NCBI GenBank assembly: GCA_965230975.1
Contig: OZ246402.1
Coordinates: 165,771-229,770 of the forward strand
Length of the DNA stretch: 64,000 bases
Direction of reading: 5' to 3'
Source of the DNA: an uncultured Candidatus Saccharibacteria bacterium
GTDB lineage: Bacteria; Patescibacteriota; Dojkabacteria; J137
Part shown: positions 1-64,000 of the stretch, in pieces
Layout of the letters: the number at the start of each line of letters is the position of its first letter
Numbering within the stretch: position 1 is the first letter of the stretch
The notes under the pieces: model-generated
Told to the model about the DNA's origin: nothing
What the model saw: the letters and a program-made list of their open reading frames with translations, nothing else
Databases searched by the model: none
Position numbers and translations under genes: made by a program

Positions 1-464
1 TTCCCGTTTTCTCTTGGTAAAAATCCTAAAAATATAAAACTATCAGTTGGAAGGCCCGAAATAACTAAGGCTGTATCTACGGCTGTGGCACTAGGAATTA
101 CATCTATCTCTACTTTATTTGCATGCAAATCCCTAATTAGTTTAAACCCTGGGTCTGAGATTGCCGGCATTCCTGCGTCGCTAACTAAAATAATATTTTT
201 ACCCTCTTGAATAAATCTTAAAATTTCAGGTAGGGATCTATCGTGATTTTGATCTCTGTAAGAAAATATTTTTTGCTCGCGATTGAGGTCTAATTGCAAA
301 CTTGTAATTATTGAATCAAACCTCTCTTTTAAAATTGATTTTATTTTAAAAACGTTTCTTGTATCTTCTGCCAATATAATATCTGCCTCAAACAGGGCCT
401 TTAATTGCCTAATAGATATATCTTCAATGTTGCCAAGTGGAAGCCCCACTACTGTTAATTTCAT
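1..464 (-). CDS. rsmI: 16S rRNA (cytidine1402-2'-O)-methyltransferase RsmI, N-terminal part; gene runs off the window start
   Basis: Reverse-strand translation from the ATG at 462-464 gives MKLTVVGLPLGNIEDISIRQLKALFEADIILAEDTRNV...VSDAGMPAISDPGF. This is the tetrapyrrole-methylase-fold RsmI signature. The ORF track missed it because it is open to the window edge. It overlaps the stop of the downstream gene by 4 nt (ATGA). Confidence 0.8.
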   Translation of the reverse strand, partial: MKLTVVGLPLGNIEDISIRQLKALFEADIILAEDTRNVFKIKSILKERFDSIITSLQLDLNREQKIFSYRDQNHDRSLPEILRFIQEGKNIILVSDAGMPAISDPGFKLIRDLHANKVEIDVIPSATAVDTALVISGLPTDSFIFLGFLPRENG

Positions 465-907
465 AGTGAAAACTCACTTTCTTTTATCTTCATACTATTG
501 TTGAAGTATTTAATATATTTTGGAGTTATTTTATAAAATGCGCTTGTAAAAGCTATTTGTAAAATCTCTTTTGGGTCTAATTTGGTAGTTGGAAATTTGT
601 TTTTGAAAATACGATACGCTTCTTTAATTTCTAGGGGATTACTTACTATCTTGCAAGTTCCTGAAATTTGTACTCCAACCTTTACTGCCTCAGGGTCGCT
701 ATTATGGTCATAAATAGCTACGGAGACATTCGGATTTATATTTATTATTTGCGAATGCTTTGAATCTTTTTTTGAGATAAAGTAAAGATTTAAATTTTCA
801 TCTTCTGCGAAATTTAAAGTAGACACCCAAGGAATGTTGTTTTGAGATACAGATAAAACTAATACATTTTTATTCTTAAAAAAGAAAGAAAGATCTTCTT
901 TGGTCAT
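461..907 (-). CDS. pyridoxamine 5'-phosphate oxidase-like FMN-binding split-barrel family protein (general stress protein 26-like)
   Basis: 148 aa. Size and composition resemble PNPOx/GSP26-like small FMN-binding proteins. Similarity judged by eye only. Confidence 0.45.
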   Translation of the reverse strand: MTKEDLSFFFKNKNVLVLSVSQNNIPWVSTLNFAEDENLNLYFISKKDSKHSQIININPNVSVAIYDHNSDPEAVKVGVQISGTCKIVSNPLEIKEAYRIFKNKFPTTKLDPKEILQIAFTSAFYKITPKYIKYFNNSMKIKESEFSL

Positions 908-920
908 AGATTATTATATA

Positions 921-2153
921 TTACTTTGAAGTAACTTCGCCTACCATCTTTAAATAAGATGGCATAACTCCGTCCCAGGTAAAGTTAACTGATCGTTTTA
1001 AGTTTTCTTCTCTTATTTTTTGTCTTAAATCGTATTTTGTAATTAATTTAAACAAAATATCTTCTAGAGCGTCTACATCTGCAAAGTTATAACTATAGCC
1101 TGTAACTCCCTCTTCTATTATTAAATCAAGGGCATCATTTTGTTTTGTAGATATTACAACATTACCTTTTGCCATAGCCTCTAGCAATACTATTCCAGTT
1201 CCTTCCCATTTGCTAGGTAGCACATTAATTTGAGATTCTTCGTAAAGAATTCTATCTCTTTCTTCGTCAGATGGAGAATATATTAATTCCGCAGTATCAT
1301 GAGCCTCTAGTTTTTCAATTAAGTCTTTAAGCTTTTCTGTGTAATTCCCTGCTCTACCCAAAATTTTAACCTCAAAGTCTGGAGTTATTTGAGGATTTTC
1401 CTCTTTAAACTTTTTATATTTATTACTCTTCTTTAATGAGTCTGCGGCAGAAATTAAATCTTGGGCACCTTTATACCACTCCATTCTTCCAATAAACGTG
1501 ATTACAATCTTGTCTAAAACAGAATGTGGGTAAACTTCTTTTTCAATCATGCTGGAGTCAATTCCATTTGGAACCAAGAAGATTTTGTTCAAATCAAAAT
1601 TGTATTCAAATGTCATCCACTTGGATTGTTCAGATGTTACCTGCACAACACCATCGTATAAGTTGTTTAAGTAAAGTCTTAAAAACAAGGTTCCATATTT
1701 TTTTGCCATTCCTCTGATTCCAGATTTATCATTTAATGCCATGAATGGACCATGAAGTGTAACTATGGATTTTGTTTTTCTAAACCTAAATAATTTTGTG
1801 AATAATAAACACATCTCTCTCCAAAAGAAGCCAATTCCATGAGAATGAATTAAATCAAATTTGTTTGTAAGCAAATATTTTAATAATCCGGGGTAAAAAC
1901 CTGCATATAAGGCATCACTCCATGCATGAATTCTAACAACCTTCATACCATCTACCATCTCTTCTTTGGGAAGCTGTTCGTTTCTGTATTTAACATCTGT
2001 TGTGATAATTGTAACTTCGTGGCCAAGCTTGGCCATTCTGCTTGCAATTGCATAGCAATTGATCTCTGTTCCACCTTTAAAAGGGTAAAAACGAGGAATC
2101 ACATAAGCTATTTTTAGTTTCTTATCTTCTAACATGTAATTGATTATACTCAA
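921..2153 (-). CDS. glycosyltransferase, GT4 family (GT-B fold)
   Basis: N-terminal KIAYVIPRFYPFKGGTEINCYAIASRMAKLGHEVTIITT matches the Glyco_trans_4-like N-terminus. C-terminal EGTGIVLLEAMAKGNVVIST matches the Glycos_transf_1 E-x7-E region. Confidence 0.8.
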   Translation of the reverse strand: MSIINYMLEDKKLKIAYVIPRFYPFKGGTEINCYAIASRMAKLGHEVTIITTDVKYRNEQLPKEEMVDGMKVVRIHAWSDALYAGFYPGLLKYLLTNKFDLIHSHGIGFFWREMCLLFTKLFRFRKTKSIVTLHGPFMALNDKSGIRGMAKKYGTLFLRLYLNNLYDGVVQVTSEQSKWMTFEYNFDLNKIFLVPNGIDSSMIEKEVYPHSVLDKIVITFIGRMEWYKGAQDLISAADSLKKSNKYKKFKEENPQITPDFEVKILGRAGNYTEKLKDLIEKLEAHDTAELIYSPSDEERDRILYEESQINVLPSKWEGTGIVLLEAMAKGNVVISTKQNDALDLIIEEGVTGYSYNFADVDALEDILFKLITKYDLRQKIREENLKRSVNFTWDGVMPSYLKMVGEVTSK

Positions 2154-2177
2154 AAATGAATATAATTGAAAATTTAG

Positions 2178-4766
2178 TTAATTTGCAAAATCAATCTTGT
2201 TTCTAAATTTAATAATCTCTTCAAGTATTGGGAAAAACAAAGAGCTTACAAAAATCGTTGCCAGCAGTTCTAAAGGCAATATTACCATCTTAAAGAAATC
2301 TCCAAATACATAAACAATAACTCCCCATGCTATAAGTGCAAAAATGGCAGATATTAAATTAAATTTATTACTAAAAATTCCGTATGAGAATACAGATTCT
2401 TTAAAGCTTCTTGCTGTAATAACTCTAAACATGTTGTGAAATATGTATGCGGTAAAAGTTGCTGTTTGTGCAAAAACGACCCCGTTTGGTAGTGTTAAAT
2501 AAAAAACAGCAAACAGATAAATGCTTGTAAAAAAACCTTGAATAAATATGCTTCTCCACATCATTTTGTTAATAATACCCTCGCTCTTTTTTCGGGGTTT
2601 TTCACTTAAAATATCCGCCGGTTCCTTTTCAATTGCCATTGACATTGCAGGTGCTGCATCTGTAAGCAGGTTAATTAAAAGTAACCCAATTGGTGTAAGA
2701 GGAACCGGTGTTCCAGTAGCAAAACTTAAAAGAAAAACCCCAACTTGGCAAATGTTTCCGCTTAATAAAAAATGAAGGTATAGTCTTGTTCTATAAATTA
2801 TTACCCTACCAACTTTTACCGCATTCCCTAAAGCGCTGTAATCTCCGGTTACAACTACATCTGCCGCATCTTTAACAATATCCGTGGCGTTAACGACCGC
2901 AATGCCAACGTCTGACTTAGAAATCGCTACGGCGTCGTTAACGCCATCTCCAGCCATAGCAATGCTTTTGTTTCCTTCTTGAAATATATCAATTAGCATG
3001 TTTTTGTGTTGTGGGGTAACTCTTGCAAAAACTGAACAATTTACAATATCTTGCAAATTTAAGTCACCTTTTTTATTTATGTAATTTTCTAACTCTTCTC
3101 CAGTTATAACTCTTTGTGTTGTGTCATTTATAATCCCGGCTTGTTTGGCGATTGTTCTTGCAATTTCTTTATGGTCGCCGGTTATCATAATTGGTCTTAT
3201 TCCCGATCTTATTAGATTTTGAACTGTATCAAATACTTCATCACGAATAGGATCTATTAATGCTATTAATGCAACAAATACCAGTTTGGATTCATCTATG
3301 TCTCTAACTCCAGGTTTGTGATTTTCACTAAATTCTCTTACAGCTAAAGACAACACTCTGTAACCTTGAGATGCTAATTCTTCAAATTGATTTAATATTA
3401 CCCCTTGGTATTGTTGGGTTAAGTTTTTTATTTTGTGATCTATAGGGTCAAGATATTCTGTGCATAAAGGAATCATTAAATCTGGTGCACCTTTTGAGTA
3501 ACCAACAAGTTTAGATCCTTTTTTATTAATTACCATCATTCTTTTTACACTACTAGAAAACCTATGTTCGTGAACTCTATCTCCAATATCGAACTCAAAC
3601 TCTTTTGATTTTAAAAACTTAATTAAAGCATCTTCTGTGGCACCTTTTTGGTTATTACAATAGTTTATAATTTCTAAAACTTTCTGCTCTGTTTTGTTAT
3701 TAGGATTAAAATCGTTTGCTTTAATTTCTTTTCCAAACACCCAGATTTTTGATAGTGTCATTTTGCCCGTAGTGATAGTACCGGTTTTGTCAGTAGCCAA
3801 AACAGATACTGACCCTAGACCTTCTGCTGCTATTAATCTTTTTATTATTACATTCTGTCTAACCATTTCTCTAACTCCAATTGCCAATGTGACAGTCATT
3901 ACAGCACTTAAGCCTTCTGGTACAAATGCGATTGCCAAAGAAAGTGATTGAATCAAAGACTCTGTGATTGTTTGCCCTCTAATTACTCCAAAAACTAAAA
4001 CCAAAAAGCTTACCCCTAGAGTTAAAAACAATATTATTTTGCTCAACTTTTCAAGTTGATGTTGCAAAGGTGTTTGTTTATTTTCAGATTCTGCAAGCTT
4101 TTCTGCAATTCTCCCAAGCTCTGTTCTTTGTGCTGTATTTACTACCACTGCTTTGCCGTTTCCTTCAACAACAAATGTACCGCTAAAAACCATGTTTTTT
4201 TGATCTCCAATAGATAGGTTTTCCTCTTTTAAAACTGCTATATCTTTTGAAACAGAAACGGATTCTCCGGTTAGAATACTTTCATCTGTTTGCAGTTCGT
4301 TTTCTTCTACTACTCTTGCATCTGCCGGGATTTTGTCTCCCTCATGCAAATAGATTAAATCACCTGGAACTATTTGAGATATATCTACAACTATTTTCTT
4401 TCCTTCTCTTATTACGGTAGCTTCCAGCGAGGTTAGTTTTTTTAATTTTTCTAAAGCATTACCGGCTGTGTTTTCTAACACAACACCAATCAAAGACATA
4501 AATAATACTATTGAGATTATTAAAATGGATTCGATTGTTTCTCCGGTTAAGCCTGCAATTATTGCTGTCCCAATAAGTAATAAAACGATTGGATTTTTTA
4601 TTTGGTCTATAAAAAGTTTAAAAATTCCATCTCTCTCTTTAATCTCTATCTTATTTTCTCCATATTCTTTTAATCTTAAGCTAGCTTCTTGATTGGTTAA
4701 TCCATTCTCTAAATCAGTCTTTAAACTTGTAGCGATTTCTTGAGGTGATAGGTTGAATCCGGTCAT
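2178..4766 (-). CDS. cation-transporting P-type ATPase (type IIA Ca2+/Mg2+-like)
   Basis: 862 aa. Phosphorylation motif DKTGTITTG, TGDHKEIA, hinge MAGDGVNDAVA, and multiple transmembrane segments at both ends. Confidence 0.9.
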   Translation of the reverse strand: MTGFNLSPQEIATSLKTDLENGLTNQEASLRLKEYGENKIEIKERDGIFKLFIDQIKNPIVLLLIGTAIIAGLTGETIESILIISIVLFMSLIGVVLENTAGNALEKLKKLTSLEATVIREGKKIVVDISQIVPGDLIYLHEGDKIPADARVVEENELQTDESILTGESVSVSKDIAVLKEENLSIGDQKNMVFSGTFVVEGNGKAVVVNTAQRTELGRIAEKLAESENKQTPLQHQLEKLSKIILFLTLGVSFLVLVFGVIRGQTITESLIQSLSLAIAFVPEGLSAVMTVTLAIGVREMVRQNVIIKRLIAAEGLGSVSVLATDKTGTITTGKMTLSKIWVFGKEIKANDFNPNNKTEQKVLEIINYCNNQKGATEDALIKFLKSKEFEFDIGDRVHEHRFSSSVKRMMVINKKGSKLVGYSKGAPDLMIPLCTEYLDPIDHKIKNLTQQYQGVILNQFEELASQGYRVLSLAVREFSENHKPGVRDIDESKLVFVALIALIDPIRDEVFDTVQNLIRSGIRPIMITGDHKEIARTIAKQAGIINDTTQRVITGEELENYINKKGDLNLQDIVNCSVFARVTPQHKNMLIDIFQEGNKSIAMAGDGVNDAVAISKSDVGIAVVNATDIVKDAADVVVTGDYSALGNAVKVGRVIIYRTRLYLHFLLSGNICQVGVFLLSFATGTPVPLTPIGLLLINLLTDAAPAMSMAIEKEPADILSEKPRKKSEGIINKMMWRSIFIQGFFTSIYLFAVFYLTLPNGVVFAQTATFTAYIFHNMFRVITARSFKESVFSYGIFSNKFNLISAIFALIAWGVIVYVFGDFFKMVILPLELLATIFVSSLFFPILEEIIKFRNKIDFAN

Positions 4767-5605
4767 GTTTGTAAATACTTAATAAAAAAGTTGTAAATGT
4801 CTATAACGTTAGAAGGTTGGTTTTGTAAACCTCTCTTTCCTTCGGGAGATAAAAATGGTGAATCTGTTTCAAAATAGATCCCCTTTTTGTAAAAATCGAT
4901 AGGGCTGTAGTCAAAAGATACTTTGCCTAAAATTTGTTTATAAACTTCTCTTAGTTGGCTTGCATTTTTAAAGGTCACTATACCATTTACCCCCAGGCTC
5001 CAACCCGAATCTAAAATTGCTTTTGCAGTATTATAATCTCCGGTATAAGAATGAAAAATTCCTTTGCAGTTATAGCTTTTTACAATTTCTAAGCACTCTT
5101 TTTCTGCCCACCTAGAGTGAATAGAAAGTGGCATATTATATTCTTGAGCTAGTCCTAGGTGTTTATTAAAAAGTACTCTTTGAAGGTGTTTGCTTCTCTC
5201 TTTTGTTTGGCTATCTAACTCACTTTGTTCAAAGTGATAGTAATCCATTCCGGTTTCCCCAATGCCATAAACCAATTCTTTATTTAAATCGATTAATTCT
5301 TTCAACTTTTGTATTTGATCTTCTACCCACTCCTCTTTATTTTCTAAACCAACAAATAAAGTTGATCCAGGTTCAAAAACTTCGGGGTCAATCCCAACAA
5401 ATGCTTTTAAATAGCTATTTGAGGATTTTGCCTGTTGAATCACTTTGATAGACGAATCTAAATCTATGCCCATGTTTAAAACTTCACTCAAACCAACTTT
5501 TTTAGCGTTTTCGATTGAATTAGTCATGTCACTGTCTGAAAAGTATGCTAAATGGGCATGTGAATCAAAGAGGGTATGTATTTTTAGGGTCTCAAAAAGT
5601 GTCAT
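4763..5605 (-). CDS. TatD-family metal-dependent hydrolase/DNase
   Basis: FDSHAHL (HxH), GIGETGMDYY, LSIHSRWAE, GIFHSYTGD and YFETDSPF match the conserved TatD motif series. 4-nt overlap with the upstream ATPase gene. Confidence 0.75.
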   Translation of the reverse strand: MTLFETLKIHTLFDSHAHLAYFSDSDMTNSIENAKKVGLSEVLNMGIDLDSSIKVIQQAKSSNSYLKAFVGIDPEVFEPGSTLFVGLENKEEWVEDQIQKLKELIDLNKELVYGIGETGMDYYHFEQSELDSQTKERSKHLQRVLFNKHLGLAQEYNMPLSIHSRWAEKECLEIVKSYNCKGIFHSYTGDYNTAKAILDSGWSLGVNGIVTFKNASQLREVYKQILGKVSFDYSPIDFYKKGIYFETDSPFLSPEGKRGLQNQPSNVIDIYNFFIKYLQT

Positions 5606-5652
5606 TTTGAAATTATATCTTAAAAATATATTCTCATGTTTAATTAATGCAC

Positions 5653-5681
5653 TTAACTTGCCCTTTTTATTTTAGTATAAT
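5653..5681 (+). promoter_or_regulatory. putative sigma70-like promoter for rpsT (TTAACT -35, 17-nt spacer, TATAAT -10)
   Basis: TTAACT at 5653-5658 and TATAAT at 5676-5681, about 100 nt upstream of the rpsT start. Sequence-only call. Confidence 0.3.
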
Positions 5682-5782
5682 AAAGTTTGAGTTTAGTAAA
5701 ACCCAAAGTGGTCATTGAATAAAGCGCTTTGCTCTGGTAAAATCAGGGCACTCAGAACAATATTAATTTAGTACAAAAAGAA

Positions 5783-6046
5783 ATGGCAAATACAAGTTCC
5801 GCTAAAAAAGCAATTAGAGTAGCAGCAAGAAAAACTGTAATTAACTTAAGACACAAAAGATCTTATAAAGAAGCAAGAAAAGCAGTCTTAGATGCAGTTG
5901 TAGCTAAAGATAAAAAAGAAGCTACTTCTCTTTTACCAAAAGCATATAAAGAAATAGATAAAGCTGCAAAAACCAAAGTTATTCATAAAAATACAGCTGC
6001 AAGGTATAAATCAGGCCTTACAAAAAGAGTAAATGCATTAGCTTAA
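5783..6046 (+). CDS. rpsT: 30S ribosomal protein bS20
   Basis: MANTSSAKKAIRVAARKTVINLRHKRSYKEARKAV... is a typical bS20 N-terminus. 87 aa. Confidence 0.9.
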   Translation: MANTSSAKKAIRVAARKTVINLRHKRSYKEARKAVLDAVVAKDKKEATSLLPKAYKEIDKAAKTKVIHKNTAARYKSGLTKRVNALA

Positions 6047-6059
6047 TGCATAATTTTTT

Positions 6060-6611
6060 ATGTCAAAATCTTTTATAAAACTTTTAGACAATGCATTGCT
6101 ACCTGCTAGCTTAATGCTTGTATCTAAGTTTGTTGGCATATTCTTTATCATCAGATTTTTCAATTTAGATTGGGTAGTTCAGCAAACTCCTAATAACTTT
6201 TTATCATTTCAAACAGTATTGTCTGCTCAAAATGTAGTTTTAGTTACTTCGTACTCAGATTTAATTATGTTTTGTGCAATTGCCTTGGGTTTTACTATTA
6301 ATTTGTTAAAGGCAATTTTTTTGCATAATTCTCACATTAGTCCTCAAATGCTTAATAGGCTTGCCAATAGAAATCTGCTATCGTTAATTAAAAATTCATA
6401 TGAGATTTACCACTCTGCTTCGGTTTGGTTGTTCTTTTTGTGGGTTGCTGTAGCTATTGTTATTACAAATACTTTAAATAATGCAATTTATAGTTGGGTT
6501 GGTTTGGCTACTTTGCTTGTTAGTATTTTGTTAACGATTGTATTCTTTCAAGATGTTTATAAGGAAATTGAAAACGCAAGACTTCACCCAGGAAAATATT
6601 TAAATCAATGA
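6060..6611 (+). CDS. hypothetical integral membrane protein
   Basis: 183 aa with about 5 hydrophobic helices. No recognisable motif. Confidence 0.4.
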   Translation: MSKSFIKLLDNALLPASLMLVSKFVGIFFIIRFFNLDWVVQQTPNNFLSFQTVLSAQNVVLVTSYSDLIMFCAIALGFTINLLKAIFLHNSHISPQMLNRLANRNLLSLIKNSYEIYHSASVWLFFLWVAVAIVITNTLNNAIYSWVGLATLLVSILLTIVFFQDVYKEIENARLHPGKYLNQ

Positions 6612-6967
6612 GTTCGCAAACTCCCTTATTAGAGACCTCTTCTCATCACGCAAGGTTTGTTATTTCTAATCAAGATAAGTATTTTTTTGCTGCTTATTGG
6701 CATTTAATGGATTTGGTAGAGATAGGTAATATGGATTTAATAACGAATGCATTAAAAGAGATTAATAAATCTATTGAAAGTGTTGGAGTGCTAAGTTTAG
6801 ATTCTTCTTCTATAAAATGGATGGAGTATATTTTAAGTTTTATAGGTGGTTTTGCACAGGATTTAAATTCCAGATATTTTTTGTCTCAAAAAGCAGATTT
6901 GATGGCGCAATTAGAGATGTTAGAATTGCTATATAAGCTTGCTAGTAAATCTTTCACAGAAATTTAG
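6608..6967 (+). CDS. hypothetical protein
   Basis: 119-aa ORF, 4-nt overlap with the upstream gene (operon-like). No recognised motif. Confidence 0.35.
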   Translation: MSSQTPLLETSSHHARFVISNQDKYFFAAYWHLMDLVEIGNMDLITNALKEINKSIESVGVLSLDSSSIKWMEYILSFIGGFAQDLNSRYFLSQKADLMAQLEMLELLYKLASKSFTEI

Positions 6968-7003
6968 ATATTTCATTCTAATCTTGTTCTAGTTTGCGAA
7001 ATA

Positions 7004-7480
7004 ATGTATGCTAGAAGCATGATAGCTTTAATACGAGATTTACCGTTACCAGAACTTTTAGGTATTGATGATTTACCTAAAGAAGATTTAGACTCAGTTA
7101 TGGGTGAGTTTGGAGAGATTTTAGTAGAGCTTTTGTTAAATAGGCTTGAAGAAAATCCTTTATGGTCTGATGAGCAAAAGAAAGATGCTAGTGATTTTAT
7201 TAATGCAAATATTGGTAAAGATAATTTTTTTGATTTGTTAAAGCAAAAATACCCAGATTTAGATTCTATGTTTGATAGTGAAACTTACATGTTTAAAAAG
7301 AACGTATTGTTAGAGCAAATAGAACAAGATAAGGATTTTGAGTTTGATAATTTAACAGAAGAAGATAAATCAGATTGGTTAGATATTTTAAATAATTTGA
7401 AAGATGTAATTGAAAAGGATAACGAATACGAATTTGAAGTTTCGTGGATGGAATATTTAGATTTTAAGAGTAATAAGTAA
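7004..7480 (+). CDS. hypothetical acidic protein
   Basis: 158 aa, strongly D/E-rich. No recognised motif. Confidence 0.4.
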   Translation: MYARSMIALIRDLPLPELLGIDDLPKEDLDSVMGEFGEILVELLLNRLEENPLWSDEQKKDASDFINANIGKDNFFDLLKQKYPDLDSMFDSETYMFKKNVLLEQIEQDKDFEFDNLTEEDKSDWLDILNNLKDVIEKDNEYEFEVSWMEYLDFKSNK

Positions 7481-7481
7481 G

Positions 7482-8666
7482 ATGGATAATGGAGCTTTAG
7501 ATACAACTAATCCTAGTGAAAATACAAGGCCAACTCGGCCATTAGTTGAAACACTTGCAGAAGCTACTATTCCTAATGATGAGTTTCCATTCCCTTTCGA
7601 CGAGGAAAATATTCCAGCACAGCCCATATCTAGTCAGGTTGAGGAAGCTCCCAATAATGTAAAGACGAAGGTAAGGCGGTTAGATTCATTTATGCTGAGA
7701 GTAGATAAAATGGCTAATAAAGTAAACAGAAGAATAGATCAGGTACAAAAAGCAAGATATGAGCGTATGCTACGAAATGCAAGGAATAGACTTAGCGATG
7801 ATAGGGCTGGACAAGAAAGACGCATGGAGTCAAGATTTATAGGTAGATTTACATCTGCAAATCGGAAAATGGATGCGGACTTAAAGTTGGCAAATAAAGA
7901 AATGAGGAAAGTGGAAAAATCCGCAATTAGAACTGGTGATGCTTTAAACCGAAAGGTTGGGGAATACAATAGTAGAATGCCACAAAATCTTCAGCCTTTA
8001 ACAATTATTGAGCCTGGCGAACCAGAAGCTATTAGGAACTCAAAGTTACAAAATATATTGAATACGGCTGAACAATTACACGGGTTTGATGATATTACAG
8101 CAACAGAATTGACTAACCTTGTTAATGATTTAAAGGCACAAACTTATGCCTATGGTGTGGCAAGAGATAAACGAGATAGAGCTTATGAACCACATAGATA
8201 CTTGGGAACCAATAACTCAAGAAGACAGCAGGATAGAATAATTGAATCTGATCAAAACATCTCCAGCGCACAGAGAAATCTAGACTTTTATGATAGAAAA
8301 GAGCAAGCACTTGAACAAAGGATGGGAGGATTAAATACTTCCTTGGAGCCTGCGGTTGGTAGAAGGGTTGCAAGTCAGCCGGAATATGTAGGAGAGGCAA
8401 CTGTGACTTCACTTCCAGTGACCCGGGAAGCTGGTAGTGCGAAGCCTGATACTGTACAAGAAATCCCCCCGTCCGATTTATCCCCCCGCTCAATCGAGAT
8501 ATTGGATATCTATTCTAGAGTAGTGCCTTTTTTACAAAAGGGCATACCTCAGGACATAGCCATAGAAATGGCTATAAAAAAAATACCATCTGACCAAGCA
8601 GATCTGATTAAAGCTATCGTAGAGGTGTTAAAAGCAAGTGGTTCCAATATCACAAATGCAAATTAA
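7482..8666 (+). CDS. hypothetical protein with R/K-rich coiled-coil-like central region
   Basis: 394 aa. Starts 2 nt after the previous stop. Local GC is visibly higher than the surroundings. No recognised catalytic motif. Confidence 0.4.
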   Translation: MDNGALDTTNPSENTRPTRPLVETLAEATIPNDEFPFPFDEENIPAQPISSQVEEAPNNVKTKVRRLDSFMLRVDKMANKVNRRIDQVQKARYERMLRNARNRLSDDRAGQERRMESRFIGRFTSANRKMDADLKLANKEMRKVEKSAIRTGDALNRKVGEYNSRMPQNLQPLTIIEPGEPEAIRNSKLQNILNTAEQLHGFDDITATELTNLVNDLKAQTYAYGVARDKRDRAYEPHRYLGTNNSRRQQDRIIESDQNISSAQRNLDFYDRKEQALEQRMGGLNTSLEPAVGRRVASQPEYVGEATVTSLPVTREAGSAKPDTVQEIPPSDLSPRSIEILDIYSRVVPFLQKGIPQDIAIEMAIKKIPSDQADLIKAIVEVLKASGSNITNAN

Positions 8667-8799
8667 TATTATATAATCACTCCAAATGACAAACTTTAAC
8701 ACTACTCTATTCACAACCATCTACTTCTATTGACGCCAGTTATCTGGTCGCGTTTCTCTTTTTGTGCTGATATAATTACATAATTCTTAATACACATTT

Positions 8800-10269
8800 A
8801 TGACTCTTACTAAAGAAAAAGTTTTAGAACTTTTATCAAATATTAAAATTGCTAAAGTAGTTTCGTTTTTTAAAAATGAAAACTCTGACCATCTGTTGGT
8901 GGTTAAAATCCTTACTGAAGAAGGTGAGAAACAGATTGTTACTGGCGCAGACAATTTTAAAGAAGGAGATTTAGTTCCATACCTTGGTGTTGGTTTTGTT
9001 GTTCCAGGTTTTTTATTTAAAGGTGATGAGGTTACTTTAGAAGCTAGAAAACTTAGAGGTTACGATTCTTTTGGTATGATTTTAGCAGAAGATGAAATTG
9101 GTTTAAGTGAAGATCACGAAGGTATTATGGTTGTTCAAGGTTCAGATGAATTGATTGGCAAATCAATAATAGATGTTTTAACTGAAGATCAAATTGCAAA
9201 TGTATTAAAAAATGCTGGAGTTGTAGAACTGACACCAGAGATCAAATCAAAAGTGGATTTAATAACAAGAGAATTACAAGAATTCGTAGGTGTAGAAGAT
9301 ATGCCAGCAATTTTAGCAGAAAGATCTTTAAAGATTTACTGGGGAACTGCACCTACTGGAAAGCCCCACTTAGCATATTTTGTACCAATGATGAAAATAG
9401 CAGACTTATTGCAAGCGGGTTGTGAAGTCACAATTCTTTTTGCAAATATACATGCATTTTTAGATAACATGAAATCAACATGGGAGCTATTAGAATACAG
9501 AACTCAATACTACCAATTAATAATTACAGAGATATTAAAAACAGTTAACGTACCAGTAGATAAACTGAAATTTGTTGTAGGAAGGGATTATCAATTAAAA
9601 GAAGATTACACCTTAGATGTATATAAAGTTGCAGCATTAGCATCTTTAAGGGATGTGCAAAAAGCAGGTGCAGAAGTAGTAAAACAGGTAGAAAGCCCGT
9701 TATTAAGTGGAATGCTTTACCCTATCTTGCAAGCTTTAGATGAAGAATATCTTGAAGCTGATGCTCAGCTTGGAGGTGAAGATCAACGAAAAATATTTAT
9801 GTTTGCAAGAGAATACCTTCCAAAGATAGGTTACAAAAAAAGAATACATTTAATGAACTACTTAATTCCAGGGTTAGGCAAATCAGGCAAAATGTCTTCT
9901 AGTGAGCCTAATTCAAAAATTGATCTAGATGATTCAGATGAGATTATCAAGGATAAAATTCAAAAAGCCTACTCTTTAGATAGGCAAGTAGAAGGAAATG
10001 GTTTATTAGCGGTACTAAGATTTATTATCTTTAGGAAGTTAGAGTCACAAGAAAGAAGCTTAAAGATCTCAAGACCTGAAAAATGGGGAGGCGATGTTGA
10101 ATATGCAAATTACAAAGACTTGGAAAATGATTTTGCTGAAGGTAAGTTATCTTCTGTGGATTTGAAACCAATAGTTGCGCAAGAGATAATAAGCTTAATA
10201 AGCGGTATTAGGGAGACAATAAAAAATAATGCTGATTTACTAAACAAGGCTTACCCAAAAAATAATTAA
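8800..10269 (+). CDS. tyrS: tyrosyl-tRNA synthetase, archaeal/eukaryotic type, with an N-terminal EMAP-II/Myf-like tRNA-binding OB domain
   Basis: The core aligns along its length to archaeal TyrRS. PTGKPHLAY is the HIGH-type motif. ANIHAFLDNMKS, DYTLDVYKVAALASLRDVQKAG, YPILQALDEEYLEADAQLGGEDQRKIFMFAREYLPK, KMSSS and RPEKWGGDVEYANYKDLE each match the M. jannaschii TyrRS counterparts. The first ~160 aa (KIAKVVSFFKNENSDHLLVVKI...GDLVPY...RGYDSFGMILAEDEIGL) have the tRNA-binding (Myf/CsaA/EMAP-II) fold signature. Confidence 0.85.
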   Translation: MTLTKEKVLELLSNIKIAKVVSFFKNENSDHLLVVKILTEEGEKQIVTGADNFKEGDLVPYLGVGFVVPGFLFKGDEVTLEARKLRGYDSFGMILAEDEIGLSEDHEGIMVVQGSDELIGKSIIDVLTEDQIANVLKNAGVVELTPEIKSKVDLITRELQEFVGVEDMPAILAERSLKIYWGTAPTGKPHLAYFVPMMKIADLLQAGCEVTILFANIHAFLDNMKSTWELLEYRTQYYQLIITEILKTVNVPVDKLKFVVGRDYQLKEDYTLDVYKVAALASLRDVQKAGAEVVKQVESPLLSGMLYPILQALDEEYLEADAQLGGEDQRKIFMFAREYLPKIGYKKRIHLMNYLIPGLGKSGKMSSSEPNSKIDLDDSDEIIKDKIQKAYSLDRQVEGNGLLAVLRFIIFRKLESQERSLKISRPEKWGGDVEYANYKDLENDFAEGKLSSVDLKPIVAQEIISLISGIRETIKNNADLLNKAYPKNN

Positions 10270-10274
10270 TTATC

Positions 10275-11408
10275 ATGAACAAAACCACTCTTAAGTTCCT
10301 AACATATATTGGCATAGGTGTTATTCTTTTACACTTTGCAATAACCTTTGCCATTAGAGTGAGTCTTATGGCTATGCCAAACGAATGGCTGGCTGCTTTA
10401 TGGCTAAATATATTTGGAATAAATGATTTATACCAAAACATAAAATTTTATGAAATAAACCCCACCCTTGCACCTTTAAATCAATTTTATTACATCGCAT
10501 CTTTCATACTTAGTGGTATAGCAACCCTAATCGTAGGTAGAGGAAGAAATATTATTGAAATATTGGGAATAATGATCTCATTTGCAATTCCACAAAAAAG
10601 AAAATCTTGGGGTAAAATATACAATCTAGAAACCAATGAGCCATTGCCCTTTGCATCTATAAGAATAATTCAAAACGATGAAAACGGACACTTTGTAAAA
10701 GTATTACAAGAAATAGTATCTGATGTAGAAGGAAACTATAGAATTTCTGCATTACAATCAGAAGTAAATGTAGTAGTCCAGGTAAGATTGTCAAGCTTTA
10801 CGACCCTTGAAGTACCAATCACTCAATTAAAAGAAAGAACATCTTCAAATGACATAATAGAAGATATAAACCTAAGTTCAGATACTTCTGCCAAAGGCTC
10901 TTTTATAAACCAAAGACAAAGACTTATTAAAACAATATATAAAATTGTAATTATATTGCTATATATACTCTCCCTTGTAAGCGTAATTACCATCTCTTTT
11001 TATGCACTTAGGTTCGAACTAACTTTAATAGCATTACAATATAATTTAGCAGTATCGATCATTACTTTAATTTGGAATACTAATGTAATATTTAACCTTG
11101 GAAAACCTGAGCTTGGAATGATTTTGGATAAAGAAACTAAGCTACCAATATCTTATTACACAATTAAAGTTTTTAAAGATAACAAGCAGATCTTTTCTAA
11201 AGTTATAGAAAAAAGTGGAAAAATAATACTCCCATTACCAAGTGGCAATTACAAGGCAGATATCTTTAAAGAAGGATATAAAAGTTTAAATGACATAGAC
11301 TTAAAGATTAATAAAAGCGGGTATACAAAAAACAATATTTATTTAGAAAAAGATAGTAAGGTAATTAGTGAAGCAACAAGTGGAAAACTTGCAAACCCTT
11401 TCTCTTAA
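10275..11408 (+). CDS. membrane protein with two carboxypeptidase-regulatory-like (transthyretin/Ig-like) beta-sandwich domains
   Basis: N-terminal TM helices. Segments WGKIYNLETNEPLPFASIRIIQNDENGHF...EGNYRI and LGMILDKETKLPISYYTIKVF...SGNYKADIFKEGYKS resemble CarbopepD_reg-like domains. By-eye call. Confidence 0.4.
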   Translation: MNKTTLKFLTYIGIGVILLHFAITFAIRVSLMAMPNEWLAALWLNIFGINDLYQNIKFYEINPTLAPLNQFYYIASFILSGIATLIVGRGRNIIEILGIMISFAIPQKRKSWGKIYNLETNEPLPFASIRIIQNDENGHFVKVLQEIVSDVEGNYRISALQSEVNVVVQVRLSSFTTLEVPITQLKERTSSNDIIEDINLSSDTSAKGSFINQRQRLIKTIYKIVIILLYILSLVSVITISFYALRFELTLIALQYNLAVSIITLIWNTNVIFNLGKPELGMILDKETKLPISYYTIKVFKDNKQIFSKVIEKSGKIILPLPSGNYKADIFKEGYKSLNDIDLKINKSGYTKNNIYLEKDSKVISEATSGKLANPFS

Positions 11409-11846
11409 TTACTTTCGAGTATTATCAATAATCTTTTGAAGTACTTTAAAGTAAGTCTCAATCTCACTTTCAGAGCACCCATCTAAAATCTTAATAAGCT
11501 TTTTATTAATTTTGGTTCTCATCTTTTTTGCCAACCTTAACCCATCTATAGTTAAACATGCTTCTTTAACACGCTTATCCTCCTCTAATCTTGTAACTTC
11601 TATTAACCTCTTTTCAATAAGTTCGTTTGTTAACTCTGTAATAAAAGGTGCATCTACACCTAAAATCAATGCCATCTCGTTAAAGTTAAAAACCTTTCTA
11701 TCTACAAGTAAATCAAGAAGTGTCCAAGACGAGATTGAAATTTCATATTCTGCAACTAGACTACTTACATAATCTTTTAAAAGCCTATGCGCAATTGTTT
11801 GAATAACTGCGTAGTTTTGCAACTTAAAATCATTTACTATTTGCAT
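11409..11846 (-). CDS. MarR-family winged-helix transcriptional regulator
   Basis: 145 aa. Central wHTH (MALILGVDAPFITELTNELIEKRLIEVTRLEEDKRV) with a MarR-like layout. Directly abuts the convergent upstream gene (stops at 11408 and 11409). Confidence 0.6.
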   Translation of the reverse strand: MQIVNDFKLQNYAVIQTIAHRLLKDYVSSLVAEYEISISSWTLLDLLVDRKVFNFNEMALILGVDAPFITELTNELIEKRLIEVTRLEEDKRVKEACLTIDGLRLAKKMRTKINKKLIKILDGCSESEIETYFKVLQKIIDNTRK

Positions 11847-12048
11847 ATGTTGGTAATAAGATTCAATAATCTTCCCATATAAGCTAATAAATATCCAATT
11901 TGTTATTTAGCTAAAGCTTTTTGGTTGATGCCAATAGGGTTTGCCTGTAAAAGCATTAACGATATTGCTTTAAGACACAATAGTTATAATGCTTAAGTAG
12001 CTAAACTAATTAAAGAATAGTGTAAAATATAATGTTTAAAACAATTAT

Positions 12049-12777
12049 ATGCATATAATATTAGTTTCCTTTTTAGCTGGTATCTTGACAGTATTAACAC
12101 CCTGCTCTTTTACTTTGTTACCTGTAATATTGAGTACAGGCTTAGAAAATACAAAAAGTAAAAAGAGACCGTATTTAATTATTTTATCATTAGCATTATC
12201 TGTAATTTTATTTACATTATTATTAAAAGCCACAACCGCATTAATTGATATTCCTTTACAAACATGGAATATTCTATCGGGCATTTTAATTATTTTTGTT
12301 GCACTCTCTTTTTTATACCCCGATTTGTTTAGTAGAATTTTAAAGAAAAACCCAATAACCTTAAAAAGTGAGTCGGTATTTAAAAATAGTTTTGAATCGC
12401 AAAGCACTATTACATCAATACTTGCAGGAATTTCTTTAGGACCAATTTTTACTGGCTGCAGTCCAACATATTTATTAATAGTTTCTGTATTATTACCCAC
12501 AGATTTTTTTAGTGGATTAATTTACTTGCTTGCATATGTTTTTGGACTATCGACAATTCTTATTCTGGTATTATTTGGAGGAAGATCTATTGTTAATAAA
12601 TTCAAATGGGCAATTAATCCTCAAGGCAAATTTAAAAAGCTGTTGGCAATTGTAATGATTATCTTTGGAATATTAATCATTTCTGGCCTTTACAAGCAAA
12701 TAGAATCTTCTTTGTTAAGTGCCGATTTTTCTAGGAATATTATTAATTTTGAGAGAGGTTTTTTGCAAAACAATTAG
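12049..12777 (+). CDS. CcdA/DsbD-family cytochrome c biogenesis / thiol-disulfide transporter-like membrane protein
   Basis: LAGILTVLTPCSFTLLPVIL matches the DsbD/CcdA TM1 cysteine motif. About 6 TM helices, and a second Cys in GCSPTYLL. Confidence 0.55.
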   Translation: MHIILVSFLAGILTVLTPCSFTLLPVILSTGLENTKSKKRPYLIILSLALSVILFTLLLKATTALIDIPLQTWNILSGILIIFVALSFLYPDLFSRILKKNPITLKSESVFKNSFESQSTITSILAGISLGPIFTGCSPTYLLIVSVLLPTDFFSGLIYLLAYVFGLSTILILVLFGGRSIVNKFKWAINPQGKFKKLLAIVMIIFGILIISGLYKQIESSLLSADFSRNIINFERGFLQNN

Positions 12778-13907
12778 ATTCTTTTTAAAACAACAAATTT
12801 TTCTAAATGATCGGTATTTGGAAAAAAGTCATACTCTTTTTGATGAATAACATCGTAATTGTTTTCTAGAATCTTTATATCTCTTTCTTGTGTTTCTGGG
12901 TTACAAGATAAATAAAACACATATTCTGGTTTCGCACTCAAAATCGCTTCTAAAACTTTTGGCATGCAACCGGCTCTTGGGGGGTCTAGAAATAATATAG
13001 CTTCGGTTGATAATAGTGTTGTTAAATTAGCATCTTCAGATCTAGATTCGTAAAAGTCATAGTTTGTTAGTCCATTTATCTTCGCATTTTTTATTGCATA
13101 TTGCTTAGATCCTGGAAACAACTCTACCCCAACAACTTTATTAAATAAGTCTCCATGGTAAATTCCAATTGTTCCAACCCCGGCATATAAATCTAAAAGG
13201 TAACTTCTTTTTGATTCTGGTAATTCAGATACTATTTTGTAAGAATCTTTTAAAAATTCTTGCACAACAGGAATGTTGATTTGAAAAAATCCATCTGCAG
13301 GGAATGAGAATTCTTTTGTACCCAGCTTTTCTATAAGTTCTTTGGTCCCAACCTCAGACATAAGTTGAGTTTGAACAAACGCGGGAGATTTTTTTGTGGA
13401 ATGATAAATATATACGCCTTTCATTAGTTTTGGGTCAAAAAAATCTCCCGCATCTAATTTTAGTTCTTCATCTTTTATATAAATAAATACAACAGATTTA
13501 TCTTCAAAAGTAGAATACCTAAGCATTATTCCTTTTATTTGAAACTTTTTAACACCTTTTTGGTTTATCAATTTGATTACATGTTTTGCTGCTTGGTTTA
13601 AATTTGGAAGAGCTAAATCAGAACCTTCATCTGTAATTATTAAACCTCTTTTAGACCCTTGAACGTGCTGAGCCAAATGTAACACCTCTTGGTCATCTAC
13701 ATAAATCGAATACTCCATTTTTGTTCTATATGCGTTTGTCATATGCGAATTATACTCTATGTTTAAAAATATTATTGCATTTGAATTTAAGATTTTATAA
13801 AAATTTTGCATCTTCTGACCTCGATTTAAAAAACTCATGGGTTTAACATTTTTATTTTTTAATAGCATAATCAACCCAGTAATGAGTTTATGCCATACAA
13901 ATTTCAA
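12774..13907 (-). CDS. class I SAM-dependent RNA (uracil-5)-methyltransferase, RlmD/TrmA family
   Basis: LDLYAGVGTIGIY (motif I), FLDPPRAG (motif IV) and LSCNPET (catalytic Cys motif) are diagnostic for the m5U RNA methyltransferase family. Confidence 0.75.
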   Translation of the reverse strand: MKFVWHKLITGLIMLLKNKNVKPMSFLNRGQKMQNFYKILNSNAIIFLNIEYNSHMTNAYRTKMEYSIYVDDQEVLHLAQHVQGSKRGLIITDEGSDLALPNLNQAAKHVIKLINQKGVKKFQIKGIMLRYSTFEDKSVVFIYIKDEELKLDAGDFFDPKLMKGVYIYHSTKKSPAFVQTQLMSEVGTKELIEKLGTKEFSFPADGFFQINIPVVQEFLKDSYKIVSELPESKRSYLLDLYAGVGTIGIYHGDLFNKVVGVELFPGSKQYAIKNAKINGLTNYDFYESRSEDANLTTLLSTEAILFLDPPRAGCMPKVLEAILSAKPEYVFYLSCNPETQERDIKILENNYDVIHQKEYDFFPNTDHLEKFVVLKRI

Positions 13908-13980
13908 AGATAGAAAAGTACTTTTTGTAAAAGTAATTAGATTAATGAGATACTGTATTTATTAATCTTAAAAAATTCAT

Positions 13981-14286
13981 ATGAGCGTAAATCCTACAAG
14001 TTCAAAAACAAAACTAATTGCTGCAATTCTAGTTGGTGTGGTGCTGATTTTAGGTATAGTTATTGGTGCGTTAGTTTATTCTAATACTCCAAAAGACATG
14101 TCTTTTAACAGCGATATTTGCTGGAATACTGTGCTAGATGGAGAATACTGGGCAAATGGTTGTAAAGGCTCTAAAAACAAAGACTTAATGTGTACGGAGG
14201 CATTGGTTAAATTAACACCAGAAGAAAAAGTCGAATATCAAAAGTGGGTTAATGCAGGAAAACCTTTAATTGAAGGTTGCGATTAA
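13981..14286 (+). CDS. small membrane-anchored/secreted Cys-containing hypothetical protein
   Basis: 101 aa. N-terminal TM/signal (LIAAILVGVVLILGIVIGALVY) and 5 Cys in the exported part. Confidence 0.4.
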   Translation: MSVNPTSSKTKLIAAILVGVVLILGIVIGALVYSNTPKDMSFNSDICWNTVLDGEYWANGCKGSKNKDLMCTEALVKLTPEEKVEYQKWVNAGKPLIEGCD

Positions 14287-14340
14287 CAAATCTTAAGTTT
14301 CACTTTGTTTAAAGAAAAGAAAAATTTGATATACCAAAAC

Positions 14341-14370
14341 AAAGGCCCCGACAAGGTCGGGGCCTTTTAA
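14341..14370. terminator. bidirectional rho-independent terminator
   Basis: GGCCCCGAC-AAG-GTCGGGGCC (9-bp GC-rich stem, 14344-14364) flanked by AAA and TTTTAAA. Sits between convergent genes ending at 14286 (+) and 14387 (-). Confidence 0.8.
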
Positions 14371-14386
14371 ATCTCAAATTAATTAA

Positions 14387-16405
14387 TTAAGGGCATGCAT
14401 CAAATTCACAGTTTAACTTTGGGTTTCTACCAACATAACTTCCATCTGGGCAAACTTTTGCATCCATAGTACAAGCAATATCTGTAGATCCTGACCCTGT
14501 GGAACCATCTCCAATTCCAGGGTCTACAGGGATTGGTCTATTTGCAACTTCTAATAAAGCGGTTTTAATAAAATTATAATCGCTTGTATTATTTGGGTTG
14601 TAGGCTTTCAAATTTAAATCAGAAGCTGCAACTTTCGTACCTGTATAAACATCTTTAGATGCACTATAGACATGTCCATTATATTCAAAAATAATGTAAG
14701 CATAGTCATAAGTTGATTCTTCAGCTGAATCTGGGGCCATTATTCTTGAATCGCTAGATACACCTGAGTTAGATGATGTAGCAACTCCCTCTCTTAAATA
14801 GTACCAGTTTTGAGTTGCTGTAAATGTTAAAAGTGTAGCGTTAACATTTACACCATTTATTTTTATTACAATATTTTCTGCGGATTTATTTTGAACCTCA
14901 GAAAAAGTATTGCTTTTAGAATCAGAAACCTGAGCAATTGTTGTACCTTTTTCAAAACTTTCAATGTACATTGTTGTATTACCATCATCTTTAACAAAGT
15001 TGAAATTACTTTCTGCCGTTAAGTATGTTGAAACATCAGTTGGATTGTATAGTTTGAATAAATCATCTCCAAGTGAGCCACTTGGATAAAACGCTCTATC
15101 TGCTCTGTAATTTGAATTAGTAGGCTCTGTAGTTGTATTTACATAGGAGTACCCATAACTTATAGTATAAGTTTCCGGAATTAATACATAGGTTTGAGTT
15201 GATTTCAAAGCATCTATAGTTCTCGTTGCCTCTTTTTCTGCAGAATACTCTTCTGCAGGTATGTATGGATAAATAACATCTTTAACCGGTACATTTACTC
15301 CTAAGGTGAAGATACTATTAGCTTCTGCTTCCGTTATTGTTTTTGTCTCTACTGTAACTATTGTACTGCTCATTAAGTTTGCTGCATCTGCACTACCTAA
15401 ATATGTTTTGGTATCTAAAATAGAATATGTTTCTGAATTTATTTTGTTTTCATAAACAACTGTTGACTCTACGTTGTTACATAAAAGTGAATAAGAGTAT
15501 CTTAAAACGTAATAAGTTTTTCCATTTTCAGATACGGTACCAACAATTTTTGCATCTGGCCCAAAGTATTGTGTTACTAATGTCTCATAATCTGGTTCTG
15601 TGGCTTGAGATTCTTCTGGTGTTGTGGGCCCAGACACAGCTTCGTCTAATACAGCAGTGCCAGCTAACGGCGAAATACTAACGTTTGTTGGGCCTTGGTC
15701 ATAAACATTTCTAACTGCATAGCTTCCACCTGCATAGTCAAAGTAAATGGAGTTATTACCCTCGTATTTGGACACACTTAAATTTGTAATTTGGTTATTG
15801 GCACTGTAAGTAACATATTTATACATGTAAGATCTGTAATCTGATCCTCCGTTGGGTCTGAATTCGTATGTATCTGAAATCGAAGTTACTTTATCAAAGT
15901 TAAATGCATTTTCACACTTACTAGCTGCAGGGCCTGCAGTTATTGAAGTTCTGGTGTATCTGTAATTTGCTCCATTAAAGTCATCTATTATTGGGGCTAT
16001 GGTTAGGGAACTAGCCATGTCGCTTGCTCCTGCATTTCTTGCAGGGCTTAATGCTGCCCCTTCTTGTATTGTAGATACAGAGTTATTTGCTAAAACTTTA
16101 GAAAGTATCGCTAAGGTATCTTCTTTTGAATAACCAGAGCCTTTTTTTAATTGTGCTAAATAGTAAACAGAAAAAGCAGATACCGCAACAACAAAAATAG
16201 CTACTGTTATGACCGATGCAATCAATACTTTGTTTTTCATAATCTTGTAAATAAATAAGTTATTATTTGTGTACTCTTTTTGATCAGAAAGAGTAAACTC
16301 TTTAAGCGAATTTTCAGCTATGCTACTCCATTCTATATCAATTTTAGATTTAGAAGTAAGTAATATCTCTTTTAATTTTGTATCATTTAATTTTTCCATT
16401 TGCAA
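14387..16405 (-). CDS. anti-sigma-factor-like single-pass membrane protein with a large extracytoplasmic S/T/N-rich domain and a C-terminal Cys-rich module
   Basis: 672 aa. Short cytoplasmic N-terminus, one TM (VLIASVITVAIFVVAVSAFSVYY), then ~580 aa extracellular. Ends with CTMDAKVCPDGSYVGRNPKLNCEFDACP. Start overlaps the upstream ECF sigma gene by 23 nt. Confidence 0.55.
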   Translation of the reverse strand: MQMEKLNDTKLKEILLTSKSKIDIEWSSIAENSLKEFTLSDQKEYTNNNLFIYKIMKNKVLIASVITVAIFVVAVSAFSVYYLAQLKKGSGYSKEDTLAILSKVLANNSVSTIQEGAALSPARNAGASDMASSLTIAPIIDDFNGANYRYTRTSITAGPAASKCENAFNFDKVTSISDTYEFRPNGGSDYRSYMYKYVTYSANNQITNLSVSKYEGNNSIYFDYAGGSYAVRNVYDQGPTNVSISPLAGTAVLDEAVSGPTTPEESQATEPDYETLVTQYFGPDAKIVGTVSENGKTYYVLRYSYSLLCNNVESTVVYENKINSETYSILDTKTYLGSADAANLMSSTIVTVETKTITEAEANSIFTLGVNVPVKDVIYPYIPAEEYSAEKEATRTIDALKSTQTYVLIPETYTISYGYSYVNTTTEPTNSNYRADRAFYPSGSLGDDLFKLYNPTDVSTYLTAESNFNFVKDDGNTTMYIESFEKGTTIAQVSDSKSNTFSEVQNKSAENIVIKINGVNVNATLLTFTATQNWYYLREGVATSSNSGVSSDSRIMAPDSAEESTYDYAYIIFEYNGHVYSASKDVYTGTKVAASDLNLKAYNPNNTSDYNFIKTALLEVANRPIPVDPGIGDGSTGSGSTDIACTMDAKVCPDGSYVGRNPKLNCEFDACP

Positions 16406-16868
16406 TATTTTTTAATTTATCAAAAGCTCTAAAAACTGAAACCCTAATAGTGTTTTCATTTTCACTATAAATTTCTGAAATTTCTTTGTATGTGTACCCC
16501 AATACATAATGTAATATTACTAACTCCTGCTCTCTTGGCTTCATTTGTTGCAAAGACTTTGCAACATAGAATTTATAAAGTTCATTTTCGCTTTCTTCTA
16601 TTTCAAAATCTTTATCTAAACCTATTTCTTTGTTATTTTTCTTTAAGCTATCTTTAGTGCTATTACTTGCGATTTGAAATAACCAATTTCTTAAATTTCC
16701 ACCTTTAAACAAATCTCTTTTAACCCAGGCTTTTTCAAATGTCTCTTGAGTTATGTCTTCTGCTAAATCTTTAACTCTATTACATCTGAAAAACACAAAT
16801 GTAAAAATATCTTCACGATAAAGGCGAAAGGCTTCTATTAGGTTTTCCCAAGTTTTAAGTTCATTCAT
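16383..16868 (-). CDS. ECF-type sigma-70 family RNA polymerase sigma factor
   Basis: Region 2 (DITQETFEKAWVKRDLF...NWLFQIASNSTKD) and region 4 HTH (EQELVILHYVLGYTYKEISEIYSENENTIRVSVFRAFDKLK). Confidence 0.8.
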   Translation of the reverse strand: MNELKTWENLIEAFRLYREDIFTFVFFRCNRVKDLAEDITQETFEKAWVKRDLFKGGNLRNWLFQIASNSTKDSLKKNNKEIGLDKDFEIEESENELYKFYVAKSLQQMKPREQELVILHYVLGYTYKEISEIYSENENTIRVSVFRAFDKLKNIANGKIK

Positions 16869-16933
16869 TAAATATTTTGCGTACTCTATATAAACGAGTA
16901 AAAATAGATTTTGTTACAGATTTTTTTTGGGAA

Positions 16934-17272
16934 TTAGCAAGGTTTAAACTCGCATTTGTTGTTTGGGTCTCTTATTACGAAACTACTATCTTCGCATTGT
17001 TTTACATCTTGTGGGCAGTAAATTACACCATTTGTTGGAGCAATTGCTTTACTACAGTTAAACTGACAACTGTTTAAAGGGTCTCTGCTAGCATAACCCC
17101 CGTTTTCACATATTTGAACATCTTCTTGGCATTTTATGTTTGTTACTATATCTCCAGAAATAAGGGTTAAGTCTTTAGATGTAGCTAATGGAAGGTTGAT
17201 TACAAAGATTGCAACTGCAACAGCACCAAATACTATAAATACAAATGTAAATATTATTAAGAATTTCTTCAT
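16934..17272 (-). CDS. small secreted protein made of two Cys-rich modules
   Basis: 112 aa. Signal/TM (FLIIFTFVFIVFGAVAVAIFVI), then CQEDVQICENGGYASRDPLNSCQFNCS and CPQDVKQCEDSSFVIRDPNNKCEFKPC. Same C-x5-C-x-DG/S-S-[YF]-x-x-R-[DN]-P-x3-C-[EQ]-F-x2-C spacing as the C-terminus of the 672-aa protein. Confidence 0.5.
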   Translation of the reverse strand: MKKFLIIFTFVFIVFGAVAVAIFVINLPLATSKDLTLISGDIVTNIKCQEDVQICENGGYASRDPLNSCQFNCSKAIAPTNGVIYCPQDVKQCEDSSFVIRDPNNKCEFKPC

Positions 17273-17400
17273 ATACTTTAATATATTAGGTGGAAATTCA
17301 ATTTATTGCAATATCTTGGTTAAATTGCTTTTTGAAAGCAAGCTTAATTTACCTTGCACCAAGTTAACGTAATAGTCGTTAAAAAAAATAATCAATTCAA

Positions 17401-17435
17401 AAACAAAAAAAGGGCCTTTCGAAGAAAGGCCCTTG
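17401..17435 (-). terminator. rho-independent terminator for the 520-aa gene (minus strand)
   Basis: GGGCCTTT-cgaag-AAAGGCCC (17411-17431). Read on the minus strand it is followed by a T7 run (complement of 17404-17410). Confidence 0.7.
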
Positions 17436-17456
17436 GAATTAATGTGTTTAATAGGA

Positions 17457-19019
17457 TTAGGATTCGTTTCCCCAAAGTAGTTTTTCAAATTCTATTGGGT
17501 ATAGTTCTCTAAACACTCTTTTGAAATTTCCTTGTCTTAAATTCACCCGTTCAGGCAGATTTTCAGGGTTCTTGCTTAATTGTTCTTGATAATCTTCCTC
17601 ATCAAGCTCTAGTGAAAGGGAATAAACTTGAATTAAATTATAGAATACAGGGTGCATAATATATTCATTAGCTAGCTGATCAAAATCTACATCTGTATTA
17701 AAAATTAGCTTACTTAAAAATTCTAAGATAATTGCATCTGCTTCGTTTTGATCTATTCTGTAACCATTTTCAAATTTTTCATTTACTTCATCTGTTAAGA
17801 TTACTTTATCTGAAACTTGCGTTTTTATATGGGTAAGTGCGTTTAAGAATTCAATAGCAGGCTGAGAAACAGGATCACTGTTAGTTGAATCCATATTCAT
17901 TAACACCATATCTTTTTGTAGAGTTCGGGCTAGTCTTATATTGGCTTTTTCTAATGAGATGTGTCTTTGAGCTGGATTTACCTCTTTTGGAAAAAGAGGT
18001 GTTACGTCAACTAATTTATACTCAACAGAACCGTTCATCCAGTTAATTATGTTCAAAGCACCTTCGATAGTAAAGAATAAAACCTCCCTTTGATCAGATC
18101 CATCTACTGCAACATCTGATCTGTATAATTTTTGCCACATTGCATAGTCTAACTTAAACTTTCTTTTGAAAGCTAAGTTGCTACTTGTAGCCCTAACTAA
18201 ATTTAGTTTTTTAAGAACTTCAAAAATGTCGTCTAAAGTAATGTAATAGTCAGTGAAGTTGCTTATTTCTGCTCTGCTTACAATGTCCTTATCTGCTCTT
18301 ATTTGGCGTATCTTTCTATAAATTACAGAATTTTTACTTATAAAATCCTTTCTTTCGCTATCGGAGAATTTATTAAGTTCTCTTAGGTATCTAATAAAGT
18401 TAAAAATTCTACTATCCCACTTCAAATCATCAATCTCACTGTCTTCTGTAATTAATCCATAATGATATAAGTGTTCTGAAATACTAGTTCTGCTATAACC
18501 TGTCATTTCTTGCAACATTGAAAGTCTAACAGAACCATTTAAGCCTCTCTCTTCTAATATTTTATTTAAAAAGTTTTGTACTGATTTACCCAGGGCTATT
18601 AATATTTTGTTTTCTATATAAGCACCCTTCTCTATCTCCTGAAGGTTTCGGATAAGTTCATCAATATTATCTCTTCTATCCTTCCACACTAATAAGTGAT
18701 GTTGGGCAATAAGTTTGGTTTGTGTTACTTCTGCGAATGATGCTGAGGTTCTCGACATAGTCAATTCAGCATTGAAATACTGTTCTATATAGAAATTTAC
18801 ATACTCTTGAAATTTTTGGGAAACATAATCAAGAAATCCTTTAATTAATGCTGTGTATGATTTTGCAGACAGCAATTCAATTAATTCTTCATTTGTTGGA
18901 TTAGAAGCAATGCCAAGTGATCCGACATATCTAAACGTATCTTCCATTTCTTCCACAGCATTTCTTAGAGCTGTATTGTTTGTTAGATTGTTTATGCTAC
19001 TAAGAAGGTTAATATCCAT
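17457..19019 (-). CDS. hypothetical protein
   Basis: 520-aa ORF between the two ECF operons. No recognised motif. Confidence 0.4.
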   Translation of the reverse strand: MDINLLSSINNLTNNTALRNAVEEMEDTFRYVGSLGIASNPTNEELIELLSAKSYTALIKGFLDYVSQKFQEYVNFYIEQYFNAELTMSRTSASFAEVTQTKLIAQHHLLVWKDRRDNIDELIRNLQEIEKGAYIENKILIALGKSVQNFLNKILEERGLNGSVRLSMLQEMTGYSRTSISEHLYHYGLITEDSEIDDLKWDSRIFNFIRYLRELNKFSDSERKDFISKNSVIYRKIRQIRADKDIVSRAEISNFTDYYITLDDIFEVLKKLNLVRATSSNLAFKRKFKLDYAMWQKLYRSDVAVDGSDQREVLFFTIEGALNIINWMNGSVEYKLVDVTPLFPKEVNPAQRHISLEKANIRLARTLQKDMVLMNMDSTNSDPVSQPAIEFLNALTHIKTQVSDKVILTDEVNEKFENGYRIDQNEADAIILEFLSKLIFNTDVDFDQLANEYIMHPVFYNLIQVYSLSLELDEEDYQEQLSKNPENLPERVNLRQGNFKRVFRELYPIEFEKLLWGNES

Positions 19020-19135
19020 AATAGTTGATAATTAATATATCCTAATTATATCACCGAATACAGGAGTTTGTCACCAGCCGATGATGACAGGTCTTTGAGG
19101 GGGGTGCAAAGAATGCCCTTTGGATAATGTGTTTT

Positions 19136-20224
19136 TTAAAGCGTATAGCTTACCGGCAAGGAGATTTGCTCTTCAAGGGTTAAGTTTAAATCATACTCAA
19201 ATTCGCGTTCTACTTTTGAAACATCAATTTGCTTCTCTCTTTTATAAAAAGTTTGAGTATATAAAAGATTAAAACTGTTAATATTGTTCAAATAAGTTTC
19301 ACTAAACTCTAGTTCGAAACTTACAGTATTAAAATAGCTTAAAGTAATAAGTTTTGATTTAGAATTCGCACTATAAGAAGTCGGAAAAGACGCAGGATTT
19401 ATACAATCAAAAATGCTTTGAGTTTTTAAAACATAAAACTCTTTGCCGTTCTTTTTAATTTGCATATCTAAAATAGTATCTTCAAAAAATATATCTTCTG
19501 AAGAAGCTCGAACTGAGTATGAAACTGGATAAGAGTTAACCTCTTGAGTATTCTTAGGTAAATTTAATGTTGAAAAATTTCTAACCACTGTACCCTCTTC
19601 ACTTAACAGGTATTCTTCCAAACTTTGACCCTTTAATTTAGATAAATTATATCTAGTCACATTATTATTTAAATCCCTAGATATAATTTTAGAGAAATAC
19701 TTTGTTTTATCTCTGTACTCACTAAAGAAAGTAGTGCCACTTTTAACATTAAGCGCGGAACACTCATTTGAATATGTTTGGGTAAAAGTTGAAAACTCTG
19801 CTAAAAAATAGTCTTGAGTAAAGTTTTGTTGAATGGACGTAATATCCATTTGTGGATCAATATTTGTGCTTGTTGGATTGGACTTAACGCTTGCTTCGAT
19901 TACCTTAATAGGGTTGTTTTTAATAATGTTTTGGTAAACATTAGCTTTTTCTTCTACGCTAAAGTTAGTATTAACTGTTTGTACAGATGGGGCAATACCA
20001 CCGCTAAAACTATTAACTAAAAAAATTAATGCCAAAGATAAAATTGCCAAAGATCCAAAATAAAAGGATAGTTTAGGCAAAATACTAGGTTTTTTGTAAT
20101 ATTCTTTAATAACCTCTACTTTCAAGGAGTGTTTAAAATTGGGATCAGCAACAATATCTTTCTTTGCAAAAGCTTTTAAAAAAACCTTTTCTTCTTTTGT
20201 AAAATCGCTCATTAATGTATTCAT
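19136..20224 (-). CDS. anti-sigma-factor-like single-pass membrane protein
   Basis: 362 aa. About 50-aa cytoplasmic N-terminus, TM (LSFYFGSLAILSLALIFLV), extracytoplasmic remainder. Lies 27 nt downstream of an ECF sigma gene. Confidence 0.45.
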   Translation of the reverse strand: MNTLMSDFTKEEKVFLKAFAKKDIVADPNFKHSLKVEVIKEYYKKPSILPKLSFYFGSLAILSLALIFLVNSFSGGIAPSVQTVNTNFSVEEKANVYQNIIKNNPIKVIEASVKSNPTSTNIDPQMDITSIQQNFTQDYFLAEFSTFTQTYSNECSALNVKSGTTFFSEYRDKTKYFSKIISRDLNNNVTRYNLSKLKGQSLEEYLLSEEGTVVRNFSTLNLPKNTQEVNSYPVSYSVRASSEDIFFEDTILDMQIKKNGKEFYVLKTQSIFDCINPASFPTSYSANSKSKLITLSYFNTVSFELEFSETYLNNINSFNLLYTQTFYKREKQIDVSKVEREFEYDLNLTLEEQISLPVSYTL

Positions 20225-20250
20225 TTAAATATAAAGTCTTGCCTGGAGTA

Positions 20251-20778
20251 CTAACTTGTAGTTTCTATGGCTTCTTTAAGAGAATGTAATCCTCTTTTTT
20301 GCATTGTTTTTACATAATTCATATTTTTATCTAATTTTACGCAAATCTCTTTAAGACTAAGTTTTTCTATAAACCTTAGTCTCATTACAACTCTTTGCTT
20401 TTCTGGTATAAATTGCATATATCTTAAAAGTTTTTCTTCTACAGTCTCACTTTCTTGCTCTGTTTCTTTAACAAACTGTGCACAATATTCTTCAAAATCA
20501 TCGTCTAAATCTGAAAATGGAATGCCTTGCCTATACTTGTCTTTTAAATATCTCATAAAAATATTTTTGGCAATACCGTACAAAAAGTGTGAAGGTTTTT
20601 CAATTTCGTTTTCGTTAGCATTTTTTGCAATATTTGCAAACGCAAGGAATGTTTCTTGGGTTAAATCTTCTGCGATGTCTTTAGATAGTACTTTGTAGTA
20701 GAAAAATTTATATAATTTATTAAAATGTTGGTCGTAAAGTTCTGCTATGTTCAAAGTTTGAGTATTCGATATTTGCAT
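20251..20778 (-). CDS. ECF-type sigma-70 family sigma factor
   Basis: Region 2 DLTQETFLAFAN and region 4 QRVVMRLRFIEKLSLKEICVKLDKNMNYVKTMQKRGLHSLKE. Confidence 0.8.
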   Translation of the reverse strand: MQISNTQTLNIAELYDQHFNKLYKFFYYKVLSKDIAEDLTQETFLAFANIAKNANENEIEKPSHFLYGIAKNIFMRYLKDKYRQGIPFSDLDDDFEEYCAQFVKETEQESETVEEKLLRYMQFIPEKQRVVMRLRFIEKLSLKEICVKLDKNMNYVKTMQKRGLHSLKEAIETTS

Positions 20779-20867
20779 TAATAAAATGATGTATTAAACA
20801 AGTACTTCTTAGTGTACACTAAGGTAAATCAATTTTAAAACGAGTACATAAATTTTAATATAACAAT

Positions 20868-21479
20868 ATGGCTAAAATTGCTCACATATTCAAATTAAAT
20901 AAAGTTATTTGGCTATTAACTTTCTCAGATATTTTTTCCTGGGGTTTGTTTTTGAGTATAACTTCTTTAGTTGGCATTTATTTATCTAACAAGCTTGGTT
21001 ACGACGCTCTAGAAGTTGTGGGTATTGGCGTTGGTTTAAGTTATTTAATTAGAGGTGTTAGTCAAATTCCAATTGGCTTGGTAACAGATAATATTAAAAA
21101 AGATAGAGATGATTTATTAATTTTAATTACAGGATCTATTTTAATGGGTTTGCCATTTTTATTTTACCCGGTAATACAAAGTGCTTTAGCTTTTTACTTT
21201 CTGCATGGGATCTTTGGTTTTGGTGCAGCAATGAACTTGGTTACATGGAGAAAGCTTTTTGCAAAAAATTTAGATAAGGGTAAAGAGGGTTTTACTTATG
21301 CGGTGTACGATACAATTATGAGTGCGGCTATAGCTTTATTTAGCTTTGTAGGGGGCATTTTAGCAAGCAATAGTCCGGCGATTTTTGACTTAGTTTTAAT
21401 GGGTATTGGAGTTGCTATTATGGCAAGTAGCACTTTGCCAGCATTAATTTTTGATGTAAGTGATAGAAAAAGCGTTTAG
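20868..21479 (+). CDS. 6-TM membrane protein, MFS half-transporter-like
   Basis: 203 aa, 6 predicted helices, G-rich loop spacing resembling an MFS C-domain. Weak call. Confidence 0.35.
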   Translation: MAKIAHIFKLNKVIWLLTFSDIFSWGLFLSITSLVGIYLSNKLGYDALEVVGIGVGLSYLIRGVSQIPIGLVTDNIKKDRDDLLILITGSILMGLPFLFYPVIQSALAFYFLHGIFGFGAAMNLVTWRKLFAKNLDKGKEGFTYAVYDTIMSAAIALFSFVGGILASNSPAIFDLVLMGIGVAIMASSTLPALIFDVSDRKSV

Positions 21480-21496
21480 TTTAGCTAAACTAATTT

Positions 21497-22930
21497 ATGA
21501 CTTTAGATTCAAGAATAAAAAAACTAAATACCTCTAAAGATAAATCCCAAAGCAATGTAACCGTTTACGTTATGTCTCGCGATCAAAGAGTTTTAGATAA
21601 CCATGCTCTGCTTTATGCTAAAAGTTTAGGTAATGTTGTTGTTTTGTTTAATTTGTATTCAAACGTTCCAAACAGAATTTACCAACAGTATGAATTTATG
21701 ATTGAAGGACTTAAAGTGGTTCAAGAAGATCTATCAAAGTTAAATATTCCCTTTGTCTTAGCTACTGGAAATGCTTTAGAAAATTTAAAGGCAATAGAGA
21801 AAAATTTAAATCCCAAGGCTTTTGTTTTTGACTTTTCTCCGTTAAAAGGACCTCAAAACTTAAGAAAGTCCTTTACGAATGACTCAAATACTCCAATATT
21901 TGAAGTAGATACTCATAATATTGTTCCGGTTTGGATATCATCAGACAAAGAAGAATATGGAGCATATACTTTGAGACCAAAGATATATAAACAATTGAAT
22001 ACATGGTTACAAGAACCTGAGAAAGTTAAATATCAAGTAGGTAAATTAAAATTAAATCTTTCAAATAGTTTTGTAATAAATCCAACTAATAACGAGTGGG
22101 AAAAGATAAAATCTTCAATCAAAGCAGAAAAAGTTGAAGGCTACTCTCCTGAATTTACTTCAGGTTCAAAATACGCTTTTCAAACTTTAGAAGATTTCTT
22201 GGTAAATAAGATTCAGGACTATTCGGAAAAGAGAAATGACCCATCTTTAGATTTTCAATCTAATTTGAGCCCGTATTTACATTTTGGGCATATATCAAGT
22301 TTAAGAGTTGTTTTGGAAGTTCAAAAGTTGATGAGAGATAAACTAGGCAAGGATTTAAATCCAGATTTGTTTAAAAATCAGGCTGGACAAGCGCACAAGG
22401 CAACTTTAGAAGATTCTATTTATGCATTTATAGAAGAGGTAGTTGTAAGAAAAGAATTGTCAGATAACTTTTGTTATTACAATAAGAACTACGATAATTT
22501 AAAGGGTGCAAAAGATTGGGCAATAAAATCTTTAAAAAAGCATGAATCTGATATTAGGGAATCTATATACTCCTTTGAAGAACTTGAAGGCGCTCAAACC
22601 AAAGATGTAGCTTGGAATAGTGCACAAATGCAACTTATTACAAAAGGTAAAATCCATGGGTACATGCGAATGTACTGGGCCAAAAAACTTTTGGAGTGGA
22701 CTAAATCACCAGATCAGGCACTTGGGTTTGCTATTAAGCTTAACGATAAATATAGTTTAGATGGTTACGACCCAAATGGTTATACCGGAATTATGTGGAG
22801 CATTTGTGGAATTCACGACCGACCATGGTTTGAGCGCCACGTATTTGGTCAAATTAGGTACATGAGTTTCGATGGATTAAAAAAGAAGTTTGATTTGGAA
22901 CGCTATAAGAATAAATATACAAAATTCTAA
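21497..22930 (+). CDS. phr: class II CPD deoxyribodipyrimidine photolyase
   Basis: Aligns along its length with archaeal/eukaryotic class II photolyases. Matching segments: VYVMSRDQRVLDNHALLYA, YEFMIEGLKVVQEDLSKLNIPF, IFEVDTHNIVPVW, EYGAYTLRPKIY, RNDPSLDFQSNLSPYLHFGHISSLRVVLEV, WNSAQMQLITKGKIHGYMRMYWAKKLLEW...LNDKYSLDGYDPNGYTGIMWSICGIHDRPW...IRYMSFDGLKKKFD. Confidence 0.9.
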   Translation: MTLDSRIKKLNTSKDKSQSNVTVYVMSRDQRVLDNHALLYAKSLGNVVVLFNLYSNVPNRIYQQYEFMIEGLKVVQEDLSKLNIPFVLATGNALENLKAIEKNLNPKAFVFDFSPLKGPQNLRKSFTNDSNTPIFEVDTHNIVPVWISSDKEEYGAYTLRPKIYKQLNTWLQEPEKVKYQVGKLKLNLSNSFVINPTNNEWEKIKSSIKAEKVEGYSPEFTSGSKYAFQTLEDFLVNKIQDYSEKRNDPSLDFQSNLSPYLHFGHISSLRVVLEVQKLMRDKLGKDLNPDLFKNQAGQAHKATLEDSIYAFIEEVVVRKELSDNFCYYNKNYDNLKGAKDWAIKSLKKHESDIRESIYSFEELEGAQTKDVAWNSAQMQLITKGKIHGYMRMYWAKKLLEWTKSPDQALGFAIKLNDKYSLDGYDPNGYTGIMWSICGIHDRPWFERHVFGQIRYMSFDGLKKKFDLERYKNKYTKF

Positions 22931-22934
22931 AATC

Positions 22935-22970
22935 AAAAAGAAGACCCCCGATTTCTCGGGGGTTAGAAAG
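22935..22970. terminator. rho-independent terminator between convergent phr and the glsB-like gene
   Basis: ACCCCCGA-tttc-TCGGGGGT (22944-22963). On the minus strand it is followed by CTTCTTTTTGATTTT. Confidence 0.7.
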
Positions 22971-22986
22971 TGGTAAATTGAAGATA

Positions 22987-23253
22987 TTATCTCCGAAGAA
23001 GCTTAACTATCCAAATGAACACTGCTGCTCCTAGGATAGATACCAAGAGGCTTGCTAAGTTGAAGTTATTAAAAGCGGTGCTAAATTCTAGTCGTCCACT
23101 ATTTAAAAATACAATAATAGCTCCTCCAACAATTGAACCAACCATACCGATGATTACATTGGTTAAACAACCCATTTGAGCATCCGTTTTCATTATCAAA
23201 CTTGCAACCCAACCTGCAATCCCTCCCACGATAATCCAAGCTATTAACTCCAT
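22987..23253 (-). CDS. GlsB/YeaQ/YmgE-family small stress-response membrane protein
   Basis: MELIAWIIVGGIAGWVASLIMKTDAQMGCLTNVIIGMVGSIVGGAII is the family signature. Confidence 0.75.
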   Translation of the reverse strand: MELIAWIIVGGIAGWVASLIMKTDAQMGCLTNVIIGMVGSIVGGAIIVFLNSGRLEFSTAFNNFNLASLLVSILGAAVFIWIVKLLRR

Positions 23254-23431
23254 AATTAAAATATAATAAGTAATTATTTATATAATAGTTTGGATATTTA
23301 ATTTGCTATTAAAGAAATTGTAAAAAATTTCTAATTTTGAGTAAGTGGTGTGTACAAAAAGTGCTTATAACTAAGCTAAGTGTTCGTTTTAAGCATTGTT
23401 AAGCTTTCGAATTTATCTGTTTAACTTGTTT

Positions 23432-23689
23432 TTAGCCTTCGTGGTTTTGGTACAGCGCTATTATTTCACCAATTGATTTGCATGGAGTCAGGTCTTCATA
23501 GCTATCTGGTTGTACTAAAGCTTGGGGGCCACCTTCATCTTCAAAAGATGAAGCTTCTGCATATTTTCTTATAACTGCCATAACCCATTCACGTTGATTA
23601 GGAGAAAGTTTAGATAAATCTAAGCTTTCAACAATTTTAGACAAAGGTAATCCTTCACCTATTGGTGAGTTTTCATCGATTAAGCCCAT
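23432..23689 (-). CDS. hypothetical small protein
   Basis: 85-aa ORF 20 nt downstream of valS, same strand. Confidence 0.35.
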   Translation of the reverse strand: MGLIDENSPIGEGLPLSKIVESLDLSKLSPNQREWVMAVIRKYAEASSFEDEGGPQALVQPDSYEDLTPCKSIGEIIALYQNHEG

Positions 23690-23709
23690 GGGGTGAAATT
23701 AATAAGTAA

Positions 23710-26700
23710 TCACCACCTACTATACATCAAAACTTTATGATCTTCAGCTGTTTTTGGTACCTCGTTCCAAATATATTGTGTAATAAATGGAATGAACGGG
23801 TGCAACATTTTCAAGTACTCTTTCAAAACATAAACCATTGTTAAAACTACCTCTTGTCGTATTTTTGCATCTGGTTCCGAAATTATTGCACCACTTTCTC
23901 TATCTTTAACTGTGTTTATAAATGGTTTTGATTCTTCTATTAGTACATCACAAAATGTTTTCCAAAATTCTTCGTACAATGTTTCTGTTGCGTAACCAAA
24001 TTCATAAGCGTCAACGTTTTTTGTAACTTTTGATTTCACCTGCTTAATGTGCTCAACTAATTTGATCGAAAATTCGTTTGATACTTTTTCTGCATCAAAG
24101 TTTGCTGGCTCTACTCCTTCTGCATTTGTAAGTACAAATCTGCTAGCATTCCAAATCTTATTCATGAATTGCTTAAAGTTTTTTAGCTTGTCGTATGTGA
24201 TTGCATAATTTCCGCCTGCTTTGTTTTGGTAAAAGTAAACCATTCTTACTGCGTCAGTTCCATATTCACTAACGATTTTGTCCATATCAATCATGTTGCC
24301 TTTAGATTTACTCATCTTTTGTCCATCTGTTCCTAAAACTAACCCTGTTAAGAATAAGTTTTCAAATGGAATTTGCTTGTCATGAAAGTAGGTAAACATC
24401 ATCATTCTTGAATCCCAGTTTTCTAAAATATCATGTGCGGATACTAAAACTTTTGTAGGGAAGAATGTGTCTTTTAAGTTGTGAGCTTGTAAAGTTGCAT
24501 AAACCCATTGTCCACTGCTAAACCAAGTGTCTAAAACGTTTTCGTCTTGATGCCATTCGGAAGTATTAAGTTCTAAGTTATAAGTTGTGAGATCTTTTTG
24601 TGGCTCAAATACAAAAGTAATCTTTTCTAGGTTATCGTGAGGTTTATTAACAATATCTTTGTAATCTCTATCTTTTAGTTTGTTTTCAAGTGTTCTTAAT
24701 ACTCCACCATGAGTCACGATTAATACCTTATTACCTTGATATTTTGTTTTAATCTCTTCGAATGCTCTTAAGATTCTCGATTCAAAGTTAGGGATTGTTT
24801 CAATATTGGCTTTTTCGGGGTGGTTATCAACCAAGTCGTAAATATCATTTGCAAATTCCGGGAATTTTTTAATGGCCTCTGCTCTAGTTAATCCTTCAAA
24901 GTCCCCAAAGTTCTTTTCTCTTAAGTTGGAATCTTTAATTATCTTGCTTTTATCAAAACCTATTTTGTCTGCAATTATCTCTGCAGTTTGAATCGCTCTA
25001 TTTAAATCTGAGCAAATAATGTAGTCATAGCATTCTGTGGATTCAAAATTTCTTGCTTGCTCTTTTCCTTTTTCTGTCAAATCAGTATTTGTATGACCAC
25101 CGAATCTCTTTTCAACATTAGCAATTGTCTCACCATGTCTAATAACATCAATAATTGTTGAATCAGGATTATGTAGCTGTACTCTTAAATGATTAGGGTT
25201 GTCGTATTCAAGTGGAATCCAATCTTGATTTTGCCTTTTTTCTCTTTTCATTTGAATCATATACAATTCTCCAGGTCCTTCTTTTCGACCTTCAACTGGG
25301 TATTCTTCAAATCCAAATTTTAAATAGAACTCTTTTAAATTAGCTTTTTCAGGGGTTGCAATGTGTATCTCTAGTTTATCACCAAAATCATCTAAAACTT
25401 TATACATTAATAGTTTACCCACTCCCTGTTTTTGATACTGCTTGCTTACATAAATATTTAGCCAATGTATTCTATCTGTATCCCTGATATTTTCTAAATC
25501 AATCCAACCAATAACTTCCCCATCTTTTTCTGCAATAAATACGATATTGTTTTCATCAATAATCATATCTTGATACTCTTTTATCTTTTCAAGATCATCC
25601 GATTTTCTACCATATTTATTAGCAATAACTTCTGCAGTGACACCTCTCTCTTCGTCAATAAAACTTTGCATCCAACCTTGAACATCAATCTCGTGCATGA
25701 TTGATGCATCTTTGAGTTCAGCTTTACGAATAGTGATGTCGCTGTGTGTATAAAAAGGCTTTGTTAGCCTAATCAGTTCTCTAACCTGTCCATTTTCATC
25801 AATTTCTTCTTTAATTTCTCCGTGGTACCAAACTGGTAATCTGTAACCCCACCAAAGGCTTCTTGAAATTGCCCAATCTCTTAGGTTTTCCATCCAGTGG
25901 TTAAATTTATCTACCATGTTTTCTGGGTGAATAGTAACTTGGCCATTTTTTACCATTTCTATTGCAGCCTGCTTTATGTTGTTTTCTGGAGTGTCGTATT
26001 TTAAATACCATTGAGAAGATAGAATTGGTTCAATTAAAGCTCCTGTTCTTTCAGATTTATTAATACTTTGTTTAATAGATTCCTCTTTAATTAAGTATCC
26101 TTCATTTTTCAAATCTTCGATTATTAAATCTTTAACCTTAGTGTATTTTTGATTCCTATACTTTTCAGGTACATAATCACTTACAAGCATTAGATTGCCA
26201 TCGATAATATTTCTGGCTGTAATTGATTTGTTAGGATTCTCTTTGTTCCATTCAAGCATTGTTTGATAGTCATCTTGAGAGTGTGCAGGAGTAATTTTTA
26301 GTGCTCCAGTTCCAAAGTCTGTTAAAACTTTATAGTTAGTAATAATTGGGATTTTAATATTAGTTAAAGGAATAATAACCTCTTTACCAACAATATCTTT
26401 GTATCTAGGGTCAGATGGATTAACCGCTACTGCTGTATCTCCAAACATCGTTTCCGGTCTTGTTGTTGCAACAGTTACAGATTTAGAACTGTCATCTGCA
26501 AACTTATATTGAAGATAGTAAAGTTTCCCGTCTCTCTCCTCTCTTACCATTTGATTATCTGCAACTGCTGTTCGTGCTTTTGGGTCCCAGTTAACAATTC
26601 TTACACCCTTATAAATCATACCTGCTTTATACATTTCTACAAATGTATTTAAAACAGTATCTACAACTCTTGGGTCTAATGTAAAAATATTTCTGTCATA

Positions 26701-27162
26701 ATCTGCCGAAAGACCAATATGCTTTTCATCATTCATTGCAATCTCCATATTCTTTTTAAAGAACTCCATCATCTCGGCATAAAAATCCTCTCTAGTCATA
26801 TCAAACTTGTTTCTACCCTGCTTTTCTAAAACATCTCTAATAAAAACGCCTTCACCTTCAAGCCCAGCATGATCTTTACCCGGCAAAACTAAAACTTTCT
26901 TACCCTGCATTCTGGCATATCTAGCCATTGCATCTTGATAAGCGTAACCGGAAATGTTTCCAATGTGAGGCCTTGCATAAGCGTTTGGCGGCGGACAAAT
27001 TAATGCCCATGGTTCTCTTGGATCTGCCTTCATCTCTTCAACTGACATTAATTTGTCCGTTGTAGGATTGTATTCAGGCTTGTGATAGCCGTTATTAAGC
27101 CATAAATCTAAAATTATCTTTTCGTATTCTGTTGGGTTGTATGGACCTTGTGGTAGTGACAT
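23710..27162 (-). CDS. valS: valyl-tRNA synthetase carrying an internal GNAT + histidine-phosphatase insertion
   Basis: CPPPNAYARPHIGN (HIGH), the CP1 editing domain TTRPETMFGDTAVAVNPSDPRY, NHWMENLRDWAISRSLWWGYRLPVWY, DENVLDTWFSS and GQKMSKSKGN identify ValRS. Between PVWY (aa ~446) and DVLDTWFSS (aa ~877) there are ~425 aa, where E. coli ValRS has ~35. There is no C-terminal coiled-coil. Confidence 0.9.
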   Translation of the reverse strand: MSLPQGPYNPTEYEKIILDLWLNNGYHKPEYNPTTDKLMSVEEMKADPREPWALICPPPNAYARPHIGNISGYAYQDAMARYARMQGKKVLVLPGKDHAGLEGEGVFIRDVLEKQGRNKFDMTREDFYAEMMEFFKKNMEIAMNDEKHIGLSADYDRNIFTLDPRVVDTVLNTFVEMYKAGMIYKGVRIVNWDPKARTAVADNQMVREERDGKLYYLQYKFADDSSKSVTVATTRPETMFGDTAVAVNPSDPRYKDIVGKEVIIPLTNIKIPIITNYKVLTDFGTGALKITPAHSQDDYQTMLEWNKENPNKSITARNIIDGNLMLVSDYVPEKYRNQKYTKVKDLIIEDLKNEGYLIKEESIKQSINKSERTGALIEPILSSQWYLKYDTPENNIKQAAIEMVKNGQVTIHPENMVDKFNHWMENLRDWAISRSLWWGYRLPVWYHGEIKEEIDENGQVRELIRLTKPFYTHSDITIRKAELKDASIMHEIDVQGWMQSFIDEERGVTAEVIANKYGRKSDDLEKIKEYQDMIIDENNIVFIAEKDGEVIGWIDLENIRDTDRIHWLNIYVSKQYQKQGVGKLLMYKVLDDFGDKLEIHIATPEKANLKEFYLKFGFEEYPVEGRKEGPGELYMIQMKREKRQNQDWIPLEYDNPNHLRVQLHNPDSTIIDVIRHGETIANVEKRFGGHTNTDLTEKGKEQARNFESTECYDYIICSDLNRAIQTAEIIADKIGFDKSKIIKDSNLREKNFGDFEGLTRAEAIKKFPEFANDIYDLVDNHPEKANIETIPNFESRILRAFEEIKTKYQGNKVLIVTHGGVLRTLENKLKDRDYKDIVNKPHDNLEKITFVFEPQKDLTTYNLELNTSEWHQDENVLDTWFSSGQWVYATLQAHNLKDTFFPTKVLVSAHDILENWDSRMMMFTYFHDKQIPFENLFLTGLVLGTDGQKMSKSKGNMIDMDKIVSEYGTDAVRMVYFYQNKAGGNYAITYDKLKNFKQFMNKIWNASRFVLTNAEGVEPANFDAEKVSNEFSIKLVEHIKQVKSKVTKNVDAYEFGYATETLYEEFWKTFCDVLIEESKPFINTVKDRESGAIISEPDAKIRQEVVLTMVYVLKEYLKMLHPFIPFITQYIWNEVPKTAEDHKVLMYSRW
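24583..25161 (-). other. histidine-phosphatase (phosphoglycerate-mutase-like, branch 1) domain embedded in valS, about aa 668-860
   Basis: IIDVIRHGETIANVEKRFGGHTNTDLTEKGKEQAR carries the RHGE catalytic His motif. ICSDLNRAIQTAEII and LIVTHGGVLRTL supply the second catalytic His motif. Confidence 0.7.
25243..25725 (-). other. GNAT (N-acetyltransferase) domain embedded in valS, about aa 480-640
   Basis: IVFIAEKDGEVIGWIDLE...HWLNIYVSKQYQKQGVGKLLMYKVLD...ANLKEFYLKFGFEE is the GNAT beta4-alphaC acetyl-CoA-binding Q/RxxGxG/A motif plus a C-terminal YxxxGF. Confidence 0.7.
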
Positions 27163-27360
27163 GGTACGTTCAATAACAATTATTTATTACTGAGGACGGG
27201 TATTCCGTGGTACCACCTCTATTCTCTTGATTGAAGATCAAGACTTATTTCTTAAGCTGTAACGGGCTTGTCCCGAAAGATTCTACTTTTGGTTACTCAA
27301 TTTCTTTCTTTCACTTTCCAAGTGACGTTTCTTGGATATTGCGTGTTAGTTGAATTATAC
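27163..27360 (-). promoter_or_regulatory. valS 5' leader with a T-box-like antiterminator element; candidate -10 TATAAT at 27354-27359 on the minus strand
   Basis: Minus-strand RNA reads ...GAAUAGAGGUGGUACCACGGAAUACCCGUCCUCAGUAAUAAAUAAUUGUUAUUGAACGUACC-AUG. GAGGUGGUACCACGG matches the T-box consensus AGGGUGGNACCGCGG in 12 of 15 positions. It folds as helix A1 GAGG/CCUC, a 7-nt bulge UGGUACC (N = U, complementary to discriminator A73 of tRNA-Val), and helix A2 ACGG-AAUAC-CCGU. Upstream hairpins include UCUUGAU-cuuca-AUCAAGA, CGGG-acaag-CCCG and CCAAG-n8-CUUGG. Confidence 0.5.
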
Positions 27361-27474
27361 AATAAGAAGATAATTAGTGCTATGGGGTTATTGCTTAAGA
27401 TTACGGTTCTCTAAAATAGACAATGGCAAATATTTTATAGTAAACTTTGTAAGTTAGTTTTTAAAGTAAGCAAT

Positions 27475-27990
27475 ATGAATGACATGCCAACCTCCTCTCG
27501 TAAAAATTTTGATGAAGATACTATCAGAAACTTTTTTAGAGTAGAAGGTAATCAAATTGATAATGTAAAAGTAAATATTTTTCTTAGAATGGTTATTGAA
27601 CAAGTTATTCAACAATTAAAAGGCTTTGAGCAAATAGGAGTCGCAAGGAAACAATTTGATATAAGTAGTCTCAGAGCTTTGATAAGAAATACTTTGAGGT
27701 CAGCTATTCAGACATTAACTCAGAATATATACATGGTTGAGAGGGGCGTGCCAGTCAAGCAGGGTGCCTTAGTAGGGTTTTCTCAGGAAGAGTTGCAAAT
27801 TCTGTTAGCTGCTATATCCAATAGAATACCGAGAGAAAATGTTAGTGGTAAGTTCGATTATGTTGCAAAGTCGGAACTGGAGGATCTACTAAATAATGCG
27901 TTTACAGATATAGACTTTGAGAATGCTGAAGATAGAGAACTATTGATGAATGAACTTAAATCAGTATCCGGTAGATTATTGGGGAATTAA
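27475..27990 (+). CDS. hypothetical protein
   Basis: 171-aa ORF divergent from valS. No recognised motif. Confidence 0.4.
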   Translation: MNDMPTSSRKNFDEDTIRNFFRVEGNQIDNVKVNIFLRMVIEQVIQQLKGFEQIGVARKQFDISSLRALIRNTLRSAIQTLTQNIYMVERGVPVKQGALVGFSQEELQILLAAISNRIPRENVSGKFDYVAKSELEDLLNNAFTDIDFENAEDRELLMNELKSVSGRLLGN

Positions 27991-28013
27991 ATCCCCAATT
28001 CAGCATTTTTTTA

Positions 28014-28364
28014 TTAGGTAAGCCTCTTCTTCAACTCCTCGTTCTCTTTAATTAGGGCTTCTATTGCTTTATAGGTAAGTTCGTTAAACTTTTGTTGTTT
28101 CATGCTCTGTTTTTCAATAACGTTAACAACCGTATTAATTATTAATCCTTGAACTTTTGTTTTTACCTTGCCAATAAAACCACCTCTCTCTCTAGATTTG
28201 AATGAATATAGCGAACCCAAAACATCTTTAGAACTTTTTAAACCCGGAAGTAAATATTCTTTAAGCAATGTAGAGTTATCAATATCATTTACAGAATTAT
28301 CAATACCCTCTTCTTTTAAAAGTGAATTAACTTTATCTAACAACTCTTTACTCTTTTCTTCCAT
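28014..28364 (-). CDS. hypothetical coiled-coil protein
   Basis: 116-aa K/E-rich ORF, 17 nt downstream of the 367-aa gene on the same strand. Confidence 0.35.
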   Translation of the reverse strand: MEEKSKELLDKVNSLLKEEGIDNSVNDIDNSTLLKEYLLPGLKSSKDVLGSLYSFKSRERGGFIGKVKTKVQGLIINTVVNVIEKQSMKQQKFNELTYKAIEALIKENEELKKRLT

Positions 28365-28381
28365 AATAAAAATTTAAACTA

Positions 28382-29485
28382 TTATTTTGTTATTTTAACA
28401 TCTGCATCTAAATCTCCATCCAAGGTAACAATTTCTGCAAATTCAGAATTATTAAACCATTTACTGCCGTTATTCACAGCATTAATTAAGTAAAACTTTG
28501 AGTTACACCTTTTTAAATGTAAATCTTGTTGATCTGTTGTAAATCTCTTAGCTACAAATGTTTGGGTATAATCTAATGTGCTTAAAGTCTCAATGCTAAT
28601 ATCATTATTGTCTCGGGTAAAGAACTTAAAGTTTTCATCTTGAGCGCACATTAAAGTTGGGGATTCTAAAGTTTCAAACACATTCAAAATCTTTTCTTTA
28701 ACTAAATCGTACAAATGCAAATTATTGTTTTCATCTAAAAGTATTAGTTGAGAAATATCTGTCATAACAATTACGTCTTTAACTTCAAAATCAATCTTGG
28801 CCTCACTAATTGGCATAATTAAAGCACCCTTTGCATCTCTTAAAATAAAATCATTACCCTCTTTAAATACAAGAATCTTTTTATCTTCGTTGGTTCTAAC
28901 CAAAGTGCCTCTAATCAAATTCAATTTTAAAATTTGGTTTTCTGTTGAATATTTGTAACTGTGTAGCCATTTTTGATCTGTATCCCCCTGAATAAAGTTA
29001 ACCTGATCATTGTTATACCAAAAGAAATCCTCTACTCCAAAGTCTGAATAATTTGTAACCTGGCTCCATCTTTCAGTTGCAAGGTTGTAAATATAAATAT
29101 TGTATTTGCCTTGTTCACTTAAACCTAAAACTCCAATTAACGTATAATCCGGACTCCATTTAATATCTTTCCATTTTCTATGCTCCAAATTAATGCCTCT
29201 TTTTTCATTAGAGATATCTTTTAAAACAATTGTATCTTCACTTGAAATTGTTGCATAAACATACTTTTCAAGACTTTTTGGAATAATCCGGATTGTGTTA
29301 ACTGTAGCGTCTGGGTAAGAGATTGGGATTGGCTGATTTGTACCGGTTAAATTAACCAAAGTAACTGCCAGCAAAGCTAATGTCGCACAAATTATTAATA
29401 AAACGAAACTTAAAACTACTAAACCTTTATTTTTTTGTTGCATACTACATATTAGATTAAGTTGGACTCTTTTCCAATTGGTCAA
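28382..29485 (-). CDS. membrane-anchored protein with a PD40/TolB-like beta-propeller-like exported domain
   Basis: N-terminal TM (LVVLSFVLLIICATLALLAV). Repeats such as DIKWSPDYTLIGVLG...YNIYIYNL resemble PD40 blades. By-eye call. Confidence 0.35.
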   Translation of the reverse strand: MTNWKRVQLNLICSMQQKNKGLVVLSFVLLIICATLALLAVTLVNLTGTNQPIPISYPDATVNTIRIIPKSLEKYVYATISSEDTIVLKDISNEKRGINLEHRKWKDIKWSPDYTLIGVLGLSEQGKYNIYIYNLATERWSQVTNYSDFGVEDFFWYNNDQVNFIQGDTDQKWLHSYKYSTENQILKLNLIRGTLVRTNEDKKILVFKEGNDFILRDAKGALIMPISEAKIDFEVKDVIVMTDISQLILLDENNNLHLYDLVKEKILNVFETLESPTLMCAQDENFKFFTRDNNDISIETLSTLDYTQTFVAKRFTTDQQDLHLKRCNSKFYLINAVNNGSKWFNNSEFAEIVTLDGDLDADVKITK

Positions 29486-30092
29486 ACAAGATTTTTAATA
29501 ATTCTGAAAATCTAACCTGAAAAGAAGATGTAAACACTAGATAATCTGTGTCTTCTATGGTGGCCGGTATTGCAAGTACACCAAGGCTATTACAAATTAC
29601 AGATGATCTTACCGCTATATCGGGGTTAGCAATAATAATTGTTTTTTGATCTGTATTATTATTTATTATATCTTTGCAAATATCTAAAATACTTGTATTG
29701 TCTAATTTAAACTCAACACGATTTATTGGGAACTTTTTAATAATGCTTTTTAAAGTTTCTGGTTGCCTTTCGCTTAAAGAATATATTTTTGCATTTGTAA
29801 ACTTTCTATTCTCATAACCTTTATCTAAAAAAGCTAAAAGCAAATTATCGTTTTCATTATAAACGTCTAAAATTACAGTGGCTTGCTTGTATTCAGAAGG
29901 TACCTTTGAAATATCATTAATTAACTTACTTTCATAACCACCAAAAACTGCTAAATAAATAATTGCAATAAGAGATATAGAAATTATTGTTATTATAAAA
30001 ATACCCTTGAATAAAAAAAGCAGACTAAGTCTTTTTTTAGTGCCAACCTCTGCTCTGCTTTTTAATCTTCTTAAGTAAAATTTCTTTCTCAT
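29457..30092 (-). CDS. hypothetical single-pass membrane protein
   Basis: 211 aa. Basic N-terminus then TM (IFIITIISISLIAIIYLAVF). Overlaps both neighbouring genes (29 nt and 4 nt), which suggests an operon. Confidence 0.4.
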   Translation of the reverse strand: MRKKFYLRRLKSRAEVGTKKRLSLLFLFKGIFIITIISISLIAIIYLAVFGGYESKLINDISKVPSEYKQATVILDVYNENDNLLLAFLDKGYENRKFTNAKIYSLSERQPETLKSIIKKFPINRVEFKLDNTSILDICKDIINNNTDQKTIIIANPDIAVRSSVICNSLGVLAIPATIEDTDYLVFTSSFQVRFSELLKILFDQLEKSPT

Positions 30093-30778
30093 CTTTTTTT
30101 ATAAACTCTGTAAATATTTTCAGTGTTGTCTCTGCCATCTGCATTAAAAGAATCAATTAAGGTTAAATTGGATTCTGACTCAAGCTTTTCTATCTCTTGT
30201 AAATTTGTAAAATGACAAAATCGAGCATTTTCTGTAGAGCCAAAACTCATTAAGAAGTCGTTTTCCTGTTCAAGTTTTTTAATCTTTTTTTGATATCTAT
30301 CATAGTTTAAAAACTGCCAGTAAGTTACTACTGCAACGCCACTATGCGAAAGGCTTTCACTTATTTGGTTCAAAAAATATAATCGATTTTGATAGTTAGA
30401 AAGGTGGTGTTGAATTCCAAATGCTACAACTAGATCAAAATCTTTCTGGAGTAAAACCCAGTTTTGATTGTCTAAGTCTACTTTTAAAACTTTTGCGCCA
30501 AGATTTTTTGCTTGTGATAAAAGCAGGTTAGAATAATCTAAGCCTAAATATTCAAAGGATTTAGTATTTTCTTGAGCGAATTTAAAAAACCTCCCGTTGC
30601 CACAACCTAAATCCAAAACTTTGTAAGAATCACTTTTGTTAACAAAACCTCTGTTTACCAATTCAATCCAGCCAGTCCACGGAGCTGTTCGGGTTTTAGA
30701 AAACTCCTCTGCCTGAGTTGTGTAAAGTGATCCAACTTTGGCTTGGAGTTGATTTGTATTTTGATCTGGTTCTTGCAT
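30089..30778 (-). CDS. class I SAM-dependent methyltransferase
   Basis: KVLDLGCGNGRFFKFA is the glycine-rich motif I. An acidic motif follows about 20 aa later (LGLDYS). Methyltransf_11/25-like. Confidence 0.7.
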   Translation of the reverse strand: MQEPDQNTNQLQAKVGSLYTTQAEEFSKTRTAPWTGWIELVNRGFVNKSDSYKVLDLGCGNGRFFKFAQENTKSFEYLGLDYSNLLLSQAKNLGAKVLKVDLDNQNWVLLQKDFDLVVAFGIQHHLSNYQNRLYFLNQISESLSHSGVAVVTYWQFLNYDRYQKKIKKLEQENDFLMSFGSTENARFCHFTNLQEIEKLESESNLTLIDSFNADGRDNTENIYRVYKKR

Positions 30779-30868
30779 CCATTCATTTTATCAGTTTGAA
30801 AGTAAAAGTTACATGGATATGTTTATGTAAAGATATCTTTTGACAATATATATGAATGTTGATAATAT

Positions 30869-31117
30869 ATGTTTATGAAAGTATCCAAGCTTCCACCAAT
30901 AGAGGTAGACATTAAAGAGTTAGAAAAATTTAAAATTCTTACAAAGCAAGAAGGTGAAAGTATGTCAAAAGTTATTCGCAAAATGATTTCTGATTACAAT
31001 AAGTCTAAATTGGGAAGAGCTACTAAAAAAGGACTTTGGGAGGAATATCAAATTAAAATTAAGTCTACGGGTGTAACAAGCACTAATTATAAAGATTTTT
31101 TATATGGTAGTGCTTGA
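30869..31117 (+). CDS. putative antitoxin (VapB-like) of a type II TA pair
   Basis: 82-aa ORF overlapping the downstream PIN-domain gene by 14 nt, which is the typical TA arrangement. Confidence 0.45.
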   Translation: MFMKVSKLPPIEVDIKELEKFKILTKQEGESMSKVIRKMISDYNKSKLGRATKKGLWEEYQIKIKSTGVTSTNYKDFLYGSA

Positions 31118-31589
31118 TACTTCTTTTGTTATTGCTGCTCTCTCGGTAGAAGATCCATTTCATTTAGAATCTGTTGAAACCTTGGTACGTTTAGAATCAC
31201 AAGGTGAAATATTTGTAATTAATAATTTTGTTGTTGCAGAACTACTTACCTTGGCAAATTTAAGATTTAAATCTTATAAAGCTTCGATTGTAAAATATAC
31301 TACTGACTTATTTGAAAATAACTTACACAATTCAATTTATAAATTTATTGATGAAGGCTTATTTACAAAATCTTTTGTTTTATCAAAAGAATCAAAGATA
31401 TCTTTTACAGACTGTACAGTTATTTTAACTGCACTGCAATATAAGTCTGCAACACTTTTAAGTCATGATGTGCAATTAACTAAAATGTACTCAAATCTAA
31501 CCTTGGGTAAGGCTAAGTTATCGGGATATTTGTTAAACGATAAATCAACTAAACAATACTCTGCTAATAAAAGAAAAAAGTTTTCATAA
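31104..31589 (+). CDS. vapC: PIN-domain ribonuclease toxin (VapC-like)
   Basis: MVVLDTSFVIAAL is the hallmark PIN N-terminal strand with the first catalytic Asp. Conserved E (VVAELLTL) and D (SFTDCTVI) are downstream. 161 aa. Confidence 0.6.
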   Translation: MVVLDTSFVIAALSVEDPFHLESVETLVRLESQGEIFVINNFVVAELLTLANLRFKSYKASIVKYTTDLFENNLHNSIYKFIDEGLFTKSFVLSKESKISFTDCTVILTALQYKSATLLSHDVQLTKMYSNLTLGKAKLSGYLLNDKSTKQYSANKRKKFS

Positions 31590-31698
31590 AACGTTACTTT
31601 TTGTTACAACTGAATACATTCGATACTTCATTTTACATCGAGAAGTCCCAATAACAGCAGTTCGTAGTTGGGATATCTAATATGTTAAAATTACCATC

Positions 31699-33492
31699 GT
31701 GAAAAGATATTCGTTTTTACCACAAAACTATAAGATAGAGCTTAAAAGCATTTATTCAGAGCTATTAAAAGTAGATCCATACTCTGACAAAGAGTTAGAT
31801 AAGATTTTAAAAAAACACCCAAAAGATAAAAGCGATATTTTTAGCAGAGATAACTTAATTAAAGGAATTGAATACTTTATAGAAAATTCTTTTGATTTTG
31901 AAGAAGAGGAGCTTTTGGCTTTAATTCCAAAAATTAAAATGAAGCCAACAAGAACAATTTCCGGAGTCACTACAGTAACTGTTTTAACAAAACCATTTGC
32001 GTGCCCTGGGCAGTGTGTATTTTGCCCAAATGATGTTCGAATGCCTAAAAGCTATATTGCAACAGAACCAGGTGCACAAAGAGCTTTAATGAATCGATTT
32101 AGTCCATATTTCCAGGTTAGCAATAGACTTAAAGCTTTAAAAAATATTGGCCATCCTACAGATAAAATTGAACTTTTAATTTTAGGGGGGACTTGGTCAT
32201 ATTATCCAAAAAAATATCAAATTTGGTTTATTAAAGAATGTTTTAGGGCAATGAATGAATTTGGTGTAAAAGAGGTGAATTCTGCAAATTCAATGATCGA
32301 TATTTCTGAATACTTAAAAGTTGATTATAACCAAGAATTAAGAAAAGAAACTGGCGATAAGCCTTACAATCAATTAATTCAAACACCAAAATTTAAAGCT
32401 GATTTTGATAAATATATAGAAAAAGAAGACTACGAAGGTAAGGGCTTAAAAGAGTTATGGGAAGATTTGGTAAAAGAGCAAGATATTAATAGTAGTTGTA
32501 AAACAAGGTGTGTTGGGTTGGTTTTAGAAACAAGACCGGATTCTATTACTGCCCAAGAGGTTTTTGATTTAAGAAGACTTGGAGCCACAAAAATACAACT
32601 TGGAATTCAAACTTTAGACGATAAAATAAGTGACTTAAACAAACGTGGAGAACACAGAGAAGAGACATCTTTAGCCTTCAATTTATTAAGAAAAGGTGGT
32701 TTTAAAATTCATGCGCATATAATGCCAAACTTGTACGGAGCAACTCCAGAAATTGATTTAAGGGTGTACAAAGAGCTTTTTGATGACCCAAATTACAAGC
32801 CAGATGAATTAAAAATTTATCCAACCTCAATTATTAAAAATACAGAACTTTACACTTTGTGGCAAGAAGGCAAATATACACCCTACACTACTCAAGAATT
32901 AGTAGATTTATTAGCAGATTGCATAGAATACACTCCTGAATACTGTAGACTTACAAGAATCATTAGAGATATTCCATCTACAGAAATAGAAGATGGTAAC
33001 AAAACTACAAATTTAAGAGAGGTTGCAGAATTTAAGCTTAAAAAAGAAGGTCGAAAGAATAGTAATATTAGAGCCAGAGAAATTCGAGATAAAAAAGTTA
33101 CTATGAAAGATTTAACACTCGACATTATAGAATACTCTACTGCGATTTCCACGGAGTATTTTTTACAATACATAACAACCTCTCGGGAAATCGCAGGGTT
33201 TTTACGGCTTTCAATTCCAAAATCTAACAAAAACGATATTACTGCAGAATTAGACAACTCTGCAATTATTAGAGAAGTTCATGTTTACGGCCCAAGTTTA
33301 GAATTAGACAAAGACTCAATTGGCGAAGCTCAGCACTTGGGCCTTGGTACAAAATTAATAGAAAAAGCAAAATTAATAACTAAAGATCATGGCTTTAGAA
33401 ATTTAGCAGTAATCTCTAGCATAGGAACAAGAGAATATTATCAAAAAAGAGGATTTGAATTAAAGGAATATTATCAAGTTGCAAAGTTATAG
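31699..33492 (+). CDS. Elp3-like radical SAM / GNAT fusion protein (tRNA wobble-uridine modification-type)
   Basis: TVLTKPFACPGQCVFCPN carries the radical-SAM CxxxCxxC cluster motif in the Elp3-typical context. SYIATEPGAQRA follows. C-terminal HLGLGTKLIEKAKLITKDHGFRNLAVISSIGTREYYQKRGFELKEYY is the Elp3 GNAT domain. Confidence 0.75.
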   Translation: MKRYSFLPQNYKIELKSIYSELLKVDPYSDKELDKILKKHPKDKSDIFSRDNLIKGIEYFIENSFDFEEEELLALIPKIKMKPTRTISGVTTVTVLTKPFACPGQCVFCPNDVRMPKSYIATEPGAQRALMNRFSPYFQVSNRLKALKNIGHPTDKIELLILGGTWSYYPKKYQIWFIKECFRAMNEFGVKEVNSANSMIDISEYLKVDYNQELRKETGDKPYNQLIQTPKFKADFDKYIEKEDYEGKGLKELWEDLVKEQDINSSCKTRCVGLVLETRPDSITAQEVFDLRRLGATKIQLGIQTLDDKISDLNKRGEHREETSLAFNLLRKGGFKIHAHIMPNLYGATPEIDLRVYKELFDDPNYKPDELKIYPTSIIKNTELYTLWQEGKYTPYTTQELVDLLADCIEYTPEYCRLTRIIRDIPSTEIEDGNKTTNLREVAEFKLKKEGRKNSNIRAREIRDKKVTMKDLTLDIIEYSTAISTEYFLQYITTSREIAGFLRLSIPKSNKNDITAELDNSAIIREVHVYGPSLELDKDSIGEAQHLGLGTKLIEKAKLITKDHGFRNLAVISSIGTREYYQKRGFELKEYYQVAKL

Positions 33493-34194
33493 GTTCCACA
33501 TATGGTTAAACCTAGTTTTGGCTAAGTCTACTAGGTGCTTATCAAAAATTTCTAATATTGAAGGCGAGTTATTAATGCACATTATTAATACAGAAGTATC
33601 GTTAATATTAGCCATTAAATTTACATTAAAGTTTTTGATTTGTTTGACCTCTCTTAGATTATCTCCAGGATTTTCTGCATGAATTGTATGGTCTGTAGCA
33701 CATGCAATTATTTTGGCGGGTAAGTGATTTTTTATTCTAGGCTTAATATAAAGTTCTTTATCGATTTTTTCAGGATAATATTTTCTAAATAAGTCATGAC
33801 TCCCTATAAACTTAACTTCTTTTGAAGATTTATATAATGTTTGGGTGCATTTTTCAATGAAGTTGTTTTCTCCTTCTGAGTAACTAAATTCTGTAATTGG
33901 GCTAACTGTATTTCCAAAAATTGCAGACAGTGATTCTAGATAGGGTTCAAGGCTTTTTTTGAAAATTGATGAGTTAAGATTTGTCTCTATTCCTAAAAGC
34001 TTAGAAGTCTCAAAAAAGTCCAGCTCCAAAAATTCTGCAATTTTAAAAAGTGTTTCCTTTGTGGGGTTTATTCTACCGTTCTCAATTCTAGATATTGTTC
34101 CTGTTGAGGCGTTTATTGCTAACTCAAGATCTAGTTGAGATACTCCCTTATTTAGTCTGTATTTTTTTAAAGCTAGTGCGGTATTCATATTCAA
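33487..34194 (-). CDS. XRE-family HTH transcriptional regulator with a C-terminal domain of unknown function
   Basis: N-terminal LKKYRLNKGVSQLDLELAINASTGTISRIENGRINPTKETLFKIAEFL is an HTH_3/XRE motif. 235 aa. Overlaps the Elp3 3' end convergently by 6 nt. Confidence 0.7.
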   Translation of the reverse strand: MNMNTALALKKYRLNKGVSQLDLELAINASTGTISRIENGRINPTKETLFKIAEFLELDFFETSKLLGIETNLNSSIFKKSLEPYLESLSAIFGNTVSPITEFSYSEGENNFIEKCTQTLYKSSKEVKFIGSHDLFRKYYPEKIDKELYIKPRIKNHLPAKIIACATDHTIHAENPGDNLREVKQIKNFNVNLMANINDTSVLIMCINNSPSILEIFDKHLVDLAKTRFNHMWNL

Positions 34195-34238
34195 TATCGT
34201 TTTGGGTATTATAAATCCGCCTGATGGTTTATTACAAG

Positions 34239-34532
34239 TTAGTGTGCACTAACTTTGATTAAAGATTTAACTATTGAGGCATTTCTAATAAGATAATTTA
34301 TCTCATCTTCTGAAATCGAAATGCCTAATAACTCTGCTTTCTCTAAAAAGTTTAAATTAAGCACCTCGGCAATTTTAAGAAGAGTTTCTTTAGAAGGGTT
34401 AACAAACCCATTCTCTATTCTGCTTATAGAGCCGGTAGAAGCGCCAATGCTTAGTTCGAGTTGAAGTTGGCTTACATTAGCTCTTATTCTATATTTCCTT
34501 AACTTGTTCCCAATTTTTATAAAATGCTCCAT
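34239..34532 (-). CDS. XRE-family HTH regulator, short paralog of the adjacent gene
   Basis: LRKYRIRANVSQLQLELSIGASTGSISRIENGFVNPSKETLLKIAEVL is a near-duplicate of the HTH of the 235-aa neighbour. 97 aa, lacking the C-terminal domain. Confidence 0.7.
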   Translation of the reverse strand: MEHFIKIGNKLRKYRIRANVSQLQLELSIGASTGSISRIENGFVNPSKETLLKIAEVLNLNFLEKAELLGISISEDEINYLIRNASIVKSLIKVSAH

Positions 34533-34697
34533 GGCTACTGATTTAATAGCTGTATTATATATTGTATTCAGATTTATGTTTGTGTTATAGATTTTGTAAC
34601 AGATATATTAAGCCAGATGTGGTTGTGCTGATTAGCCTTGTGAGTGCTTGCTTTTAAGGGTATAATCCTTTGTGAATTTAGTTATGTTTATTTTGAC

Positions 34698-35462
34698 ATG
34701 ACATCAAAAAAGTTATTGTCGCTTTTAAATGATTACGGACTTTCAAATAATGAATCCAAAGTTTATATTGGATTGCTTAAGTACGGCCACTCTACCGTAA
34801 TGGAGTTAAGTAATAGAATTAGAATGAATCGGTCTACAACTCATTTGGCTGTAAATGAATTGATATCTAAGGGACTTGTTTCTCAGACCAAATATGGTGA
34901 GAGAAGAATCTTGATACCTGAATCACCTGAAAAAATACAGCTGTTAGTAGAAAGTGAAAAGCTAAATATTAAGAGGAAAGAAGAGGGATTGTCTGTTCTA
35001 ATAGATAGTATTTATGAACAAATTCACTCTGCAAAAACCAGCACAGAATTTGTTGTTAAATATATTGAAGGTCGAGAATCAGTTTCGGTTCTGTATGACT
35101 CTATTTTAGAGTCTAAAGAAATTAGAGCCTATTATAACTTCAAAGCTTTGACTACAATGTTTCCTGAAAATGGAGAAAAATTCTTGCAAGCAGGATTAAA
35201 AGGCGTAAAAGTTTGGGATATTATTGCAGATGGAGACTCCGGTTCGCTAATGTGGAACCATAAAATGTATTCTCAAACAGAAAATGTAAAATTTAAACTT
35301 CTTCCAGAAAGGATAGATATGGGTTTTATGGATTATCTGATATATGAGAATAGAATTGCAATGGTCTACTTTGAAGATGTGCCTAAGGCTATTCTAATTT
35401 CCAATCCGTTGCTTTCTGCCAATGCAAAAGCTTTGTTTGATTTGATGTGGGGGTTTCTCTAG
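34698..35462 (+). CDS. TrmB-family (archaeal-type) HTH transcriptional regulator
   Basis: The ORF track begins at 34644, but a -10-like TATAAT at 34661-34666 lies inside that extension. The paralog alignment supports the start at MTSKKLL (34698). SNNESKVYIGLLKYGHSTVMELSNRIRMNRSTTHLAVNELISKGLVSQTKYGERR is a TrmB wHTH. Confidence 0.65.
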   Translation: MTSKKLLSLLNDYGLSNNESKVYIGLLKYGHSTVMELSNRIRMNRSTTHLAVNELISKGLVSQTKYGERRILIPESPEKIQLLVESEKLNIKRKEEGLSVLIDSIYEQIHSAKTSTEFVVKYIEGRESVSVLYDSILESKEIRAYYNFKALTTMFPENGEKFLQAGLKGVKVWDIIADGDSGSLMWNHKMYSQTENVKFKLLPERIDMGFMDYLIYENRIAMVYFEDVPKAILISNPLLSANAKALFDLMWGFL

Positions 35463-35651
35463 ATTAGTAGCCAATAGACCGTCCCTATAGTGCGTGTAGA
35501 TCGTTAATTTGCTATAATTACAACAGGCTTTGATATCCCATTATGGTATATTGTTAGGGTTAGATGAAGGTAGCTTATTGTGAATTTGTAATCAAATATT
35601 ATTTAAAATAAAGAAATTTCGCTTGATCAAAATTTAGGGGCTTCTGGTTAT

Positions 35652-37007
35652 ATGTATTATCAAAAAATTTTATTACATTCTAGGGACAAAGTTAAGTTAG
35701 ATAAAATTCGGGAAAGACTTCGTTCATCTGGGGGTGGTATTTATAAAGGAATTATTCCTAGCAAGGAATGGTTTTCTACAAATATAGGTGAAGGCTATGA
35801 AAGAGTTATACTTGCTTCAGACGGTATTGAGAGTTTGAGTTTTAGGGATTTCACGGTGTTAGGTGGTTGGTGTGCTATTCGTACTAACGATATGTTAAAT
35901 ATAAACGAAGGTAAGCTTAGTAATCTAGAGAGGAACACAACATATAATTACTCTTCTCCATCTGAGGTGTCAGAGTGGGTCTTAAATGCAGTTTCTATTG
36001 ATCAAATTGTTGAGGCTGTTGGTACCTACAAGGGTTGTAAATATACTGTGATCTCTGAACAGCGTCTTTGGGGAGATCGCCTTCAGCAGTCTGTTGAGGC
36101 TCACTTGGGTCGAAGTCTCACAAATGTTGAATCTGAACAGCTTAAATCAGCTGTAGTTAATTCGGAGTTAAAAAGGAAGATTATTACTCAGAAATATCTT
36201 GATAAGGTGACTGGACAAAAGAATTCTTTGAAAGTTGTTATTGATACTGACATATTCGAGGATCTTGTTAGAGAAAGGAATATCTTGTTAGAAAAAGTTT
36301 CGGTTACCATGAAAGACTTAGCTATGCCTATATACTTAAATCGAGTAAAGTCTGGTGCTGATCACCATGATGTGGAGAATATATTAGAGCAGAATATAAT
36401 GAAGGACTTGGTGTCATACATTGATAGTTATAGTTTGGTTTGGTTTATGTATACAGGTCCTTACCTTGAACTTTTAAAATCAAAAGGGTATGTTGATACT
36501 GAAAAGGCAGTGATAATTGAACCTTGGTCGCATGCCTCTAGCAATGAATCAGAGAGTCTTTTTAATCAAAGAGTTTTTGAGCAATTTGGCATTAATAATT
36601 ACTTAGATCCAAATGGATTTAACCGTAATTTAGGATTTATCGCTATGGATGAAGTCGCTTCTTTCTCTTGGAAAAAAATTCGATCAAGCGAGCCTATTTC
36701 TAAGGTTCCGAATTTGAAAAACTATAAAAACTACACTGCTACTTTGTCTCGATCTGCTACTAGGGGTGAGTTAGATTTGTCAAAAAATCAAATATTTCTC
36801 GACGCAGTTAACTACTATCCGTTTAATGAAAACCTGCAATTGATAAAAAAGATGATTGAGGTTAGGGAAGACTGGTTGAATCTTAAGTCTACTTTGTTTG
36901 ACAAGGATATTTCAAATAGAAAACAAGACTTTAGAGTCAAAATGAAATCCCTGGAAGATCTTGTAATTGATCAACTCAGGGATTTTTTTGATTGTATCTT
37001 TGATTAA
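35652..37007 (+). CDS. hypothetical protein (451 aa) flanked by paralogous TrmB-like regulators
   Basis: Long ORF with no recognised motif. Local GC is slightly higher than the surroundings. Confidence 0.45.
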   Translation: MYYQKILLHSRDKVKLDKIRERLRSSGGGIYKGIIPSKEWFSTNIGEGYERVILASDGIESLSFRDFTVLGGWCAIRTNDMLNINEGKLSNLERNTTYNYSSPSEVSEWVLNAVSIDQIVEAVGTYKGCKYTVISEQRLWGDRLQQSVEAHLGRSLTNVESEQLKSAVVNSELKRKIITQKYLDKVTGQKNSLKVVIDTDIFEDLVRERNILLEKVSVTMKDLAMPIYLNRVKSGADHHDVENILEQNIMKDLVSYIDSYSLVWFMYTGPYLELLKSKGYVDTEKAVIIEPWSHASSNESESLFNQRVFEQFGINNYLDPNGFNRNLGFIAMDEVASFSWKKIRSSEPISKVPNLKNYKNYTATLSRSATRGELDLSKNQIFLDAVNYYPFNENLQLIKKMIEVREDWLNLKSTLFDKDISNRKQDFRVKMKSLEDLVIDQLRDFFDCIFD

Positions 37008-37009
37008 GT

Positions 37010-37780
37010 TTACGCTAGTAATTCCCACATGGATTGGTGAAGTGCTTTCAAACTCTCTGCGATAAGCTTGCTAGTTATTAATGTAGCACTAATGCTATCC
37101 TTTTCTAGTTGAATTAAAGCGGCGTGCTCCTCAAATACCAGGATATCTACTCCTGCAAAAAACTTTGAAGCAGGAAGAAATCGTTTGTGATATCTTTTTT
37201 GGCTATTAGTTACCTCTCTAGCTAGTGGTGAATCTAGGGCTATATCCCAAACGTTTCTTGCAGGATTCATATCAAATGCTTTGGTAAAAAGATTTTCTGA
37301 GCCTGGGAAGATCTCGTAGTATTTATCTAGGTTTACAAAAGAGTAAACTTCTGTAGACTTAAGACTAAGTTCATATACATACTTAACTTCTTTTTCCCCT
37401 TGGTAATATTTCACTTCGACTGAGGTGTTCTCTTTCGCTGTAGGTACTGTATCATAAATTGCTTTTACAATATCTGGCATGTTGTCTTCTAGTTTTTTCA
37501 TATCCCATCTCTTTTGTTCCATTAAGAACTCAAGTTTTTTAGGATCCTCTGCAACTACCATTCTTCTTTCTCCGTAGTTTGTTTGGCTTACTAAACCTTT
37601 CTTAATTAATTCTTCGACAGTGTTATGTGTCGTTGACCTTTTAATGCCAGTTTCTCTGGCCAAATTCATAATTGTATTGGGACCAGTTTTTAGTAACGTT
37701 AAATAAACAGTAATCTCCTTATCTGTTAAGCCAAAGTCAATTAAGAAGTTCTTTACTGGCTTGTCGATTTTAGTAGCCAT
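37010..37780 (-). CDS. TrmB-family HTH transcriptional regulator, paralog of 34698-35462
   Basis: TDKEITVYLTLLKTGPNTIMNLARETGIKRSTTHNTVEELIKKGLVSQTNYGERR. Shares the HTH and C-terminal blocks (VKYIEG/VKYYQG, LDKYYEIFPG vs FKALTTMFPE) with the upstream TrmB-like gene. Confidence 0.65.
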   Translation of the reverse strand: MATKIDKPVKNFLIDFGLTDKEITVYLTLLKTGPNTIMNLARETGIKRSTTHNTVEELIKKGLVSQTNYGERRMVVAEDPKKLEFLMEQKRWDMKKLEDNMPDIVKAIYDTVPTAKENTSVEVKYYQGEKEVKYVYELSLKSTEVYSFVNLDKYYEIFPGSENLFTKAFDMNPARNVWDIALDSPLAREVTNSQKRYHKRFLPASKFFAGVDILVFEEHAALIQLEKDSISATLITSKLIAESLKALHQSMWELLA

Positions 37781-37856
37781 TTTAAAATAATAATAAGTAA
37801 TTTGTCAGATTTTTTTAGAAATCGCTAAATTATAACATTTTTTAAAGCGCGAAATC

Positions 37857-37886
37857 AAATACCCACAAAATAATTCGCGGGTATTT
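37857..37886 (-). terminator. possible hairpin terminator downstream of rpsG
   Basis: AAATACCC-n14-GGGTATTT 8-bp inverted repeat. No clean U-tract on the minus strand, so weak. Confidence 0.25.
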
Positions 37887-37914
37887 GAAATCGACAGCTT
37901 TGGGATTCTTGTTA

Positions 37915-38382
37915 TTATGCAAATTGAGCAAAAGCTTTGTTTGCCTCTGCCATTCTTTGAACCTCGTCTTTTTTCTTAATTGCAGTACCTTCTTTGTTAT
38001 AAGCATTCATAAGTTCATGGGATAATACAACCCAAAACTCTGTATTTTTTCTAGCATTTCTTGCAGCATCAATAATCCATCTACTTGCAAGAGCCAACTG
38101 TCTGTTAGCGCTTACTTGTACTGGAACTTGAAAGTTAGAACCACCTACTCTTCTAGATCTAACCTCTACCTTTGGTTTAACATTTTCTATTGCTTTTTCA
38201 AAAGCTTCTATTCCTGTGGTTTTTGTCTTTTTTTGTAAATCTTCTATTGCATTGTAAACAATAGTTTGAGCAATGCTCTTTTTACCATCTATCATTAAAT
38301 AATTTGTGAATTTAGAAACTAATTCACTATTGTAAATACCATCTGGTTGTATCTCTCTCTTTGGTGACTGTTTACCTCTCAT
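37915..38382 (-). CDS. rpsG: 30S ribosomal protein uS7
   Basis: MRGKQSPKREIQPDGIYNSELVSKFTNYLMIDGKKSIAQTIVYNAIE... matches uS7 throughout. 155 aa. Confidence 0.9.
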   Translation of the reverse strand: MRGKQSPKREIQPDGIYNSELVSKFTNYLMIDGKKSIAQTIVYNAIEDLQKKTKTTGIEAFEKAIENVKPKVEVRSRRVGGSNFQVPVQVSANRQLALASRWIIDAARNARKNTEFWVVLSHELMNAYNKEGTAIKKKDEVQRMAEANKAFAQFA

Positions 38383-38544
38383 TTGTGTATTTTAATAAAT
38401 AATTAAGAATTAAAAAATCTAAGTTTTAAATTCACTTTGGTAGCCCAAAATTACTATTCTTAACCTCGAATTTTTGACTTTGACTATATAGCCAAATTAT
38501 AAACATACCGTTTTTAAACGGCATGTCTATTATTTGATTACAGT

Positions 38545-39006
38545 TTATTTAGACTTTTCTCCTGCCTTTGGCTTCTTTCTACCGTATCTACTTCTTGCTT
38601 GTCTTCTAGATTCTACTGGAGCAGAATCGTAAACACCTCTTACAATTTGGTATTTTACACCTGGCAAGTCTGGTCTTCTTCTTGCTTTTACTAAAACAAC
38701 TGAGTGTTCTTGCAAGTTGTGACCTTCACCAGGAATGTATGCTGTTACAATTTGCTTGTTAGATAATCTTACTCTGGCAATTTTTCTTAAAGCAGAGTTA
38801 GGTTTTCTAGGAGTCATTGTTTTTACAGCAACACAAACGCCTCTTTTAAAAGGATTTTCCTTTTTGTAGTAGGTATTTTTAACTGCGTTGTAATTGAATT
38901 GCAATGCTTTGTATTTGATAGTTTCAGAAAAAAGCAAACCCTTGAATCTAGTTTGTCCTTTCTTTGGTTTTCTACCAGTTTTTACTAATTGTGATACTCT
39001 TGACAT
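38545..39006 (-). CDS. rpsL: 30S ribosomal protein uS12 with an N-terminal-region insertion
   Basis: [55 protein letters not shown]...[15 protein letters not shown] is canonical uS12. It carries about 22 extra residues between the KKGQ and PFKRGV blocks relative to E. coli S12, and a longer basic C-tail. Confidence 0.9.
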
Positions 39007-39138
39007 ATCTTATTAAGTTTTAAGTTGAAAGTTTTAAGCTTTAAGTTTAAATAACTTTAACTTAATTCTTTACTCTAAATAAATTAATTAATATTTAGTA
39101 GGCTTACTTGGTATTACCCTTTCAGCCTACGCAAATTC

Positions 39139-42100
39139 TTATGAAATAGCTGCAGGTTCTTCTATTTTTGCGTTTTCATCAAAATCAATTAATGTTTCGC
39201 CATAGTGAGACCTTACATTCCCGCTAATTTTTTCTTGTAAAACTTCTCCAACTGGAATTGGACGTCCGATTATAACATTTTCTTTCAATCCTCTCAAATG
39301 ATCTACTTTACCAATAAGGGCTGCGTCGGTTAGAACCCTAACTTGTTGCTCAAATGATGCTGCAGATAAGAAGCTTTCTGTTCTTAAAGCTGCGTTTGTA
39401 ACACCCATAATAACTCTTTCGAATTTAGCAATCCTCTTTCCTTCTGACCCTAATTTTTGATTTTCTACCATTACGTCTAGAATATCAACATAGTCTCCTG
39501 GTAAGAATAATTCGCTATCTCCGCTATCTTGAATTAAGGCGTATCTACTCATTTGTCTTGCAACAATTTCCAAGTGCCTGTCATCTGCTTCTAAACCTTG
39601 AATACCGTAAACATCTTGAACTTCTTTAATAACATACTTTTGTGCATCGGTTACAGATCTTAGTTTTGCCATTTCTTTAGGATCAATAGATCCAATTGTC
39701 AATTGAGTACCCTTTTCTACATGTTGTCCATCTTGTACTAGTAAGCTAATCATTGAATCTGCTTCTTTTTCTACTTCCATATCTTTTTCGGTTACTAGAT
39801 CTATACTGTTTTTGCTAACAGATGCTACTCCAGTGAAATCTGCCTTTATATCTTTACCACTCTTCTTGCCTAATAAGTCGCCAGCCTTTACCTTTGCACC
39901 ATCTTTTATAGCAATATCTTCTGCAGAATCAAATTCATATTTTTTATGAACTTTCTTTTTATCTGCAATTCTTATTGTTACTTTCTTCTTATCTTCTACA
40001 ATTGTTACAGTACCAGAAATATCGGCTAATAATGCTAATGCCTTTGGAGTTCTAGCCTCAAGTAATTCCTCTACTCTTGGTAAACCTTGAGTAATGTCGG
40101 ATTTTGCAGCTCTAGCGTCAGATTTACTTTTTAGTGTTAACTGAGTTGTTGGTTCTCCAAGGGCTTGAGATGCAATTGTACCAACTGCTTCTCCAATATT
40201 GATAATTTCTCCGGTACCGTTATCTACACCGTAACACTTAATACACATTCCATGGGCTTTTTCACAAGTTAATGGACTTCTAACTTTCACTTTTGTAATA
40301 TTCTCGTTTTCTGCAATTTCTTTTGCTATTTTTGGTGTAATGTATTCATTTCTTTTAATCACAATCTCTCCAGTTTTACTATCTGCCAAGTCTTCTGCAA
40401 CAAATCTACCTTTAATTCGGTTTGCATAAGCTTGAAGTCTAGCTTCTGATTTATCTATAAATATTCCGTTTTCTGTACCACAATCTTCTACATTTACTAC
40501 AACATCTTGAGCTACGTCATGCAATCTTCTAGTTAAGTAACCAGAGTCTGCTGTTCTTAGCGCAACATCTGCGAATGATTTTCTTGCTCCTCTTGCAGAT
40601 ACAAAGTATTCAAAGCTTGATAAACCTGATTTAAAGTTACTCTTAATAGGTAAATCTACGATATTACCTGTTGGGTCAATAACGTATCCACCTACTCCAG
40701 AGATCTTTTTAACCCAAGCACTTACTGGAGTTGCTCCAGACTGGTCAAGGTCAACCAAGTTCTTTGAGTTTTGTTTTGCAATGCTCCAAACTTCGCTTTG
40801 TAGCTTGTCTGCTGCATCTGCCCATTGCTCTCTTTTTAACCACTTTAATTCGTTTAATGTGATTAAACCTTCGTTGTATTGCTCAATAAGTTTGTTTTCT
40901 ACATCTGCAAAGTTTTCTAATCTAGTCTTTAGTTCATCATTTGCACCAAATTCAAATTCTTCCATAGAGATTGACAATCCGTGTTTAGCAGCATATTGGA
41001 AACCTAAAGTTTTAATTTCGTCTAATACTCTAATCGCCTCATCTCTACCATATCTATCAAAGATATTTGCAGATATTTTAGAAATATCACTTTGGTTTAA
41101 TGATTTGTTTACAAATTCATAGTCGCTAGGTAGTGCTTTGTTGAAAATTGCTCTACCAGCTGTTGTTACAATAACCTCACCATTTAAAAGTAATTTAATT
41201 GGATCGCTAAAGCTAATTTTTCCGGTATAGTAGTCTGCAATTGCTGATTCATCTGATGAATAGAATCCAACTGGGTTAGCTTCGTTTCCTTCTAGTTTTG
41301 TTAAGAAGTAAATACCCATGGCCATGTCAAACTTTGTGTGAATCAAAGGTGACCCGTCTCTTAAAGATAAAATATTATCTTTAGCAAACATTCTCTTTTT
41401 AACTTCTTCAATAGAAGCTTCTGAAAGTGGCAAATGAACTGCCATTTGGTCTCCGTCAAAGTCAGCGTTAAAACCTTTACATGTAATTGGGTGCAATCTA
41501 ATAGCGCTACCTTCTATTAATACTGGGTAGAAAGCCAAAATAGATTGTCTGTGTAAGGTTGGAGCTCTGTTTAGTAAAACAGGGTGGTCTTTACTTACAT
41601 CTTCTAAAATATCCCAAACGTCATCTGACTTGCTTTCAAATACAAGCTTTGCCCTTGCAGGGTTTGCTGCATATCCTCTAGCAATTAATTCTCTGATAAT
41701 GAATGGTTTAAATAGTTCTAATGCAATTGTTTTTGGTAAACCACACTGGTCAAATCTTAATTCTGGACCAGCAACAATTACTGCGTTTCCAGAGTAGTCT
41801 ACTCTTTTACCCAATAAGTTTTGTCTAAATCTACCTTGCTTACCTCTTAACATGTCAGATAATGATTTAAATGGCATGCCTCTTGAGTTTAATGAAGGTG
41901 ATCCTGGTTTGTGATTATTATCTAATAAAGAGTCAACAGCTTCTTGAAGCATTCTTTTTTCATTTCTTAAAATGATTTCAGGTGCTCCTAATGCGATTAA
42001 TCTTCTTAATCTATTGTTTCTGTTAATTACTCTTCTATATAGGTCGTTTAAGTCGTAAGTAGCAAATCTACCTCCTGGTAATTGAACAATTGGTCTTAAA

Positions 42101-43086
42101 TCTGGAGGAATTACAGGTAGTATATCCATTATTATTGCAGATGGATTTACGCCGGATTTTCTAAGTCCTTTAAGAATTCGAACTCTTTGTACTAATCTGC
42201 TTCTTTTCATTGCAGATTTGCTTACAGCAAGCTCTGCTTCAATTGTTTCAATTTCTGCATTTATATCTAGCTTTAATAAAAGCTCTTTAATTGCTTCTGC
42301 ACCCATTCCTGCCTCATAAAAGTAGAATGCATATCCGTCTAATAATTGAAACTCCTCTTCTGAAAGAGTTGTTCCAAGTCTCATGTCTTCAATTAAATTC
42401 TTGATATCTGTGAACTTTTTATCAATATTTTCTTCTCTTTGTTTGTATGCAGATTTTATTTTTGCAGCTTCTACTTTTTCTGAATTTCTTAATCTCTCTA
42501 ATTGCATTTCTGCTTTTGATTTATCTTTGTTAGCTTTTCTTACATCTTCTGATTCTTCTTCAAACCTTGCTTTATTTTCGTTAATTTTTGATTCTAATTC
42601 TGTTGCAAGCTCTTCAACTTCTGTTTTTTTGTACTCTTCTAGGTTTTCTAAAGCTTTTTTTCTATCTTCTTCGTTGATTGTGGTTACAACATATCTTGCG
42701 TAATAAATTACGGTTTCAATTTTCTTTTGAGGGATATCTAAGATCAAAGAAAGTCTATTAGGTACACCATTAGAGAACCAAACATGTGCGATTGGAGCGG
42801 CTAGTTTAATGTGACCCATTCTCTCTCTTCTTACTCTTTTGTGCGTTACTTCTACTCCACATCTATCGCAAACGATACCTTTGTATCTAATCTTTTTGTA
42901 TTTTCCGCAATAACATTCAAAATCTCTAGTTGGACCAAAGATCTCTTCTGCCATCAATCCTCCTGGTTCTGGCTTGAATGTTCTATAGTTGATTGTTTCC
43001 GCCTTTGTTACCTCTCCATGAGACATATTTAGTATGTCTTGGGCAGAAGCGATTGTTATCTTGACTGCTGTAAAATCTTTTAACAT
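39139..43086 (-). CDS. rpoC: DNA-directed RNA polymerase subunit beta'
   Basis: 1315 aa. NADFDGDQMAVH catalytic motif and conserved beta' blocks throughout. Confidence 0.95.
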   Translation of the reverse strand: MLKDFTAVKITIASAQDILNMSHGEVTKAETINYRTFKPEPGGLMAEEIFGPTRDFECYCGKYKKIRYKGIVCDRCGVEVTHKRVRRERMGHIKLAAPIAHVWFSNGVPNRLSLILDIPQKKIETVIYYARYVVTTINEEDRKKALENLEEYKKTEVEELATELESKINENKARFEEESEDVRKANKDKSKAEMQLERLRNSEKVEAAKIKSAYKQREENIDKKFTDIKNLIEDMRLGTTLSEEEFQLLDGYAFYFYEAGMGAEAIKELLLKLDINAEIETIEAELAVSKSAMKRSRLVQRVRILKGLRKSGVNPSAIIMDILPVIPPDLRPIVQLPGGRFATYDLNDLYRRVINRNNRLRRLIALGAPEIILRNEKRMLQEAVDSLLDNNHKPGSPSLNSRGMPFKSLSDMLRGKQGRFRQNLLGKRVDYSGNAVIVAGPELRFDQCGLPKTIALELFKPFIIRELIARGYAANPARAKLVFESKSDDVWDILEDVSKDHPVLLNRAPTLHRQSILAFYPVLIEGSAIRLHPITCKGFNADFDGDQMAVHLPLSEASIEEVKKRMFAKDNILSLRDGSPLIHTKFDMAMGIYFLTKLEGNEANPVGFYSSDESAIADYYTGKISFSDPIKLLLNGEVIVTTAGRAIFNKALPSDYEFVNKSLNQSDISKISANIFDRYGRDEAIRVLDEIKTLGFQYAAKHGLSISMEEFEFGANDELKTRLENFADVENKLIEQYNEGLITLNELKWLKREQWADAADKLQSEVWSIAKQNSKNLVDLDQSGATPVSAWVKKISGVGGYVIDPTGNIVDLPIKSNFKSGLSSFEYFVSARGARKSFADVALRTADSGYLTRRLHDVAQDVVVNVEDCGTENGIFIDKSEARLQAYANRIKGRFVAEDLADSKTGEIVIKRNEYITPKIAKEIAENENITKVKVRSPLTCEKAHGMCIKCYGVDNGTGEIINIGEAVGTIASQALGEPTTQLTLKSKSDARAAKSDITQGLPRVEELLEARTPKALALLADISGTVTIVEDKKKVTIRIADKKKVHKKYEFDSAEDIAIKDGAKVKAGDLLGKKSGKDIKADFTGVASVSKNSIDLVTEKDMEVEKEADSMISLLVQDGQHVEKGTQLTIGSIDPKEMAKLRSVTDAQKYVIKEVQDVYGIQGLEADDRHLEIVARQMSRYALIQDSGDSELFLPGDYVDILDVMVENQKLGSEGKRIAKFERVIMGVTNAALRTESFLSAASFEQQVRVLTDAALIGKVDHLRGLKENVIIGRPIPVGEVLQEKISGNVRSHYGETLIDFDENAKIEEPAAIS

Positions 43087-43112
43087 ATTTAATTAATAAA
43101 AGTTATTAGTAT

Positions 43113-43134
43113 GGATTGCGGTTTCCCGCAATCC
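43113..43134 (-). promoter_or_regulatory. strong GC-rich hairpin in the rpoB-rpoC intergenic spacer
   Basis: GGATTGCGG-tttc-CCGCAATCC, a perfect 9-bp stem, in an otherwise AT-rich 62-nt spacer. No adjacent U-tract. Confidence 0.4.
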
Positions 43135-43148
43135 AATAAATTCAAAAT

Positions 43149-46100
43149 TTAAAAACTAGAATCAGACTCCATTAAAGCGGAAACTGTCTCATCATTTCCT
43201 ATAGAATCAACAATTTCTTCAAGCGCCATATCGCTTCTTTCTTCGTCATATTCTGGATTAATTTTATCCATCTTTATTCCTAAACCTGCTAACTCTTTGT
43301 CCAATACATTAAATGATTCTGGAACTGTTGGAGCTGTAATTCTTTGACCTGAAATTATAGCTTTGTAAGCTGCCGCTCTACCAACTACGTCATCTGACTT
43401 AATTGTAAGCATTTCGTGCAATACATGTGGTACTGCGTGAGCCTCAAGTGCCCAAACTTCCATTTCTCCAAATCTTCGTCCTCCTCTTTGAGCTTTACCT
43501 CTAAGTGGCTGTTGGGTTACTAATGTGTATGGGCCAGTTGATCTTGCATGTACTTTGTGATCTGCCAAGTGGTCTAGTTTGAATGTGTATTTCATTCCAA
43601 CTGTTACTTTGTGGTTGAACTTTTCTCCTGTTCTACCATCAAATAGATCAACTTTTTCTACATAATCTAATCCTTGGTCTTTAGCCATTTGGATTAACTT
43701 ATCTAGGTCGTATTCAGCAAAAGGTTGTACTTCTACTTTTACGCCTAATTTATGTGCCAATTCCCCAACATGTGTTTCTAATAACTGACCAAGGTTCATT
43801 CTTCTGATCATTGAGATCGGGTTAAGAATGATGTCTACTGGTCTTCCATCTTCTGTGTAAGGCATGTCTGCTTCTGGAACGATCTTTGTAACTACTCCCT
43901 TGTCTCCGTGGAAACCTGTTAATTTGTCTCCAACTGATATTTTATGAGTTTTAGCTACCCATACTTTAACTTGTTTAATTACACCAGCGTTTAATTTTGC
44001 ACCGCTTGATCTATCTAATACTTGAATTCCAACTACAACTCCATGTTCTCCATGGGGAACTCTTAGCGAGTTGTCTCTAACATCTCTTGCATATTCTCCA
44101 AAGATTGCTCTTAATAATTTTTCTTCTGCTGTTAATTCTGTTTCTCCTTTTGGGGCAATGATTCCAACTAATATATCGTTAGATTGAACATTTGCACCGA
44201 TTCTAACTACACCTTCTTCGTCTAAGTTTCTTAAAGCCCATTCTCCTACACCCGGAATATCTCTTGTTACTTGTTCGTTTCCAAGTTTTGTTTCTCTAAT
44301 TTCTTGTACATATTCTTGAATATGCACAGATGTTAAAACGTCATCTTTAACTAATCTTTCAGAAATTACCATTCCGTCTTCAAAGTTATAACCATCGTAT
44401 ACAACGTAAGCTACTCTTAAGTTAGCACCTAATGCTAGCTCTCCGTTTTGACTACAAGGAGCATCTACTAAGACCTCTCCTTTATCAAACTTGTATCCAG
44501 GTAATACATTTACGCTTTGTGAGAAAGATGAGTTTTGATTTGTTCTTACAAATTTCTCTACTGGGTAAGTTACTTTGTTTTTTTGACCTTTGTATTGAAC
44601 AACAACTTTTTGAGCGTCCGCTTCTATAACTTCACCAGCTTCTTCTGCATAAATTGCTCTACCGGTTGCTTTAACTGCATCTTTTTCAAATCCAGTTCCA
44701 ACAATAGGAGAATCTGCTTTTACTAGTGGAATTGCTTGAGTTTGTGTCTTTGCTCCAATTAATGTTCTGTTAGGGTCATCGTTTCCTGCAAAAGGAATTA
44801 ATGAAAGTCCCATTGCTCCGATTTGTGCTGGACTAACGTCTACTAAGTCTACCTCGCTTGTAGGCACCTTAGCGTAGTTTGCACCATCTCTAACGTAAGT
44901 TGCTTTTTCTAAAATGTTTCCGTTTTCATCTGTATGAATACTTGAGCTTCCGATTTTGTGAGAAGCTTCTTCATCTGCATCTAGGTAAACAATCTCTTTT
45001 AACACAAATGGCATAACTTTAAATTCTTTAATACCCTCTTTTTCAATTTCAGCTAATGCTTTGTCTGTAATTACATCTCCAGCTTTAGCAATTGTTTTTT
45101 TACCACCAACAACATCTGTTCCAAATCTTCTGCCATTTAAGATATCTTTTTTGTCTTTCTCAAAGTTGAACTTGTTAACAACCTGATAGTAAGGTGCTTC
45201 TAAAAATCCAAATTCGTTAATGCTTGTATAGATTGCCATTTGGTTTACCATACCAACAGATGGACCCTCTGGAGTTGTTACAGGACATAATCTTGAGTAA
45301 TGAGAGTTGTGAACATCTCTAACAGAGAATGTTGCTCTCTCTTTTGTAAGTCCTCTTGGACCACCAGCGGAGATTTTTCTTTTTACTTCAAGTTCTGAGA
45401 ATACATTTTCTTGGTCCATGAATCTCATTAATGCAGAGCTACCAAAGAATTGATTAACTGCAGATATGATTGGTCTTGTATTAACAACCATTGCTGGTGT
45501 TACTTTTTCATCTGTAGAGTAAGTACTCATTTTGTCTCGGATGTTCTTTTCCATAATTAGAACACCGATTCTTAACTTTTCTGCTACCAATTCATCTACA
45601 CCTCTGATTCTTCTGTTACTTAAACTATCAATGTCGTCTGATTGTCTTACGCCATGATTTAATTCAAGTAAACATTTCATTACTTCTACAATGTCTCTCT
45701 TTTTTAATGTGTAGTCTGCAACTGTAAAGTCTTCTGTAATGCCAAGTTTTTTGTTTAGTTTATATCTACCAATTTTACCTAGGTAGAATCTTCTTTTGTT
45801 AAAGAAGATGTTATCTATTAATGCTTTTGCATTTTCAATTGTTACTGTATCTTCTGGTCTTAATTTTCTGTATATATCTATTAAAGCTTCTTCTGTATTT
45901 TTTGTTGGGTCTTTTCTTAGTGTTGCATCAATAAAGCTAGCTTCTCCCTTGTCAGAGTCTCCTAATGCTTTTTTGATTTCTGAATCTGAACTGTAACCTA
46001 ATGCTCTTAATAATGTAGTTAATAGGATTCTAGGTCTTTTTTGAAGCAGTTTAATGCTCATTACTCCGTATTTGTTTACTTCAAATTCGTACCAGTTACC

Positions 46101-46580
46101 TCTGTGAGGCATTAGTTTTACAGAATAAAGTCTCTTTTTTGGTGTTGATGCCTTGCTTTCACTAAATAAGACTCCTTCTGATCTTAAAATTTGGAAAACT
46201 ACTACTCTCTCGTTTCCGTTAACCATGAAAGAACCTCTGTCGCTCATGATAGGCATGTCTGCCAAAAAGATTTTTTGTTTTTTAATTTCTCCAGTTTTTT
46301 TGTTAACTAGTCTTATGTTTGCGTGTACGGGTGCGTCGTATGTTAATCCTAATAATTGAGCATCTCTAAAAGAGATTTTTGGTTCACCCCAATTAAAATC
46401 CTCAAAAGATAATTCCCAAGAATTACCTGTGTAATCTGCAATTGGTGATATTTCATCAAATAATTCGTAGAATCCGTTTTCTACAAATTGTCTAAAAAAC
46501 TTCTTTTGAGCCTCCAATAAGTCCATATCCAGGTGTGGAGTTGGGTTCTTGGTGAGGTTTACTCGGGTGACATTTGGCAT
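43149..46580 (-). CDS. rpoB: DNA-directed RNA polymerase subunit beta
   Basis: 1143 aa. Conserved beta blocks throughout (for example GFHGDKGVV, LGQLLETH, RFGEMEVWALE). Confidence 0.95.
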   Translation of the reverse strand: MPNVTRVNLTKNPTPHLDMDLLEAQKKFFRQFVENGFYELFDEISPIADYTGNSWELSFEDFNWGEPKISFRDAQLLGLTYDAPVHANIRLVNKKTGEIKKQKIFLADMPIMSDRGSFMVNGNERVVVFQILRSEGVLFSESKASTPKKRLYSVKLMPHRGNWYEFEVNKYGVMSIKLLQKRPRILLTTLLRALGYSSDSEIKKALGDSDKGEASFIDATLRKDPTKNTEEALIDIYRKLRPEDTVTIENAKALIDNIFFNKRRFYLGKIGRYKLNKKLGITEDFTVADYTLKKRDIVEVMKCLLELNHGVRQSDDIDSLSNRRIRGVDELVAEKLRIGVLIMEKNIRDKMSTYSTDEKVTPAMVVNTRPIISAVNQFFGSSALMRFMDQENVFSELEVKRKISAGGPRGLTKERATFSVRDVHNSHYSRLCPVTTPEGPSVGMVNQMAIYTSINEFGFLEAPYYQVVNKFNFEKDKKDILNGRRFGTDVVGGKKTIAKAGDVITDKALAEIEKEGIKEFKVMPFVLKEIVYLDADEEASHKIGSSSIHTDENGNILEKATYVRDGANYAKVPTSEVDLVDVSPAQIGAMGLSLIPFAGNDDPNRTLIGAKTQTQAIPLVKADSPIVGTGFEKDAVKATGRAIYAEEAGEVIEADAQKVVVQYKGQKNKVTYPVEKFVRTNQNSSFSQSVNVLPGYKFDKGEVLVDAPCSQNGELALGANLRVAYVVYDGYNFEDGMVISERLVKDDVLTSVHIQEYVQEIRETKLGNEQVTRDIPGVGEWALRNLDEEGVVRIGANVQSNDILVGIIAPKGETELTAEEKLLRAIFGEYARDVRDNSLRVPHGEHGVVVGIQVLDRSSGAKLNAGVIKQVKVWVAKTHKISVGDKLTGFHGDKGVVTKIVPEADMPYTEDGRPVDIILNPISMIRRMNLGQLLETHVGELAHKLGVKVEVQPFAEYDLDKLIQMAKDQGLDYVEKVDLFDGRTGEKFNHKVTVGMKYTFKLDHLADHKVHARSTGPYTLVTQQPLRGKAQRGGRRFGEMEVWALEAHAVPHVLHEMLTIKSDDVVGRAAAYKAIISGQRITAPTVPESFNVLDKELAGLGIKMDKINPEYDEERSDMALEEIVDSIGNDETVSALMESDSSF

Positions 46581-46620
46581 AATATAAACCTTAAATTTAA
46601 ATTATATTAAATATAGATAC

Positions 46621-46648
46621 GAAAAAACGTACCAATAATAAGTACGTT
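46621..46648 (-). terminator. terminator-like hairpin plus U-run in the rpoB 5' leader (possible attenuator, or terminator of the upstream gene)
   Basis: Minus strand reads AACGUAC-uuauuauug-GUACGUU followed by UUUUUUC (stem 46626-46632 / 46642-46648). It lies about 45 nt upstream of the rpoB AUG. Confidence 0.4.
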
Positions 46649-46914
46649 GTTATTGATTAATTAAGTTGTGTTGCGTGTCTGTCTTGTGTTTTGACAATTT
46701 TGGTGATATTTTTTAATCAACTGGACGCCAAAAAAGACGTGGTAGAAGTTTACCAGTTAATGCTGTTTTTGTAAAGGTTTGTAACGTTTTTTATTTCTAA
46801 GATAGCTATTATTTTGAAACTATAACTTCTTAACAAATTTATAGTATCAATAAGTTGTAAAAAAATCAAAGAATTAGGTGTTTAAAAGATTGATCTTGTT
46901 GCTAGTAAGACTGT

Positions 46915-48435
46915 TTACTGTTCGCCTCTAAATTGATCATAGTAGATTCCTCTTAGCCAAAGCTCTTCGGCTGTTATGTATTGTTCTGCAAAAATCCCGT
47001 ATCTATTGACTAAATCCACGAGTTCGGCAGGAATATCGGGTCTTTCTACCATAATTACAGATAATGCTTCGGCAAATATTTCGCTTAATGGGCTAATAGC
47101 AGTTGTGTTTCTGTACAAAATTGCATCATTATAGAAATAAGGCAAGATGATCAATCTATAAATCTCCTCTCTCGTTGGGTTATTTCCTAAGTGAATACCA
47201 TAGACCCTTTTGAATTCATGATAAATACCTTCGTATCCTACTGTTTTCTTTGGGTTAAAGTGCCCAAGCCCGTAACCTACTTCAATCATTGAATTTAAAA
47301 AGGTTGTGTACTGTTGGTCTAAATTCTCTTCATTTTCCAGTAAATATATTATTTCTACTAAAAATGCTTGATTCAAACTTATTGATTGGTTCCAGTAATC
47401 TACGTTGATAAATTGTATGTAAGTTTGAGTTTGAAAAAACCTGTCATGAGCATATTCATGTGCAAGTGCATATGGATTTATTTGAAAGATTTCAAGGCTA
47501 GAATCATTCTCGTCTTTTAAATAGATGGCTCTTAATTCAGTGTTATATAATCCTGCGTAATTTCGATTGTTTGGATCGGGATCTAGAATGCTTGGGAACA
47601 TATTAAGACCTGAATTGAGTGCATTGGTTAGTTGGTCTTGAGATAATCCGTATAATGACCAAAGACATATAATTTGATTTAAAATATCTTGTCTTCTTTG
47701 TCTATAGAATTCAACAAAATTAATGAAATTTTCTAAACTCAAATTATCTGCAGTGGTAATATTCAAAATAGATCTGATATGTCTATTCACAGATTCTATA
47801 TTTGAAAGCAACATTTGGTTTGTTCCGAAAATTACATCATAGTAGTTTACTAAAGATCCATTGGCACTTAACCATAGGTTGTCTAAAATATTCCTAACAC
47901 TATTAGATCCAAAAGGAAAAAGCAGTGTAGATGCTATATACGGTAGTCTTCCAAGATAACTTGGATCTGCACCAATTTGCGCAAGGTTTTGTAACCTAAG
48001 TTCTAAATCAACCACTTCACTACCACCAATTCTTTGATTCATTAAATCAATCAATAGCCTAATATATTCATTCGCAAACATTCTTTCTGACTCTCTGAAA
48101 ACAGACAGTGCTCTTTCGAGTGCGAAATCAAATTCTCTGTTAGTGGATATTCTGGTTATTCCAAATTCATCAGTTGTGTATTCTAAAAACAGAAAAAGGT
48201 AATTTTGATAAGCCTCTAGCTGCTCAAAGGATTGAGACGCAGATATAAATTCTTGCTCGTTAACCTGAATATTTCCACGTTCGCATACTTGAATGCTGTC
48301 GGAGTTATCAGGCTCTATTATTTGTGTTTGTGCCTCGGTTACATTTGTAGTCGAGCCTATAATTGCTCCTGCGACTAAAGGTACCAATATTTTTTTACCC
48401 AAATTCATAACTGTTACTAAAAAGTAGTAACACAT
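46915..48435 (-). CDS. secreted hypothetical protein with an HExxH motif (possible zinc metallopeptidase)
   Basis: Signal-like N-terminus (KKILVPLVAGAIIGSTTNVTEAQ). NPYALAHEYAHDRFF contains HEYAH. No further family assignment possible. Confidence 0.35.
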   Translation of the reverse strand: MCYYFLVTVMNLGKKILVPLVAGAIIGSTTNVTEAQTQIIEPDNSDSIQVCERGNIQVNEQEFISASQSFEQLEAYQNYLFLFLEYTTDEFGITRISTNREFDFALERALSVFRESERMFANEYIRLLIDLMNQRIGGSEVVDLELRLQNLAQIGADPSYLGRLPYIASTLLFPFGSNSVRNILDNLWLSANGSLVNYYDVIFGTNQMLLSNIESVNRHIRSILNITTADNLSLENFINFVEFYRQRRQDILNQIICLWSLYGLSQDQLTNALNSGLNMFPSILDPDPNNRNYAGLYNTELRAIYLKDENDSSLEIFQINPYALAHEYAHDRFFQTQTYIQFINVDYWNQSISLNQAFLVEIIYLLENEENLDQQYTTFLNSMIEVGYGLGHFNPKKTVGYEGIYHEFKRVYGIHLGNNPTREEIYRLIILPYFYNDAILYRNTTAISPLSEIFAEALSVIMVERPDIPAELVDLVNRYGIFAEQYITAEELWLRGIYYDQFRGEQ

Positions 48436-48501
48436 TATACCATGGATATAGATGATCAGTATGGATAAGCTTGTATATAAATTGAAAGCAAAATTTAAGG
48501 G

Positions 48502-48825
48502 TTATTCGCTTTTTGCTTGTTTTGCGGTTTTCTTAACGACTTTTTTCTTTGTTTTAGGCTTAGATACATCAGATTCTGCTCTCTCCTCTTTTTCTTGAGA
48601 TTTTCTTTTTTTATCCCACTTTTCTATCTCTTTATTTACCTCTTTTTCAAATTTCTTTAAGTTTTTATCTAAATCTTTAAATGTTTGTTTAACAACCTTT
48701 TTCCCTTCTGCTCTATCAAGGGCACCTTCCTTTTCTAGATCTGTCATGAATTTTTTGGCAGCTTCTTTGGTTAATTCAAAACTACCAACACCAAAAAGAA
48801 CTAATTTTTTTATTGTTTCGTTCAT
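48502..48825 (-). CDS. small lysine-rich protein (phasin-like N-terminus plus basic tail)
   Basis: 107 aa. N-terminal LVLFGVGSFELTKEAAKKFMTDLEKEG, then a K/E-rich coiled coil and KKKVVKKTAKQAKSE tail. Function unknown. Confidence 0.35.
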   Translation of the reverse strand: MNETIKKLVLFGVGSFELTKEAAKKFMTDLEKEGALDRAEGKKVVKQTFKDLDKNLKKFEKEVNKEIEKWDKKRKSQEKEERAESDVSKPKTKKKVVKKTAKQAKSE

Positions 48826-48891
48826 AAAATAATTATTAAAATTTATAAATATTATTAATCATTATAATTCTTTATATCAATAATTAAATAG

Positions 48892-49569
48892 CTAAAGTTG
48901 TGTAATGCTTGTAAAAAACTTACCTTTGTTTACAACAGAATTATTATTCATATTATAAATCAAAATTATCTGTGAATTTGCAAATACTGCAATTAAGTCG
49001 TTATCCTTAGCATTTTTATAAAATTCTGGATTTTGCATTTTAAGAGGTTCGACATCTTGAATAGTTGTAACTTGAGGCAGTTCAGTAGAATCACTAGAAA
49101 TAAGATTTAAAGTTTTTGCTTGCTCAGTAATCGCGTTTAAAACCTCTTCTTGTACATTAACCAAGGCTTTATTTGGTGTGTCCCCTTTGTAAATAATTCT
49201 CTTTTCATCTTTTCTGTAAATAATTAATTTATCAGAATAACCGATTGCATAATCTCCGTTCTTCGCATTTTTATATACTTCTGCCTGAATAGCATTTTCA
49301 TTTCGCAAAGAATTTGCATCTGAAATCTGAGCAATTAAAGGTTGTTCATTTTGATTTAGTTCTGTAAGGTTTGCAACTTCAGCTAGAATTTGTTGGTTTG
49401 TATATTCTTGGTAAAGTCTTATTGGGTTAAGAATTAACAGTACTAAAGTTATTTGTAGCAAAATAATTATTAATGCTAGTGTTTTTAATCCAATCCGCAT
49501 TCTTATTTTATTAATAATCGATCTAACTTCTTTAACATAAGTTGAAGATTGTTTAATTTGTTTATTCAT
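48892..49569 (-). CDS. hypothetical membrane-anchored protein
   Basis: 225 aa. TM near the N-terminus (LKTLALIIILLQITLVLLILNPI). Confidence 0.4.
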   Translation of the reverse strand: MNKQIKQSSTYVKEVRSIINKIRMRIGLKTLALIIILLQITLVLLILNPIRLYQEYTNQQILAEVANLTELNQNEQPLIAQISDANSLRNENAIQAEVYKNAKNGDYAIGYSDKLIIYRKDEKRIIYKGDTPNKALVNVQEEVLNAITEQAKTLNLISSDSTELPQVTTIQDVEPLKMQNPEFYKNAKDNDLIAVFANSQIILIYNMNNNSVVNKGKFFTSITQL

Positions 49570-49657
49570 ATTTGTTTTCTTTAATAATAATATTGTACCA
49601 CTCTTAATTTATACCTTAGCCAATCAGAATTGTAACTATTTAGGGTATAATTCAAGT

Positions 49658-50848
49658 ATGAAAATTTTAAAAATCGAAGAGATTCAAAACTTTGATGAAA
49701 TTATTAAAACTTTGAAAAATGGAGGTCTTGTAATCTACCCGACCGAAACATCTTACGGTGTTGGTGTAGATGCAACAAATGAAGATGCAGTTTCAAAACT
49801 TTTAAAATATAAACAACGCCCAGAAGGGAAAGCTATTTCTATTGCGGTAAGTAATCAAGACTCGGCAAAAAAGTATGTTAAATTAAACTCGCAGGCAGAA
49901 GGTCTTTACAATACTTTTTTGCCGGGGCCAGTTACAATTATTTCTAAGTCTTTAGAAAAAGTAGATAAACGTTTAGAAAGTGAAAAAGAAACTTTGGGGG
50001 TTAGGATTCCAAATCATAGATTCTTACTAGATTTGCTAAGTGCTTTTGGAAAGCCGATTACGGCAACATCTGCAAATTTAAGTGGTAAAAAGACACCCTA
50101 CTCTGTTTCAGATATTTTAGATAATTTGCCAGAGAAGCAAAAAGATTTAATAGATTTGATTATTGATGGTGGCGAGTTGCCTAAAAACCCACCTTCAACA
50201 GTAATAGATACTACTACTTCAGAACTTACAACTTATAGGCAAGGTAGAATTGATCCAACAAAGGTTGCATCTAGTGACTCTCTTGAGACTAGTTCAGTTG
50301 AAGAAACTATTTTGGCAGGTGAAAAATTCTTTTTTGACCATAAAAAAGCTTTAAAAACAGGTCCATTAGTAATTTTATTAAATGGAGAGCTAGGTGCTGG
50401 CAAGACCCATTTTACAAAAGGAATTGCCAAGGCTTTAGGTATTAAAAATGTTATAAAATCGCCTACATATAACTATGTTAACGAGTATATTTTTACATCT
50501 AAATCTTTGCAAAGCTCTTCTATTGAAGATTTAAATAACGAAGCTGTGAGTATTAACAATTCAAATTACAGAGTTAGAGATAAGGATTTGGATCATTTAA
50601 AAACTACTTATTTTGAAAAACATAAGTTGTACCACTTTGACGCTTGGCGGGTTCAATCTAAAGAGGATTTAAATTTACTAAGGTTTTACGATTGGTTTGA
50701 ATCGGGCAATGTAATTATTATTGAATGGCCAAGTGTAGTAATGAATTTGGACCAGGATTTTTTTGAAAAGATAAACTACTACTATTTAGAGTTTGTTCAG
50801 TTAGATAACGATTCTAGAGAAATTAAAATATTTGAAATTAATAATTAA
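49658..50848 (+). CDS. fusion of L-threonylcarbamoyladenylate synthase (TsaC/YrdC domain) and the t6A P-loop ATPase TsaE (YjeE)
   Basis: N-terminal LKNGGLVIYPTETSYGVGVDATNEDAVSKLLKYKQRPEGKAISIAV is the YrdC/Sua5 signature (about aa 1-197). C-terminal GPLVILLNGELGAGKTHFTKGIAKALGIKNVIKSPTYNYVNEY is a near-consensus match to TsaE (E. coli [37 protein letters not shown]), about aa 215-396. Confidence 0.75.
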   Translation: MKILKIEEIQNFDEIIKTLKNGGLVIYPTETSYGVGVDATNEDAVSKLLKYKQRPEGKAISIAVSNQDSAKKYVKLNSQAEGLYNTFLPGPVTIISKSLEKVDKRLESEKETLGVRIPNHRFLLDLLSAFGKPITATSANLSGKKTPYSVSDILDNLPEKQKDLIDLIIDGGELPKNPPSTVIDTTTSELTTYRQGRIDPTKVASSDSLETSSVEETILAGEKFFFDHKKALKTGPLVILLNGELGAGKTHFTKGIAKALGIKNVIKSPTYNYVNEYIFTSKSLQSSSIEDLNNEAVSINNSNYRVRDKDLDHLKTTYFEKHKLYHFDAWRVQSKEDLNLLRFYDWFESGNVIIIEWPSVVMNLDQDFFEKINYYYLEFVQLDNDSREIKIFEINN

Positions 50849-50856
50849 ACCATCCT

Positions 50857-51552
50857 ATGCCCCTACAATCTTTTGATGACCTGATTCAAGAAGACTATCT
50901 TAACGAAGTACTTGCCCCAGCAGAAGCTTATTCTGTAGAGCACCTTGTGCAAAGTAAAGTGAATGCTCAGATTGAGCAGGGAAAGGTATTGGGGTTTGAT
51001 GAATTTAAATTAAAGTGTGTGGGTTCCGGAGTGTACCCTGAAAACAAGTATTTCTATAAAGATTCAAAAGGTCAAAAGAAATTAAGCCATTTAGGCAAGT
51101 TTTACCAGAATCTTTCAGCTTACACGCAATCTTACACCGAAGATTCATTAAACAAACTTTTATTATCTGCGTCAGATGTTTATGTGGATAGGATTTATGC
51201 TGATAGAGCTTATGCTCAAACTGCATTTTTAGAAGACGAAATTAAAAGGATAGTTAATTTCTTAGCTGGAGCATTAGGACTTGGTGTAAAAGATATTCGA
51301 GATCTACTTTCTGAACTTGGAAGAATTAAACTTAAGTTTGAAAACTACTCCATTGTTCAAAAAAGAGCTGAATATGAAAGATTGGAAAAAATCTTAAGGG
51401 AATCAACTTCACCACAAGAGATCTCTTTGGCAAAAGCAGATATAGTAACTTTAAAAGGTCTTAGCCTACAAAAAGATAATAACGAGCTACTATTAATGCT
51501 AGTAGGTATTTGCTTGCCAGCGCTATTTGAAGGATTTACGGATGATTTGTAA
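50857..51552 (+). CDS. hypothetical protein
   Basis: 231-aa ORF 9 nt after the TsaC-TsaE gene. No recognised motif. Confidence 0.4.
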   Translation: MPLQSFDDLIQEDYLNEVLAPAEAYSVEHLVQSKVNAQIEQGKVLGFDEFKLKCVGSGVYPENKYFYKDSKGQKKLSHLGKFYQNLSAYTQSYTEDSLNKLLLSASDVYVDRIYADRAYAQTAFLEDEIKRIVNFLAGALGLGVKDIRDLLSELGRIKLKFENYSIVQKRAEYERLEKILRESTSPQEISLAKADIVTLKGLSLQKDNNELLLMLVGICLPALFEGFTDDL

Positions 51553-51732
51553 AGTAGCATTTTATTCATGCTTTGAATTTAGTGAAACTTCTGACCTAAG
51601 ACCAAAATCTTTCATGATATAATTCCACGTAACTTTTTTAATTCAAACCAATGACACTAATTTAAGAAAAATAATTCGAAAACCTCCAAAATCTGGTTGG
51701 TAATTCAGTTTTTTATATCTTAAATTTATTTT

Positions 51733-53205
51733 GTGTCAAAACTCCAACTTGTAACAAACAACTTAGCCTACTCTTTTGACGATAGGGTCTTATTTGAAAA
51801 CTTATCTTTATCTGTATCTACAGAAGATAGAATTGCATTAATTGGCCAAAACGGAAGTGGAAAGTCAACTTTACTAAAGATTTTAGCGGGCGAAATAGCC
51901 CCGAGCGCGGGGTTAGTAATCCAAGATTGTCACATTGGCTATTTCGCCCAAAGCTACCCATCAATTAGAAACCTGGAAATTACAATCGCAGAATATTTAA
52001 TGCAACAAGATATTCCGCTTGAACAAATTTATACATCTTATATGCGAATTTGGCTTAAGCCAATTGATTTATCTAAAAAAATTATTGATTTAAGCGGTGG
52101 TGAGTTTACTAAATTTATGTTTGCAATAATTGATCAAACAAAACCAGAAGTGTTAATTTTAGATGAACCAACTAATAATATAGATGCCTACTCTATTGAA
52201 AGATTAAAAGAGTATATTAAATATTTTCAAGGTGGAGTTGTATTTGTATCCCACAATCTTGAATTTATATCTTCTGTTCCAAATCAAATATGGGAACTTG
52301 AAAACCTGGCAGTGAATAAAACGATATCTACCTATCTTGAATTTCAAGAGATTAAAAAATTGGAAGAGAATGCTAGACTTGGAAAACTTTCATCTACAAA
52401 TAAAGAACTAAAAAAACTAAAAAGTGCATACCAATTTGAAAAACTTAGAATTAATAAAGATCAGAAAAAAAAGGCAAAACTGCAAAAGAAAGGTACTTCC
52501 GGAGTTCCTAAAATAATGGCGGGAATAAAAAAGAATGAAGCTCAAATTTCATCTGGGAAAAAGCTAAACAACCTGTCTGTTCAAATATCCAATCTGCAAA
52601 AAGAAAAATCGTCTTTGCAAAAAAGTGTTCTCAAGAAAGCTTATTTAGAATTTGAAACTGAAAATAAAAAGCCGGGTTTAATTTTAAATCTTCAGCAAAC
52701 AATTCTTTCTAACAATTTAGACTTTTCAATTTATTTCGGAGATAGGATTTCTATAAATGGTCAAAATAGCTCAGGCAAAACCACACTGTGTAAATATATT
52801 TTTAATCAAACTAAAGATAAATTTAAAGTCGCATATTTAGATCAAAAATACGAGATAGTGGATTTAAATAAAAGTGTTTTAGAGAATATGAACACTTTTA
52901 ATAAAACATTGGGGCAAGAAACGAATAGAAGGTTTTTAGGTAACTTCTTATTTAGTACAAAAGGTCAGGTAAATCAAAAGGCCTCTACGCTTTCTGGGGG
53001 TGAACTTGCAAGATTAGCATTTGCCATGGTTACAGCAGGTGAAGTAGATTTATTAATTTTAGATGAGCCGGTTAACAACATTGACATTCAAACTCAAGAA
53101 GTTATAATCCACGGAATAAATAGGTTTAATGGTGCACTTGTTGTAGTGGCGCACGACAATCTATTTAAGGATAAGTTAAAACTCAAAAAATTTATATCAC
53201 TTTAG
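51733..53205 (+). CDS. ABC-F-type ATPase with two tandem nucleotide-binding domains and no transmembrane domain
   Basis: NBD1: GQNGSGKSTLLKILAG (Walker A), LSGGEFTKFM (signature), LILDEPTNNID (Walker B). NBD2: GQNSSGKTTLCKYI, LSGGELARLAFAM, LILDEPVNNID. K-rich linker between them. Confidence 0.8.
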   Translation: MSKLQLVTNNLAYSFDDRVLFENLSLSVSTEDRIALIGQNGSGKSTLLKILAGEIAPSAGLVIQDCHIGYFAQSYPSIRNLEITIAEYLMQQDIPLEQIYTSYMRIWLKPIDLSKKIIDLSGGEFTKFMFAIIDQTKPEVLILDEPTNNIDAYSIERLKEYIKYFQGGVVFVSHNLEFISSVPNQIWELENLAVNKTISTYLEFQEIKKLEENARLGKLSSTNKELKKLKSAYQFEKLRINKDQKKKAKLQKKGTSGVPKIMAGIKKNEAQISSGKKLNNLSVQISNLQKEKSSLQKSVLKKAYLEFETENKKPGLILNLQQTILSNNLDFSIYFGDRISINGQNSSGKTTLCKYIFNQTKDKFKVAYLDQKYEIVDLNKSVLENMNTFNKTLGQETNRRFLGNFLFSTKGQVNQKASTLSGGELARLAFAMVTAGEVDLLILDEPVNNIDIQTQEVIIHGINRFNGALVVVAHDNLFKDKLKLKKFISL

Positions 53206-53237
53206 CTATTCATGTATTTAGAAGAATCTGACATAAG

Positions 53238-53705
53238 CTAAAGAGTATCTGGGGGCCAACCAGCAGTGCAAGGATCTGTACTAGTTCCCATTTGTCTGCT
53301 CCATCCACTTATTTCCATATTTATTGAAAGTTCATACCGCCCACCCGATCCTCTTACATAACAATATATTGTTCCGCTGGCATCTGAAAATTGACTTTCA
53401 ATATGCCCAACTTTAGATTGCAGAGTACCTGTTAATTGAAAAACGTTTTGAAAAGTCCTTCCGGTTCTTCTTAATGTAAGTGTGGTACCGTTATTTTCAA
53501 TAAATAGATCCGGAAGCGTTTTTTGGCTATAGTAAAAGTCTAAAACAGCAGTATTTAATTGGCTTAAAAAGGCAAGTCTTTCAGTGTCTCTTGCTGTTTT
53601 TTGAGCAGTAGATATTCCAAATATAGCTAATGCAGCAATTATCCCAATAATTGCCATTGCTACAACAAGTTCAATTAAGGTAAATGCTTTAATCCTTTTA
53701 TGCAT
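53238..53705 (-). CDS. type IV pilin / pseudopilin-like protein (prepilin N-terminal methylation domain)
   Basis: MHKRIKAFTLIELVVAMAIIGIIAALAIFG. Short basic leader, then the FTLIEL class III signal and a hydrophobic helix. Confidence 0.7.
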   Translation of the reverse strand: MHKRIKAFTLIELVVAMAIIGIIAALAIFGISTAQKTARDTERLAFLSQLNTAVLDFYYSQKTLPDLFIENNGTTLTLRRTGRTFQNVFQLTGTLQSKVGHIESQFSDASGTIYCYVRGSGGRYELSINMEISGWSRQMGTSTDPCTAGWPPDTL

Positions 53706-53864
53706 ATTAATAATTTATTTAAATTTATACTACTAGTTTATAAAAGGTAAAATTTAAATAAATTGTAAAACTTATGTAAATAGTACTAGTACTTTCTACC
53801 TTATCATGTTGGATAAAACATTAATACAAGTTATAATCCCAAACTTGACTATTACCTTTAAAAA

Positions 53865-54560
53865 ATGCATTCAGTTAAATTTGTTAAAAATAATATGCAA
53901 AAATGGTTGGCTCACCCAGGGGCTCAATTGGTCGATTTAATAATAAATAGGCCAGATTTTCAAACAATTTCTTCAAATCCAGAATCGAATGGGCATTATA
54001 GGAATAAAATTGTAGGGGAATTTTATGGAGATTTAAATAACTTTACCAGATATTATATTGACCCGTTAACTGGTGAGAATAAACAAACTGTTATTAGCAA
54101 ATTAACTGATAGGTGGGAGTCTTTTAAGAAAAGAAATTACTTACCATTTAATGAACTTGCAGAATTTGTACTTAACTTAGCTGATATTTATTATGCAATT
54201 AGATTTGATAAGCTTGCATATAAGTGGGAAGATTCCCACCCCACTATGCAAATTTACAACGAAATTTACAATTATTTCTCTAATGAACTATGTGATTTTT
54301 TATTTGGTTCTGATAATGGTGTGTTAAATGAGAATGCAATTGCAGCAGTAGAACTTTTAATGAGAAATATTACAGCAAATAAATACTATGTTAGAAGTTG
54401 TTTAATAGAATCGAATGAAACAGAGATTAAAAGAGAAACCAGAGGAAATTTAGAGCGCTTAATTACGGCATTGTATTTACAAAGACAGCTGGATATATAC
54501 GGTATAAGTCGAGTGGAAGACGAAGAGTATATTCAAAATTTACGTTGCATGGAAAGTTAG
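53865..54560 (+). CDS. hypothetical protein
   Basis: 231-aa ORF. No recognised motif. Confidence 0.4.
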   Translation: MHSVKFVKNNMQKWLAHPGAQLVDLIINRPDFQTISSNPESNGHYRNKIVGEFYGDLNNFTRYYIDPLTGENKQTVISKLTDRWESFKKRNYLPFNELAEFVLNLADIYYAIRFDKLAYKWEDSHPTMQIYNEIYNYFSNELCDFLFGSDNGVLNENAIAAVELLMRNITANKYYVRSCLIESNETEIKRETRGNLERLITALYLQRQLDIYGISRVEDEEYIQNLRCMES

Positions 54561-54728
54561 TGTTATAATATCCGCATGAATTCAAAATTCACTTGCACAA
54601 ACTATTTCTTCTACTGGCTTTAAGCCAGACATAAATCACACCCACAAATCGCTAGTTTTAATTTATTTTAGGTTTTATGATATTTATTTCTTTTAACACA
54701 ATGTATTGGTATAGCCTACTCCATTTAA

Positions 54729-54790
54729 CTTGGCGGAGGTAACATACCTGTATTTTTCTAATAAACCGCCAAGAAGGCGGTTTTTTTTAT
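54729..54790 (+). promoter_or_regulatory. putative cis-regulatory leader (riboswitch/attenuator-like) with mutually exclusive antiterminator and terminator helices
   Basis: Terminator AAACCGCC-aagaa-GGCGGTTT followed by T8 (54763-54788), ending 5 nt before the downstream ATG. The 3' half of its left arm, CCGCCAAG (54766-54773), is perfectly complementary to CTTGGCGG at 54729-54736, giving an alternative 8-bp pairing. A further hairpin CTGGCT-tta-AGCCAG lies at about 54614-54628 in the same 233-nt noncoding region. Confidence 0.45.
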
Positions 54791-54793
54791 TTA

Positions 54794-56167
54794 TTGATAC
54801 TAATTATGAACAATATTTTACAAGAACAAAAAGTACAGATTACAGCAAGGCAGGTTGCTAACAAGTTTTTTGGATCTTTTTACGATGAAAGGCACAATTT
54901 TCGAATTTCAGAGGAAATGGCTCCTCTTTCTTCTGAAAACTTAGTATCTATAGAATTGGTAGCCAGTGTAATACCAGACTTTATAGAAGGCTCTCTTAAG
55001 CTAGAGGCCTTATCTTTGATTGACGATAAATTTAGAAGATCTGATGCAACATTTAGATTAATCAGAAGATTGTTAGGAATAGAAAGCGTATTTCAAGCAA
55101 TGATAGAACTGAATAAAGCAGAAGGATTTAAAAGAGATGCGGAAAGAGATTTTGAACAAGAATTGAGAATAATTTCTCAAACCCAACTAAGCGAAAATCA
55201 TCCGTTTGTAAGGCTGGATTGTATTATAGATTGTGACTCTAAAGCTATAAAAATAGTAGAAATTGAAGAAGCAAAGTTACATGGACTTGGTTACGCTACT
55301 TTGTGCAGAATGCTGTCTGATGTAAAAGTTGGAGAAGGTTTAGTAAACAGATTTGTTGATCTAACTAAAGACAACCCCGGACTTATACTCTTATCAAACA
55401 ATGAAAGATTTTACTTAATGGAGCAACTTTTTTTTGCAAAGCAGGTAAACCAGTCAGGTGGAAATTTAACTATTGCAATGCAAGATAAAATTGATATAAC
55501 TGAAGAAGGAATTGCAGTAAGAGATGAGTTTGGAAGAACAAATAAGATTCTAACGAACATCATAAACCTCCCACAGTTTAGTGGCAATTCAGAACATGCA
55601 GCAAAAGTAGATAAAGCGATTAATTCTCTCTTTTTAAGAGGAGTTATTGATATAAAATCTTTTAGAAGATCATTCTTAGGAGAGAAATCATTACTAGCTT
55701 TAATTTCCAATCCATTCCATGACCCAGAACTAGAAGAATTGCTTGTAGCTTGTTTCAACCCATCTATAATTGAGATTTTAAGGGAAATGATACCTAAAAC
55801 ATTTATGCCCACAAGCAAAAATCAAAAGCAAAATATTATAGAAATGATAAGATCAGGCAAAAAAGTTTTTGTAAAAGTTGTAAACGCATCTGGTGCAAGA
55901 GGGGTTGCCTCTTTTGATGAACCTCTGCGTCAAATTGAACTTATACAACAAGGAAATGTTATTGTACAAGAAGCAATCCAAGCACAACAAGTAGAACTTC
56001 CTTTTTGTGATTTAGCCACTTTAGAAACTGGGGTTGATAATCATACTATTAGATATGGCTCTTTTGTATTTAATGGAAATCTTGAAGAGATAGCGGCTAC
56101 TGCTTCGCCTTCAAAAATTGCGCATGGAGGGGTAACATCTATACAGACAGGAATAAAAATTATTTAA
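54794..56167 (+). CDS. hypothetical protein (457 aa), possibly ligase/ATP-grasp-like (very uncertain)
   Basis: Long ORF immediately after the structured leader. The true start may be the internal Met at 54806. No confidently recognised motif. Confidence 0.4.
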   Translation: MILIMNNILQEQKVQITARQVANKFFGSFYDERHNFRISEEMAPLSSENLVSIELVASVIPDFIEGSLKLEALSLIDDKFRRSDATFRLIRRLLGIESVFQAMIELNKAEGFKRDAERDFEQELRIISQTQLSENHPFVRLDCIIDCDSKAIKIVEIEEAKLHGLGYATLCRMLSDVKVGEGLVNRFVDLTKDNPGLILLSNNERFYLMEQLFFAKQVNQSGGNLTIAMQDKIDITEEGIAVRDEFGRTNKILTNIINLPQFSGNSEHAAKVDKAINSLFLRGVIDIKSFRRSFLGEKSLLALISNPFHDPELEELLVACFNPSIIEILREMIPKTFMPTSKNQKQNIIEMIRSGKKVFVKVVNASGARGVASFDEPLRQIELIQQGNVIVQEAIQAQQVELPFCDLATLETGVDNHTIRYGSFVFNGNLEEIAATASPSKIAHGGVTSIQTGIKII

Positions 56168-56172
56168 ACAAT

Positions 56173-56718
56173 ATGGAAAATTTAATATTAATTAGGCACG
56201 GAGAAACAGGTGATAATAAATCAGATCCTAAAAGAGCTTTAACTAAAGAGGGTCAACGAAAAGTTGGGGAAGTAGCTTTATTGTTATCTAGAAATTTTAA
56301 AGATAAAGAATTTTTAATTTTAACCACAGATACTTATAGAGCTGTTCAAACGTCCAATATTCTTGCAAAAGAATTGACTGTTAATAAAATAGTAAAATCA
56401 AAACTTAGAATTTTGAACTTAGATAATTTGAGATCTATAATTCAATCAAATGAAAAAAAAAGAATCAGACCTGCTAAAACCTATTTGAGTATGCCAGACA
56501 ATCAACTGAAAGAATTAGAAGTAGAAACCTCTGATCAAGTTTTTAACAGATGGACAAAATTAATTAAGGATTTTAAAGCTAAAAACGTTATAATTGTTAG
56601 TCATGAATGTTCTCTAGAAGCTTTTTTATCAAAACAAAAGGGCTATACCGTGATTCGTAAATCCTTTAAAAAGTACTTTAATTATGGTGATTTCGCAATA
56701 TTAACAAAAAAAATATGA
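56173..56718 (+). CDS. histidine-phosphatase superfamily protein (SixA/phosphoglycerate-mutase-like)
   Basis: [31 protein letters not shown] carries RHGE. The second catalytic His is in [13 protein letters not shown]. Overlaps the trpS start by 4 nt. Confidence 0.7.
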
Positions 56719-57734
56719 ATAATATAAATAATAAAAAACCAAGAATACTAACTGGTGATAGACCAACAGGCAAACTACACCTTGGTCATTACGTTGGCTC
56801 TTTAGCAAATAGAGTTAAACTTCAAGATGAATACGATGAATTTATAATGATTGCAGATGTACAAGCTTTAACCGACAATTATGACAATCCTCAAAAAGTT
56901 AGAGATAACCTACTAGAAGTAGCAATGGATTACTTAGCTGTAGGTATTGATCCAACAAAAACAACAATTTTTGTACAATCACAAATTCCAGAAATTGCAG
57001 AACTAACAGTCTTTTTTATGAACTTAGTAACACATGCTCAAGTTTTAAGAAACCCAACTGTAAAAACTGAAATAATAGAAAAAGGATTTGGAGACACTAC
57101 TCCATTTGGATTTGTAGCCTACCCAGTAAGTCAGGCTGCAGACATCCTATTTTTAAAAGCAAGCTTAGTACCGGTTGGAGCCGATCAAGCACCAATGTTA
57201 GAACTTGCAGATGAGATAGGTCAAAGATTTAACCGAACATACAACACAAACATCTTCCCACGGGTAAAAGGATTGTTTGGAGAAATCCCAAGATTAATTG
57301 GTACAGATGGTCAAGCAAAAATGAGCAAATCTATTGGAAACACAATTTATTTGTCAGATTCTACAGAGATAGTAAAAGAAAAGGTAATGAAAATGTACAC
57401 AGACCCAAACAGAAAGAAATCAACAGACCCTGGAACCGTAGAAGGCAACCCCGTATTTATTTATCATGATGCCTTTAACCCAGATAAGGCAGAAGTTGAG
57501 AATTTGAAAGCAAGATACAAGGCAGGGACAGTTGGAGATGTAGAGGTTAAACAAAAACTAGCAGTTGCAATTAACAACTTTTTAGACCCAATAAGAGAAA
57601 GAAGGTCTAAATACGAACAAAACCCGGAACTTGTTAAAGAGATTTTAGAAAAAGGCATAGAAAAAGCTAGTATAATTGCAAAAGAAACTATGCAAGAGGT
57701 AAAGTCTGCAATGAAAATAGACTATTTTAAATAA
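56715..57734 (+). CDS. trpS: tryptophanyl-tRNA synthetase (bacterial type)
   Basis: [16 protein letters not shown] (HIGH-type), [17 protein letters not shown] (compare E. coli GIDPEKSTIFVQSHVPE), [10 protein letters not shown]...VPVGADQ, KMSKS. Confidence 0.9.
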
Positions 57735-57802
57735 TCTATTAAAACCTTTGTTTGAGGTTATTTAAGTAATGTATTAAACTTAAAATAGAGTAATAATAAA
57801 TT

Positions 57803-58438
57803 ATGAAAGTTGTAAGAGCTTTACCTAAAATTATAATTGTAGTAGTTGTTTCTTTTGTTCTTGTTTATTTTTTAAATAAGGGTGCATTAGATAAATCAAG
57901 CAGACCTATTAAAGAGATAACGGCTGAAAATTACACTGAGGTTATAAAAAACCAAGTTGAAATAGACGATACTGTAAGTATTAAGGGCACACCCAATCTT
58001 TTGGCTCAAGTTTCTCAAGAGTCTTTGGTTACGGGATCAACCTCTGAAAGAAAAATTGACTACTACTATGTTGGCTTAAAAGAGTATGGGTTTGATTTTG
58101 TTGTTAGAATTATCCCAGGTAAATTAAAAGCAGAAGAGCAAACATTTGTAGGTAGGGTTACCGGATTAGCCTCTACAGAATTTGGCACAAGAATTAAAAA
58201 CAGCTTAAACAAGCCAATAAACTTTGATGAGAGCGTTAACGAGCAAGCATCTAATGAATTAGATAAAGAATCTAAAGACTTATTGGCTCAAAAATCTGAA
58301 GCAAATTTTACTAACTCTACACTACTTGTTTTAGATGAAGAGGTTGTGTCTTACTCTACTGCATTTGGTACAGTAGTGTTTTGGAGCGCAATACTTAGTG
58401 TGTTCATGATTACGTTATTTAGAAAAAAGGTGTTTTAA
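57803..58438 (+). CDS. hypothetical protein with N- and C-terminal transmembrane helices
   Basis: 211 aa. TM at aa ~8-25 and at the extreme C-terminus (VVFWSAILSVFMITLF). Confidence 0.4.
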   Translation: MKVVRALPKIIIVVVVSFVLVYFLNKGALDKSSRPIKEITAENYTEVIKNQVEIDDTVSIKGTPNLLAQVSQESLVTGSTSERKIDYYYVGLKEYGFDFVVRIIPGKLKAEEQTFVGRVTGLASTEFGTRIKNSLNKPINFDESVNEQASNELDKESKDLLAQKSEANFTNSTLLVLDEEVVSYSTAFGTVVFWSAILSVFMITLFRKKVF

Positions 58439-58460
58439 TATTTTTTAAGTTTAAGAAATA

Positions 58461-58490
58461 AAAAAAGGAGGCTTTTAAGCCTCCTTTTAA
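58461..58490. terminator. bidirectional rho-independent terminator
   Basis: AAAGGAGGCTT-tt-AAGCCTCCTTT flanked by an A-run upstream and a T-run downstream. Sits between convergent genes ending at 58438 (+) and 58503 (-). Confidence 0.75.
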
Positions 58491-58502
58491 TATCTCGTTT
58501 GT

Positions 58503-59585
58503 TTATTTGGATTTCTCGTTAAGTTCTACCAATCTTTTTAAACCATTATTTCTGGTTAAGGCTGTTTTTAAATACTCTCTATTACTTTCAACGGAGTAAT
58601 ACTTTTTAGAAGCATCATCGAGCTTTGAAATTTCTTGTTCAACTTCTTCATCTGTAGGAATTCGTTTTTCTTTTACAGCTAGATTTATTAACAAAAGGTC
58701 TGTTGCCAAATCCAATTCAGATTGTTTGTGCCACTCTTCTCTTAACTCTTCAATTGTTTTACCTTGGGTTTTTAAATAAACTTCTGCGTCAAGTTTAAGA
58801 TCTTTTAACCTTTTTTTAAATTGCTCTTCTCTCTCTTCCATTTCTTTATGTACGTATTCATGTGGGACTTCAAAATCTGCAGCATTTACTGCTGCCATTA
58901 CTAAACTATTTGTGTATTCCCCTTGTGATTGCTCTTCTTTTAAACTGATTAGTGTTTCCTTAACTTTTGCCTTAGCTCCTGCAAGGTCTTTTTCATCTTC
59001 ATAACCAAGTTCTTTAATAAGATCATCTGTTAGTTCAATATCTTCCTGTTCAGATTCTTCTTTGTTTGAATCTTTAGATGCTTTTTTTTCTGTCTTTACT
59101 ATATTCTTTTCCCATTTTTCTCTTGGTAAAGAAGATTTTACAAGATTTTTAATAACCTCAATAACTTCTTCATCTGTTACCTTCTCCTCTTTCTTTTCAA
59201 CTTTTAGTTTAGTAAGTTTCGAAACATCAATGTCAGGTTGCCTTAAGAATTCAAAAGTAAATTTGATACCTTTTTCATTTTTATCTACTTCTGGAATGTC
59301 ATAATTAAGTGTAGATATTGGGTTTAATTTTTCAAGCTTTAAAACCTCTATTGCAACTTCTGGCAAAACCTTGTTAATGGTTTCTATATATACATTGTAT
59401 GCAATCTGCTTTTCAATTTCTGCTTTTGGTGCCATTCCCGGTCTAAAGCCTGGGATTTTTACACTCTTAGACATTTGTTTAAATAGTTCTGATCTTCTCT
59501 TTTCAAACAGGTCCTCGGGCACTACAGCTTCAAATTTCACCTTGTTTTTCTTCTCTTCAAGTTTTTTATAGTTGATTTTTTCCAT
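58503..59585 (-). CDS. tig: trigger factor, short form apparently lacking the FKBP/PPIase domain
   Basis: N-terminal ribosome-binding domain with IPGFRPGMAPKAEIEKQ (compare GFRxGxxP). The C-domain starts at LTDDLIKELGYEDEKDL around aa 185. Only about 75 aa separate the two, too few for a PPIase domain. 360 aa in total. Confidence 0.7.
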   Translation of the reverse strand: MEKINYKKLEEKKNKVKFEAVVPEDLFEKRRSELFKQMSKSVKIPGFRPGMAPKAEIEKQIAYNVYIETINKVLPEVAIEVLKLEKLNPISTLNYDIPEVDKNEKGIKFTFEFLRQPDIDVSKLTKLKVEKKEEKVTDEEVIEVIKNLVKSSLPREKWEKNIVKTEKKASKDSNKEESEQEDIELTDDLIKELGYEDEKDLAGAKAKVKETLISLKEEQSQGEYTNSLVMAAVNAADFEVPHEYVHKEMEEREEQFKKRLKDLKLDAEVYLKTQGKTIEELREEWHKQSELDLATDLLLINLAVKEKRIPTDEEVEQEISKLDDASKKYYSVESNREYLKTALTRNNGLKRLVELNEKSK

Positions 59586-59655
59586 TTGTAATTCTTAATT
59601 ATTAAGCGACGCGATTATACATTATCTGACAATATTTTTCGAGCTCAACACTTGA

Positions 59656-60027
59656 TTAAAAGTCTTTGTCATCCTCGTAACCATAGTTATCGGAGTCAAA
59701 GTCCTCTTGGTCCAAGAACACATCCTCGTCACTTAAATTTACATCTTCGTCTGCCCACTCAACCATATCGTCTTCTGATTCTTCTTCGTTTGCAGGTTTT
59801 TTCAACTTTTTTGCAGCTTCTTCAAACTCTTCGTCAGCTTTGTCCTTATCTTCATCTGTTTTTATTTCACCCATGTTGAAATAACTTACCTCATTAGAGA
59901 GTGGTGCCTCAGAAGCTAAGTCTTCATCGCTTGAAAAGTTAACCTCCTCTACTACAAAATCATCTGTTACAGGTAGTACTACATCTTGAGATAAATCGTC
60001 GTCAGTTGGCTTTTTATTTTTAGCCAT
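59656..60027 (-). CDS. hypothetical highly acidic protein
   Basis: 123 aa, about 40 percent D/E. No motif. Confidence 0.4.
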   Translation of the reverse strand: MAKNKKPTDDDLSQDVVLPVTDDFVVEEVNFSSDEDLASEAPLSNEVSYFNMGEIKTDEDKDKADEEFEEAAKKLKKPANEEESEDDMVEWADEDVNLSDEDVFLDQEDFDSDNYGYEDDKDF

Positions 60028-60103
60028 AAGTTCAATCTAAAAATTATCTCAGTAAAATACGCTATAAGTGTAAATTTGTCAATTAATTTTAGATTGTTTG
60101 TCA

Positions 60104-61189
60104 CTATAGATTTTGAATTATACTTAGTAGCTTCTCTGCAAAGCTTTCCCAGGAGTATTTTTTTATGACAGATTGATCTGTCACTTGGATATTGTTCATT
60201 AGATTAACCATACCCATTTTTATATCTTCCGGTTTACTTGGGTTAACAAAAATGACACTATTAATATCGGTAGCTACTTCTTTAAAGACTGCTATATTTG
60301 AAGCTAAGACAGGTTTCCCCCTAGCTGTAAATTCAATAATTGGTAACCCAAAACCTTCGTAAATGCTAAGTTGAATCCCTCCTATGCTTAAATCTATTAA
60401 GCTGGCTAAATCTGCTTCTGGTACATATCCCGTGAATAGTACTGAGTTCTCAAGCTTTAAGTCTGATACAGTTTTAAATATTTCATTGTAAAACCAACCT
60501 TTCTTACCTACTATTACAAGTTTGTATTGAGGATACTCTTTTATGAAAAAAGAAAAAGCCTTAATTGCAGTCACATGATTTTTTCGCGGTTCAAGTGTTC
60601 CAACCATTATTAAATAATTTGGTGGCAAATTATATTTTGTGAAAACTTCTTTGTTTTTAGCTTCGTTTTTTGTACTTAAAGCCCAATCGTGAAGACCCAA
60701 TAGGATAAAATCTTTGTTTGGCTTGCTATCCATTTGTAACAACTCACCTAAAACTGTTTTACTGATTGTTACCACAAACCGTGCTTTTTTTAGGGCTAGT
60801 CTAAGTTGAATGTTATAAAACAGACTACCCTTCTTTGAAAAAAATTGGGGGTAACGTATTGGAGCAATATCATGAACCATTTGTATTGTGTTTGGGTAAA
60901 TAATGCTCCACAAAAAATTCGAGGTAGAAATAAATGCGTCGAACTTGTTCTCTTTTAAATATTTAGAACCTTTTAACATCCAAAATGTATCTGCTTTAGT
61001 TGAATCTATTACGGTTATTTTAAAATTACTTGCTAAGTTTAGATTTAGATCAGATGGATAGATATTAGTAAGAAGTTCGTATTGGTTATTTGTATCTATT
61101 TTAGATAAAGCTTCGATCATACTAAATGCAACATAGCCTATTCCTGCTTTATCTTTAAGTGCGGGTGTTAAATCTATTCCAATTTTCAT
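60104..61189 (-). CDS. glycosyltransferase, GT4 family
   Basis: C-terminal YLIMVGTLEPRKNHVTAIKAF...LVIVGKKGW...VLFTGYVPEADLASLIDLSIGGIQLSIYEGFGLPIIEFTARGKPVLASN is a typical Glycos_transf_1 domain. Confidence 0.8.
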   Translation of the reverse strand: MKIGIDLTPALKDKAGIGYVAFSMIEALSKIDTNNQYELLTNIYPSDLNLNLASNFKITVIDSTKADTFWMLKGSKYLKENKFDAFISTSNFLWSIIYPNTIQMVHDIAPIRYPQFFSKKGSLFYNIQLRLALKKARFVVTISKTVLGELLQMDSKPNKDFILLGLHDWALSTKNEAKNKEVFTKYNLPPNYLIMVGTLEPRKNHVTAIKAFSFFIKEYPQYKLVIVGKKGWFYNEIFKTVSDLKLENSVLFTGYVPEADLASLIDLSIGGIQLSIYEGFGLPIIEFTARGKPVLASNIAVFKEVATDINSVIFVNPSKPEDIKMGMVNLMNNIQVTDQSVIKKYSWESFAEKLLSIIQNL

Positions 61190-61251
61190 AATTCTATTTT
61201 ATCAGATTTGTTACACTAAGTATCATAATCAATTGATCAGTATGGTAAATA

Positions 61252-62370
61252 TTGGATTGTTCATATAAAATTATTGCTATGCTTTGCAAAGTAAAATTAA
61301 AAAACTATAGAAATTTAGAAGACTTAGATATAAGTGTAAATCCTAAATCCACAATAATTATAGCTCCAAACTCAACCGGCAAGACTAACTTTTTAGAATC
61401 TATATACTTAAATATTTACGGTTCTCCATTTAAAAGTATAGAAAATATTAAAGAAGTTATTGGTGCCCAAACTAATTTTTGCAAGGCGACTTTAGAGTGG
61501 CAAGACTCAACAACCGAGGTTGTAGTGTCATTAATAGATAATGTTGTAAAAAAAACATATTTTTTTAATTCAAAACCTACTACTCTATCAAAACTATCTA
61601 TATCTCACTCTGCCGTTATTTTTGCACCAGATTCAGTAGATATAATTTCAGGTGATCCCTCTTTAAGAAGGCAGGATTTAGATAATTACTTATCCTCAAT
61701 TTTTAAAGAATACAATCAGGCAATTTTAAACTACAATAAAATTTTAAAAAATCGAAATGCTTTACTTAAAATAATTAGAGATAATAAGGCTTCAAAAAAG
61801 GAGTTGCTATTTTGGACAGATAAATTAATAGAAAATGCTGCAATAATTTACGCTCATAGAGTTAAATTTTTTGAAACAATAGAGCCGTATGTAGTACAGG
61901 TAGTTCAAGAAATGAGTATATTTTTAAAAGAAGATGATTACAAATTTCTTAAACTAACATATATTCCTAATGTGAAAGCAATTAACCAAGATTATTCCGC
62001 ATCTTTAAAAAGTAAGTATGAAGAAAATTTTGATAAAGAGGTTATTGTAGGTAAAACTCTTTATGGAGTACATAAAGATGATTTTAGCTTGTTTATAAAA
62101 GATAAAAATATTAGGTTTTATGGTTCAAGAGGTCAACAACGCTTGGCTACTTTATTAATAAAACTTGCACAAATAAAGTACTTTAAAGAATTAAAAACTT
62201 ATGAGCCACTTTTCTTAATAGATGACTTAATGTCAGAACTTGACTCTGGTAATCGAGATAAGGTTTCGGAGTATTTATTGCACTCGGGTATTCAATTTGT
62301 ATTAACAACTGCAGAAGAACTAGAAATCCCAAAAACTTTAATGGGCAACTCTACTTTAGTTACTCTCTGA
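61252..62370 (+). CDS. recF: DNA replication and repair protein RecF
   Basis: KLKNYRNLEDLDISVNPKSTIIIAPNSTGKTNFLESIY (Walker A) and GSRGQQRLATLLIKLAQ...LFLIDDLMSELD (signature / Walker B). The true start is possibly the Met at 61279 (MLCKVKL). Confidence 0.8.
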   Translation: MDCSYKIIAMLCKVKLKNYRNLEDLDISVNPKSTIIIAPNSTGKTNFLESIYLNIYGSPFKSIENIKEVIGAQTNFCKATLEWQDSTTEVVVSLIDNVVKKTYFFNSKPTTLSKLSISHSAVIFAPDSVDIISGDPSLRRQDLDNYLSSIFKEYNQAILNYNKILKNRNALLKIIRDNKASKKELLFWTDKLIENAAIIYAHRVKFFETIEPYVVQVVQEMSIFLKEDDYKFLKLTYIPNVKAINQDYSASLKSKYEENFDKEVIVGKTLYGVHKDDFSLFIKDKNIRFYGSRGQQRLATLLIKLAQIKYFKELKTYEPLFLIDDLMSELDSGNRDKVSEYLLHSGIQFVLTTAEELEIPKTLMGNSTLVTL

Positions 62371-62727
62371 AAAAAGCACCTCGAAATCTTTTTTTGTAGA
62401 AACCTGCTTTAAAGCTAGAACTACATCTAATATCTCGTCTGAATCAATGTTTTCGGATTCTACGAATTTCTTCATTTCCCCCACAGAAATATCAGTTCTA
62501 GCTACTGTTTTTCTTGCAGCTATAACACCTTCTGATGGGCTTTGAATTTGAATCATATAGGTACTGTTACAGTTGTTGCAAGTTAATCTTAATGATAGTT
62601 TTTCGGTATCTTGACCTAATATTTCTACATCCTCTTTATTGTGTTTGTTTCCACACTTATCACAAAAATTTGGCATGACATTAGGTATTTGTTGTAACAG
62701 TTGGTTTATTGGTAAATTTTTTAACAT
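62356..62727 (-). CDS. hypothetical zinc-ribbon protein
   Basis: 123 aa. CDKCGNKH...CNNCNS forms a CxxC...CxxC pair. The 3' end overlaps recF convergently by 15 nt. Confidence 0.35.
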   Translation of the reverse strand: MLKNLPINQLLQQIPNVMPNFCDKCGNKHNKEDVEILGQDTEKLSLRLTCNNCNSTYMIQIQSPSEGVIAARKTVARTDISVGEMKKFVESENIDSDEILDVVLALKQVSTKKDFEVLFSESN

Positions 62728-62847
62728 ATTTTTCTCCTAGCACAACTATTATATGACTGCTAACTGTATTTTGGCAAGATACTAAAACCTTTATTGATAC
62801 TGCAAAGTCCAGTAGATGGTTCTATTGGCTTGTGAAATTTTTTGTAA

Positions 62848-63441
62848 TTATTGTATTAAATTGGATACGTTACCAATAAGCATGCAGTTATCTTGAATTA
62901 GTAAATCCAAAATAAAAGAGTCTCCCCTTCTTTTTCTGGTTTGAAATTCTGATTCAGACATAACTGTGTAATGAATTTCGCGTTTTCTTTTTTCTTGTGC
63001 TTTCGAAACTAACCTCTCTAAAGTAGGCAAATCCACTTTGCCAATAATTACTAAGTCTATTAAATTTTGCCCAAATGCAAAATCTCTTGTAAAGTAAGGG
63101 GTTAGAAAAGCAAAGGTTACGTTACCAAGTTTTGATTTGTTGTTTATAATTTCTGCACCAAGCCCATAAGACTTGTGAAATAGTGATGTTAGTTCTGGTA
63201 TAAATTGATGATCAAGATTTAAAGTAAAGTACTTTCTATTTCCTTTGTCTTCTACTGTTACTAGTTTCAGCTCTTCTAATCTTGTTAGTTCTCTTCTGAC
63301 AGCATTAATTTCTTCGTTAAATTCTCGTACAGCGCCTCTTAAATGAATGCTCTCTGTTGGGTTAAGCAAAAAATACTCAAGAGTTTTAATCCTAACTTTA
63401 GATATAAATAAATGTTCAAGAGTTTTGATAGAACTACTCAT
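62848..63441 (-). CDS. HTH-domain protein (winged-helix N-terminus, uncharacterised C-terminal domain)
   Basis: 197 aa. The N-terminal ~75 aa (LEYFLLNPTESIHLRGAVREF...LKLVTVEDKGNRKYFTLN) resemble ArsR/wHTH. Confidence 0.4.
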   Translation of the reverse strand: MSSSIKTLEHLFISKVRIKTLEYFLLNPTESIHLRGAVREFNEEINAVRRELTRLEELKLVTVEDKGNRKYFTLNLDHQFIPELTSLFHKSYGLGAEIINNKSKLGNVTFAFLTPYFTRDFAFGQNLIDLVIIGKVDLPTLERLVSKAQEKRKREIHYTVMSESEFQTRKRRGDSFILDLLIQDNCMLIGNVSNLIQ

Positions 63442-63554
63442 TTGAGTAAATTTTTAAAACTAAATAGCTGTTAGTCTAGCTTAAAGTATTTAGAATTTAT
63501 TTTCAAGAAGAAAACGCGATATTACTTACTGGTAGCAATTTATAAAGTTACCAA

Positions 63555-63590
63555 AATGGTGGAGGGTAAAACCCTCCACCATACAAAAAA
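63555..63590 (-). terminator. rho-independent terminator downstream of recA
   Basis: GGTGGAGGG-taaaa-CCCTCCACC (63558-63580), a perfect 9-bp stem. On the minus strand it is followed by AUUUUGG. Confidence 0.6.
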
Positions 63591-63595
63591 TTTTA

Positions 63596-64000
63596 TTATA
63601 AGCCTGCAGCTTTTTTTACATCATTCCAAATTTCTTGTAAAAGTTTTTTATCTTCTTTTAGTAAGTCTTTAACCCCTTCTCTGCCTTGTCCAAGATTTTC
63701 CCCATTTCTTTTAAACCAAGCACCGGATTTTTCTATTACATTGTATTTAACAGCAACGTCAATTAAACTTGAAACTTTGTCTATGCCTTCTCCGTATCTA
63801 ATGTCAAATTCTGCTTCTTTGAAAGGTGGTGCTACCTTGTTTTTGACAACCTTTACACGAACCAGGTTCCCTACTGTCTCATCACCTTTAACGATTTTTT
63901 CTTTAGATCTAATGTCCATTCTTACAGATGAATAAAACTTTAAAGCATTACCACCGGTAGTTGTTTCGGGGTTGCCAAACATAACCCCAATTTTAAGTCT
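63596..64000 (-). CDS. recA: recombinase RecA, C-terminal part; the N-terminus lies beyond the window end
   Basis: [28 protein letters not shown]...[23 protein letters not shown]...[16 protein letters not shown] is canonical RecA. The reading frame stays open to position 64000. Confidence 0.85.

Follow-up and report, generated by a model that had tools for sequence, protein, structure and literature searches.

Along the minus strand of the 64-kb stretch of DNA analysed here (the window), the genes rpoB, rpoC, rpsL and rpsG are followed by a TrmB-like gene (TrmB1), a 451-aa ORF, a second TrmB-like gene (TrmB2) and two genes for XRE-type proteins of 97 and 235 residues (XRE-97 and XRE-235). A gene for an Elp3-type enzyme (483 bits against its NCBIfam model, cutoff 350) closes the cluster. 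Coordinates and Pfam matches bear out the ribosomal and polymerase gene order given in the initial annotation, and the two TrmB-like genes, the two XRE genes and the 451-aa ORF are all present in the order that it described (Table 1). The TrmB and XRE genes of the cluster are the only ones in the 64 kb.

Table 1. Genes and sequence features of the rpoB–Elp3 region, by position in the window.
Feature	Position	Strand	Basis or remark
rpoB	43149-46580	-	
rpoC	39139-43086	-	
rpsL (S12), flank	38545-39006	-	Pfam Ribosom_S12_S23, 112 bits
rpsG (S7), final gene of shortened str operon	37915-38382	-	Pfam Ribosomal_S7, 187 bits
Terminator-like hairpin directly 3' of rpsG	37845-37900	-	RNA fold
Promoter-like site of the rpsG-proximal TrmB gene (TrmB1)	37829-37858	-	Consensus scan: TTGATT-18-TATAAT with TG
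TrmB1, predicted DNA-binding protein of TrmBL2-like type (wHTH followed by a long helix and an alpha/beta domain at the C-terminus)	37010-37780	-	Pfam TrmB
451-aa orphan, putative enzyme (slot gene)	35652-37007	+	Converges on TrmB1, with 2 nt between the stop codons
TrmB2, second TrmBL2-like paralog	34698-35462 (longer ORF from 34644)	+	Pfam TrmB
XRE-97, short HTH protein of XRE/Cro type, transcribed divergently from TrmB2	34239-34532	-	Pfam HTH_3, 49 bits
XRE-235, XRE HTH fused to TrmB-type C-terminal domain	33487-34194	-	HTH_3, 50 bits; TrmB-C profile
Strain-variable segment, XRE-235 C-terminal domain	33501-34018	-	Comparison with L060
Elp3-type radical-SAM/GNAT tRNA-modification enzyme, conserved far cluster boundary	31699-33492	+	NCBIfam TIGR01211 ELP3

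Elongation-factor genes are the usual continuation after rpsG. Their absence here, already remarked on in the initial annotation, extends to the whole window, in which no ORF of at least 50 aa carries an EF-G or EF-Tu G1 motif. The placement of rpsL-rpsG after rpoBC is that of many bacteria and of most sampled loci from the candidate phyla radiation (CPR), a group with tiny genomes, but the operon departs from the canonical str order rpsL-rpsG-fusA-tuf in stopping at rpsG with a terminator, with fusA and tuf not within 64 kb; upstream of rpoB, rplJ/rplL are absent as well. The hairpin following rpsG has a folding energy of −29.2 kcal/mol (z −7.05; an equally good fold in 0 of 200 shuffles), and GC-rich hairpins with a T run occupy the equivalent position in six related loci (L008, L016, L017, L019, L058 and L059).

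Nine related loci from Dojkabacteria-type CPR genomes, with S7 proteins 66–74% identical to that of the window, keep the arrangement rpsG-TrmB … TrmB-XRE … Elp3. The layout common to L008, L016, L017, L019, L057, L058 and L059 is (ValRS-)MTase-Elp3-XRE/TrmB units-slot gene-TrmB-rpsG-rpsL-rpoC-rpoB, and S7, S12 and RpoC of these syntenic loci share merely 65–79% identity with their counterparts in the window; across L008, L016–L019 and L057–L059 the ranges are 66–74% for S7, 65–70% for RpoC and 63–70% for Elp3. Elp3 lies at the equivalent position in L008, L016, L017, L019 and L057–L060, TrmB1 directly after rpsG is conserved across the clade, and the divergence of TrmB1 tracks that of S7 and RpoC (72% identity in L008). 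Relatives with S7 identity of 56% or less mostly retain rpsG-fusA(-tuf), the rpsG-fusA junction being kept in at least 22 of these more distant loci. The whole clade has lost fusA from behind rpsG.

The initial annotation had seen in the cluster a mobile or duplicated regulatory cassette, to be checked by synteny around rpsG, windowed composition and a search for inverted repeats at the boundaries. None of these favours mobility. The same genes stand in the same place in relatives, which contradicts insertion. Island GC (0.335) is close to that of the window (0.323) and lies below, not above, that of the rps and rpo genes from rpsG to rpoB (0.347), against the earlier impression of a locally raised GC; the island's tetranucleotide distance falls at the 87th percentile among equal-sized windows. 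Repeats at the boundaries and tRNA genes were sought at the island and not found, and no integrase or transposase occurs among the genes scanned, so that the usual marks of a genomic island or mobile element are lacking, from mobility genes and deviant composition to a tRNA target or repeats on the flanks. A horizontally acquired cassette that displaced fusA-tuf would fit the mildly raised GC3 of the island genes (0.25–0.315, where the window mean is 0.239 with sd 0.030; the 451-aa and TrmB1 genes exceed that mean by about 2.4 sd) and the fact that the slot gene, small nearby segments and the C-terminal domain of XRE-235 are replaced between relatives and strains. It does not account for a whole block that is syntenic in nine loci with core proteins 65–79% identical, or for a TrmB1 that diverges at the rate of S7 and RpoC. 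Because related genomes hold the same arrangement with typical composition, we regard the inserted reading as refuted and give it next to no credence. Three parts of the earlier proposal survive: the archaeal type of the regulators and the variable cargo gene, both taken up below, and variation in the TrmB/XRE units, whose copy number differs among relatives (two to four TrmB and one or two XRE genes). Variation at the site itself is confined to sub-segments, namely the slot gene and the C-terminal domain of XRE-235. The unusual features of the locus are this swappable gene slot and a domain common to two types of regulator.

Both TrmB-like proteins belong to the TrmB family by Pfam (PF01978, cutoff 25.6; 48.9 bits for TrmB1 and 44.8 for TrmB2), and the TrmB-family profile also matches TrmBL2 (3qph, E 7e-8). 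Aligned from end to end they show 35% identity, and they have an HTH in common (RSTTH..V.ELI.KGLVSQT.YGERR), as had been noticed at the outset. The AF2 model of TrmB1 (pLDDT 89.5) finds TrmBL2 (5bpd) as its best Foldseek match, with E 7.9e-13 over about 266 columns, the full length of the protein, and eight TrmBL2 chains match it with E 2e-10 to 8e-13 over 254–271 columns; this upholds the earlier assignment to archaeal-type regulators. The TM scores of only 0.39–0.41 reflect inter-domain geometry, the domain orientation being different or uncertain. The model predicts the TrmBL2-like architecture, in which about 260 aa form a wHTH, a coiled-coil helix and, at the C-terminus, one alpha/beta domain. 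Thermococcales TrmBL2 (TK0471/PF0496) is of comparable length (about 256–264 aa) and is likewise built from an N-terminal TrmB-family winged HTH, a long helix and a C-terminal domain of alpha/beta type; the proteins described here differ in being bacterial (CPR), only 16–18% identical to it (TM 0.40) and encoded by two to four clustered paralogs paired with XRE genes, their likeness to TrmBL2 being judged from sequence and model. The sugar-sensing regulators TrmB and TrmBL1 of Thermococcus, Pyrococcus and Halobacterium share the N-terminal DNA-binding domain and a regulator gene beside its presumed target, but are about 340 aa long with a two-subdomain sugar-binding region. TrmB1 and TrmB2 match sugar-sensing TrmB models nowhere past the N-terminus: the NCBIfam equivalogs TrmB, TrmBL1 and TrmB-Halo score 22–31 bits against cutoffs of 500–650, over residues 5–109 only, and no Pfam C-terminal TrmB domain is reported in either protein.

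TrmB1 has at least 157 homologous clusters, and the 120 listed span 42–82% identity. Its putative promoter is followed by CTGACA (37803–37808), and a block TGTGTTAnAAT-ATTyTGACA is conserved across the orthologous rpsG-TrmB intergenic regions. Enriched k-mers upstream of TrmB1 orthologs (TGTTAT, TTGACA and ACACAT, against a background of mostly coding sequence) are promoter-like, and no operator was identified there. For TrmB2, the likely start is ATG 34698 rather than GTG 34644, as its N-terminus aligns with orthologs from 34698 and a −10-like TATAAT (34661–34666) falls within the longer ORF.

XRE-235 and XRE-97 are both XRE proteins by Pfam HTH_3 (50.2 and 49.0 bits, cutoff 23). Their HTHs had been called near-identical; they share 67% identity over 61 residues. 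Nor is XRE-97 truncated, as had been supposed, since short XREs of 82–102 aa are the norm at the locus in relatives, and the divergent TrmB/XRE pair recurs in L008, L057, L058 and L059. The unusual protein is XRE-235 (public annotations start it at ATG 34188, 233 aa), in which an HTH (residues 1–60) is joined to a TrmB-type C-terminal domain (residues about 104–235; window 33490–33885) that scores 28.1–28.5 bits with the TrmB-C profile, at E 4e-10 and, when all window ORFs are searched, at E 1.7e-8. Among 5.8e9 proteins, a single further full-length homolog was found. In locus L060, from a strain about 98% identical, the flanks of the strain-variable segment are 98–99% identical in nucleotide sequence on both sides, with no nucleotide match inside; the two proteins are identical over residues 1–57, then very divergent (41% over the whole protein), and both C-terminal domains match the TrmB-C profile. 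XRE/Cro-CI-type regulators with C-terminal sensor domains likewise combine an HTH_3 N-terminus with a variable C-terminal domain, and relatives of XRE-235 bear GAF domains in place of the TrmB-type domain; the difference is that the domain in XRE-235 is otherwise found on TrmB winged HTHs, an architecture observed in just two clusters of proteins.

The variable gene is the one that converges on the rpsG-proximal TrmB. Its slot holds the 451-aa family in the window and L008, an unrelated 344–385-aa orphan in L016, L017, L057 and L058, and a PrmA/HemK-like methyltransferase in L019 and L059, loci that also contain agmatine deiminase and one more TrmB. The bracketing of a cargo gene by TrmB paralogs, part of the initial annotation, is therefore real, with non-homologous genes filling the slot in different lineages. 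In the main subgroup of the 451-aa family a TrmB1 ortholog (41–72% identical) is convergent in all eight lineages, with 3' spacings from a 34-nt overlap to a 40-nt gap, and the pairing spans at least five different wider contexts; this orientation provides no shared promoter, and in L002 and L005 the 451-aa homolog looks co-transcribed with an upstream peptidase. The coupling is one-sided and confined to one subgroup, because most TrmB1 orthologs have no 451-aa neighbour (at least 157 clusters against 16) and two divergent 451-aa homologs lack a neighbouring TrmB.

TrmBL2, an abundant chromatin protein (PMC3031468, PMC4877046), is described as a chromosomal protein that also acts as a global repressor and has homologs in bacteria (PMC3031468). 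We weighed the possibility that the TrmBL2-like proteins serve a general nucleoid or architectural role with no specific tie to their neighbours, and that TrmB1 and the 451-aa gene stay together only because convergent genes that abut or overlap offer almost no room for rearrangement breakpoints in compact genomes. TrmB1 orthologs are indeed far more widespread than any single slot gene, their neighbour varies and no operator was found upstream of them. Yet breakpoints do occur, the slot gene having been swapped several times exactly at the TrmB1 3' end, while the 451-aa main subgroup retains its TrmB1 partner in eight of eight lineages in differing contexts; moreover, several paralogs each divergently paired with an XRE resemble specific regulators rather than one abundant nucleoid-associated protein. 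We consider this alternative unlikely, though deserving of some weight. Variable cargo beside conserved regulators also resembles defence hot spots, in which XRE/wHTH regulators would control a toxic effector in a defence or toxin-antitoxin-like module. The L019 slot methyltransferase matches PADLOC mad2 (E 6.6e-17) on the methyltransferase domain, and a PIN/RHH toxin-antitoxin pair lies 2 kb from the cluster. However, PADLOC has no match for the 451-aa protein or the 344/385-aa orphans, its matches to the regulators span HTH regions only, a metabolic enzyme (agmatine deiminase) also occupies the locus, and other neighbours of the 451-aa family are aminopeptidases and a DUF917 protein. A defence role is very improbable.

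The explanation that we prefer is that the str operon of this clade stops after rpsG at the terminator, with fusA and tuf elsewhere, and that the next transcription unit would be TrmB1, a TrmBL2-like DNA-binding protein with its own promoter. Beyond it would come a slot with a lineage-dependent occupant, one to three further TrmBL2-like paralogs, each divergently paired with a short XRE repressor-type protein, and then Elp3. TrmB1, TrmB2 and the XREs may act as repressors of transcription or as binders of the nucleoid type, controlling how the slot gene and they themselves are expressed, and the common C-terminal alpha/beta domain may mediate oligomerization, ligand sensing or both. The occupant here would be an enzyme with a Rossmann fold like that of class Ic aminoacyl-tRNA synthetases and cyclodipeptide synthases (CDPSs), devoid of HIGH and KMSKS, and may act on an amino-acid-derived substrate (an amino acid, an aminoacyl compound or a small peptide), in keeping with the aminopeptidase and DUF917 neighbours of its family described below. 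We give this explanation as a whole, vertical inheritance of the regulator cluster in the Dojkabacteria-type CPR lineage included, a probability of roughly 0.65.

Sequence searches place the 451-aa protein in a small orphan family restricted to CPR bacteria (16 homologous clusters in one search, 97 in another), with no match in Pfam, NCBIfam, PADLOC or PDB sequences. HIGH and KMSKS are the ATP-binding motifs of class I aminoacyl-tRNA synthetases; neither H.GH nor KMS[KS] occurs in any of 78 family members, none of which has a Pfam tRNA-synt or CDPS match (E up to 1). The AF2 model (pLDDT 91.4), in which the C-terminal part after a Rossmann core is helical, has TrpRS (3a04), TyrRS (3vgj, 7ror and 2cyb) and the CDPS YvmC (3oqh) as its top PDB matches (probability 0.75–0.98) and a Megavirus TyrRS as its top BFVD match (0.92). 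These are the best and the sole coherent matches in two libraries; they recur but are weak (E 0.03–0.1, TM 0.35–0.46; for YvmC 3oqh_B, probability 0.98, E 0.053 and target TM 0.46; for 9i5m, E 2). G71, G72, C74 and E136 do not vary in any of the 78 sequences compared, and in the model this GG-x-C and Glu fall where the first two strands of the Rossmann core (67–73 and 130–135) end C-terminally, with C74 and E136 just beyond them. CDPSs use a nucleophile, Ser37 (S37C still gives a covalent adduct), plus a Glu (PMC12945691), to which the invariant Cys and Glu of this family may correspond. CDPSs (AlbC, YvmC and Rv2275) share the lack of HIGH and KMSKS, but are about 230–300 aa long, and no sequence or profile similarity links the family to them or to the synthetases, including class Ic TyrRS and TrpRS.

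A bolder reading, which we think doubtful, is that the family is an unrecognized branch of the class Ic synthetase/CDPS fold whose invariant Cys-Glu pair makes or breaks aminoacyl or small (cyclo)peptide compounds, and that the TrmBL2-like and XRE proteins form one interacting set. If so, the enzyme would serve amino-acid-scavenging CPR bacteria, the regulators would interact through their common C-terminal domain, and strain-to-strain exchange of its version would retune the circuit. Such chemistry would fit the family's links to aminopeptidases and a hydantoinase-like DUF917 partner: in four contexts its neighbours are aminopeptidases of four families (M17, M1, M24 and M42) and a DUF917 protein, and it is in a divergent subgroup that the DUF917 protein and aminopeptidases adjoin it.

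The initial annotation had read the segment beyond rpsG as a possibly mobile regulator island standing in place of fusA. The gene order that it gave, rpoB-rpoC-rpsL-rpsG followed by five island genes, is borne out by the ORF map and Pfam scans. The two TrmB-like proteins, TrmB1 next to rpsG and its paralog TrmB2, share 35% identity over their full length and both contain the motif quoted as common to them, while the helix-turn-helix (HTH) regions of XRE-97 and XRE-235 are 67% identical; these four are the sole TrmB or XRE genes within the 64 kb. No ORF of the window contains an EF-G or EF-Tu G1 motif.

Genes of the rpoB-rpsG block and the adjoining regulator cluster, by window position
Feature	Position	Strand	Source
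rpoB	43149-46580	-	ORF map, Pfam scans
rpoC	39139-43086	-	ORF map, Pfam scans
rpsL	38545-39006	-	ORF map, Pfam scans
rpsG	37915-38382	-	ORF map, Pfam scans
TrmB1, TrmB-like	37010-37780	-	ORF map, Pfam scans
451-aa ORF, no Pfam match	35652-37007	+	ORF map, Pfam scans
TrmB2, TrmB-like	34644/34698-35462	+	ORF map, Pfam scans
XRE-97	34239-34532	-	ORF map, Pfam scans
XRE-235	33487-34194	-	ORF map, Pfam scans

The GC content of the island, said to exceed that of the flanking ribosomal genes, is 0.335, as against 0.347 for rpsG-rpoB and 0.323 for the window; its tetranucleotide distance lies at the 87th percentile, and GC3 alone is slightly raised. Nor is the 97-aa XRE protein the truncated copy that it had been taken for. 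Searches for inverted and direct repeats at the island boundaries returned just short chance matches (70-85% identity), no tRNA genes or Rfam elements were found in the window or island, and the scanned genes of the region included no mobility genes.

We gathered relatives by searching metagenomes with S7 as the query and by homolog look-ups. At nine of nine related loci (L008, L016-L019, L057-L059; 66-74% identity to the window in S7, 65-70% in RpoC and 63-70% in Elp3), a TrmB1 ortholog lies directly after rpsG on the same strand. On contigs that extend far enough, a convergent gene comes next, then one to three more TrmB-like genes, each paired with its own short XRE gene, and after these Elp3 and a methyltransferase gene; the window layout is reproduced in L008 from ValRS through rpoB. 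The nearest TrmB1 homologs belong to records named Candidatus Dojkabacteria or Patescibacteria. The arrangement rpsG-fusA, often then tuf, occurs at 22 loci with S7 identity of 56% or less, and six further loci stop inside an EF-G-like N-terminus. This synteny comparison leads us to reject a mobile or inserted island: an insertion displacing fusA is ruled out by the conserved rpsG-TrmB1 order, together with the lack of repeats, tRNAs and mobility genes. The region is ordinary ancestral synteny, an old operon break inherited across a whole clade of the candidate phyla radiation (CPR), and as an island replacing fusA it matters little.

A strong hairpin lies 3' of rpsG (-29.2 kcal/mol, z -7). 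Relatives have counterparts of it, GC-rich and with T runs, and between these and TrmB1 comes a conserved extended -10 block; hence, in this clade, rpsG is simply the last gene of the str operon. Upstream of rpoB neither rplJ nor rplL was found; that stretch (46915-49569, minus strand) holds genes for 506-, 107- and 225-aa proteins without Pfam matches. The rpoBC-rpsLG block is thus severed from its usual ribosomal-protein neighbours on both sides, and the loss of fusA is one aspect of a broader scattering of the ribosomal gene cluster. One locus, L020, was left out of the comparison: its TrmB1 ortholog (4271-4651) ends at 126 aa and is followed by unrelated genes. L018 and L019, from similar organisms, carry the full TrmB gene, and the L020 contig is probably chimeric or rearranged.

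Within this fixed, ancestral frame, the occupant of the slot convergent with TrmB1 varies. The window and L008 have a member of the 451-aa family there; L016, L017 and L057 have an unrelated orphan of 370-385 aa, and L058 has an orphan of 344 aa. In L019 and L059 the slot is filled by a PrmA/HemK-like methyltransferase, and L059 additionally carries an agmatine deiminase and an extra TrmB gene. The 370/385-aa slot proteins showed no homology to the 451 family. Since the convergent gene differs between lineages, the earlier picture of a cargo gene with paralogous regulators on either side is right as a description.

The TrmB1 family is well conserved; it comprises at least 157 clusters, and the 120 listed matches are mostly about 258 aa long with 42-82% identity. 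The AlphaFold model of TrmB1 (pLDDT 89.5) aligns over its whole length with archaeal TrmBL2 (eight chains, E 8e-13 to 2e-10), whereas the match to models of the sugar-sensing TrmB and TrmBL1 is confined to the N-terminal 100 residues and falls far under cutoffs. [quoted passage not shown] In Dojkabacteria-type CPR bacteria, TrmBL2-type proteins form a conserved multi-paralog cluster beside core transcription and translation genes; full-text searches for TrmB together with CPR or Patescibacteria found no literature on such a cluster. The best-supported view is that clade-conserved repressor or nucleoid-type proteins would surround a variable gene. Its main rival holds that TrmBL2-like proteins are general DNA-binding proteins whose adjacency has no regulatory meaning. 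The convergent TrmB1/slot-gene layout has no shared promoter. Promoter-like words alone (TGTTAT, TTGACA, ATTATA), and no operator, came out of k-mer enrichment on the sequences 5' of TrmB1 orthologs and of 451 homologs and on the TrmB/XRE divergent regions, with a background of mostly coding sequence.

The regulators themselves show domain exchange. A profile of the C-terminal domain of 120 TrmB1-family sequences plus TrmB2 (TrmB-C) matches residues 104-235 of XRE-235 at 28 bits (E 1.7e-8 over all window ORFs; next best E 0.1), and XRE-235 is thus an XRE HTH joined to a TrmB-type C-terminal domain; a smaller 11-sequence TrmB profile gave no significant match to XRE-235 by hhalign. Only one other protein cluster among 5.8 billion proteins has this architecture, and other relatives of the HTH bear GAF domains instead. 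The lone homolog of XRE-235 is in L060, a strain 98-99% nucleotide-identical on both sides, in which window positions 33501-34018 have no nucleotide match. The first 57 residues of the two proteins are 100% identical and the rest very divergent (41% over the whole protein), and both C-terminal parts match the TrmB-C profile (45.6 and 28.2 bits). The difference between the strains is an allelic replacement of the domain, which makes XRE-235 a clear case of modular exchange, a regulator domain differing between ~98%-identical strains.

The 451 family is small: 16 clusters came up by word-seeded search, and a set of 1.84 billion proteins yielded 97 representatives at the 50% identity level. No sequence match was found in Pfam (78 members), NCBIfam, PADLOC or a PDB profile search, and hhalign against an M. 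jannaschii TyrRS sequence returned nothing. The model of the 451-aa protein is confident (pLDDT 91.4, pTM 0.91); its sole coherent structural neighbours in the PDB are TrpRS, TyrRS and the cyclodipeptide synthase (CDPS) YvmC (E 0.03-0.1, probability 0.75-0.98), and its best match in a viral library is Megavirus TyrRS (probability 0.92). HIGH and KMSKS motifs are present in none of the 78 members examined, among which G71, G72, C74 and E136 are invariant and Q118, Y267, E290, P291, H294, N324, N354 and N357 nearly so. In the model, the conserved residues appear to lie at the C-terminal ends of parallel strands 67-73, 130-135 and 285-291. The active sites of Rossmann-type enzymes are at such strand ends. 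The Rossmann fold of TyrRS and TrpRS is found in CDPSs too; these enzymes use Ser37 together with Glu182, and the covalent adduct is still made by an S37C variant (PMC12945691). The 451 family has an invariant Cys and Glu. By this analogy, Cys/Glu aminoacyl-transfer chemistry is a reasonable hypothesis for the family. The ~130-nt leader upstream of the 451 gene folds less well than shuffled sequence (z +1.8) and gave no sign of a T-box or riboswitch.

In eight main-subgroup lineages (the window, L002, L005, L008, L009, L010, L012, which is a Roizmanbacteria locus, and L014), a convergent TrmB1 ortholog (41-72% identity to TrmB1) comes after the 451 gene, and the 3' ends of the two overlap by up to 34 nt or lie up to 40 nt apart; wider surroundings of the pair differ between lineages. 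No TrmB neighbour was found in L061 or L062, of a divergent 451 subgroup, and the TrmB-451 coupling is one-sided, limited to one subgroup. In these two loci (L061 4099-6448, L062 941-4307) the gene downstream of the 451 homolog, on the same strand, encodes a DUF917 (S-Me-THD_N/_C) protein, and the two are flanked by aminopeptidases of family M24 or M42. In L002 and L005 the gene directly upstream of the homolog codes for an M17 or M1 aminopeptidase. DUF917 proteins, which are uncharacterised, have been proposed to resemble hydantoinases and are over-represented in cyclodipeptide-oxidase clusters (bioRxiv 10.1101/2023.09.25.559410). As a lead only, these contexts suggest amino-acid or peptide chemistry, and the family, an orphan with a confident model, a putative aaRS/CDPS-like fold and invariant Cys and Glu residues, offers a concrete target for new amino-acid or aminoacyl chemistry in organisms with poorly understood metabolism.

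Elsewhere in the window, an RHH/PIN toxin-antitoxin pair (30800-31679; RHH 30869-31117, PIN 31104-31589) between the methyltransferase and Elp3 is missing from L008 and from L060, where a different ORF, of 92 aa, occupies the site; its absence from both indicates a recent small insertion or replacement. A second strain-variable segment, 27491-28031 (orf171, 27475-27990, plus strand), has no L060 nucleotide match between flanks 92-99% identical, and L060 has a 151-aa ORF on the other strand at this site. The 1150-aa ValRS (23710-27162, minus strand) carries an internal insert of ~340 aa (residues ~520-860), between its catalytic and anticodon-binding parts, that comprises a GNAT acetyltransferase and a His_Phos_1 histidine-phosphatase domain; the L008 ortholog is called at just 889 aa. 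One 396-aa protein (49658-50848, plus strand) combines Sua5/YrdC (TsaC) and TsaE domains, which as a rule are separate components of the t6A tRNA-modification pathway. Large ORFs without a Pfam match lie at 14387-16405 (672 aa), 17457-19019 (520 aa) and 7482-8666 (394 aa), the last having the highest GC content in the window (0.397).

Follow-up and report, generated by a model that had tools for sequence, protein, structure and literature searches.

A widely conserved TsaC-TsaE fusion protein of the t6A pathway in Dojkabacteria and related CPR bacteria, frequently encoded beside tsaD

Can the first-step enzyme of the t6A pathway and the accessory ATPase of its second step be one and the same protein, and what would such an arrangement mean for the pathway? 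The question is raised by a gene in the window (the whole 64-kb stretch of DNA analyzed here, with a G+C content of 32%), in which a YrdC-type TsaC domain and a TsaE domain follow one another within one reading frame. Few tRNA modifications are universal, and t6A is among them; the bacterial pathway that produces it is an antibacterial target, and the product of TsaC, threonylcarbamoyl-AMP (TC-AMP), is made from threonine, bicarbonate, and ATP. Our findings suggest that the gene encodes a bifunctional t6A-pathway protein in which TsaE would tether the synthesis of TC-AMP to the TsaD platform. We give this reading a probability of about 0.7, and its mechanistic part is one that we infer.

The original prediction described a single open reading frame of 396 aa, and this description holds. 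The frame is uninterrupted from its start to its stop codon, with no internal stop or frame break in either the DNA or the list of open reading frames, and a homologue search returned a protein of equal length that is 97% identical to it (P0001). The features discussed below are collected in Table 1.

Table 1. Coordinates of the fusion gene, its domains, and its conserved motifs within the window.
Feature	Position	Strand	Remarks
Complete tsaC-tsaE fusion ORF	49658..50848	+	396 aa plus stop codon, ATG to TAA
TsaC (YrdC-type threonylcarbamoyl-AMP synthase) domain, aa 1-196	49658..50245	+	Pfam, NCBIfam, Foldseek
KxR motif of TsaC, K52-Q-R54	49811..49819	+	K52 invariant, R54 at least 90% in 120 fused sequences
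SxN motif of TsaC, S138-A139-N140	50069..50077	+	all three at least 90% in 120 fused sequences
Inter-domain junction, aa ~197-202	50246..50263	+	very short; AF2 model
TsaE P-loop ATPase domain, aa 203-396	50264..50845	+	PF02367, TIGR00150, Foldseek, phmmer
Walker A, G243-ELGAGK-T250	50384..50407	+	G246, G248, K249, T250 invariant in 120 sequences
Switch I, S268-P-T-Y271	50459..50470	+	S268, P269 invariant, T270 at least 90% in 120 sequences
Clade-specific 40-aa Ser/Asn-rich insertion, aa 283-322	50504..50623	+	hairpin between TsaE strands 2 and 3
Switch II, H326-F-D328-A-W330-R331	50633..50650	+	H326, D328, W330 invariant; aligns to HFDLYR of HI0065
E356-W357 pair	50723..50728	+	both invariant in 120 sequences; corresponds to E108-W109 of E. 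coli / T. maritima TsaE

The N-terminal half had been assigned to the YrdC/Sua5 type, an assignment that both profile libraries and the predicted fold confirm. Pfam family PF01300 (Sua5_yciO_yrdC) covers aa 18-196 with E=8e-50 and 169 bits against a cut-off of 25.1, NCBIfam model TIGR00057 covers aa 11-199 with 176 bits against a cut-off of 123.2, and a PDB sequence search with this half matches YrdC, Sua5, and TsaC2. The AF2 model of aa 1-196 (pLDDT 88-98) shows the alpha/beta twisted-sheet fold of YrdC, which Foldseek pairs with E. coli YrdC (1hru, TMt 0.80-0.82), with 1k7j (0.83), and also with Sua5/TsaC2 structures. The motif residues K52/R54 and S138/N140 are, as we take them to be, the counterparts of K50/R52 and S139/N141 of the E. 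coli protein. Sua5/TsaC2 resembles the fusion in having another alpha/beta domain after its N-terminal YrdC-type domain, and it is among the top Foldseek matches, with a negligible gain in TM-score over YrdC-only matches. However, the second domain here is the TsaE P-loop ATPase and not SUA5: no Pfam match to a SUA5 domain was obtained after the YrdC domain at E<=1.

Similarly, the C-terminal half was correctly identified as a TsaE P-loop ATPase. Pfam recovers the TsaE family (PF02367) in two stretches with E=6.7e-25 and 87.9 bits against a cut-off of 26.6, and NCBIfam model TIGR00150 reaches 78.3 bits against 60.1; for the model of the E. coli-type subfamily, PRK10646, the score stays below the cut-off (60.7 bits against 246). 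Other P-loop families appear only at E>=0.0025, below their cut-offs, which leaves no sign of an unrelated P-loop family. Searches of PDB sequences with this half match HI0065, YdiB, and TmTsaE, phmmer comparisons with TsaE chains in the PDB give E-values down to 3.5e-14, and Foldseek places the modeled domain with 1htw, 1fl9, 5np9, 6s84_B, and 6n9a_E at TMt 0.70-0.77. The original prediction had further claimed that the Walker region matches that of E. coli YjeE almost residue for residue. The match is real, but the wording was overstated: in the stretch quoted there, about 20 of 37 residues are identical to H. influenzae TsaE (HI0065; PDB 1htw and 1fl9), all motif residues being kept, and the likeness is, on alignment, one of motif level at about 54%.

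The catalytic motifs of TsaE were read from two alignments, one of 23 and the other of 120 fused sequences. The Walker A motif of the window protein aligns with GDLGAGKT of HI0065. Its Switch I residues are equivalent to S61/T63/F64 of T. maritima TsaE, which mutagenesis has identified as necessary for multiple turnovers (PMC6614819). Throughout the fused family, Switch II carries Trp (W330) in place of the Tyr found in the HxDxYR motif of other bacteria, and R331 is invariant or nearly so in both alignments; the residues D80, Y82, and R83 of the T. maritima protein are functional (PMC6009658, PMC6614819). In the final pair, E108 of TsaE is required for ATP hydrolysis and W109 touches the gamma-phosphate (PMC6009658, PMC6614819). 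Mutants of T. maritima TsaE at T42, S61, T63/F64, D80, Y82/R83, and E108 lose ATP hydrolysis or multi-turnover t6A synthesis (PMC6614819, PMC6009658). The positions that are invariant or nearly so in the fused family, in TsaC as in TsaE, are thus the functional ones, and both halves of the fusion, which are intact and retain every catalytic and switch residue, look catalytically competent.

This TsaE is not the stand-alone protein of ~150-160 aa; it is fused to TsaC and, in the clade of the window, interrupted by a loop insertion of 40 aa, which is the reason why the Pfam TsaE match is split. The insertion falls exactly between residues 79 and 80 of HI0065, which has no such segment, in the hairpin that leads from the strand starting at Switch I to the strand ending at Switch II. 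Besides the window protein, only P0001 and P0002 carry it; P0003-P0008 lack it, and elsewhere in the family the hairpin site holds insertions of 10-45 residues that are unrelated to it. It is also the sole low-confidence part of the AF2 model, with pLDDT <50 at aa 294-307 and 313-317. Based on the strand order of P-loop proteins, the hairpin should face away from both the ATP site and the TsaD interface, and the docking of TsaE should therefore stay undisturbed.

The junction between the two domains is ordered in the model of the window protein, which was built with 120 homologues and reaches a mean pLDDT of 90.3 and a pTM of 0.80. The first TsaE strand (aa 203-211) starts directly after TsaC, and the ~6 residues of the junction have pLDDT values of 86-94. 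The alignment includes relatives with linkers up to about 13 residues longer, and the model of a Roizmanbacteria protein (P0116) has a disordered linker of ~20 residues and a pTM of 0.64, on which grounds a rigid two-domain body was rejected as a feature of the family. As predicted by these models, the inter-domain geometry is not conserved, which is more in keeping with a flexible tether than with a fixed channel.

The source genome shares the fusion with many others, and databases already contain numerous copies under no other name than “L-threonylcarbamoyladenylate synthase.” Both Pfam domains are present in more than 120 clusters at 90% identity, whose proteins are 350-405 aa long, share 44-97% identity with the window protein, and derive from assemblies in NCBI, ENA, JGI, and Logan. 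When a library clustered at 50% identity was searched, the best 150 representatives included about 115-120 full-length proteins, with their best match running across the junction. A scan of GTDB species genomes yielded 46 loci with the fused gene, and fused proteins were found down to ~33% identity with the window protein. One locus (L049), considered as an unfused tsaC followed by tsaD, was rejected as such, the fused gene being broken there by a masked run of N. The record titles of the carriers name Ca. Dojkabacteria (WS6), Shapiro-, Beckwith-, Woese-, and Roizmanbacteria, “Microgenomates,” and Kerfeldbacteria, although many titles of MAGs are automatic labels that look unreliable (for instance, “uncultured Gammaproteobacteria”). 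Across these relatives, the comparison shows the fusion to be of ancient origin and under selection within a large CPR lineage.

Among named relatives, those closest to the window protein come from Dojkabacteria, at 56-60% identity. A rough neighbor-joining tree, without support values, groups the window with L089, L003, L001, and L004-L008 in one clade that is sister to the WS6 clade. The fused gene is also present in Planctomycetota, namely in the complete 9.5-Mb genome of Ca. Uabimicrobium amorphum (NZ_AP019860.1, L040) and in a second Uabimicrobium genome. In the same rough tree, which lacks support values, the planctomycete sequences nest among those of CPR bacteria, and for this reason their placement suggests horizontal transfer of an already-fused gene.

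The genes around the fusion connect it with the transferase of the pathway. The search for relatives found the fusion to be recurrent and tsaD to be the next gene in most related lineages, often overlapping it. An HMM built from the loci places tsaD, in the same orientation, directly downstream of the fusion at 36 of the 46 fused loci from GTDB species, and in about 20 of those 36 the two frames overlap or abut. The use of phmmer together with an HMM was necessary since the TsaD motifs of CPR bacteria differ (DTSCDD, SGKHTE) and regular expressions for the motifs missed most of them. For instance, in L022 the fusion occupies 9950..11038 and tsaD 11031..12107; judging from a PF00814 match at E=3e-74 and a preserved HMEGH metal site, the partner gene at this locus encodes a genuine TsaD. 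The order HU, fusion, tsaD, fpg, serS, with frames overlapping by 4-8 nt, recurs on three more long contigs, of which two measure 1.12 and 1.21 Mb.

The surroundings of the gene in the window are of another kind. As originally stated, neither tsaB nor tsaD is present in the 64 kb: the TsaD HMM found no tsaD, and a query with E. coli TsaB gave only a spurious match (E=4.1). Within the window's own clade, no tsaD lies within 10 kb of the fusion, and two homologue searches seeded with the TsaDs of relatives returned none that is traceable to this clade. We take the separation of the fusion from tsaD to be a derived state, because the sister clades have the fusion-tsaD operon. The fusion is followed by a gene for an ABC-F ATPase (L001, L002, L089) or by a lineage-specific ORF of 231 aa and then ABC-F (the window, L090). 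This ORF (50857..51552 in the window) was considered as a divergent TsaB or conserved partner and rejected, as it has no Pfam match, is unlike the downstream ORF of L003, and is missing in L089 and L001. Upstream of the fusion, the other strand of the window encodes rpoB and rpoC, and the downstream genes encode ABC-F, a pilin, a histidine phosphatase, and a class I Trp/Tyr-type tRNA synthetase (PF00579).

What joining the two proteins could achieve is best considered against the solved T. maritima complexes, in which ATP-bound TsaE occupies the mouth of the TsaD active site, touches TsaB as well as TsaD, and keeps tRNA out (PMC6009658, PMC6614819), the hydrolysis of ATP by TsaE being required only for multiple turnovers (PMC6009658, PMC6614819). 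According to a proposal by Missoury et al., TsaE “prepares” TsaD to meet TsaC transiently, TsaBDE is loaded with TC-AMP, and hydrolysis then releases TsaE (PMC6009658). Luthra et al. list the role and timing of TsaC in the reset step as an open question (PMC6614819). A conserved TsaC-TsaE polypeptide beside tsaD is what the model of Missoury et al. would predict.

In the mechanism that we propose, the N-terminal TsaC domain would make TC-AMP and the C-terminal TsaE ATPase would serve as a docking module for TsaD. By analogy with characterized bacteria, each docking of TsaE would bring TsaC to the transferase, and the labile TC-AMP would be loaded during the TsaE-bound “reset” state; ATP hydrolysis would then free the TsaC-TsaE protein, and tRNA could bind. 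The synthesis of TC-AMP would thereby be brought to the transferase once per cycle, and the fusion fixes the stoichiometry of TsaC to TsaE at 1:1. In the clade of the window, the gene has moved away from tsaD and acquired the disordered 40-aa loop.

The strongest alternative is one of neutral gene economy, in which neighboring genes of one pathway merged in a streamlined genome, each domain functions as its separate counterpart does in other organisms, and the gain is co-expression only, with no hand-over of an intermediate. The tight packing of CPR genes, which often overlap, as fusion and tsaD do by 4-8 nt, would be in keeping with such a merger, as would the variable linker length, the linker predicted to be disordered in P0116, and the tolerance of the window clade for distance from tsaD. 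Against it, relatives only ~33-45% identical to the window protein keep the fusion, as do about 115-120 of the 150 best clusters at 50% identity; among the close relatives that were fetched, none has a split version. The unfused CPR/DPANN loci that were fetched have no tsaE adjoining tsaC, which means that a stage with tsaC and tsaE as neighbors was not seen. In addition, the fusion persists in the 9-Mb genomes of Ca. Uabimicrobium, and streamlining cannot explain its presence in a planctomycete whose genome of 9.5 Mb retains it. Altogether, we regard a neutral merger as unlikely.

A second alternative dispenses with TsaB: the fusion and TsaD would form a two-gene t6A machine, with TsaD dimerizing with itself like mitochondrial Qri7 and TsaE acting on TsaD alone. 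The conserved operon does consist of the fusion and tsaD only, Qri7 works without partners (PMC6009658), and 1.39 Mb around tsaC(E)/tsaD from ~85 genomes yielded no PF00814 paralogue of the size of TsaB. However, this absence is not significant and says little, because only about 1-2 copies of tsaB would be expected by chance in the sampled DNA, assuming a random position of tsaB in genomes of ~1 Mb. No standalone TsaE was found in the same 1.39 Mb of related loci, and an acetyltransferase of 311 aa in L088, checked as a possible TsaB-RimI fusion, gave a negative result. Moreover, TsaE touches both TsaB and TsaD in the solved complexes (PMC6009658), and we consider this rival very improbable. 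Phrased for the lineages themselves, the idea is that CPR bacteria of the Dojkabacteria/Microgenomates type, and possibly the operon carriers labeled as DPANN, make t6A with the fusion and TsaD but without TsaB, the fusion docking on a TsaD homodimer and injecting TC-AMP into it; this we rate as a long shot. If true, such a machine would be a third t6A architecture beside the bacterial TsaBCDE pathway and the Qri7-only mitochondrial system.

The last alternative, an assembly or frameshift artefact or a C-terminal half from an unrelated P-loop NTPase, is of negligible probability: its sole support, the Pfam TsaE match in two stretches, is accounted for by the 40-aa loop insertion, the TsaE models pass curated cut-offs that other P-loop families fail, the modeled fold fits solved TsaE structures, and the fusion cannot be an artefact of assembly because more than 120 independent protein clusters and 46 GTDB species genomes show the one-ORF architecture, as do many independent assemblies in NCBI, ENA, JGI, and Logan.

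Returning to a bifunctional protein that carries TC-AMP synthesis to TsaD, its closest counterparts are the separate TsaC (YrdC) and TsaE (YjeE) of the TsaBCDE pathway in E. coli, B. subtilis, and T. maritima. The domain families are the same, as are the motifs KxR and SxN in TsaC and Walker A, SPT(F/Y), HxDx(Y/W)R, and EW in TsaE, and a link to tsaD is common to the separate systems and the fusion. Unlike them, the fusion is one polypeptide with a very short linker, has Trp for Tyr in Switch II, and includes the 40-aa insertion in the window's clade. In the model systems, no stable TsaC-TsaBDE complex has been isolated (PMC6009658), and a SyntTax survey noted that reports of a direct interaction between YrdC and the complex were lacking.

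Other natural fusions share one or another aspect of this arrangement. TobZ and HypF, in which a YrdC-like and a Kae1/TsaD-like domain are fused and an internal channel is present, likewise keep an unstable carbamoyl-adenylate near the transferase, but in these proteins the synthase is fused to the transferase itself, whereas here it is fused to a regulatory ATPase that binds the other face of TsaD (PMC6009658). Since TobZ carries its TsaC-like module on the side of the TsaD-like module that is opposite to the TsaE binding site (Missoury et al., PMC6009658), the short linker of the fusion may miss a TobZ-like channel. The pandoravirus protein TsaN (TsaD-TsaC-SUA5-TcdA) is also a natural multi-domain t6A fusion that includes TsaC (PMC10484737); in contrast to the fusion described here, it has neither TsaE nor TsaB, has no channel, and uses nucleotides rather than tRNA as substrate (PMC10484737). 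Among the other described fusions of the t6A pathway, which are archaeal Kae1-Bud32, bacterial TsaB-RimI-TsaD, Alr-TsaE, and TsaC-HemK in Mycoplasma, the first three set a precedent for fused t6A partners, but none of these three joins the first-step TsaC to the second-step accessory ATPase. Nor is TsaC linked with TsaE in TobZ, HypF, TsaN, or TsaC-HemK.

We found no mention of a TsaC-TsaE fusion in the open-access PMC and bioRxiv literature, main reviews included. The fusion is an undescribed variation on a known pathway rather than a new kind of system. Because these proteins are annotated only as TC-AMP synthases, genome surveys would wrongly score the CPR genomes that encode them as lacking TsaE. 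Structural papers state as open both the route by which the very unstable TC-AMP travels from TsaC to TsaD and the relation of the TsaE ATP cycle to TsaC (PMC6009658, PMC6614819), and the fusion would offer a ready-made stable construct with which the elusive complex of TsaC and the transferase could be trapped for cryo-EM or crystallography. While it would not astonish a t6A specialist, it gives direct comparative support to a published mechanistic hypothesis: a natural and widely conserved fusion beside tsaD argues, in the “Rosetta-stone” manner, for TsaC and TsaE acting on TsaD in one and the same step.

The start region of the fusion gene suggests a transcript that would be leaderless or near-leaderless, since a TATAAT hexamer with no mismatch ends 6 nt upstream of the ATG and no Shine-Dalgarno-like sequence is found ahead of that codon (window 49640..49657). 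This site is not among the predictions of the consensus promoter scan because it has no matching -35 hexamer. Across the whole 64 kb (window 1..64000), ARAGORN identified no tRNA genes and no Rfam family reached its gathering score.

Downstream, the conserved neighbor of the fusion in the window, L001, L002, L089, and L090 is an ABC-F-type gene, which in the window's clade occupies the slot held by tsaD in others. Between the two genes, the window carries a 231-aa ORF without a Pfam match, which is shared with L090, a near-identical contig, and is missing from L089 and L001, where ABC-F lies directly 3' of the fusion. The ORF appears to be a lineage-specific insertion rather than a TsaB.

Features at the fusion locus of the window and at related loci
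Feature	Locus	Position	Strand	Remarks
Region ahead of the fusion ATG, with TATAAT hexamer	window	49640..49657	+	GGGTATAATTCAAGTATG
231-aa ORF	window	50857..51552	+	starts 9 nt past fusion stop codon
ABC-F-type protein	window	51733..53205	+	490 aa, two ABC_tran domains
tsaD	L022	11031..12107		
tsaD	L009	11044..12141		
Fusion	L013, L018, L020, L026	~10001..11060 or equivalent		tsaD just downstream
Fused gene	L040	9998..11074		NZ_AP019860.1, Ca. Uabimicrobium amorphum

The CPR TsaDs adjoining the fusion (L022, L009) retain the HMEGH metal ligands and display variant signature motifs, namely DTSCDD, SGKHTE rather than SGGHT, and GGGVFNS rather than GGVAAN; simple motif searches overlook these proteins. 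In the fused family, nine longer members of 409-486 aa (P0378, P0379, P0380, P0387, P0400, P0405, P0413, P0430, and P0483) align query residue ~100 with positions shifted 30-70 residues onward, which implies an extra insertion or an N-terminal extension in their TsaC half.

A bacterial-type tsaC-tsaE fusion with an adjoining bacterial-type tsaD is also present in four MAGs (L013, L018, L020, and L026) titled Aenigmatarchaeota, Micrarchaeota, or “archaeon.” Read by eye only, the neighbors in L013 include an Lhr-type helicase, an NFACT-like protein, ScpB, and a LAGLIDADG-like ORF. These four loci could be mis-binned CPR DNA, or DPANN archaea could have acquired the operon by transfer.

The same fused gene is carried by Planctomycetota with 9-Mb genomes (L040, L048, and L042), at 37-40% full-length identity and with no adjoining tsaD at these loci. 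In a rough NJ tree, the Planctomycetota sequences fall inside those of CPR, and this nesting suggests that the fused gene was transferred horizontally.

What the first reader, a model, noticed from the sequence alone, without database searches (positions are those of the whole stretch)
56173..57734. Stand-alone histidine phosphatase translationally coupled to trpS, echoing the phosphatase domain inside valS
A 181-aa RHGE/SHE histidine phosphatase (SixA/PGM-like) overlaps the trpS start codon by 4 nt (ATGA). A second histidine-phosphatase domain is embedded in valS 30 kb away. Two independent physical links between this fold and class I aaRS genes in one window suggest a lineage-specific functional coupling. 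Possibilities include phospho-regulation of synthetases or processing of tRNA 3' ends bearing 2',3'-cyclic or 3'-phosphates before charging.
Basis: inference. Interest (0 to 1): 0.55.

Follow-up and report, generated by a model that had tools for sequence, protein, structure and literature searches.

The report
ATP-grasp/phosphatase pair inside attenuated trpS operon
The small phosphatase gene overlapping trpS is real, but its constant partner is an unannotated ATP-dependent ligase gene just upstream, and in this candidate-phyla bacterium the pair sits between a tryptophan-sensing leader and trpS, so its unknown job appears to be switched on when charged tRNA runs short.

Summary
ORF 56173-56718 is an intact 181-aa branch-1 histidine phosphatase (HP), and its stop overlaps the trpS start (ATGA). 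valS, 31 kb away, carries an inserted GNAT plus His_Phos_1 domain.

- The two phosphatases are different branches. They share 26% identity. The valS domain is PhoE/CobC-like and scores 50 bits on the HP-family profile, against 138-220 bits for members.
- HP belongs to a compact, unannotated family. In all 13 contexts examined, its invariable neighbour is the upstream gene X (54806-56167), not trpS.
- X has no Pfam family. Profile comparison shows it is a glutathionylspermidine-synthase-like ATP-grasp ligase (hhalign 89.7%, E 1.9e-6).
- Downstream of X-HP lies trpS (6 contexts, in two CPR lineages), hisS (2), argS (1), a tRNA-binding-domain gene (1), or something unrelated (3). This is far more aaRS/tRNA genes than chance predicts.
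- Conversely, 80 other species' trpS loci lack X-HP.
- Upstream of X is a trp-attenuator-like leader: a short ORF with Trp codons (tandem His codons in one of the two hisS-linked versions), alternative hairpins and a terminator.

Best reading: X-HP is a two-enzyme module co-transcribed with aaRS genes under control of tRNA charging. Its substrate is unknown.

The parts
54561..54569 (+). Extended -10 promoter-like box TGTTATAAT, at the start of the 233-nt leader region
   Evidence: Read from the sequence. TGnTATAAT is conserved in relatives L099 and L100 (alignment A7). A -10-like box also sits 6-8 nt before the leader ATG in L085, L095 and L088. This is a consensus match only; the transcription start is not mapped.
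54576..54623 (+). Mini-ORF1, MNSKFTCTNYFFYWL*, starting 6 nt after the -10 box. Its end lies in the hairpin CTGGCTTTAAGCCAG (54614-54628).
   Evidence: It is conserved in L099 (MRNLLIATNSFYYWL) and L100 (MCNKLKLHINSFFYWL). It also occurs directly upstream of trpS in the Dojkabacteria MAG L010, which lacks X-HP (MNSRKSIKQTSLQWLKA, TGGCTTAAAGCC).
54677..54742 (+). Leader ORF2, MIFISFNTMYWYSLLHLTWRR* (alternative start 54701), with Trp codons at 54707 and 54731
   Evidence: Homologous leader peptides with Trp codons precede X in L099, L100, L085 (TTWWQ), L095 (QIWWY), L088, L086 and L093. The hisS-linked L094 has HH instead. Trp makes up 11 of 136 leader residues against 0.79% in window proteins (P 1.5e-8).
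54715..54739 (+). Attenuator region 1 (CCTACTCC, 54715-54722) and region 2 (TTGGCGGAGG, 54730-54739). Region 2 can pair either with region 1 or with the 5' arm of the terminator.
   Evidence: ViennaRNA folds. The full leader folds into 1:2 plus the terminator (-26.7 kcal/mol). In the nascent transcript lacking the 3' arm, GGCGG 54732-54736 pairs with CCGCC 54766-54770. The same alternative pairing is predicted in L099, L100 and L085.
54763..54791 (+). Intrinsic terminator AAACCGCC-AAGAA-GGCGGTTT followed by a T-run, 15 nt before the X start codon
   Evidence: Terminator scan. Sub-threshold Rfam Trp_leader RF00513 match at 54701-54790 (25.4 bits, gathering 41, E 0.0045 for a 401-nt search). Equivalent terminators precede X in L099, L100, L085, L095, L094, L086 and L088.
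54806..56167 (+). Gene X: 453-aa GspS-like (circularly permuted type) ATP-grasp ligase with no Pfam/NCBIfam family. It is the invariable upstream partner of the phosphatase.
   Evidence: There are no family hits above threshold. A homologue lies immediately upstream of the phosphatase in 13/13 contexts. hhalign against a 9-sequence glutathionylspermidine-synthase family profile gives prob 89.7%, E 1.9e-6 and 255 collinear columns. Weak Pfam hits to CP_ATPgrasp_2, R2K_3 and YheCD map consistently. The ATG at 54806 is preferred over the TTG at 54794 because the terminator T-run ends at 54791, and the gene callers also chose 453 aa.
56173..56718 (+). HP: 181-aa compact branch-1 histidine phosphatase (the finding). 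It starts 5 nt after the X stop.
   Evidence: The family is clearly delimited: >=122 bits for members against <=70 bits for the next hits. pI is 9.9, against 5.4 for X.
56715..57734 (+). trpS (tryptophan--tRNA ligase, 339 aa). Its start overlaps the HP stop (ATGA).
   Evidence: Closest relatives are Ca. Dojkabacteria MAGs (69-72% identity).
24598..25146 (-). His_Phos_1 domain embedded in valS (aa 673-855). Listed for comparison only; it is not part of the module.
   Evidence: It is a PhoE/CobC-like branch, 26% identical to HP, and scores 49.7 bits on the HP-family HMM.

Best explanation
The 181-aa gene is the second half of a conserved two-gene enzyme module found in candidate-phyla (Patescibacteria) genomes. 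The first gene, X, is a glutathionylspermidine-synthase-like ATP-grasp enzyme. Enzymes of this kind use ATP to turn a carboxylate into an acyl-phosphate and join it to an amine. The second gene, HP, is a catalytically intact, compact histidine phosphatase.

In this genome the module lies between a trp-attenuator-like leader and trpS, so leader-X-HP-trpS form one transcription unit. The proposed control works as follows. When charged tRNA-Trp is scarce, a ribosome stalls on the Trp codon of the leader ORF and covers region 1. Region 2 (UUGGCGG) then pairs with the 5' arm of the terminator, and transcription reads through into X, HP and trpS. When charging is adequate, the ribosome runs to the stop codon and covers region 2. 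The terminator then forms.

The physical link to trpS is therefore operon-level co-regulation by tRNA charging. It does not reflect a special affinity of the histidine-phosphatase fold for class I synthetases. The valS-embedded domain is an unrelated branch.

Shown here:
- the gene pair and its conservation;
- the enrichment of aaRS/tRNA genes downstream;
- the leader anatomy;
- the homology of X to GspS-type ligases;
- the intact active site of HP.

Inferred:
- that attenuation actually operates;
- that X and HP act on one substrate. The most likely arrangement is that X builds an amide from a phosphorylated precursor and HP removes the phosphate. This is the synthase-plus-dedicated-phosphatase logic of CobS/CobC or GpgS/GpgP. 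Alternatively, HP may reverse or limit X's product;
- that the product serves the response to amino-acid (chiefly Trp) shortage.
For: Pairing of X and HP. X-family homologues lie directly upstream of every HP-family gene examined (13/13 contexts). Junctions range from a 4-nt overlap to an 8-nt gap.

Identity of X.
- hhalign against the GspS family gives 89.7% probability and E 1.9e-6.
- Four independent weak Pfam hits all fall in the ATP-grasp clan, with the order expected for a permuted domain.
- Conserved motifs include R136-x-D138, E152-x-E154, K294, K357, S362-G363-x-x-G366, Q388, R416 and H440-G441.

Identity of HP.
- Pfam His_Phos_1.
- Invariant R8/H9/R21/R56 and near-invariant H144.
- Model pLDDT 95.8, with histidine-phosphatase fold matches only.

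Link to aaRS genes. The downstream gene is trpS in 6 contexts, hisS in 2, argS in 1 and tRNA_bind in 1. Counting at least 4 independent associations in 7 lineages gives P between 1e-5 and 2e-4. The trpS linkage occurs both in a Dojkabacteria-like and in a Shapirobacteria-like TrpRS background.

Leader.
- A terminator lies directly before X.
- There is a sub-threshold Trp_leader match.
- Leader ORFs are enriched about 10-fold in Trp (P 1.5e-8). Tandem WW occurs in two trpS-linked loci and tandem HH in the hisS-linked L094.
- Alternative 1:2 / 2:3 / 3:4 pairings are predicted in window, L099, L100 and L085.
- The elements are conserved in alignment A7.

Operon continuity. No terminator-like site lies between X, HP and trpS in the window.
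Against: - The substrate and reaction of X and HP are unknown. No experiment and no characterised close homologue exists.
- X could not be modelled (pLDDT 44.8 with 3 sequences), so its ATP-grasp assignment rests on profile comparison alone.
- The Rfam Trp_leader score is below gathering (25.4 vs 41). The attenuator is an in-silico model, and leader ORFs were picked from several candidates per locus.
- For L094, L086 and L088 the folding did not return the antiterminator as the minimum-energy nascent structure. For L094 and L088 complementary segments of 6-7 nt do exist. For L086 only an imperfect match was seen by eye.
- Three contexts have no aaRS downstream (sufC in L084; convergent genes in L090 and L093). 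Close relatives of the trpS-linked genomes (L010, L039, L065, L040) lack the module, so the coupling is facultative.
- L095 has a second terminator-like structure between HP and trpS, so trpS can be regulated separately there.
- Only 13 contexts were sampled, mostly short metagenome contigs.
Confidence: 0.6

Rival explanations
1. The stand-alone phosphatase and the valS-embedded domain reflect one lineage-specific coupling of the histidine-phosphatase fold to class I synthetases. The phosphatase acts on the synthetase (phospho-regulation) or heals tRNA 3' ends (3'-phosphate or 2',3'-cyclic phosphate) before charging.
For: - aaRS and tRNA-binding genes are significantly enriched downstream of the family.
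- HP is very basic (pI 9.9).
- Its N-terminal half is most similar to SixA/PGAM5-type protein phosphatases.
- The active site carries extra conserved arginines (R21, R126).
Against: - The two domains belong to different branches: 26% identity, 49.7 vs >=138 bits, and PhoE/CobC-like versus no PDB sequence hit.
- The partners include the class II HisRS.
- The model ignores the invariable ATP-grasp partner.
- HP has a ~50-residue helical cap over the active site (residues ~80-135), which SixA lacks.
- From general knowledge, known RNA 3'-phosphatases belong to other folds (HAD/Pnkp, metallophosphoesterase, 2H). No histidine-phosphatase precedent was found in the literature searches.
Confidence: 0.1
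2. The trpS adjacency has no functional meaning. It is a by-product of genome compaction and inherited gene order in small CPR genomes. On this view the X-HP pair works in an unrelated pathway and merely uses strong, regulated promoters of essential genes.
For: - 80 other trpS loci lack the module.
- The nearest relatives L010 and L039 have other genes upstream of trpS.
- Three contexts lack an aaRS downstream.
- Broad synteny (Sua5/TsaE - ABC ATPase - X - HP - trpS) is shared among window, L099 and L100. Part of the trpS count is therefore vertical inheritance.
- Short overlaps are common in this window.
Against: - Four different aaRS/tRNA partners in independent lineages are very unlikely by chance.
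- The trpS linkage recurs in two TrpRS backgrounds with different flanking genes.
- The module carries a Trp-codon leader even where no aaRS follows (L093, L088).
- Trp_repressor-family genes lie next to the module in L093, and next to a degenerate HP-like gene before trpS in L016.
Confidence: 0.15
3. X is an aminoacyl-tRNA-dependent ligase. It phosphorylates a carboxylate and uses the amino group of an aminoacyl-tRNA, supplied by the co-encoded synthetase, as nucleophile. This is what the PEARL enzymes do. HP is an accessory or clean-up enzyme.
For: - X is GspS-like.
- PEARL peptide aminoacyl-tRNA ligases have been proposed to descend from GspS/glutathione-synthetase-like ATP-grasp enzymes, and the first described PEARL step uses Trp-tRNA (bioRxiv 10.1101/2024.03.12.584671, read).
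- The model would explain linkage to several different aaRS genes and to a tRNA_bind domain.
Against: - There is no sequence similarity of X to LanB/PEARL families in Pfam, or to solved LanB-type structures.
- No scaffold-peptide gene was recognised.
- Inducing a consumer of Trp-tRNA when Trp-tRNA is scarce is counter-intuitive.
- The role of a phosphatase is unexplained.
Confidence: 0.08
4. X and HP form an opposing kinase/phosphatase (or synthase/hydrolase) cycle that sets the level of a phosphorylated signalling metabolite during starvation. Precedents are PPIP5K (ATP-grasp kinase plus histidine-phosphatase domain) and PFK-2/FBPase-2.
For: - Tight translational coupling of X and HP (13/13 contexts).
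- Opposite charge (pI 5.4 vs 9.9), which suggests a complex.
- Fructose-2,6-bisphosphatase domains are among the PDB sequence matches of the HP profile.
- Starvation-type regulation of the operon.
Against: - X aligns with the ligase-type GspS clade, not with ATP-grasp kinases.
- No signalling target is known in these genomes.
- The precedents are recalled from general knowledge and were not tested here.
Confidence: 0.07

Closest known systems
Histidine phosphatase superfamily, branch 1 (PF00300): SixA, PGAM5, PhoE, CobC, GpgP
   Same: - RHG motif and the catalytic Arg-His-Arg-His set.
- The alpha/beta fold: Foldseek matches 6s2q, 3e9d, 3f2i and 4pza at E 1e-6 to 1e-7.
- The N-terminal half resembles SixA-like Alr0221 (3f2i) and a PGAM5-like protein (3eoz).
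   Different: - No equivalog cut-off is reached: sixA 36.8 vs 74.5 bits; archaeal dPGM 45.1 vs 225; CobC 29.1 vs 162.9.
- It carries its own ~50-aa helical cap.
- It lacks the RE..G..EG segment of PhoE/CobC-type enzymes, which the valS domain has.
- It forms a separate, sharply delimited family that always follows the ATP-grasp gene X.
Glutathionylspermidine synthase family ATP-grasp ligases (E. coli Gss C-terminal domain, and YgiC/YjfC, which RefSeq annotates as 'peptide--spermidine ligase') and Pfam CP_ATPgrasp_2
   Same: X aligns collinearly over 255 columns with this family (prob 89.7%, E 1.9e-6). The aligned motifs include R-x-D...E-x-(N/E), the (N/E)-K-x-L-L segment, the ATP-binding Lys, the glycine-rich loop and the conserved Gln. 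As in Gss, a hydrolase is physically coupled to the synthetase.
   Different: - X lies below every Pfam/NCBIfam threshold.
- X has an extra N-terminal region of 120-300 aa.
- The coupled hydrolase is a phosphatase, not a CHAP amidase.
- The usual neighbour of YgiC/YjfC (the DUF1190 protein) is absent.
- The substrates are unknown.
Ribosome-mediated transcription attenuators (E. coli trp operon leader, Rfam RF00513; pheST leader)
   Same: A short leader ORF with cognate codons, four segments able to form 1:2, 2:3 and 3:4 pairings, and a terminator with a U-run just before the first structural gene.
   Different: - The Rfam score is below gathering.
- It controls a synthetase operon that also carries two unrelated enzymes.
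- In this clade a second, leaderless mini-ORF with a Trp codon precedes it.
- It is not a T-box: there was no Rfam T-box match even at E<=10.
Class I synthetases with inserted accessory domains (NCBIfam NF040702, 'isoleucine--tRNA ligase, N-acetyltransferase domain-containing')
   Same: valS in this window carries a GNAT domain inserted in the catalytic core. This shows that such insertions are a recognised kind.
   Different: The valS insert also contains a PhoE/CobC-like phosphatase. It concerns valS, not the trpS operon, and its phosphatase is not of the HP181 family.

Membership tests
Histidine phosphatase superfamily branch 1 (PF00300) | Profile score above the Pfam gathering threshold | tested here: met
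   48.3 bits against 21.7, E 1.3e-12, covering residues 4-157.
Histidine phosphatase superfamily branch 1 (PF00300) | Catalytic RHG histidine plus the second Arg and second His | tested here: met
   R8, H9 and R56 are invariant and H144 is >=90% conserved in 47 family members.
Histidine phosphatase superfamily branch 1 (PF00300) | Phosphoglycerate-mutase-like alpha/beta fold | tested here: met
   AF2 pLDDT 95.8. 216 PDB matches at E<=0.001; the 50 best listed are all histidine phosphatases, TM ~0.5.
Histidine phosphatase superfamily branch 1 (PF00300) | Phosphatase activity through a phospho-histidine intermediate | not testable with these tools
   Needs an enzyme assay.
SixA phosphohistidine phosphatase (TIGR00249) | Equivalog score above the cut-off over the full length | tested here: not met
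   36.8 bits against 74.5. Only residues 3-72 align.
SixA phosphohistidine phosphatase (TIGR00249) | Minimal ~160-aa domain without a cap over the active site | tested here: not met
   The model shows four helices between residues 83 and 134, inserted before the H144 strand.
Same subfamily as the valS-embedded phosphatase domain | Scores like a member on the HP-family profile, or shows high pairwise identity | tested here: not met
   49.7 bits against 138-220 for members. 26% identity. The nearest solved relatives differ.
GspS-like / circularly permuted ATP-grasp ligases (gene X) | Significant profile match to the family | tested here: met
   hhalign prob 89.7%, E 1.9e-6, 255 columns. The Pfam gathering score is not reached: best CP_ATPgrasp_2 is 21.1 against 32.
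GspS-like / circularly permuted ATP-grasp ligases (gene X) | Motif order: the Mg-binding R-x-D/E-x-N segment comes before the ATP-binding Lys and Gly loop | tested here: met
   X 116-159 matches the C-terminal part of the classical R2K_3 model. X 328-372 matches the N-terminal part of YheCD. The CP_ATPgrasp_2 positions are collinear.
GspS-like / circularly permuted ATP-grasp ligases (gene X) | ATP-grasp three-dimensional fold | tested here: inconclusive
Ribosome-mediated trp-type attenuator (RF00513-like) | Rfam gathering score | tested here: not met
   25.4 bits against 41.
Ribosome-mediated trp-type attenuator (RF00513-like) | Leader ORF with cognate codons, mutually exclusive antiterminator and terminator, and a U-run before the first gene | tested here: met
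   The elements are conserved in relatives.
Ribosome-mediated trp-type attenuator (RF00513-like) | Read-through responds to Trp-tRNA supply | not testable with these tools
   Needs a reporter or an in vitro transcription-translation assay.
T-box riboswitch | Rfam T-box match in the leader | tested here: not met
   No match at gathering in the whole window, nor at E<=10 in 54450-54850.
Known anti-phage defence systems (PADLOC) | Any profile match for X, HP or their neighbours | tested here: not met
   No hits at E<=1.

The most novel reading that the evidence does not exclude
X-HP is a previously unrecognised translation-linked system of candidate-phyla bacteria, induced by shortage of charged tRNA. 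In it, a GspS-like ATP-grasp enzyme acts directly on the aminoacylation machinery. It might use aminoacyl-tRNA as nucleophile, as PEARL enzymes do, or add a group to a tRNA, a synthetase or a ribosomal protein. The histidine phosphatase would complete or reverse the reaction. If so, this would be a new enzymatic layer between amino-acid sensing and tRNA charging in organisms that cannot make their own amino acids.
Probability: 0.15. Interest if true: 0.8.

Novelty: new variant of a known kind. Interest (0 to 1): 0.5.

Why it matters
Candidate-phyla bacteria have tiny genomes, depend on hosts for amino acids, and carry many genes of unknown function. This analysis turns an isolated 'hypothetical phosphatase next to trpS' into a defined unit that can be tested.

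The unit is a conserved ATP-grasp ligase plus histidine phosphatase pair. It is repeatedly built into synthetase operons and preceded by a leader that looks designed to sense tRNA-Trp charging.

If the model holds, it gives three things:
- a handle on how these organisms respond to amino-acid starvation;
- a new, delimited family for each of the two enzymes (neither has a specific Pfam or NCBIfam model);
- an example of classical leader-peptide attenuation outside the well-studied phyla.

It also corrects the appealing but unsupported idea that the valS insert and the trpS neighbour reflect one mechanism.

Tried and rejected
- T-box control of the operon: rejected. There was no Rfam match at gathering in 64 kb, nor at E<=10 in the leader.
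- Defence-system or toxin-antitoxin origin: no PADLOC match for X, HP or their neighbours. No consistent mobile-element genes were seen.
- A third conserved gene upstream of X: the 231-aa ORF 53865-54560 has no family. Upstream genes differ between loci.
The permitted 3-sequence alignment gave pLDDT 44.8, too poor for a fold search.
- PDB sequence search with the X profile: only a spurious 0.29 hit.
- Single-sequence and 3-sequence GspS comparisons were weak. Significance came only after six plasmid homologues were added.
- Wider surveys:
  - the word-indexed protein search found only 2 close homologues each for HP and X;
  - the metagenome locus scan failed on the divergent alignments and gave one locus with a narrower one;
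- GNAT of the valS insert against the GNAT gene after trpS in L095: only generic similarity (E 0.017), so no specific GNAT-HP-aaRS theme.
- The 320-aa ORF before the degenerate HP-like gene in L016 is not detectably related to X.
- Literature searches found no description of an ATP-grasp plus histidine-phosphatase pair, or of phosphatase or GNAT insertions in CPR synthetases.
- Source names: none is attached to these proteins in the public collection.
Full report
**1. The observation**

The ORF at 56173-56718 (+) encodes 181 aa beginning [13 protein letters not shown] and containing VSHEC. It matches Pfam His_Phos_1 (E 1.3e-12, 48.3 bits, gathering 21.7).

Its TGA overlaps the ATG of the next ORF, 56715-57734, as ATGA. 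That ORF is trpS: TIGR00233, 279 bits against a cut-off of 176.75.

valS is 23710-27162 (-) and encodes 1150 aa. It carries a roughly 400-aa insert between ...PVWYHGE and WHQDENVLDTWFSSG. The insert contains a GNAT domain (aa 524-629) and a His_Phos_1 domain (aa 673-855, E 5.5e-41).

The window has 32% G+C. Its TrpRS is closest to Candidatus Dojkabacteria MAGs (69-72% identity), so the source is a candidate-phyla (Patescibacteria) genome. The same proteins occur on a 1.19-Mb contig.

**2. The two phosphatases are not the same kind**

- Pairwise identity is 26% (E 1e-8 for a single comparison).
- The valS domain resembles PhoE and CobC: PDB 1ebb/1h2e at E 1e-18 and CobC at 8e-14; NCBIfam ribazole_cobC at 107 bits.
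- The stand-alone protein has no PDB sequence match at E<=0.01. It reaches no NCBIfam cut-off. Its best partial hits are the archaeal dPGM model (45 bits) and sixA (37 bits, residues 3-72 only).
- An HMM built from 47 relatives of the stand-alone protein scores true members at 138-220 bits. The valS domain scores 49.7 bits.

The 'echo' is a superfamily-level coincidence.

**3. The stand-alone phosphatase belongs to a small, sharply delimited family**

An exhaustive HMMER search of 1.84 billion representatives found 84 proteins at E<=1e-3. About 55 of them are full-length proteins of 170-196 aa. With the family profile, members score >=122 bits and the next proteins <=70 bits.

R8, H9, R21 and R56 are invariant. 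G10, T24, G27, Y104, P120, R126, H144 and Y171 are >=90% conserved.

An AlphaFold2 model built with 20 members has pLDDT 95.8. It shows the usual sheet plus four helices (residues 83-134) forming a cap. Foldseek against the PDB returns only histidine phosphatases: GpgP-type mycobacterial hydrolases, TIGAR, the SixA-like Alr0221 and PGMs, at E 1e-6 to 1e-7 and TM about 0.5.

The enzyme is thus very probably active, but no characterised subfamily claims it.

**4. The constant neighbour is the upstream gene, not trpS**

I recovered 13 distinct genomic contexts of family members (48/49/52, 70, 71). In every one, a 390-620-aa gene with no Pfam family lies immediately upstream on the same strand. 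The junctions range from a 4-nt overlap to an 8-nt gap.

All these upstream proteins are homologous to window ORF 54806-56167, which I call X. phmmer gives E 8.5e-8 to 6e-111, and the X-family HMM gives 89-650 bits (the lowest values are contig-truncated fragments).

| Downstream of HP | Contexts | Loci |
|---|---|---|
| trpS | 6 | window, L083, L085, L095, L099, L100 |
| hisS | 2 | L086, L094 |
| argS with an N-terminal B3_4 domain | 1 | L091 |
| 107-aa tRNA_bind protein | 1 | L088 |
| sufC | 1 | L084 |
| convergent genes | 2 | L090, L093 |

All six trpS genes are true TrpRS orthologues.

Taking only four independent aaRS/tRNA associations in seven lineages, and a 2.5-5% background, gives P between 1.3e-5 and 1.9e-4.

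The TrpRS of L085 and L095 is closest to Shapirobacteria-like sequences. The TrpRS of window, L099 and L100 is closest to Dojkabacteria. The trpS linkage therefore spans two CPR lineages with different flanking genes.

Conversely, none of 80 trpS loci from other species carries X or a family-type HP within 6 kb. These include the closest ones: L010, L039, L065 and L040.

One locus, L016, has a degenerate HP-like ORF before trpS. It lacks RHG and R56 (hhalign 94.7%), and a Trp_repressor-family gene lies upstream.

**5. What X is**

X has no significant Pfam or NCBIfam hit, but the weak hits are coherent:
- CP_ATPgrasp_2: L093 protein 159-196 to model 69-105; L091 protein 255-319 to model 286-352, E 1.7e-4.
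- The classical ATP-grasp R2K_3: residues 116-159 to the C-terminal part of the model.
- YheCD: residues 328-372 to the N-terminal part of the model.

This is the pattern expected for a circularly permuted ATP-grasp.

I built a profile of the glutathionylspermidine-synthase family from E. coli YgiC, YjfC and the Gss C-terminal domain, plus six plasmid-borne homologues. hhalign against the X alignment gave probability 89.7%, E 1.9e-6 and 255 collinear columns (X 130-436 to YgiC 94-370). With three sequences it had been 15%.

Conserved X residues fit the ATP-grasp motifs: R136-x-D138, E152-x-E154, K294, K357, S362-G363-x-x-G366, Q388, R416 and H440-G441.

X is acidic (pI 5.4) and HP is basic (pI 9.9).

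**6. The leader**

A 233-nt intergenic region precedes X. It contains, in order:
- an extended -10-like box (TGTTATAAT, 54561-54569);
- a mini-ORF starting 6 nt later (MNSKFTCTNYFFYWL, 54576-54623);
- a second short ORF (MIFISFNTMYWYSLLHLTWRR, 54677-54742);
- a terminator (AAACCGCC-AAGAA-GGCGGTTT plus a T-run, 54763-54791), 15 nt before the X start.

Rfam gives a sub-threshold match to the enterobacterial Trp operon leader (25.4 bits, gathering 41, E 0.0045 in that small search) and no T-box match.

Folding shows the classical arrangement. Region 1 (CCUACUCC) pairs with region 2 (UUGGCGGAGG), and a terminator follows. In the nascent RNA, region 2 instead pairs with the 5' arm of the terminator.

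The same design is predicted in L099, L100 and L085. Promoter box, ORFs, UUGGCGG and terminator are conserved in the alignment of window, L099 and L100.

Leader peptides before X in other lineages also carry cognate-looking codons:

| Locus | Leader motif | Gene after HP |
|---|---|---|
| L085 | TTWWQ...PW | trpS |
| L095 | QIWWY | trpS |
| L088 | NYW | tRNA_bind gene |
| L086 | LWHY | hisS |
| L093 | MIWSGRFCW | convergent Trp_repressor gene (no aaRS) |
| L094 | LVHHSS | hisS |

Trp makes up 11 of 136 leader residues, against 0.79% in the window's proteins (P 1.5e-8). The ORFs were chosen among alternatives, so this P value is optimistic.

The Dojkabacteria MAG L010 lacks X-HP. It keeps only the first element (promoter, leaderless mini-ORF MNSRKSIKQTSLQWLKA, hairpin) before trpS. 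This suggests that the attenuator-X-HP block lies inserted between an older trpS leader and trpS.

No terminator-like site separates X, HP and trpS in the window.

**7. Interpretation**

The best-supported picture is an operon, leader-X-HP-trpS. Transcription depends on ribosome stalling at Trp codons, that is, on the supply of charged tRNA-Trp.

X-HP is a two-enzyme module: an ATP-dependent carboxylate-amine ligase and a phosphatase. It has been combined repeatedly with synthetase or tRNA-binding genes.

The chemistry is not known. I consider it most likely that the two enzymes act in sequence on one phosphorylated small molecule (synthase plus dedicated phosphatase). This is the commonest setting for bacterial branch-1 histidine phosphatases such as CobC and GpgP, a point from general knowledge. 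The cap over the HP active site fits a small substrate.

Alternatives:
- an opposing synthase/hydrolase cycle, as in Gss, PFK-2/FBPase-2 or PPIP5K;
- action on a translation component;
- an aminoacyl-tRNA-dependent ligation. PEARL enzymes use Trp-tRNA and have been proposed to derive from GspS/glutathione-synthetase-like ATP-grasp enzymes (bioRxiv 10.1101/2024.03.12.584671).

They have no specific support, and they do not account for X.

**8. Novelty and score**

Histidine phosphatases, GspS-like ligases and leader-peptide attenuators are all known kinds. The following are not described in the libraries or papers I could search:
- the delimited HP and X families;
- their obligatory pairing;
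- their placement inside attenuator-controlled synthetase operons of candidate-phyla bacteria.

I rate this a new variant of a known kind, with interest 0.5. It is a concrete, testable lead with unknown biochemistry. The eye-catching valS parallel should be dropped.

Noticed in passing
window 23710-27162 (-): valS encodes 1150 aa. A ~400-aa insert (GNAT aa 524-629 plus a PhoE/CobC-like histidine phosphatase aa 673-855) splits the class I catalytic core between WYHGE and WHQDENVLDTWFSSG. NCBIfam has a model for GNAT-containing IleRS, but I found no description of a GNAT+phosphatase insert in ValRS.
   Followed up: partly
window 54561-54793: A trp-attenuator-like leader lies in front of X. It comprises a promoter box, two short ORFs with Trp codons, alternative hairpins and a terminator. 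The Rfam Trp_leader match is sub-threshold (25.4 bits).
   Followed up: yes
L095 5067-6536; L099 6913-8469: In two relatives, the TrpRS downstream of X-HP carries an N-terminal YbaK-type aminoacyl-tRNA editing domain (PF04073). This is an unusual fusion for a tryptophanyl-tRNA synthetase. In L095 a GNAT gene follows it (6533-7309).
   Followed up: no
L091 1664-3976 (also L092): The ArgRS downstream of X-HP has an N-terminal B3_4 domain (PF03483), a domain normally found in the PheRS beta subunit.
   Followed up: no
L016 1092-4295: The gene order is Trp_repressor-family gene, 320-aa unknown ORF, 206-aa degenerate histidine-phosphatase-like ORF, trpS. The phosphatase-like ORF has lost RHG and the second Arg and overlaps the previous ORF by 4 nt. 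This looks like a pseudo-enzyme version of the same theme in another lineage. The 320-aa ORF is not detectably related to X.
   Followed up: partly
L093 2329-2586 (-): A Trp_repressor-family gene (PF01371) lies convergent to, and overlaps the end of, the HP gene in a locus where no synthetase follows the module. Together with L016, this hints at a tryptophan-specific connection.
   Followed up: no
L095 4951-5066: A second terminator/antiterminator-like structure lies between HP and trpS: CGCAGGA / TCCTGCG / CGCAGGA followed by T6. trpS may have its own control there.
   Followed up: no
L010 5835-5905: A Dojkabacteria MAG without X-HP keeps a promoter box, a leaderless mini-ORF (MNSRKSIKQTSLQWLKA) and a TGGCTTAAAGCC hairpin directly before trpS. 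These are homologous to window 54561-54628.
   Followed up: partly
L100 5001-5075 (protein P0196): The called start of the X homologue P0196 lies upstream of the terminator hairpin. The peptide ...KPPIGGFF... is the translated AAACCGCC...GGCGGTTTTTT. The true start is probably the later Met, so the public gene call is about 20 codons too long.
   Followed up: partly
window 49658-50848 (+): A 396-aa protein has both Sua5/YciO/YrdC (PF01300) and TsaE (PF02367) hits, an apparent fusion of two t6A-synthesis proteins. It is also present in L099 and L100, upstream of the X-HP-trpS block.
   Followed up: no
window 1-64000: No Rfam family reaches its gathering score anywhere in the 64 kb, on either strand. 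That means no tRNA, rRNA or riboswitch.
   Followed up: no
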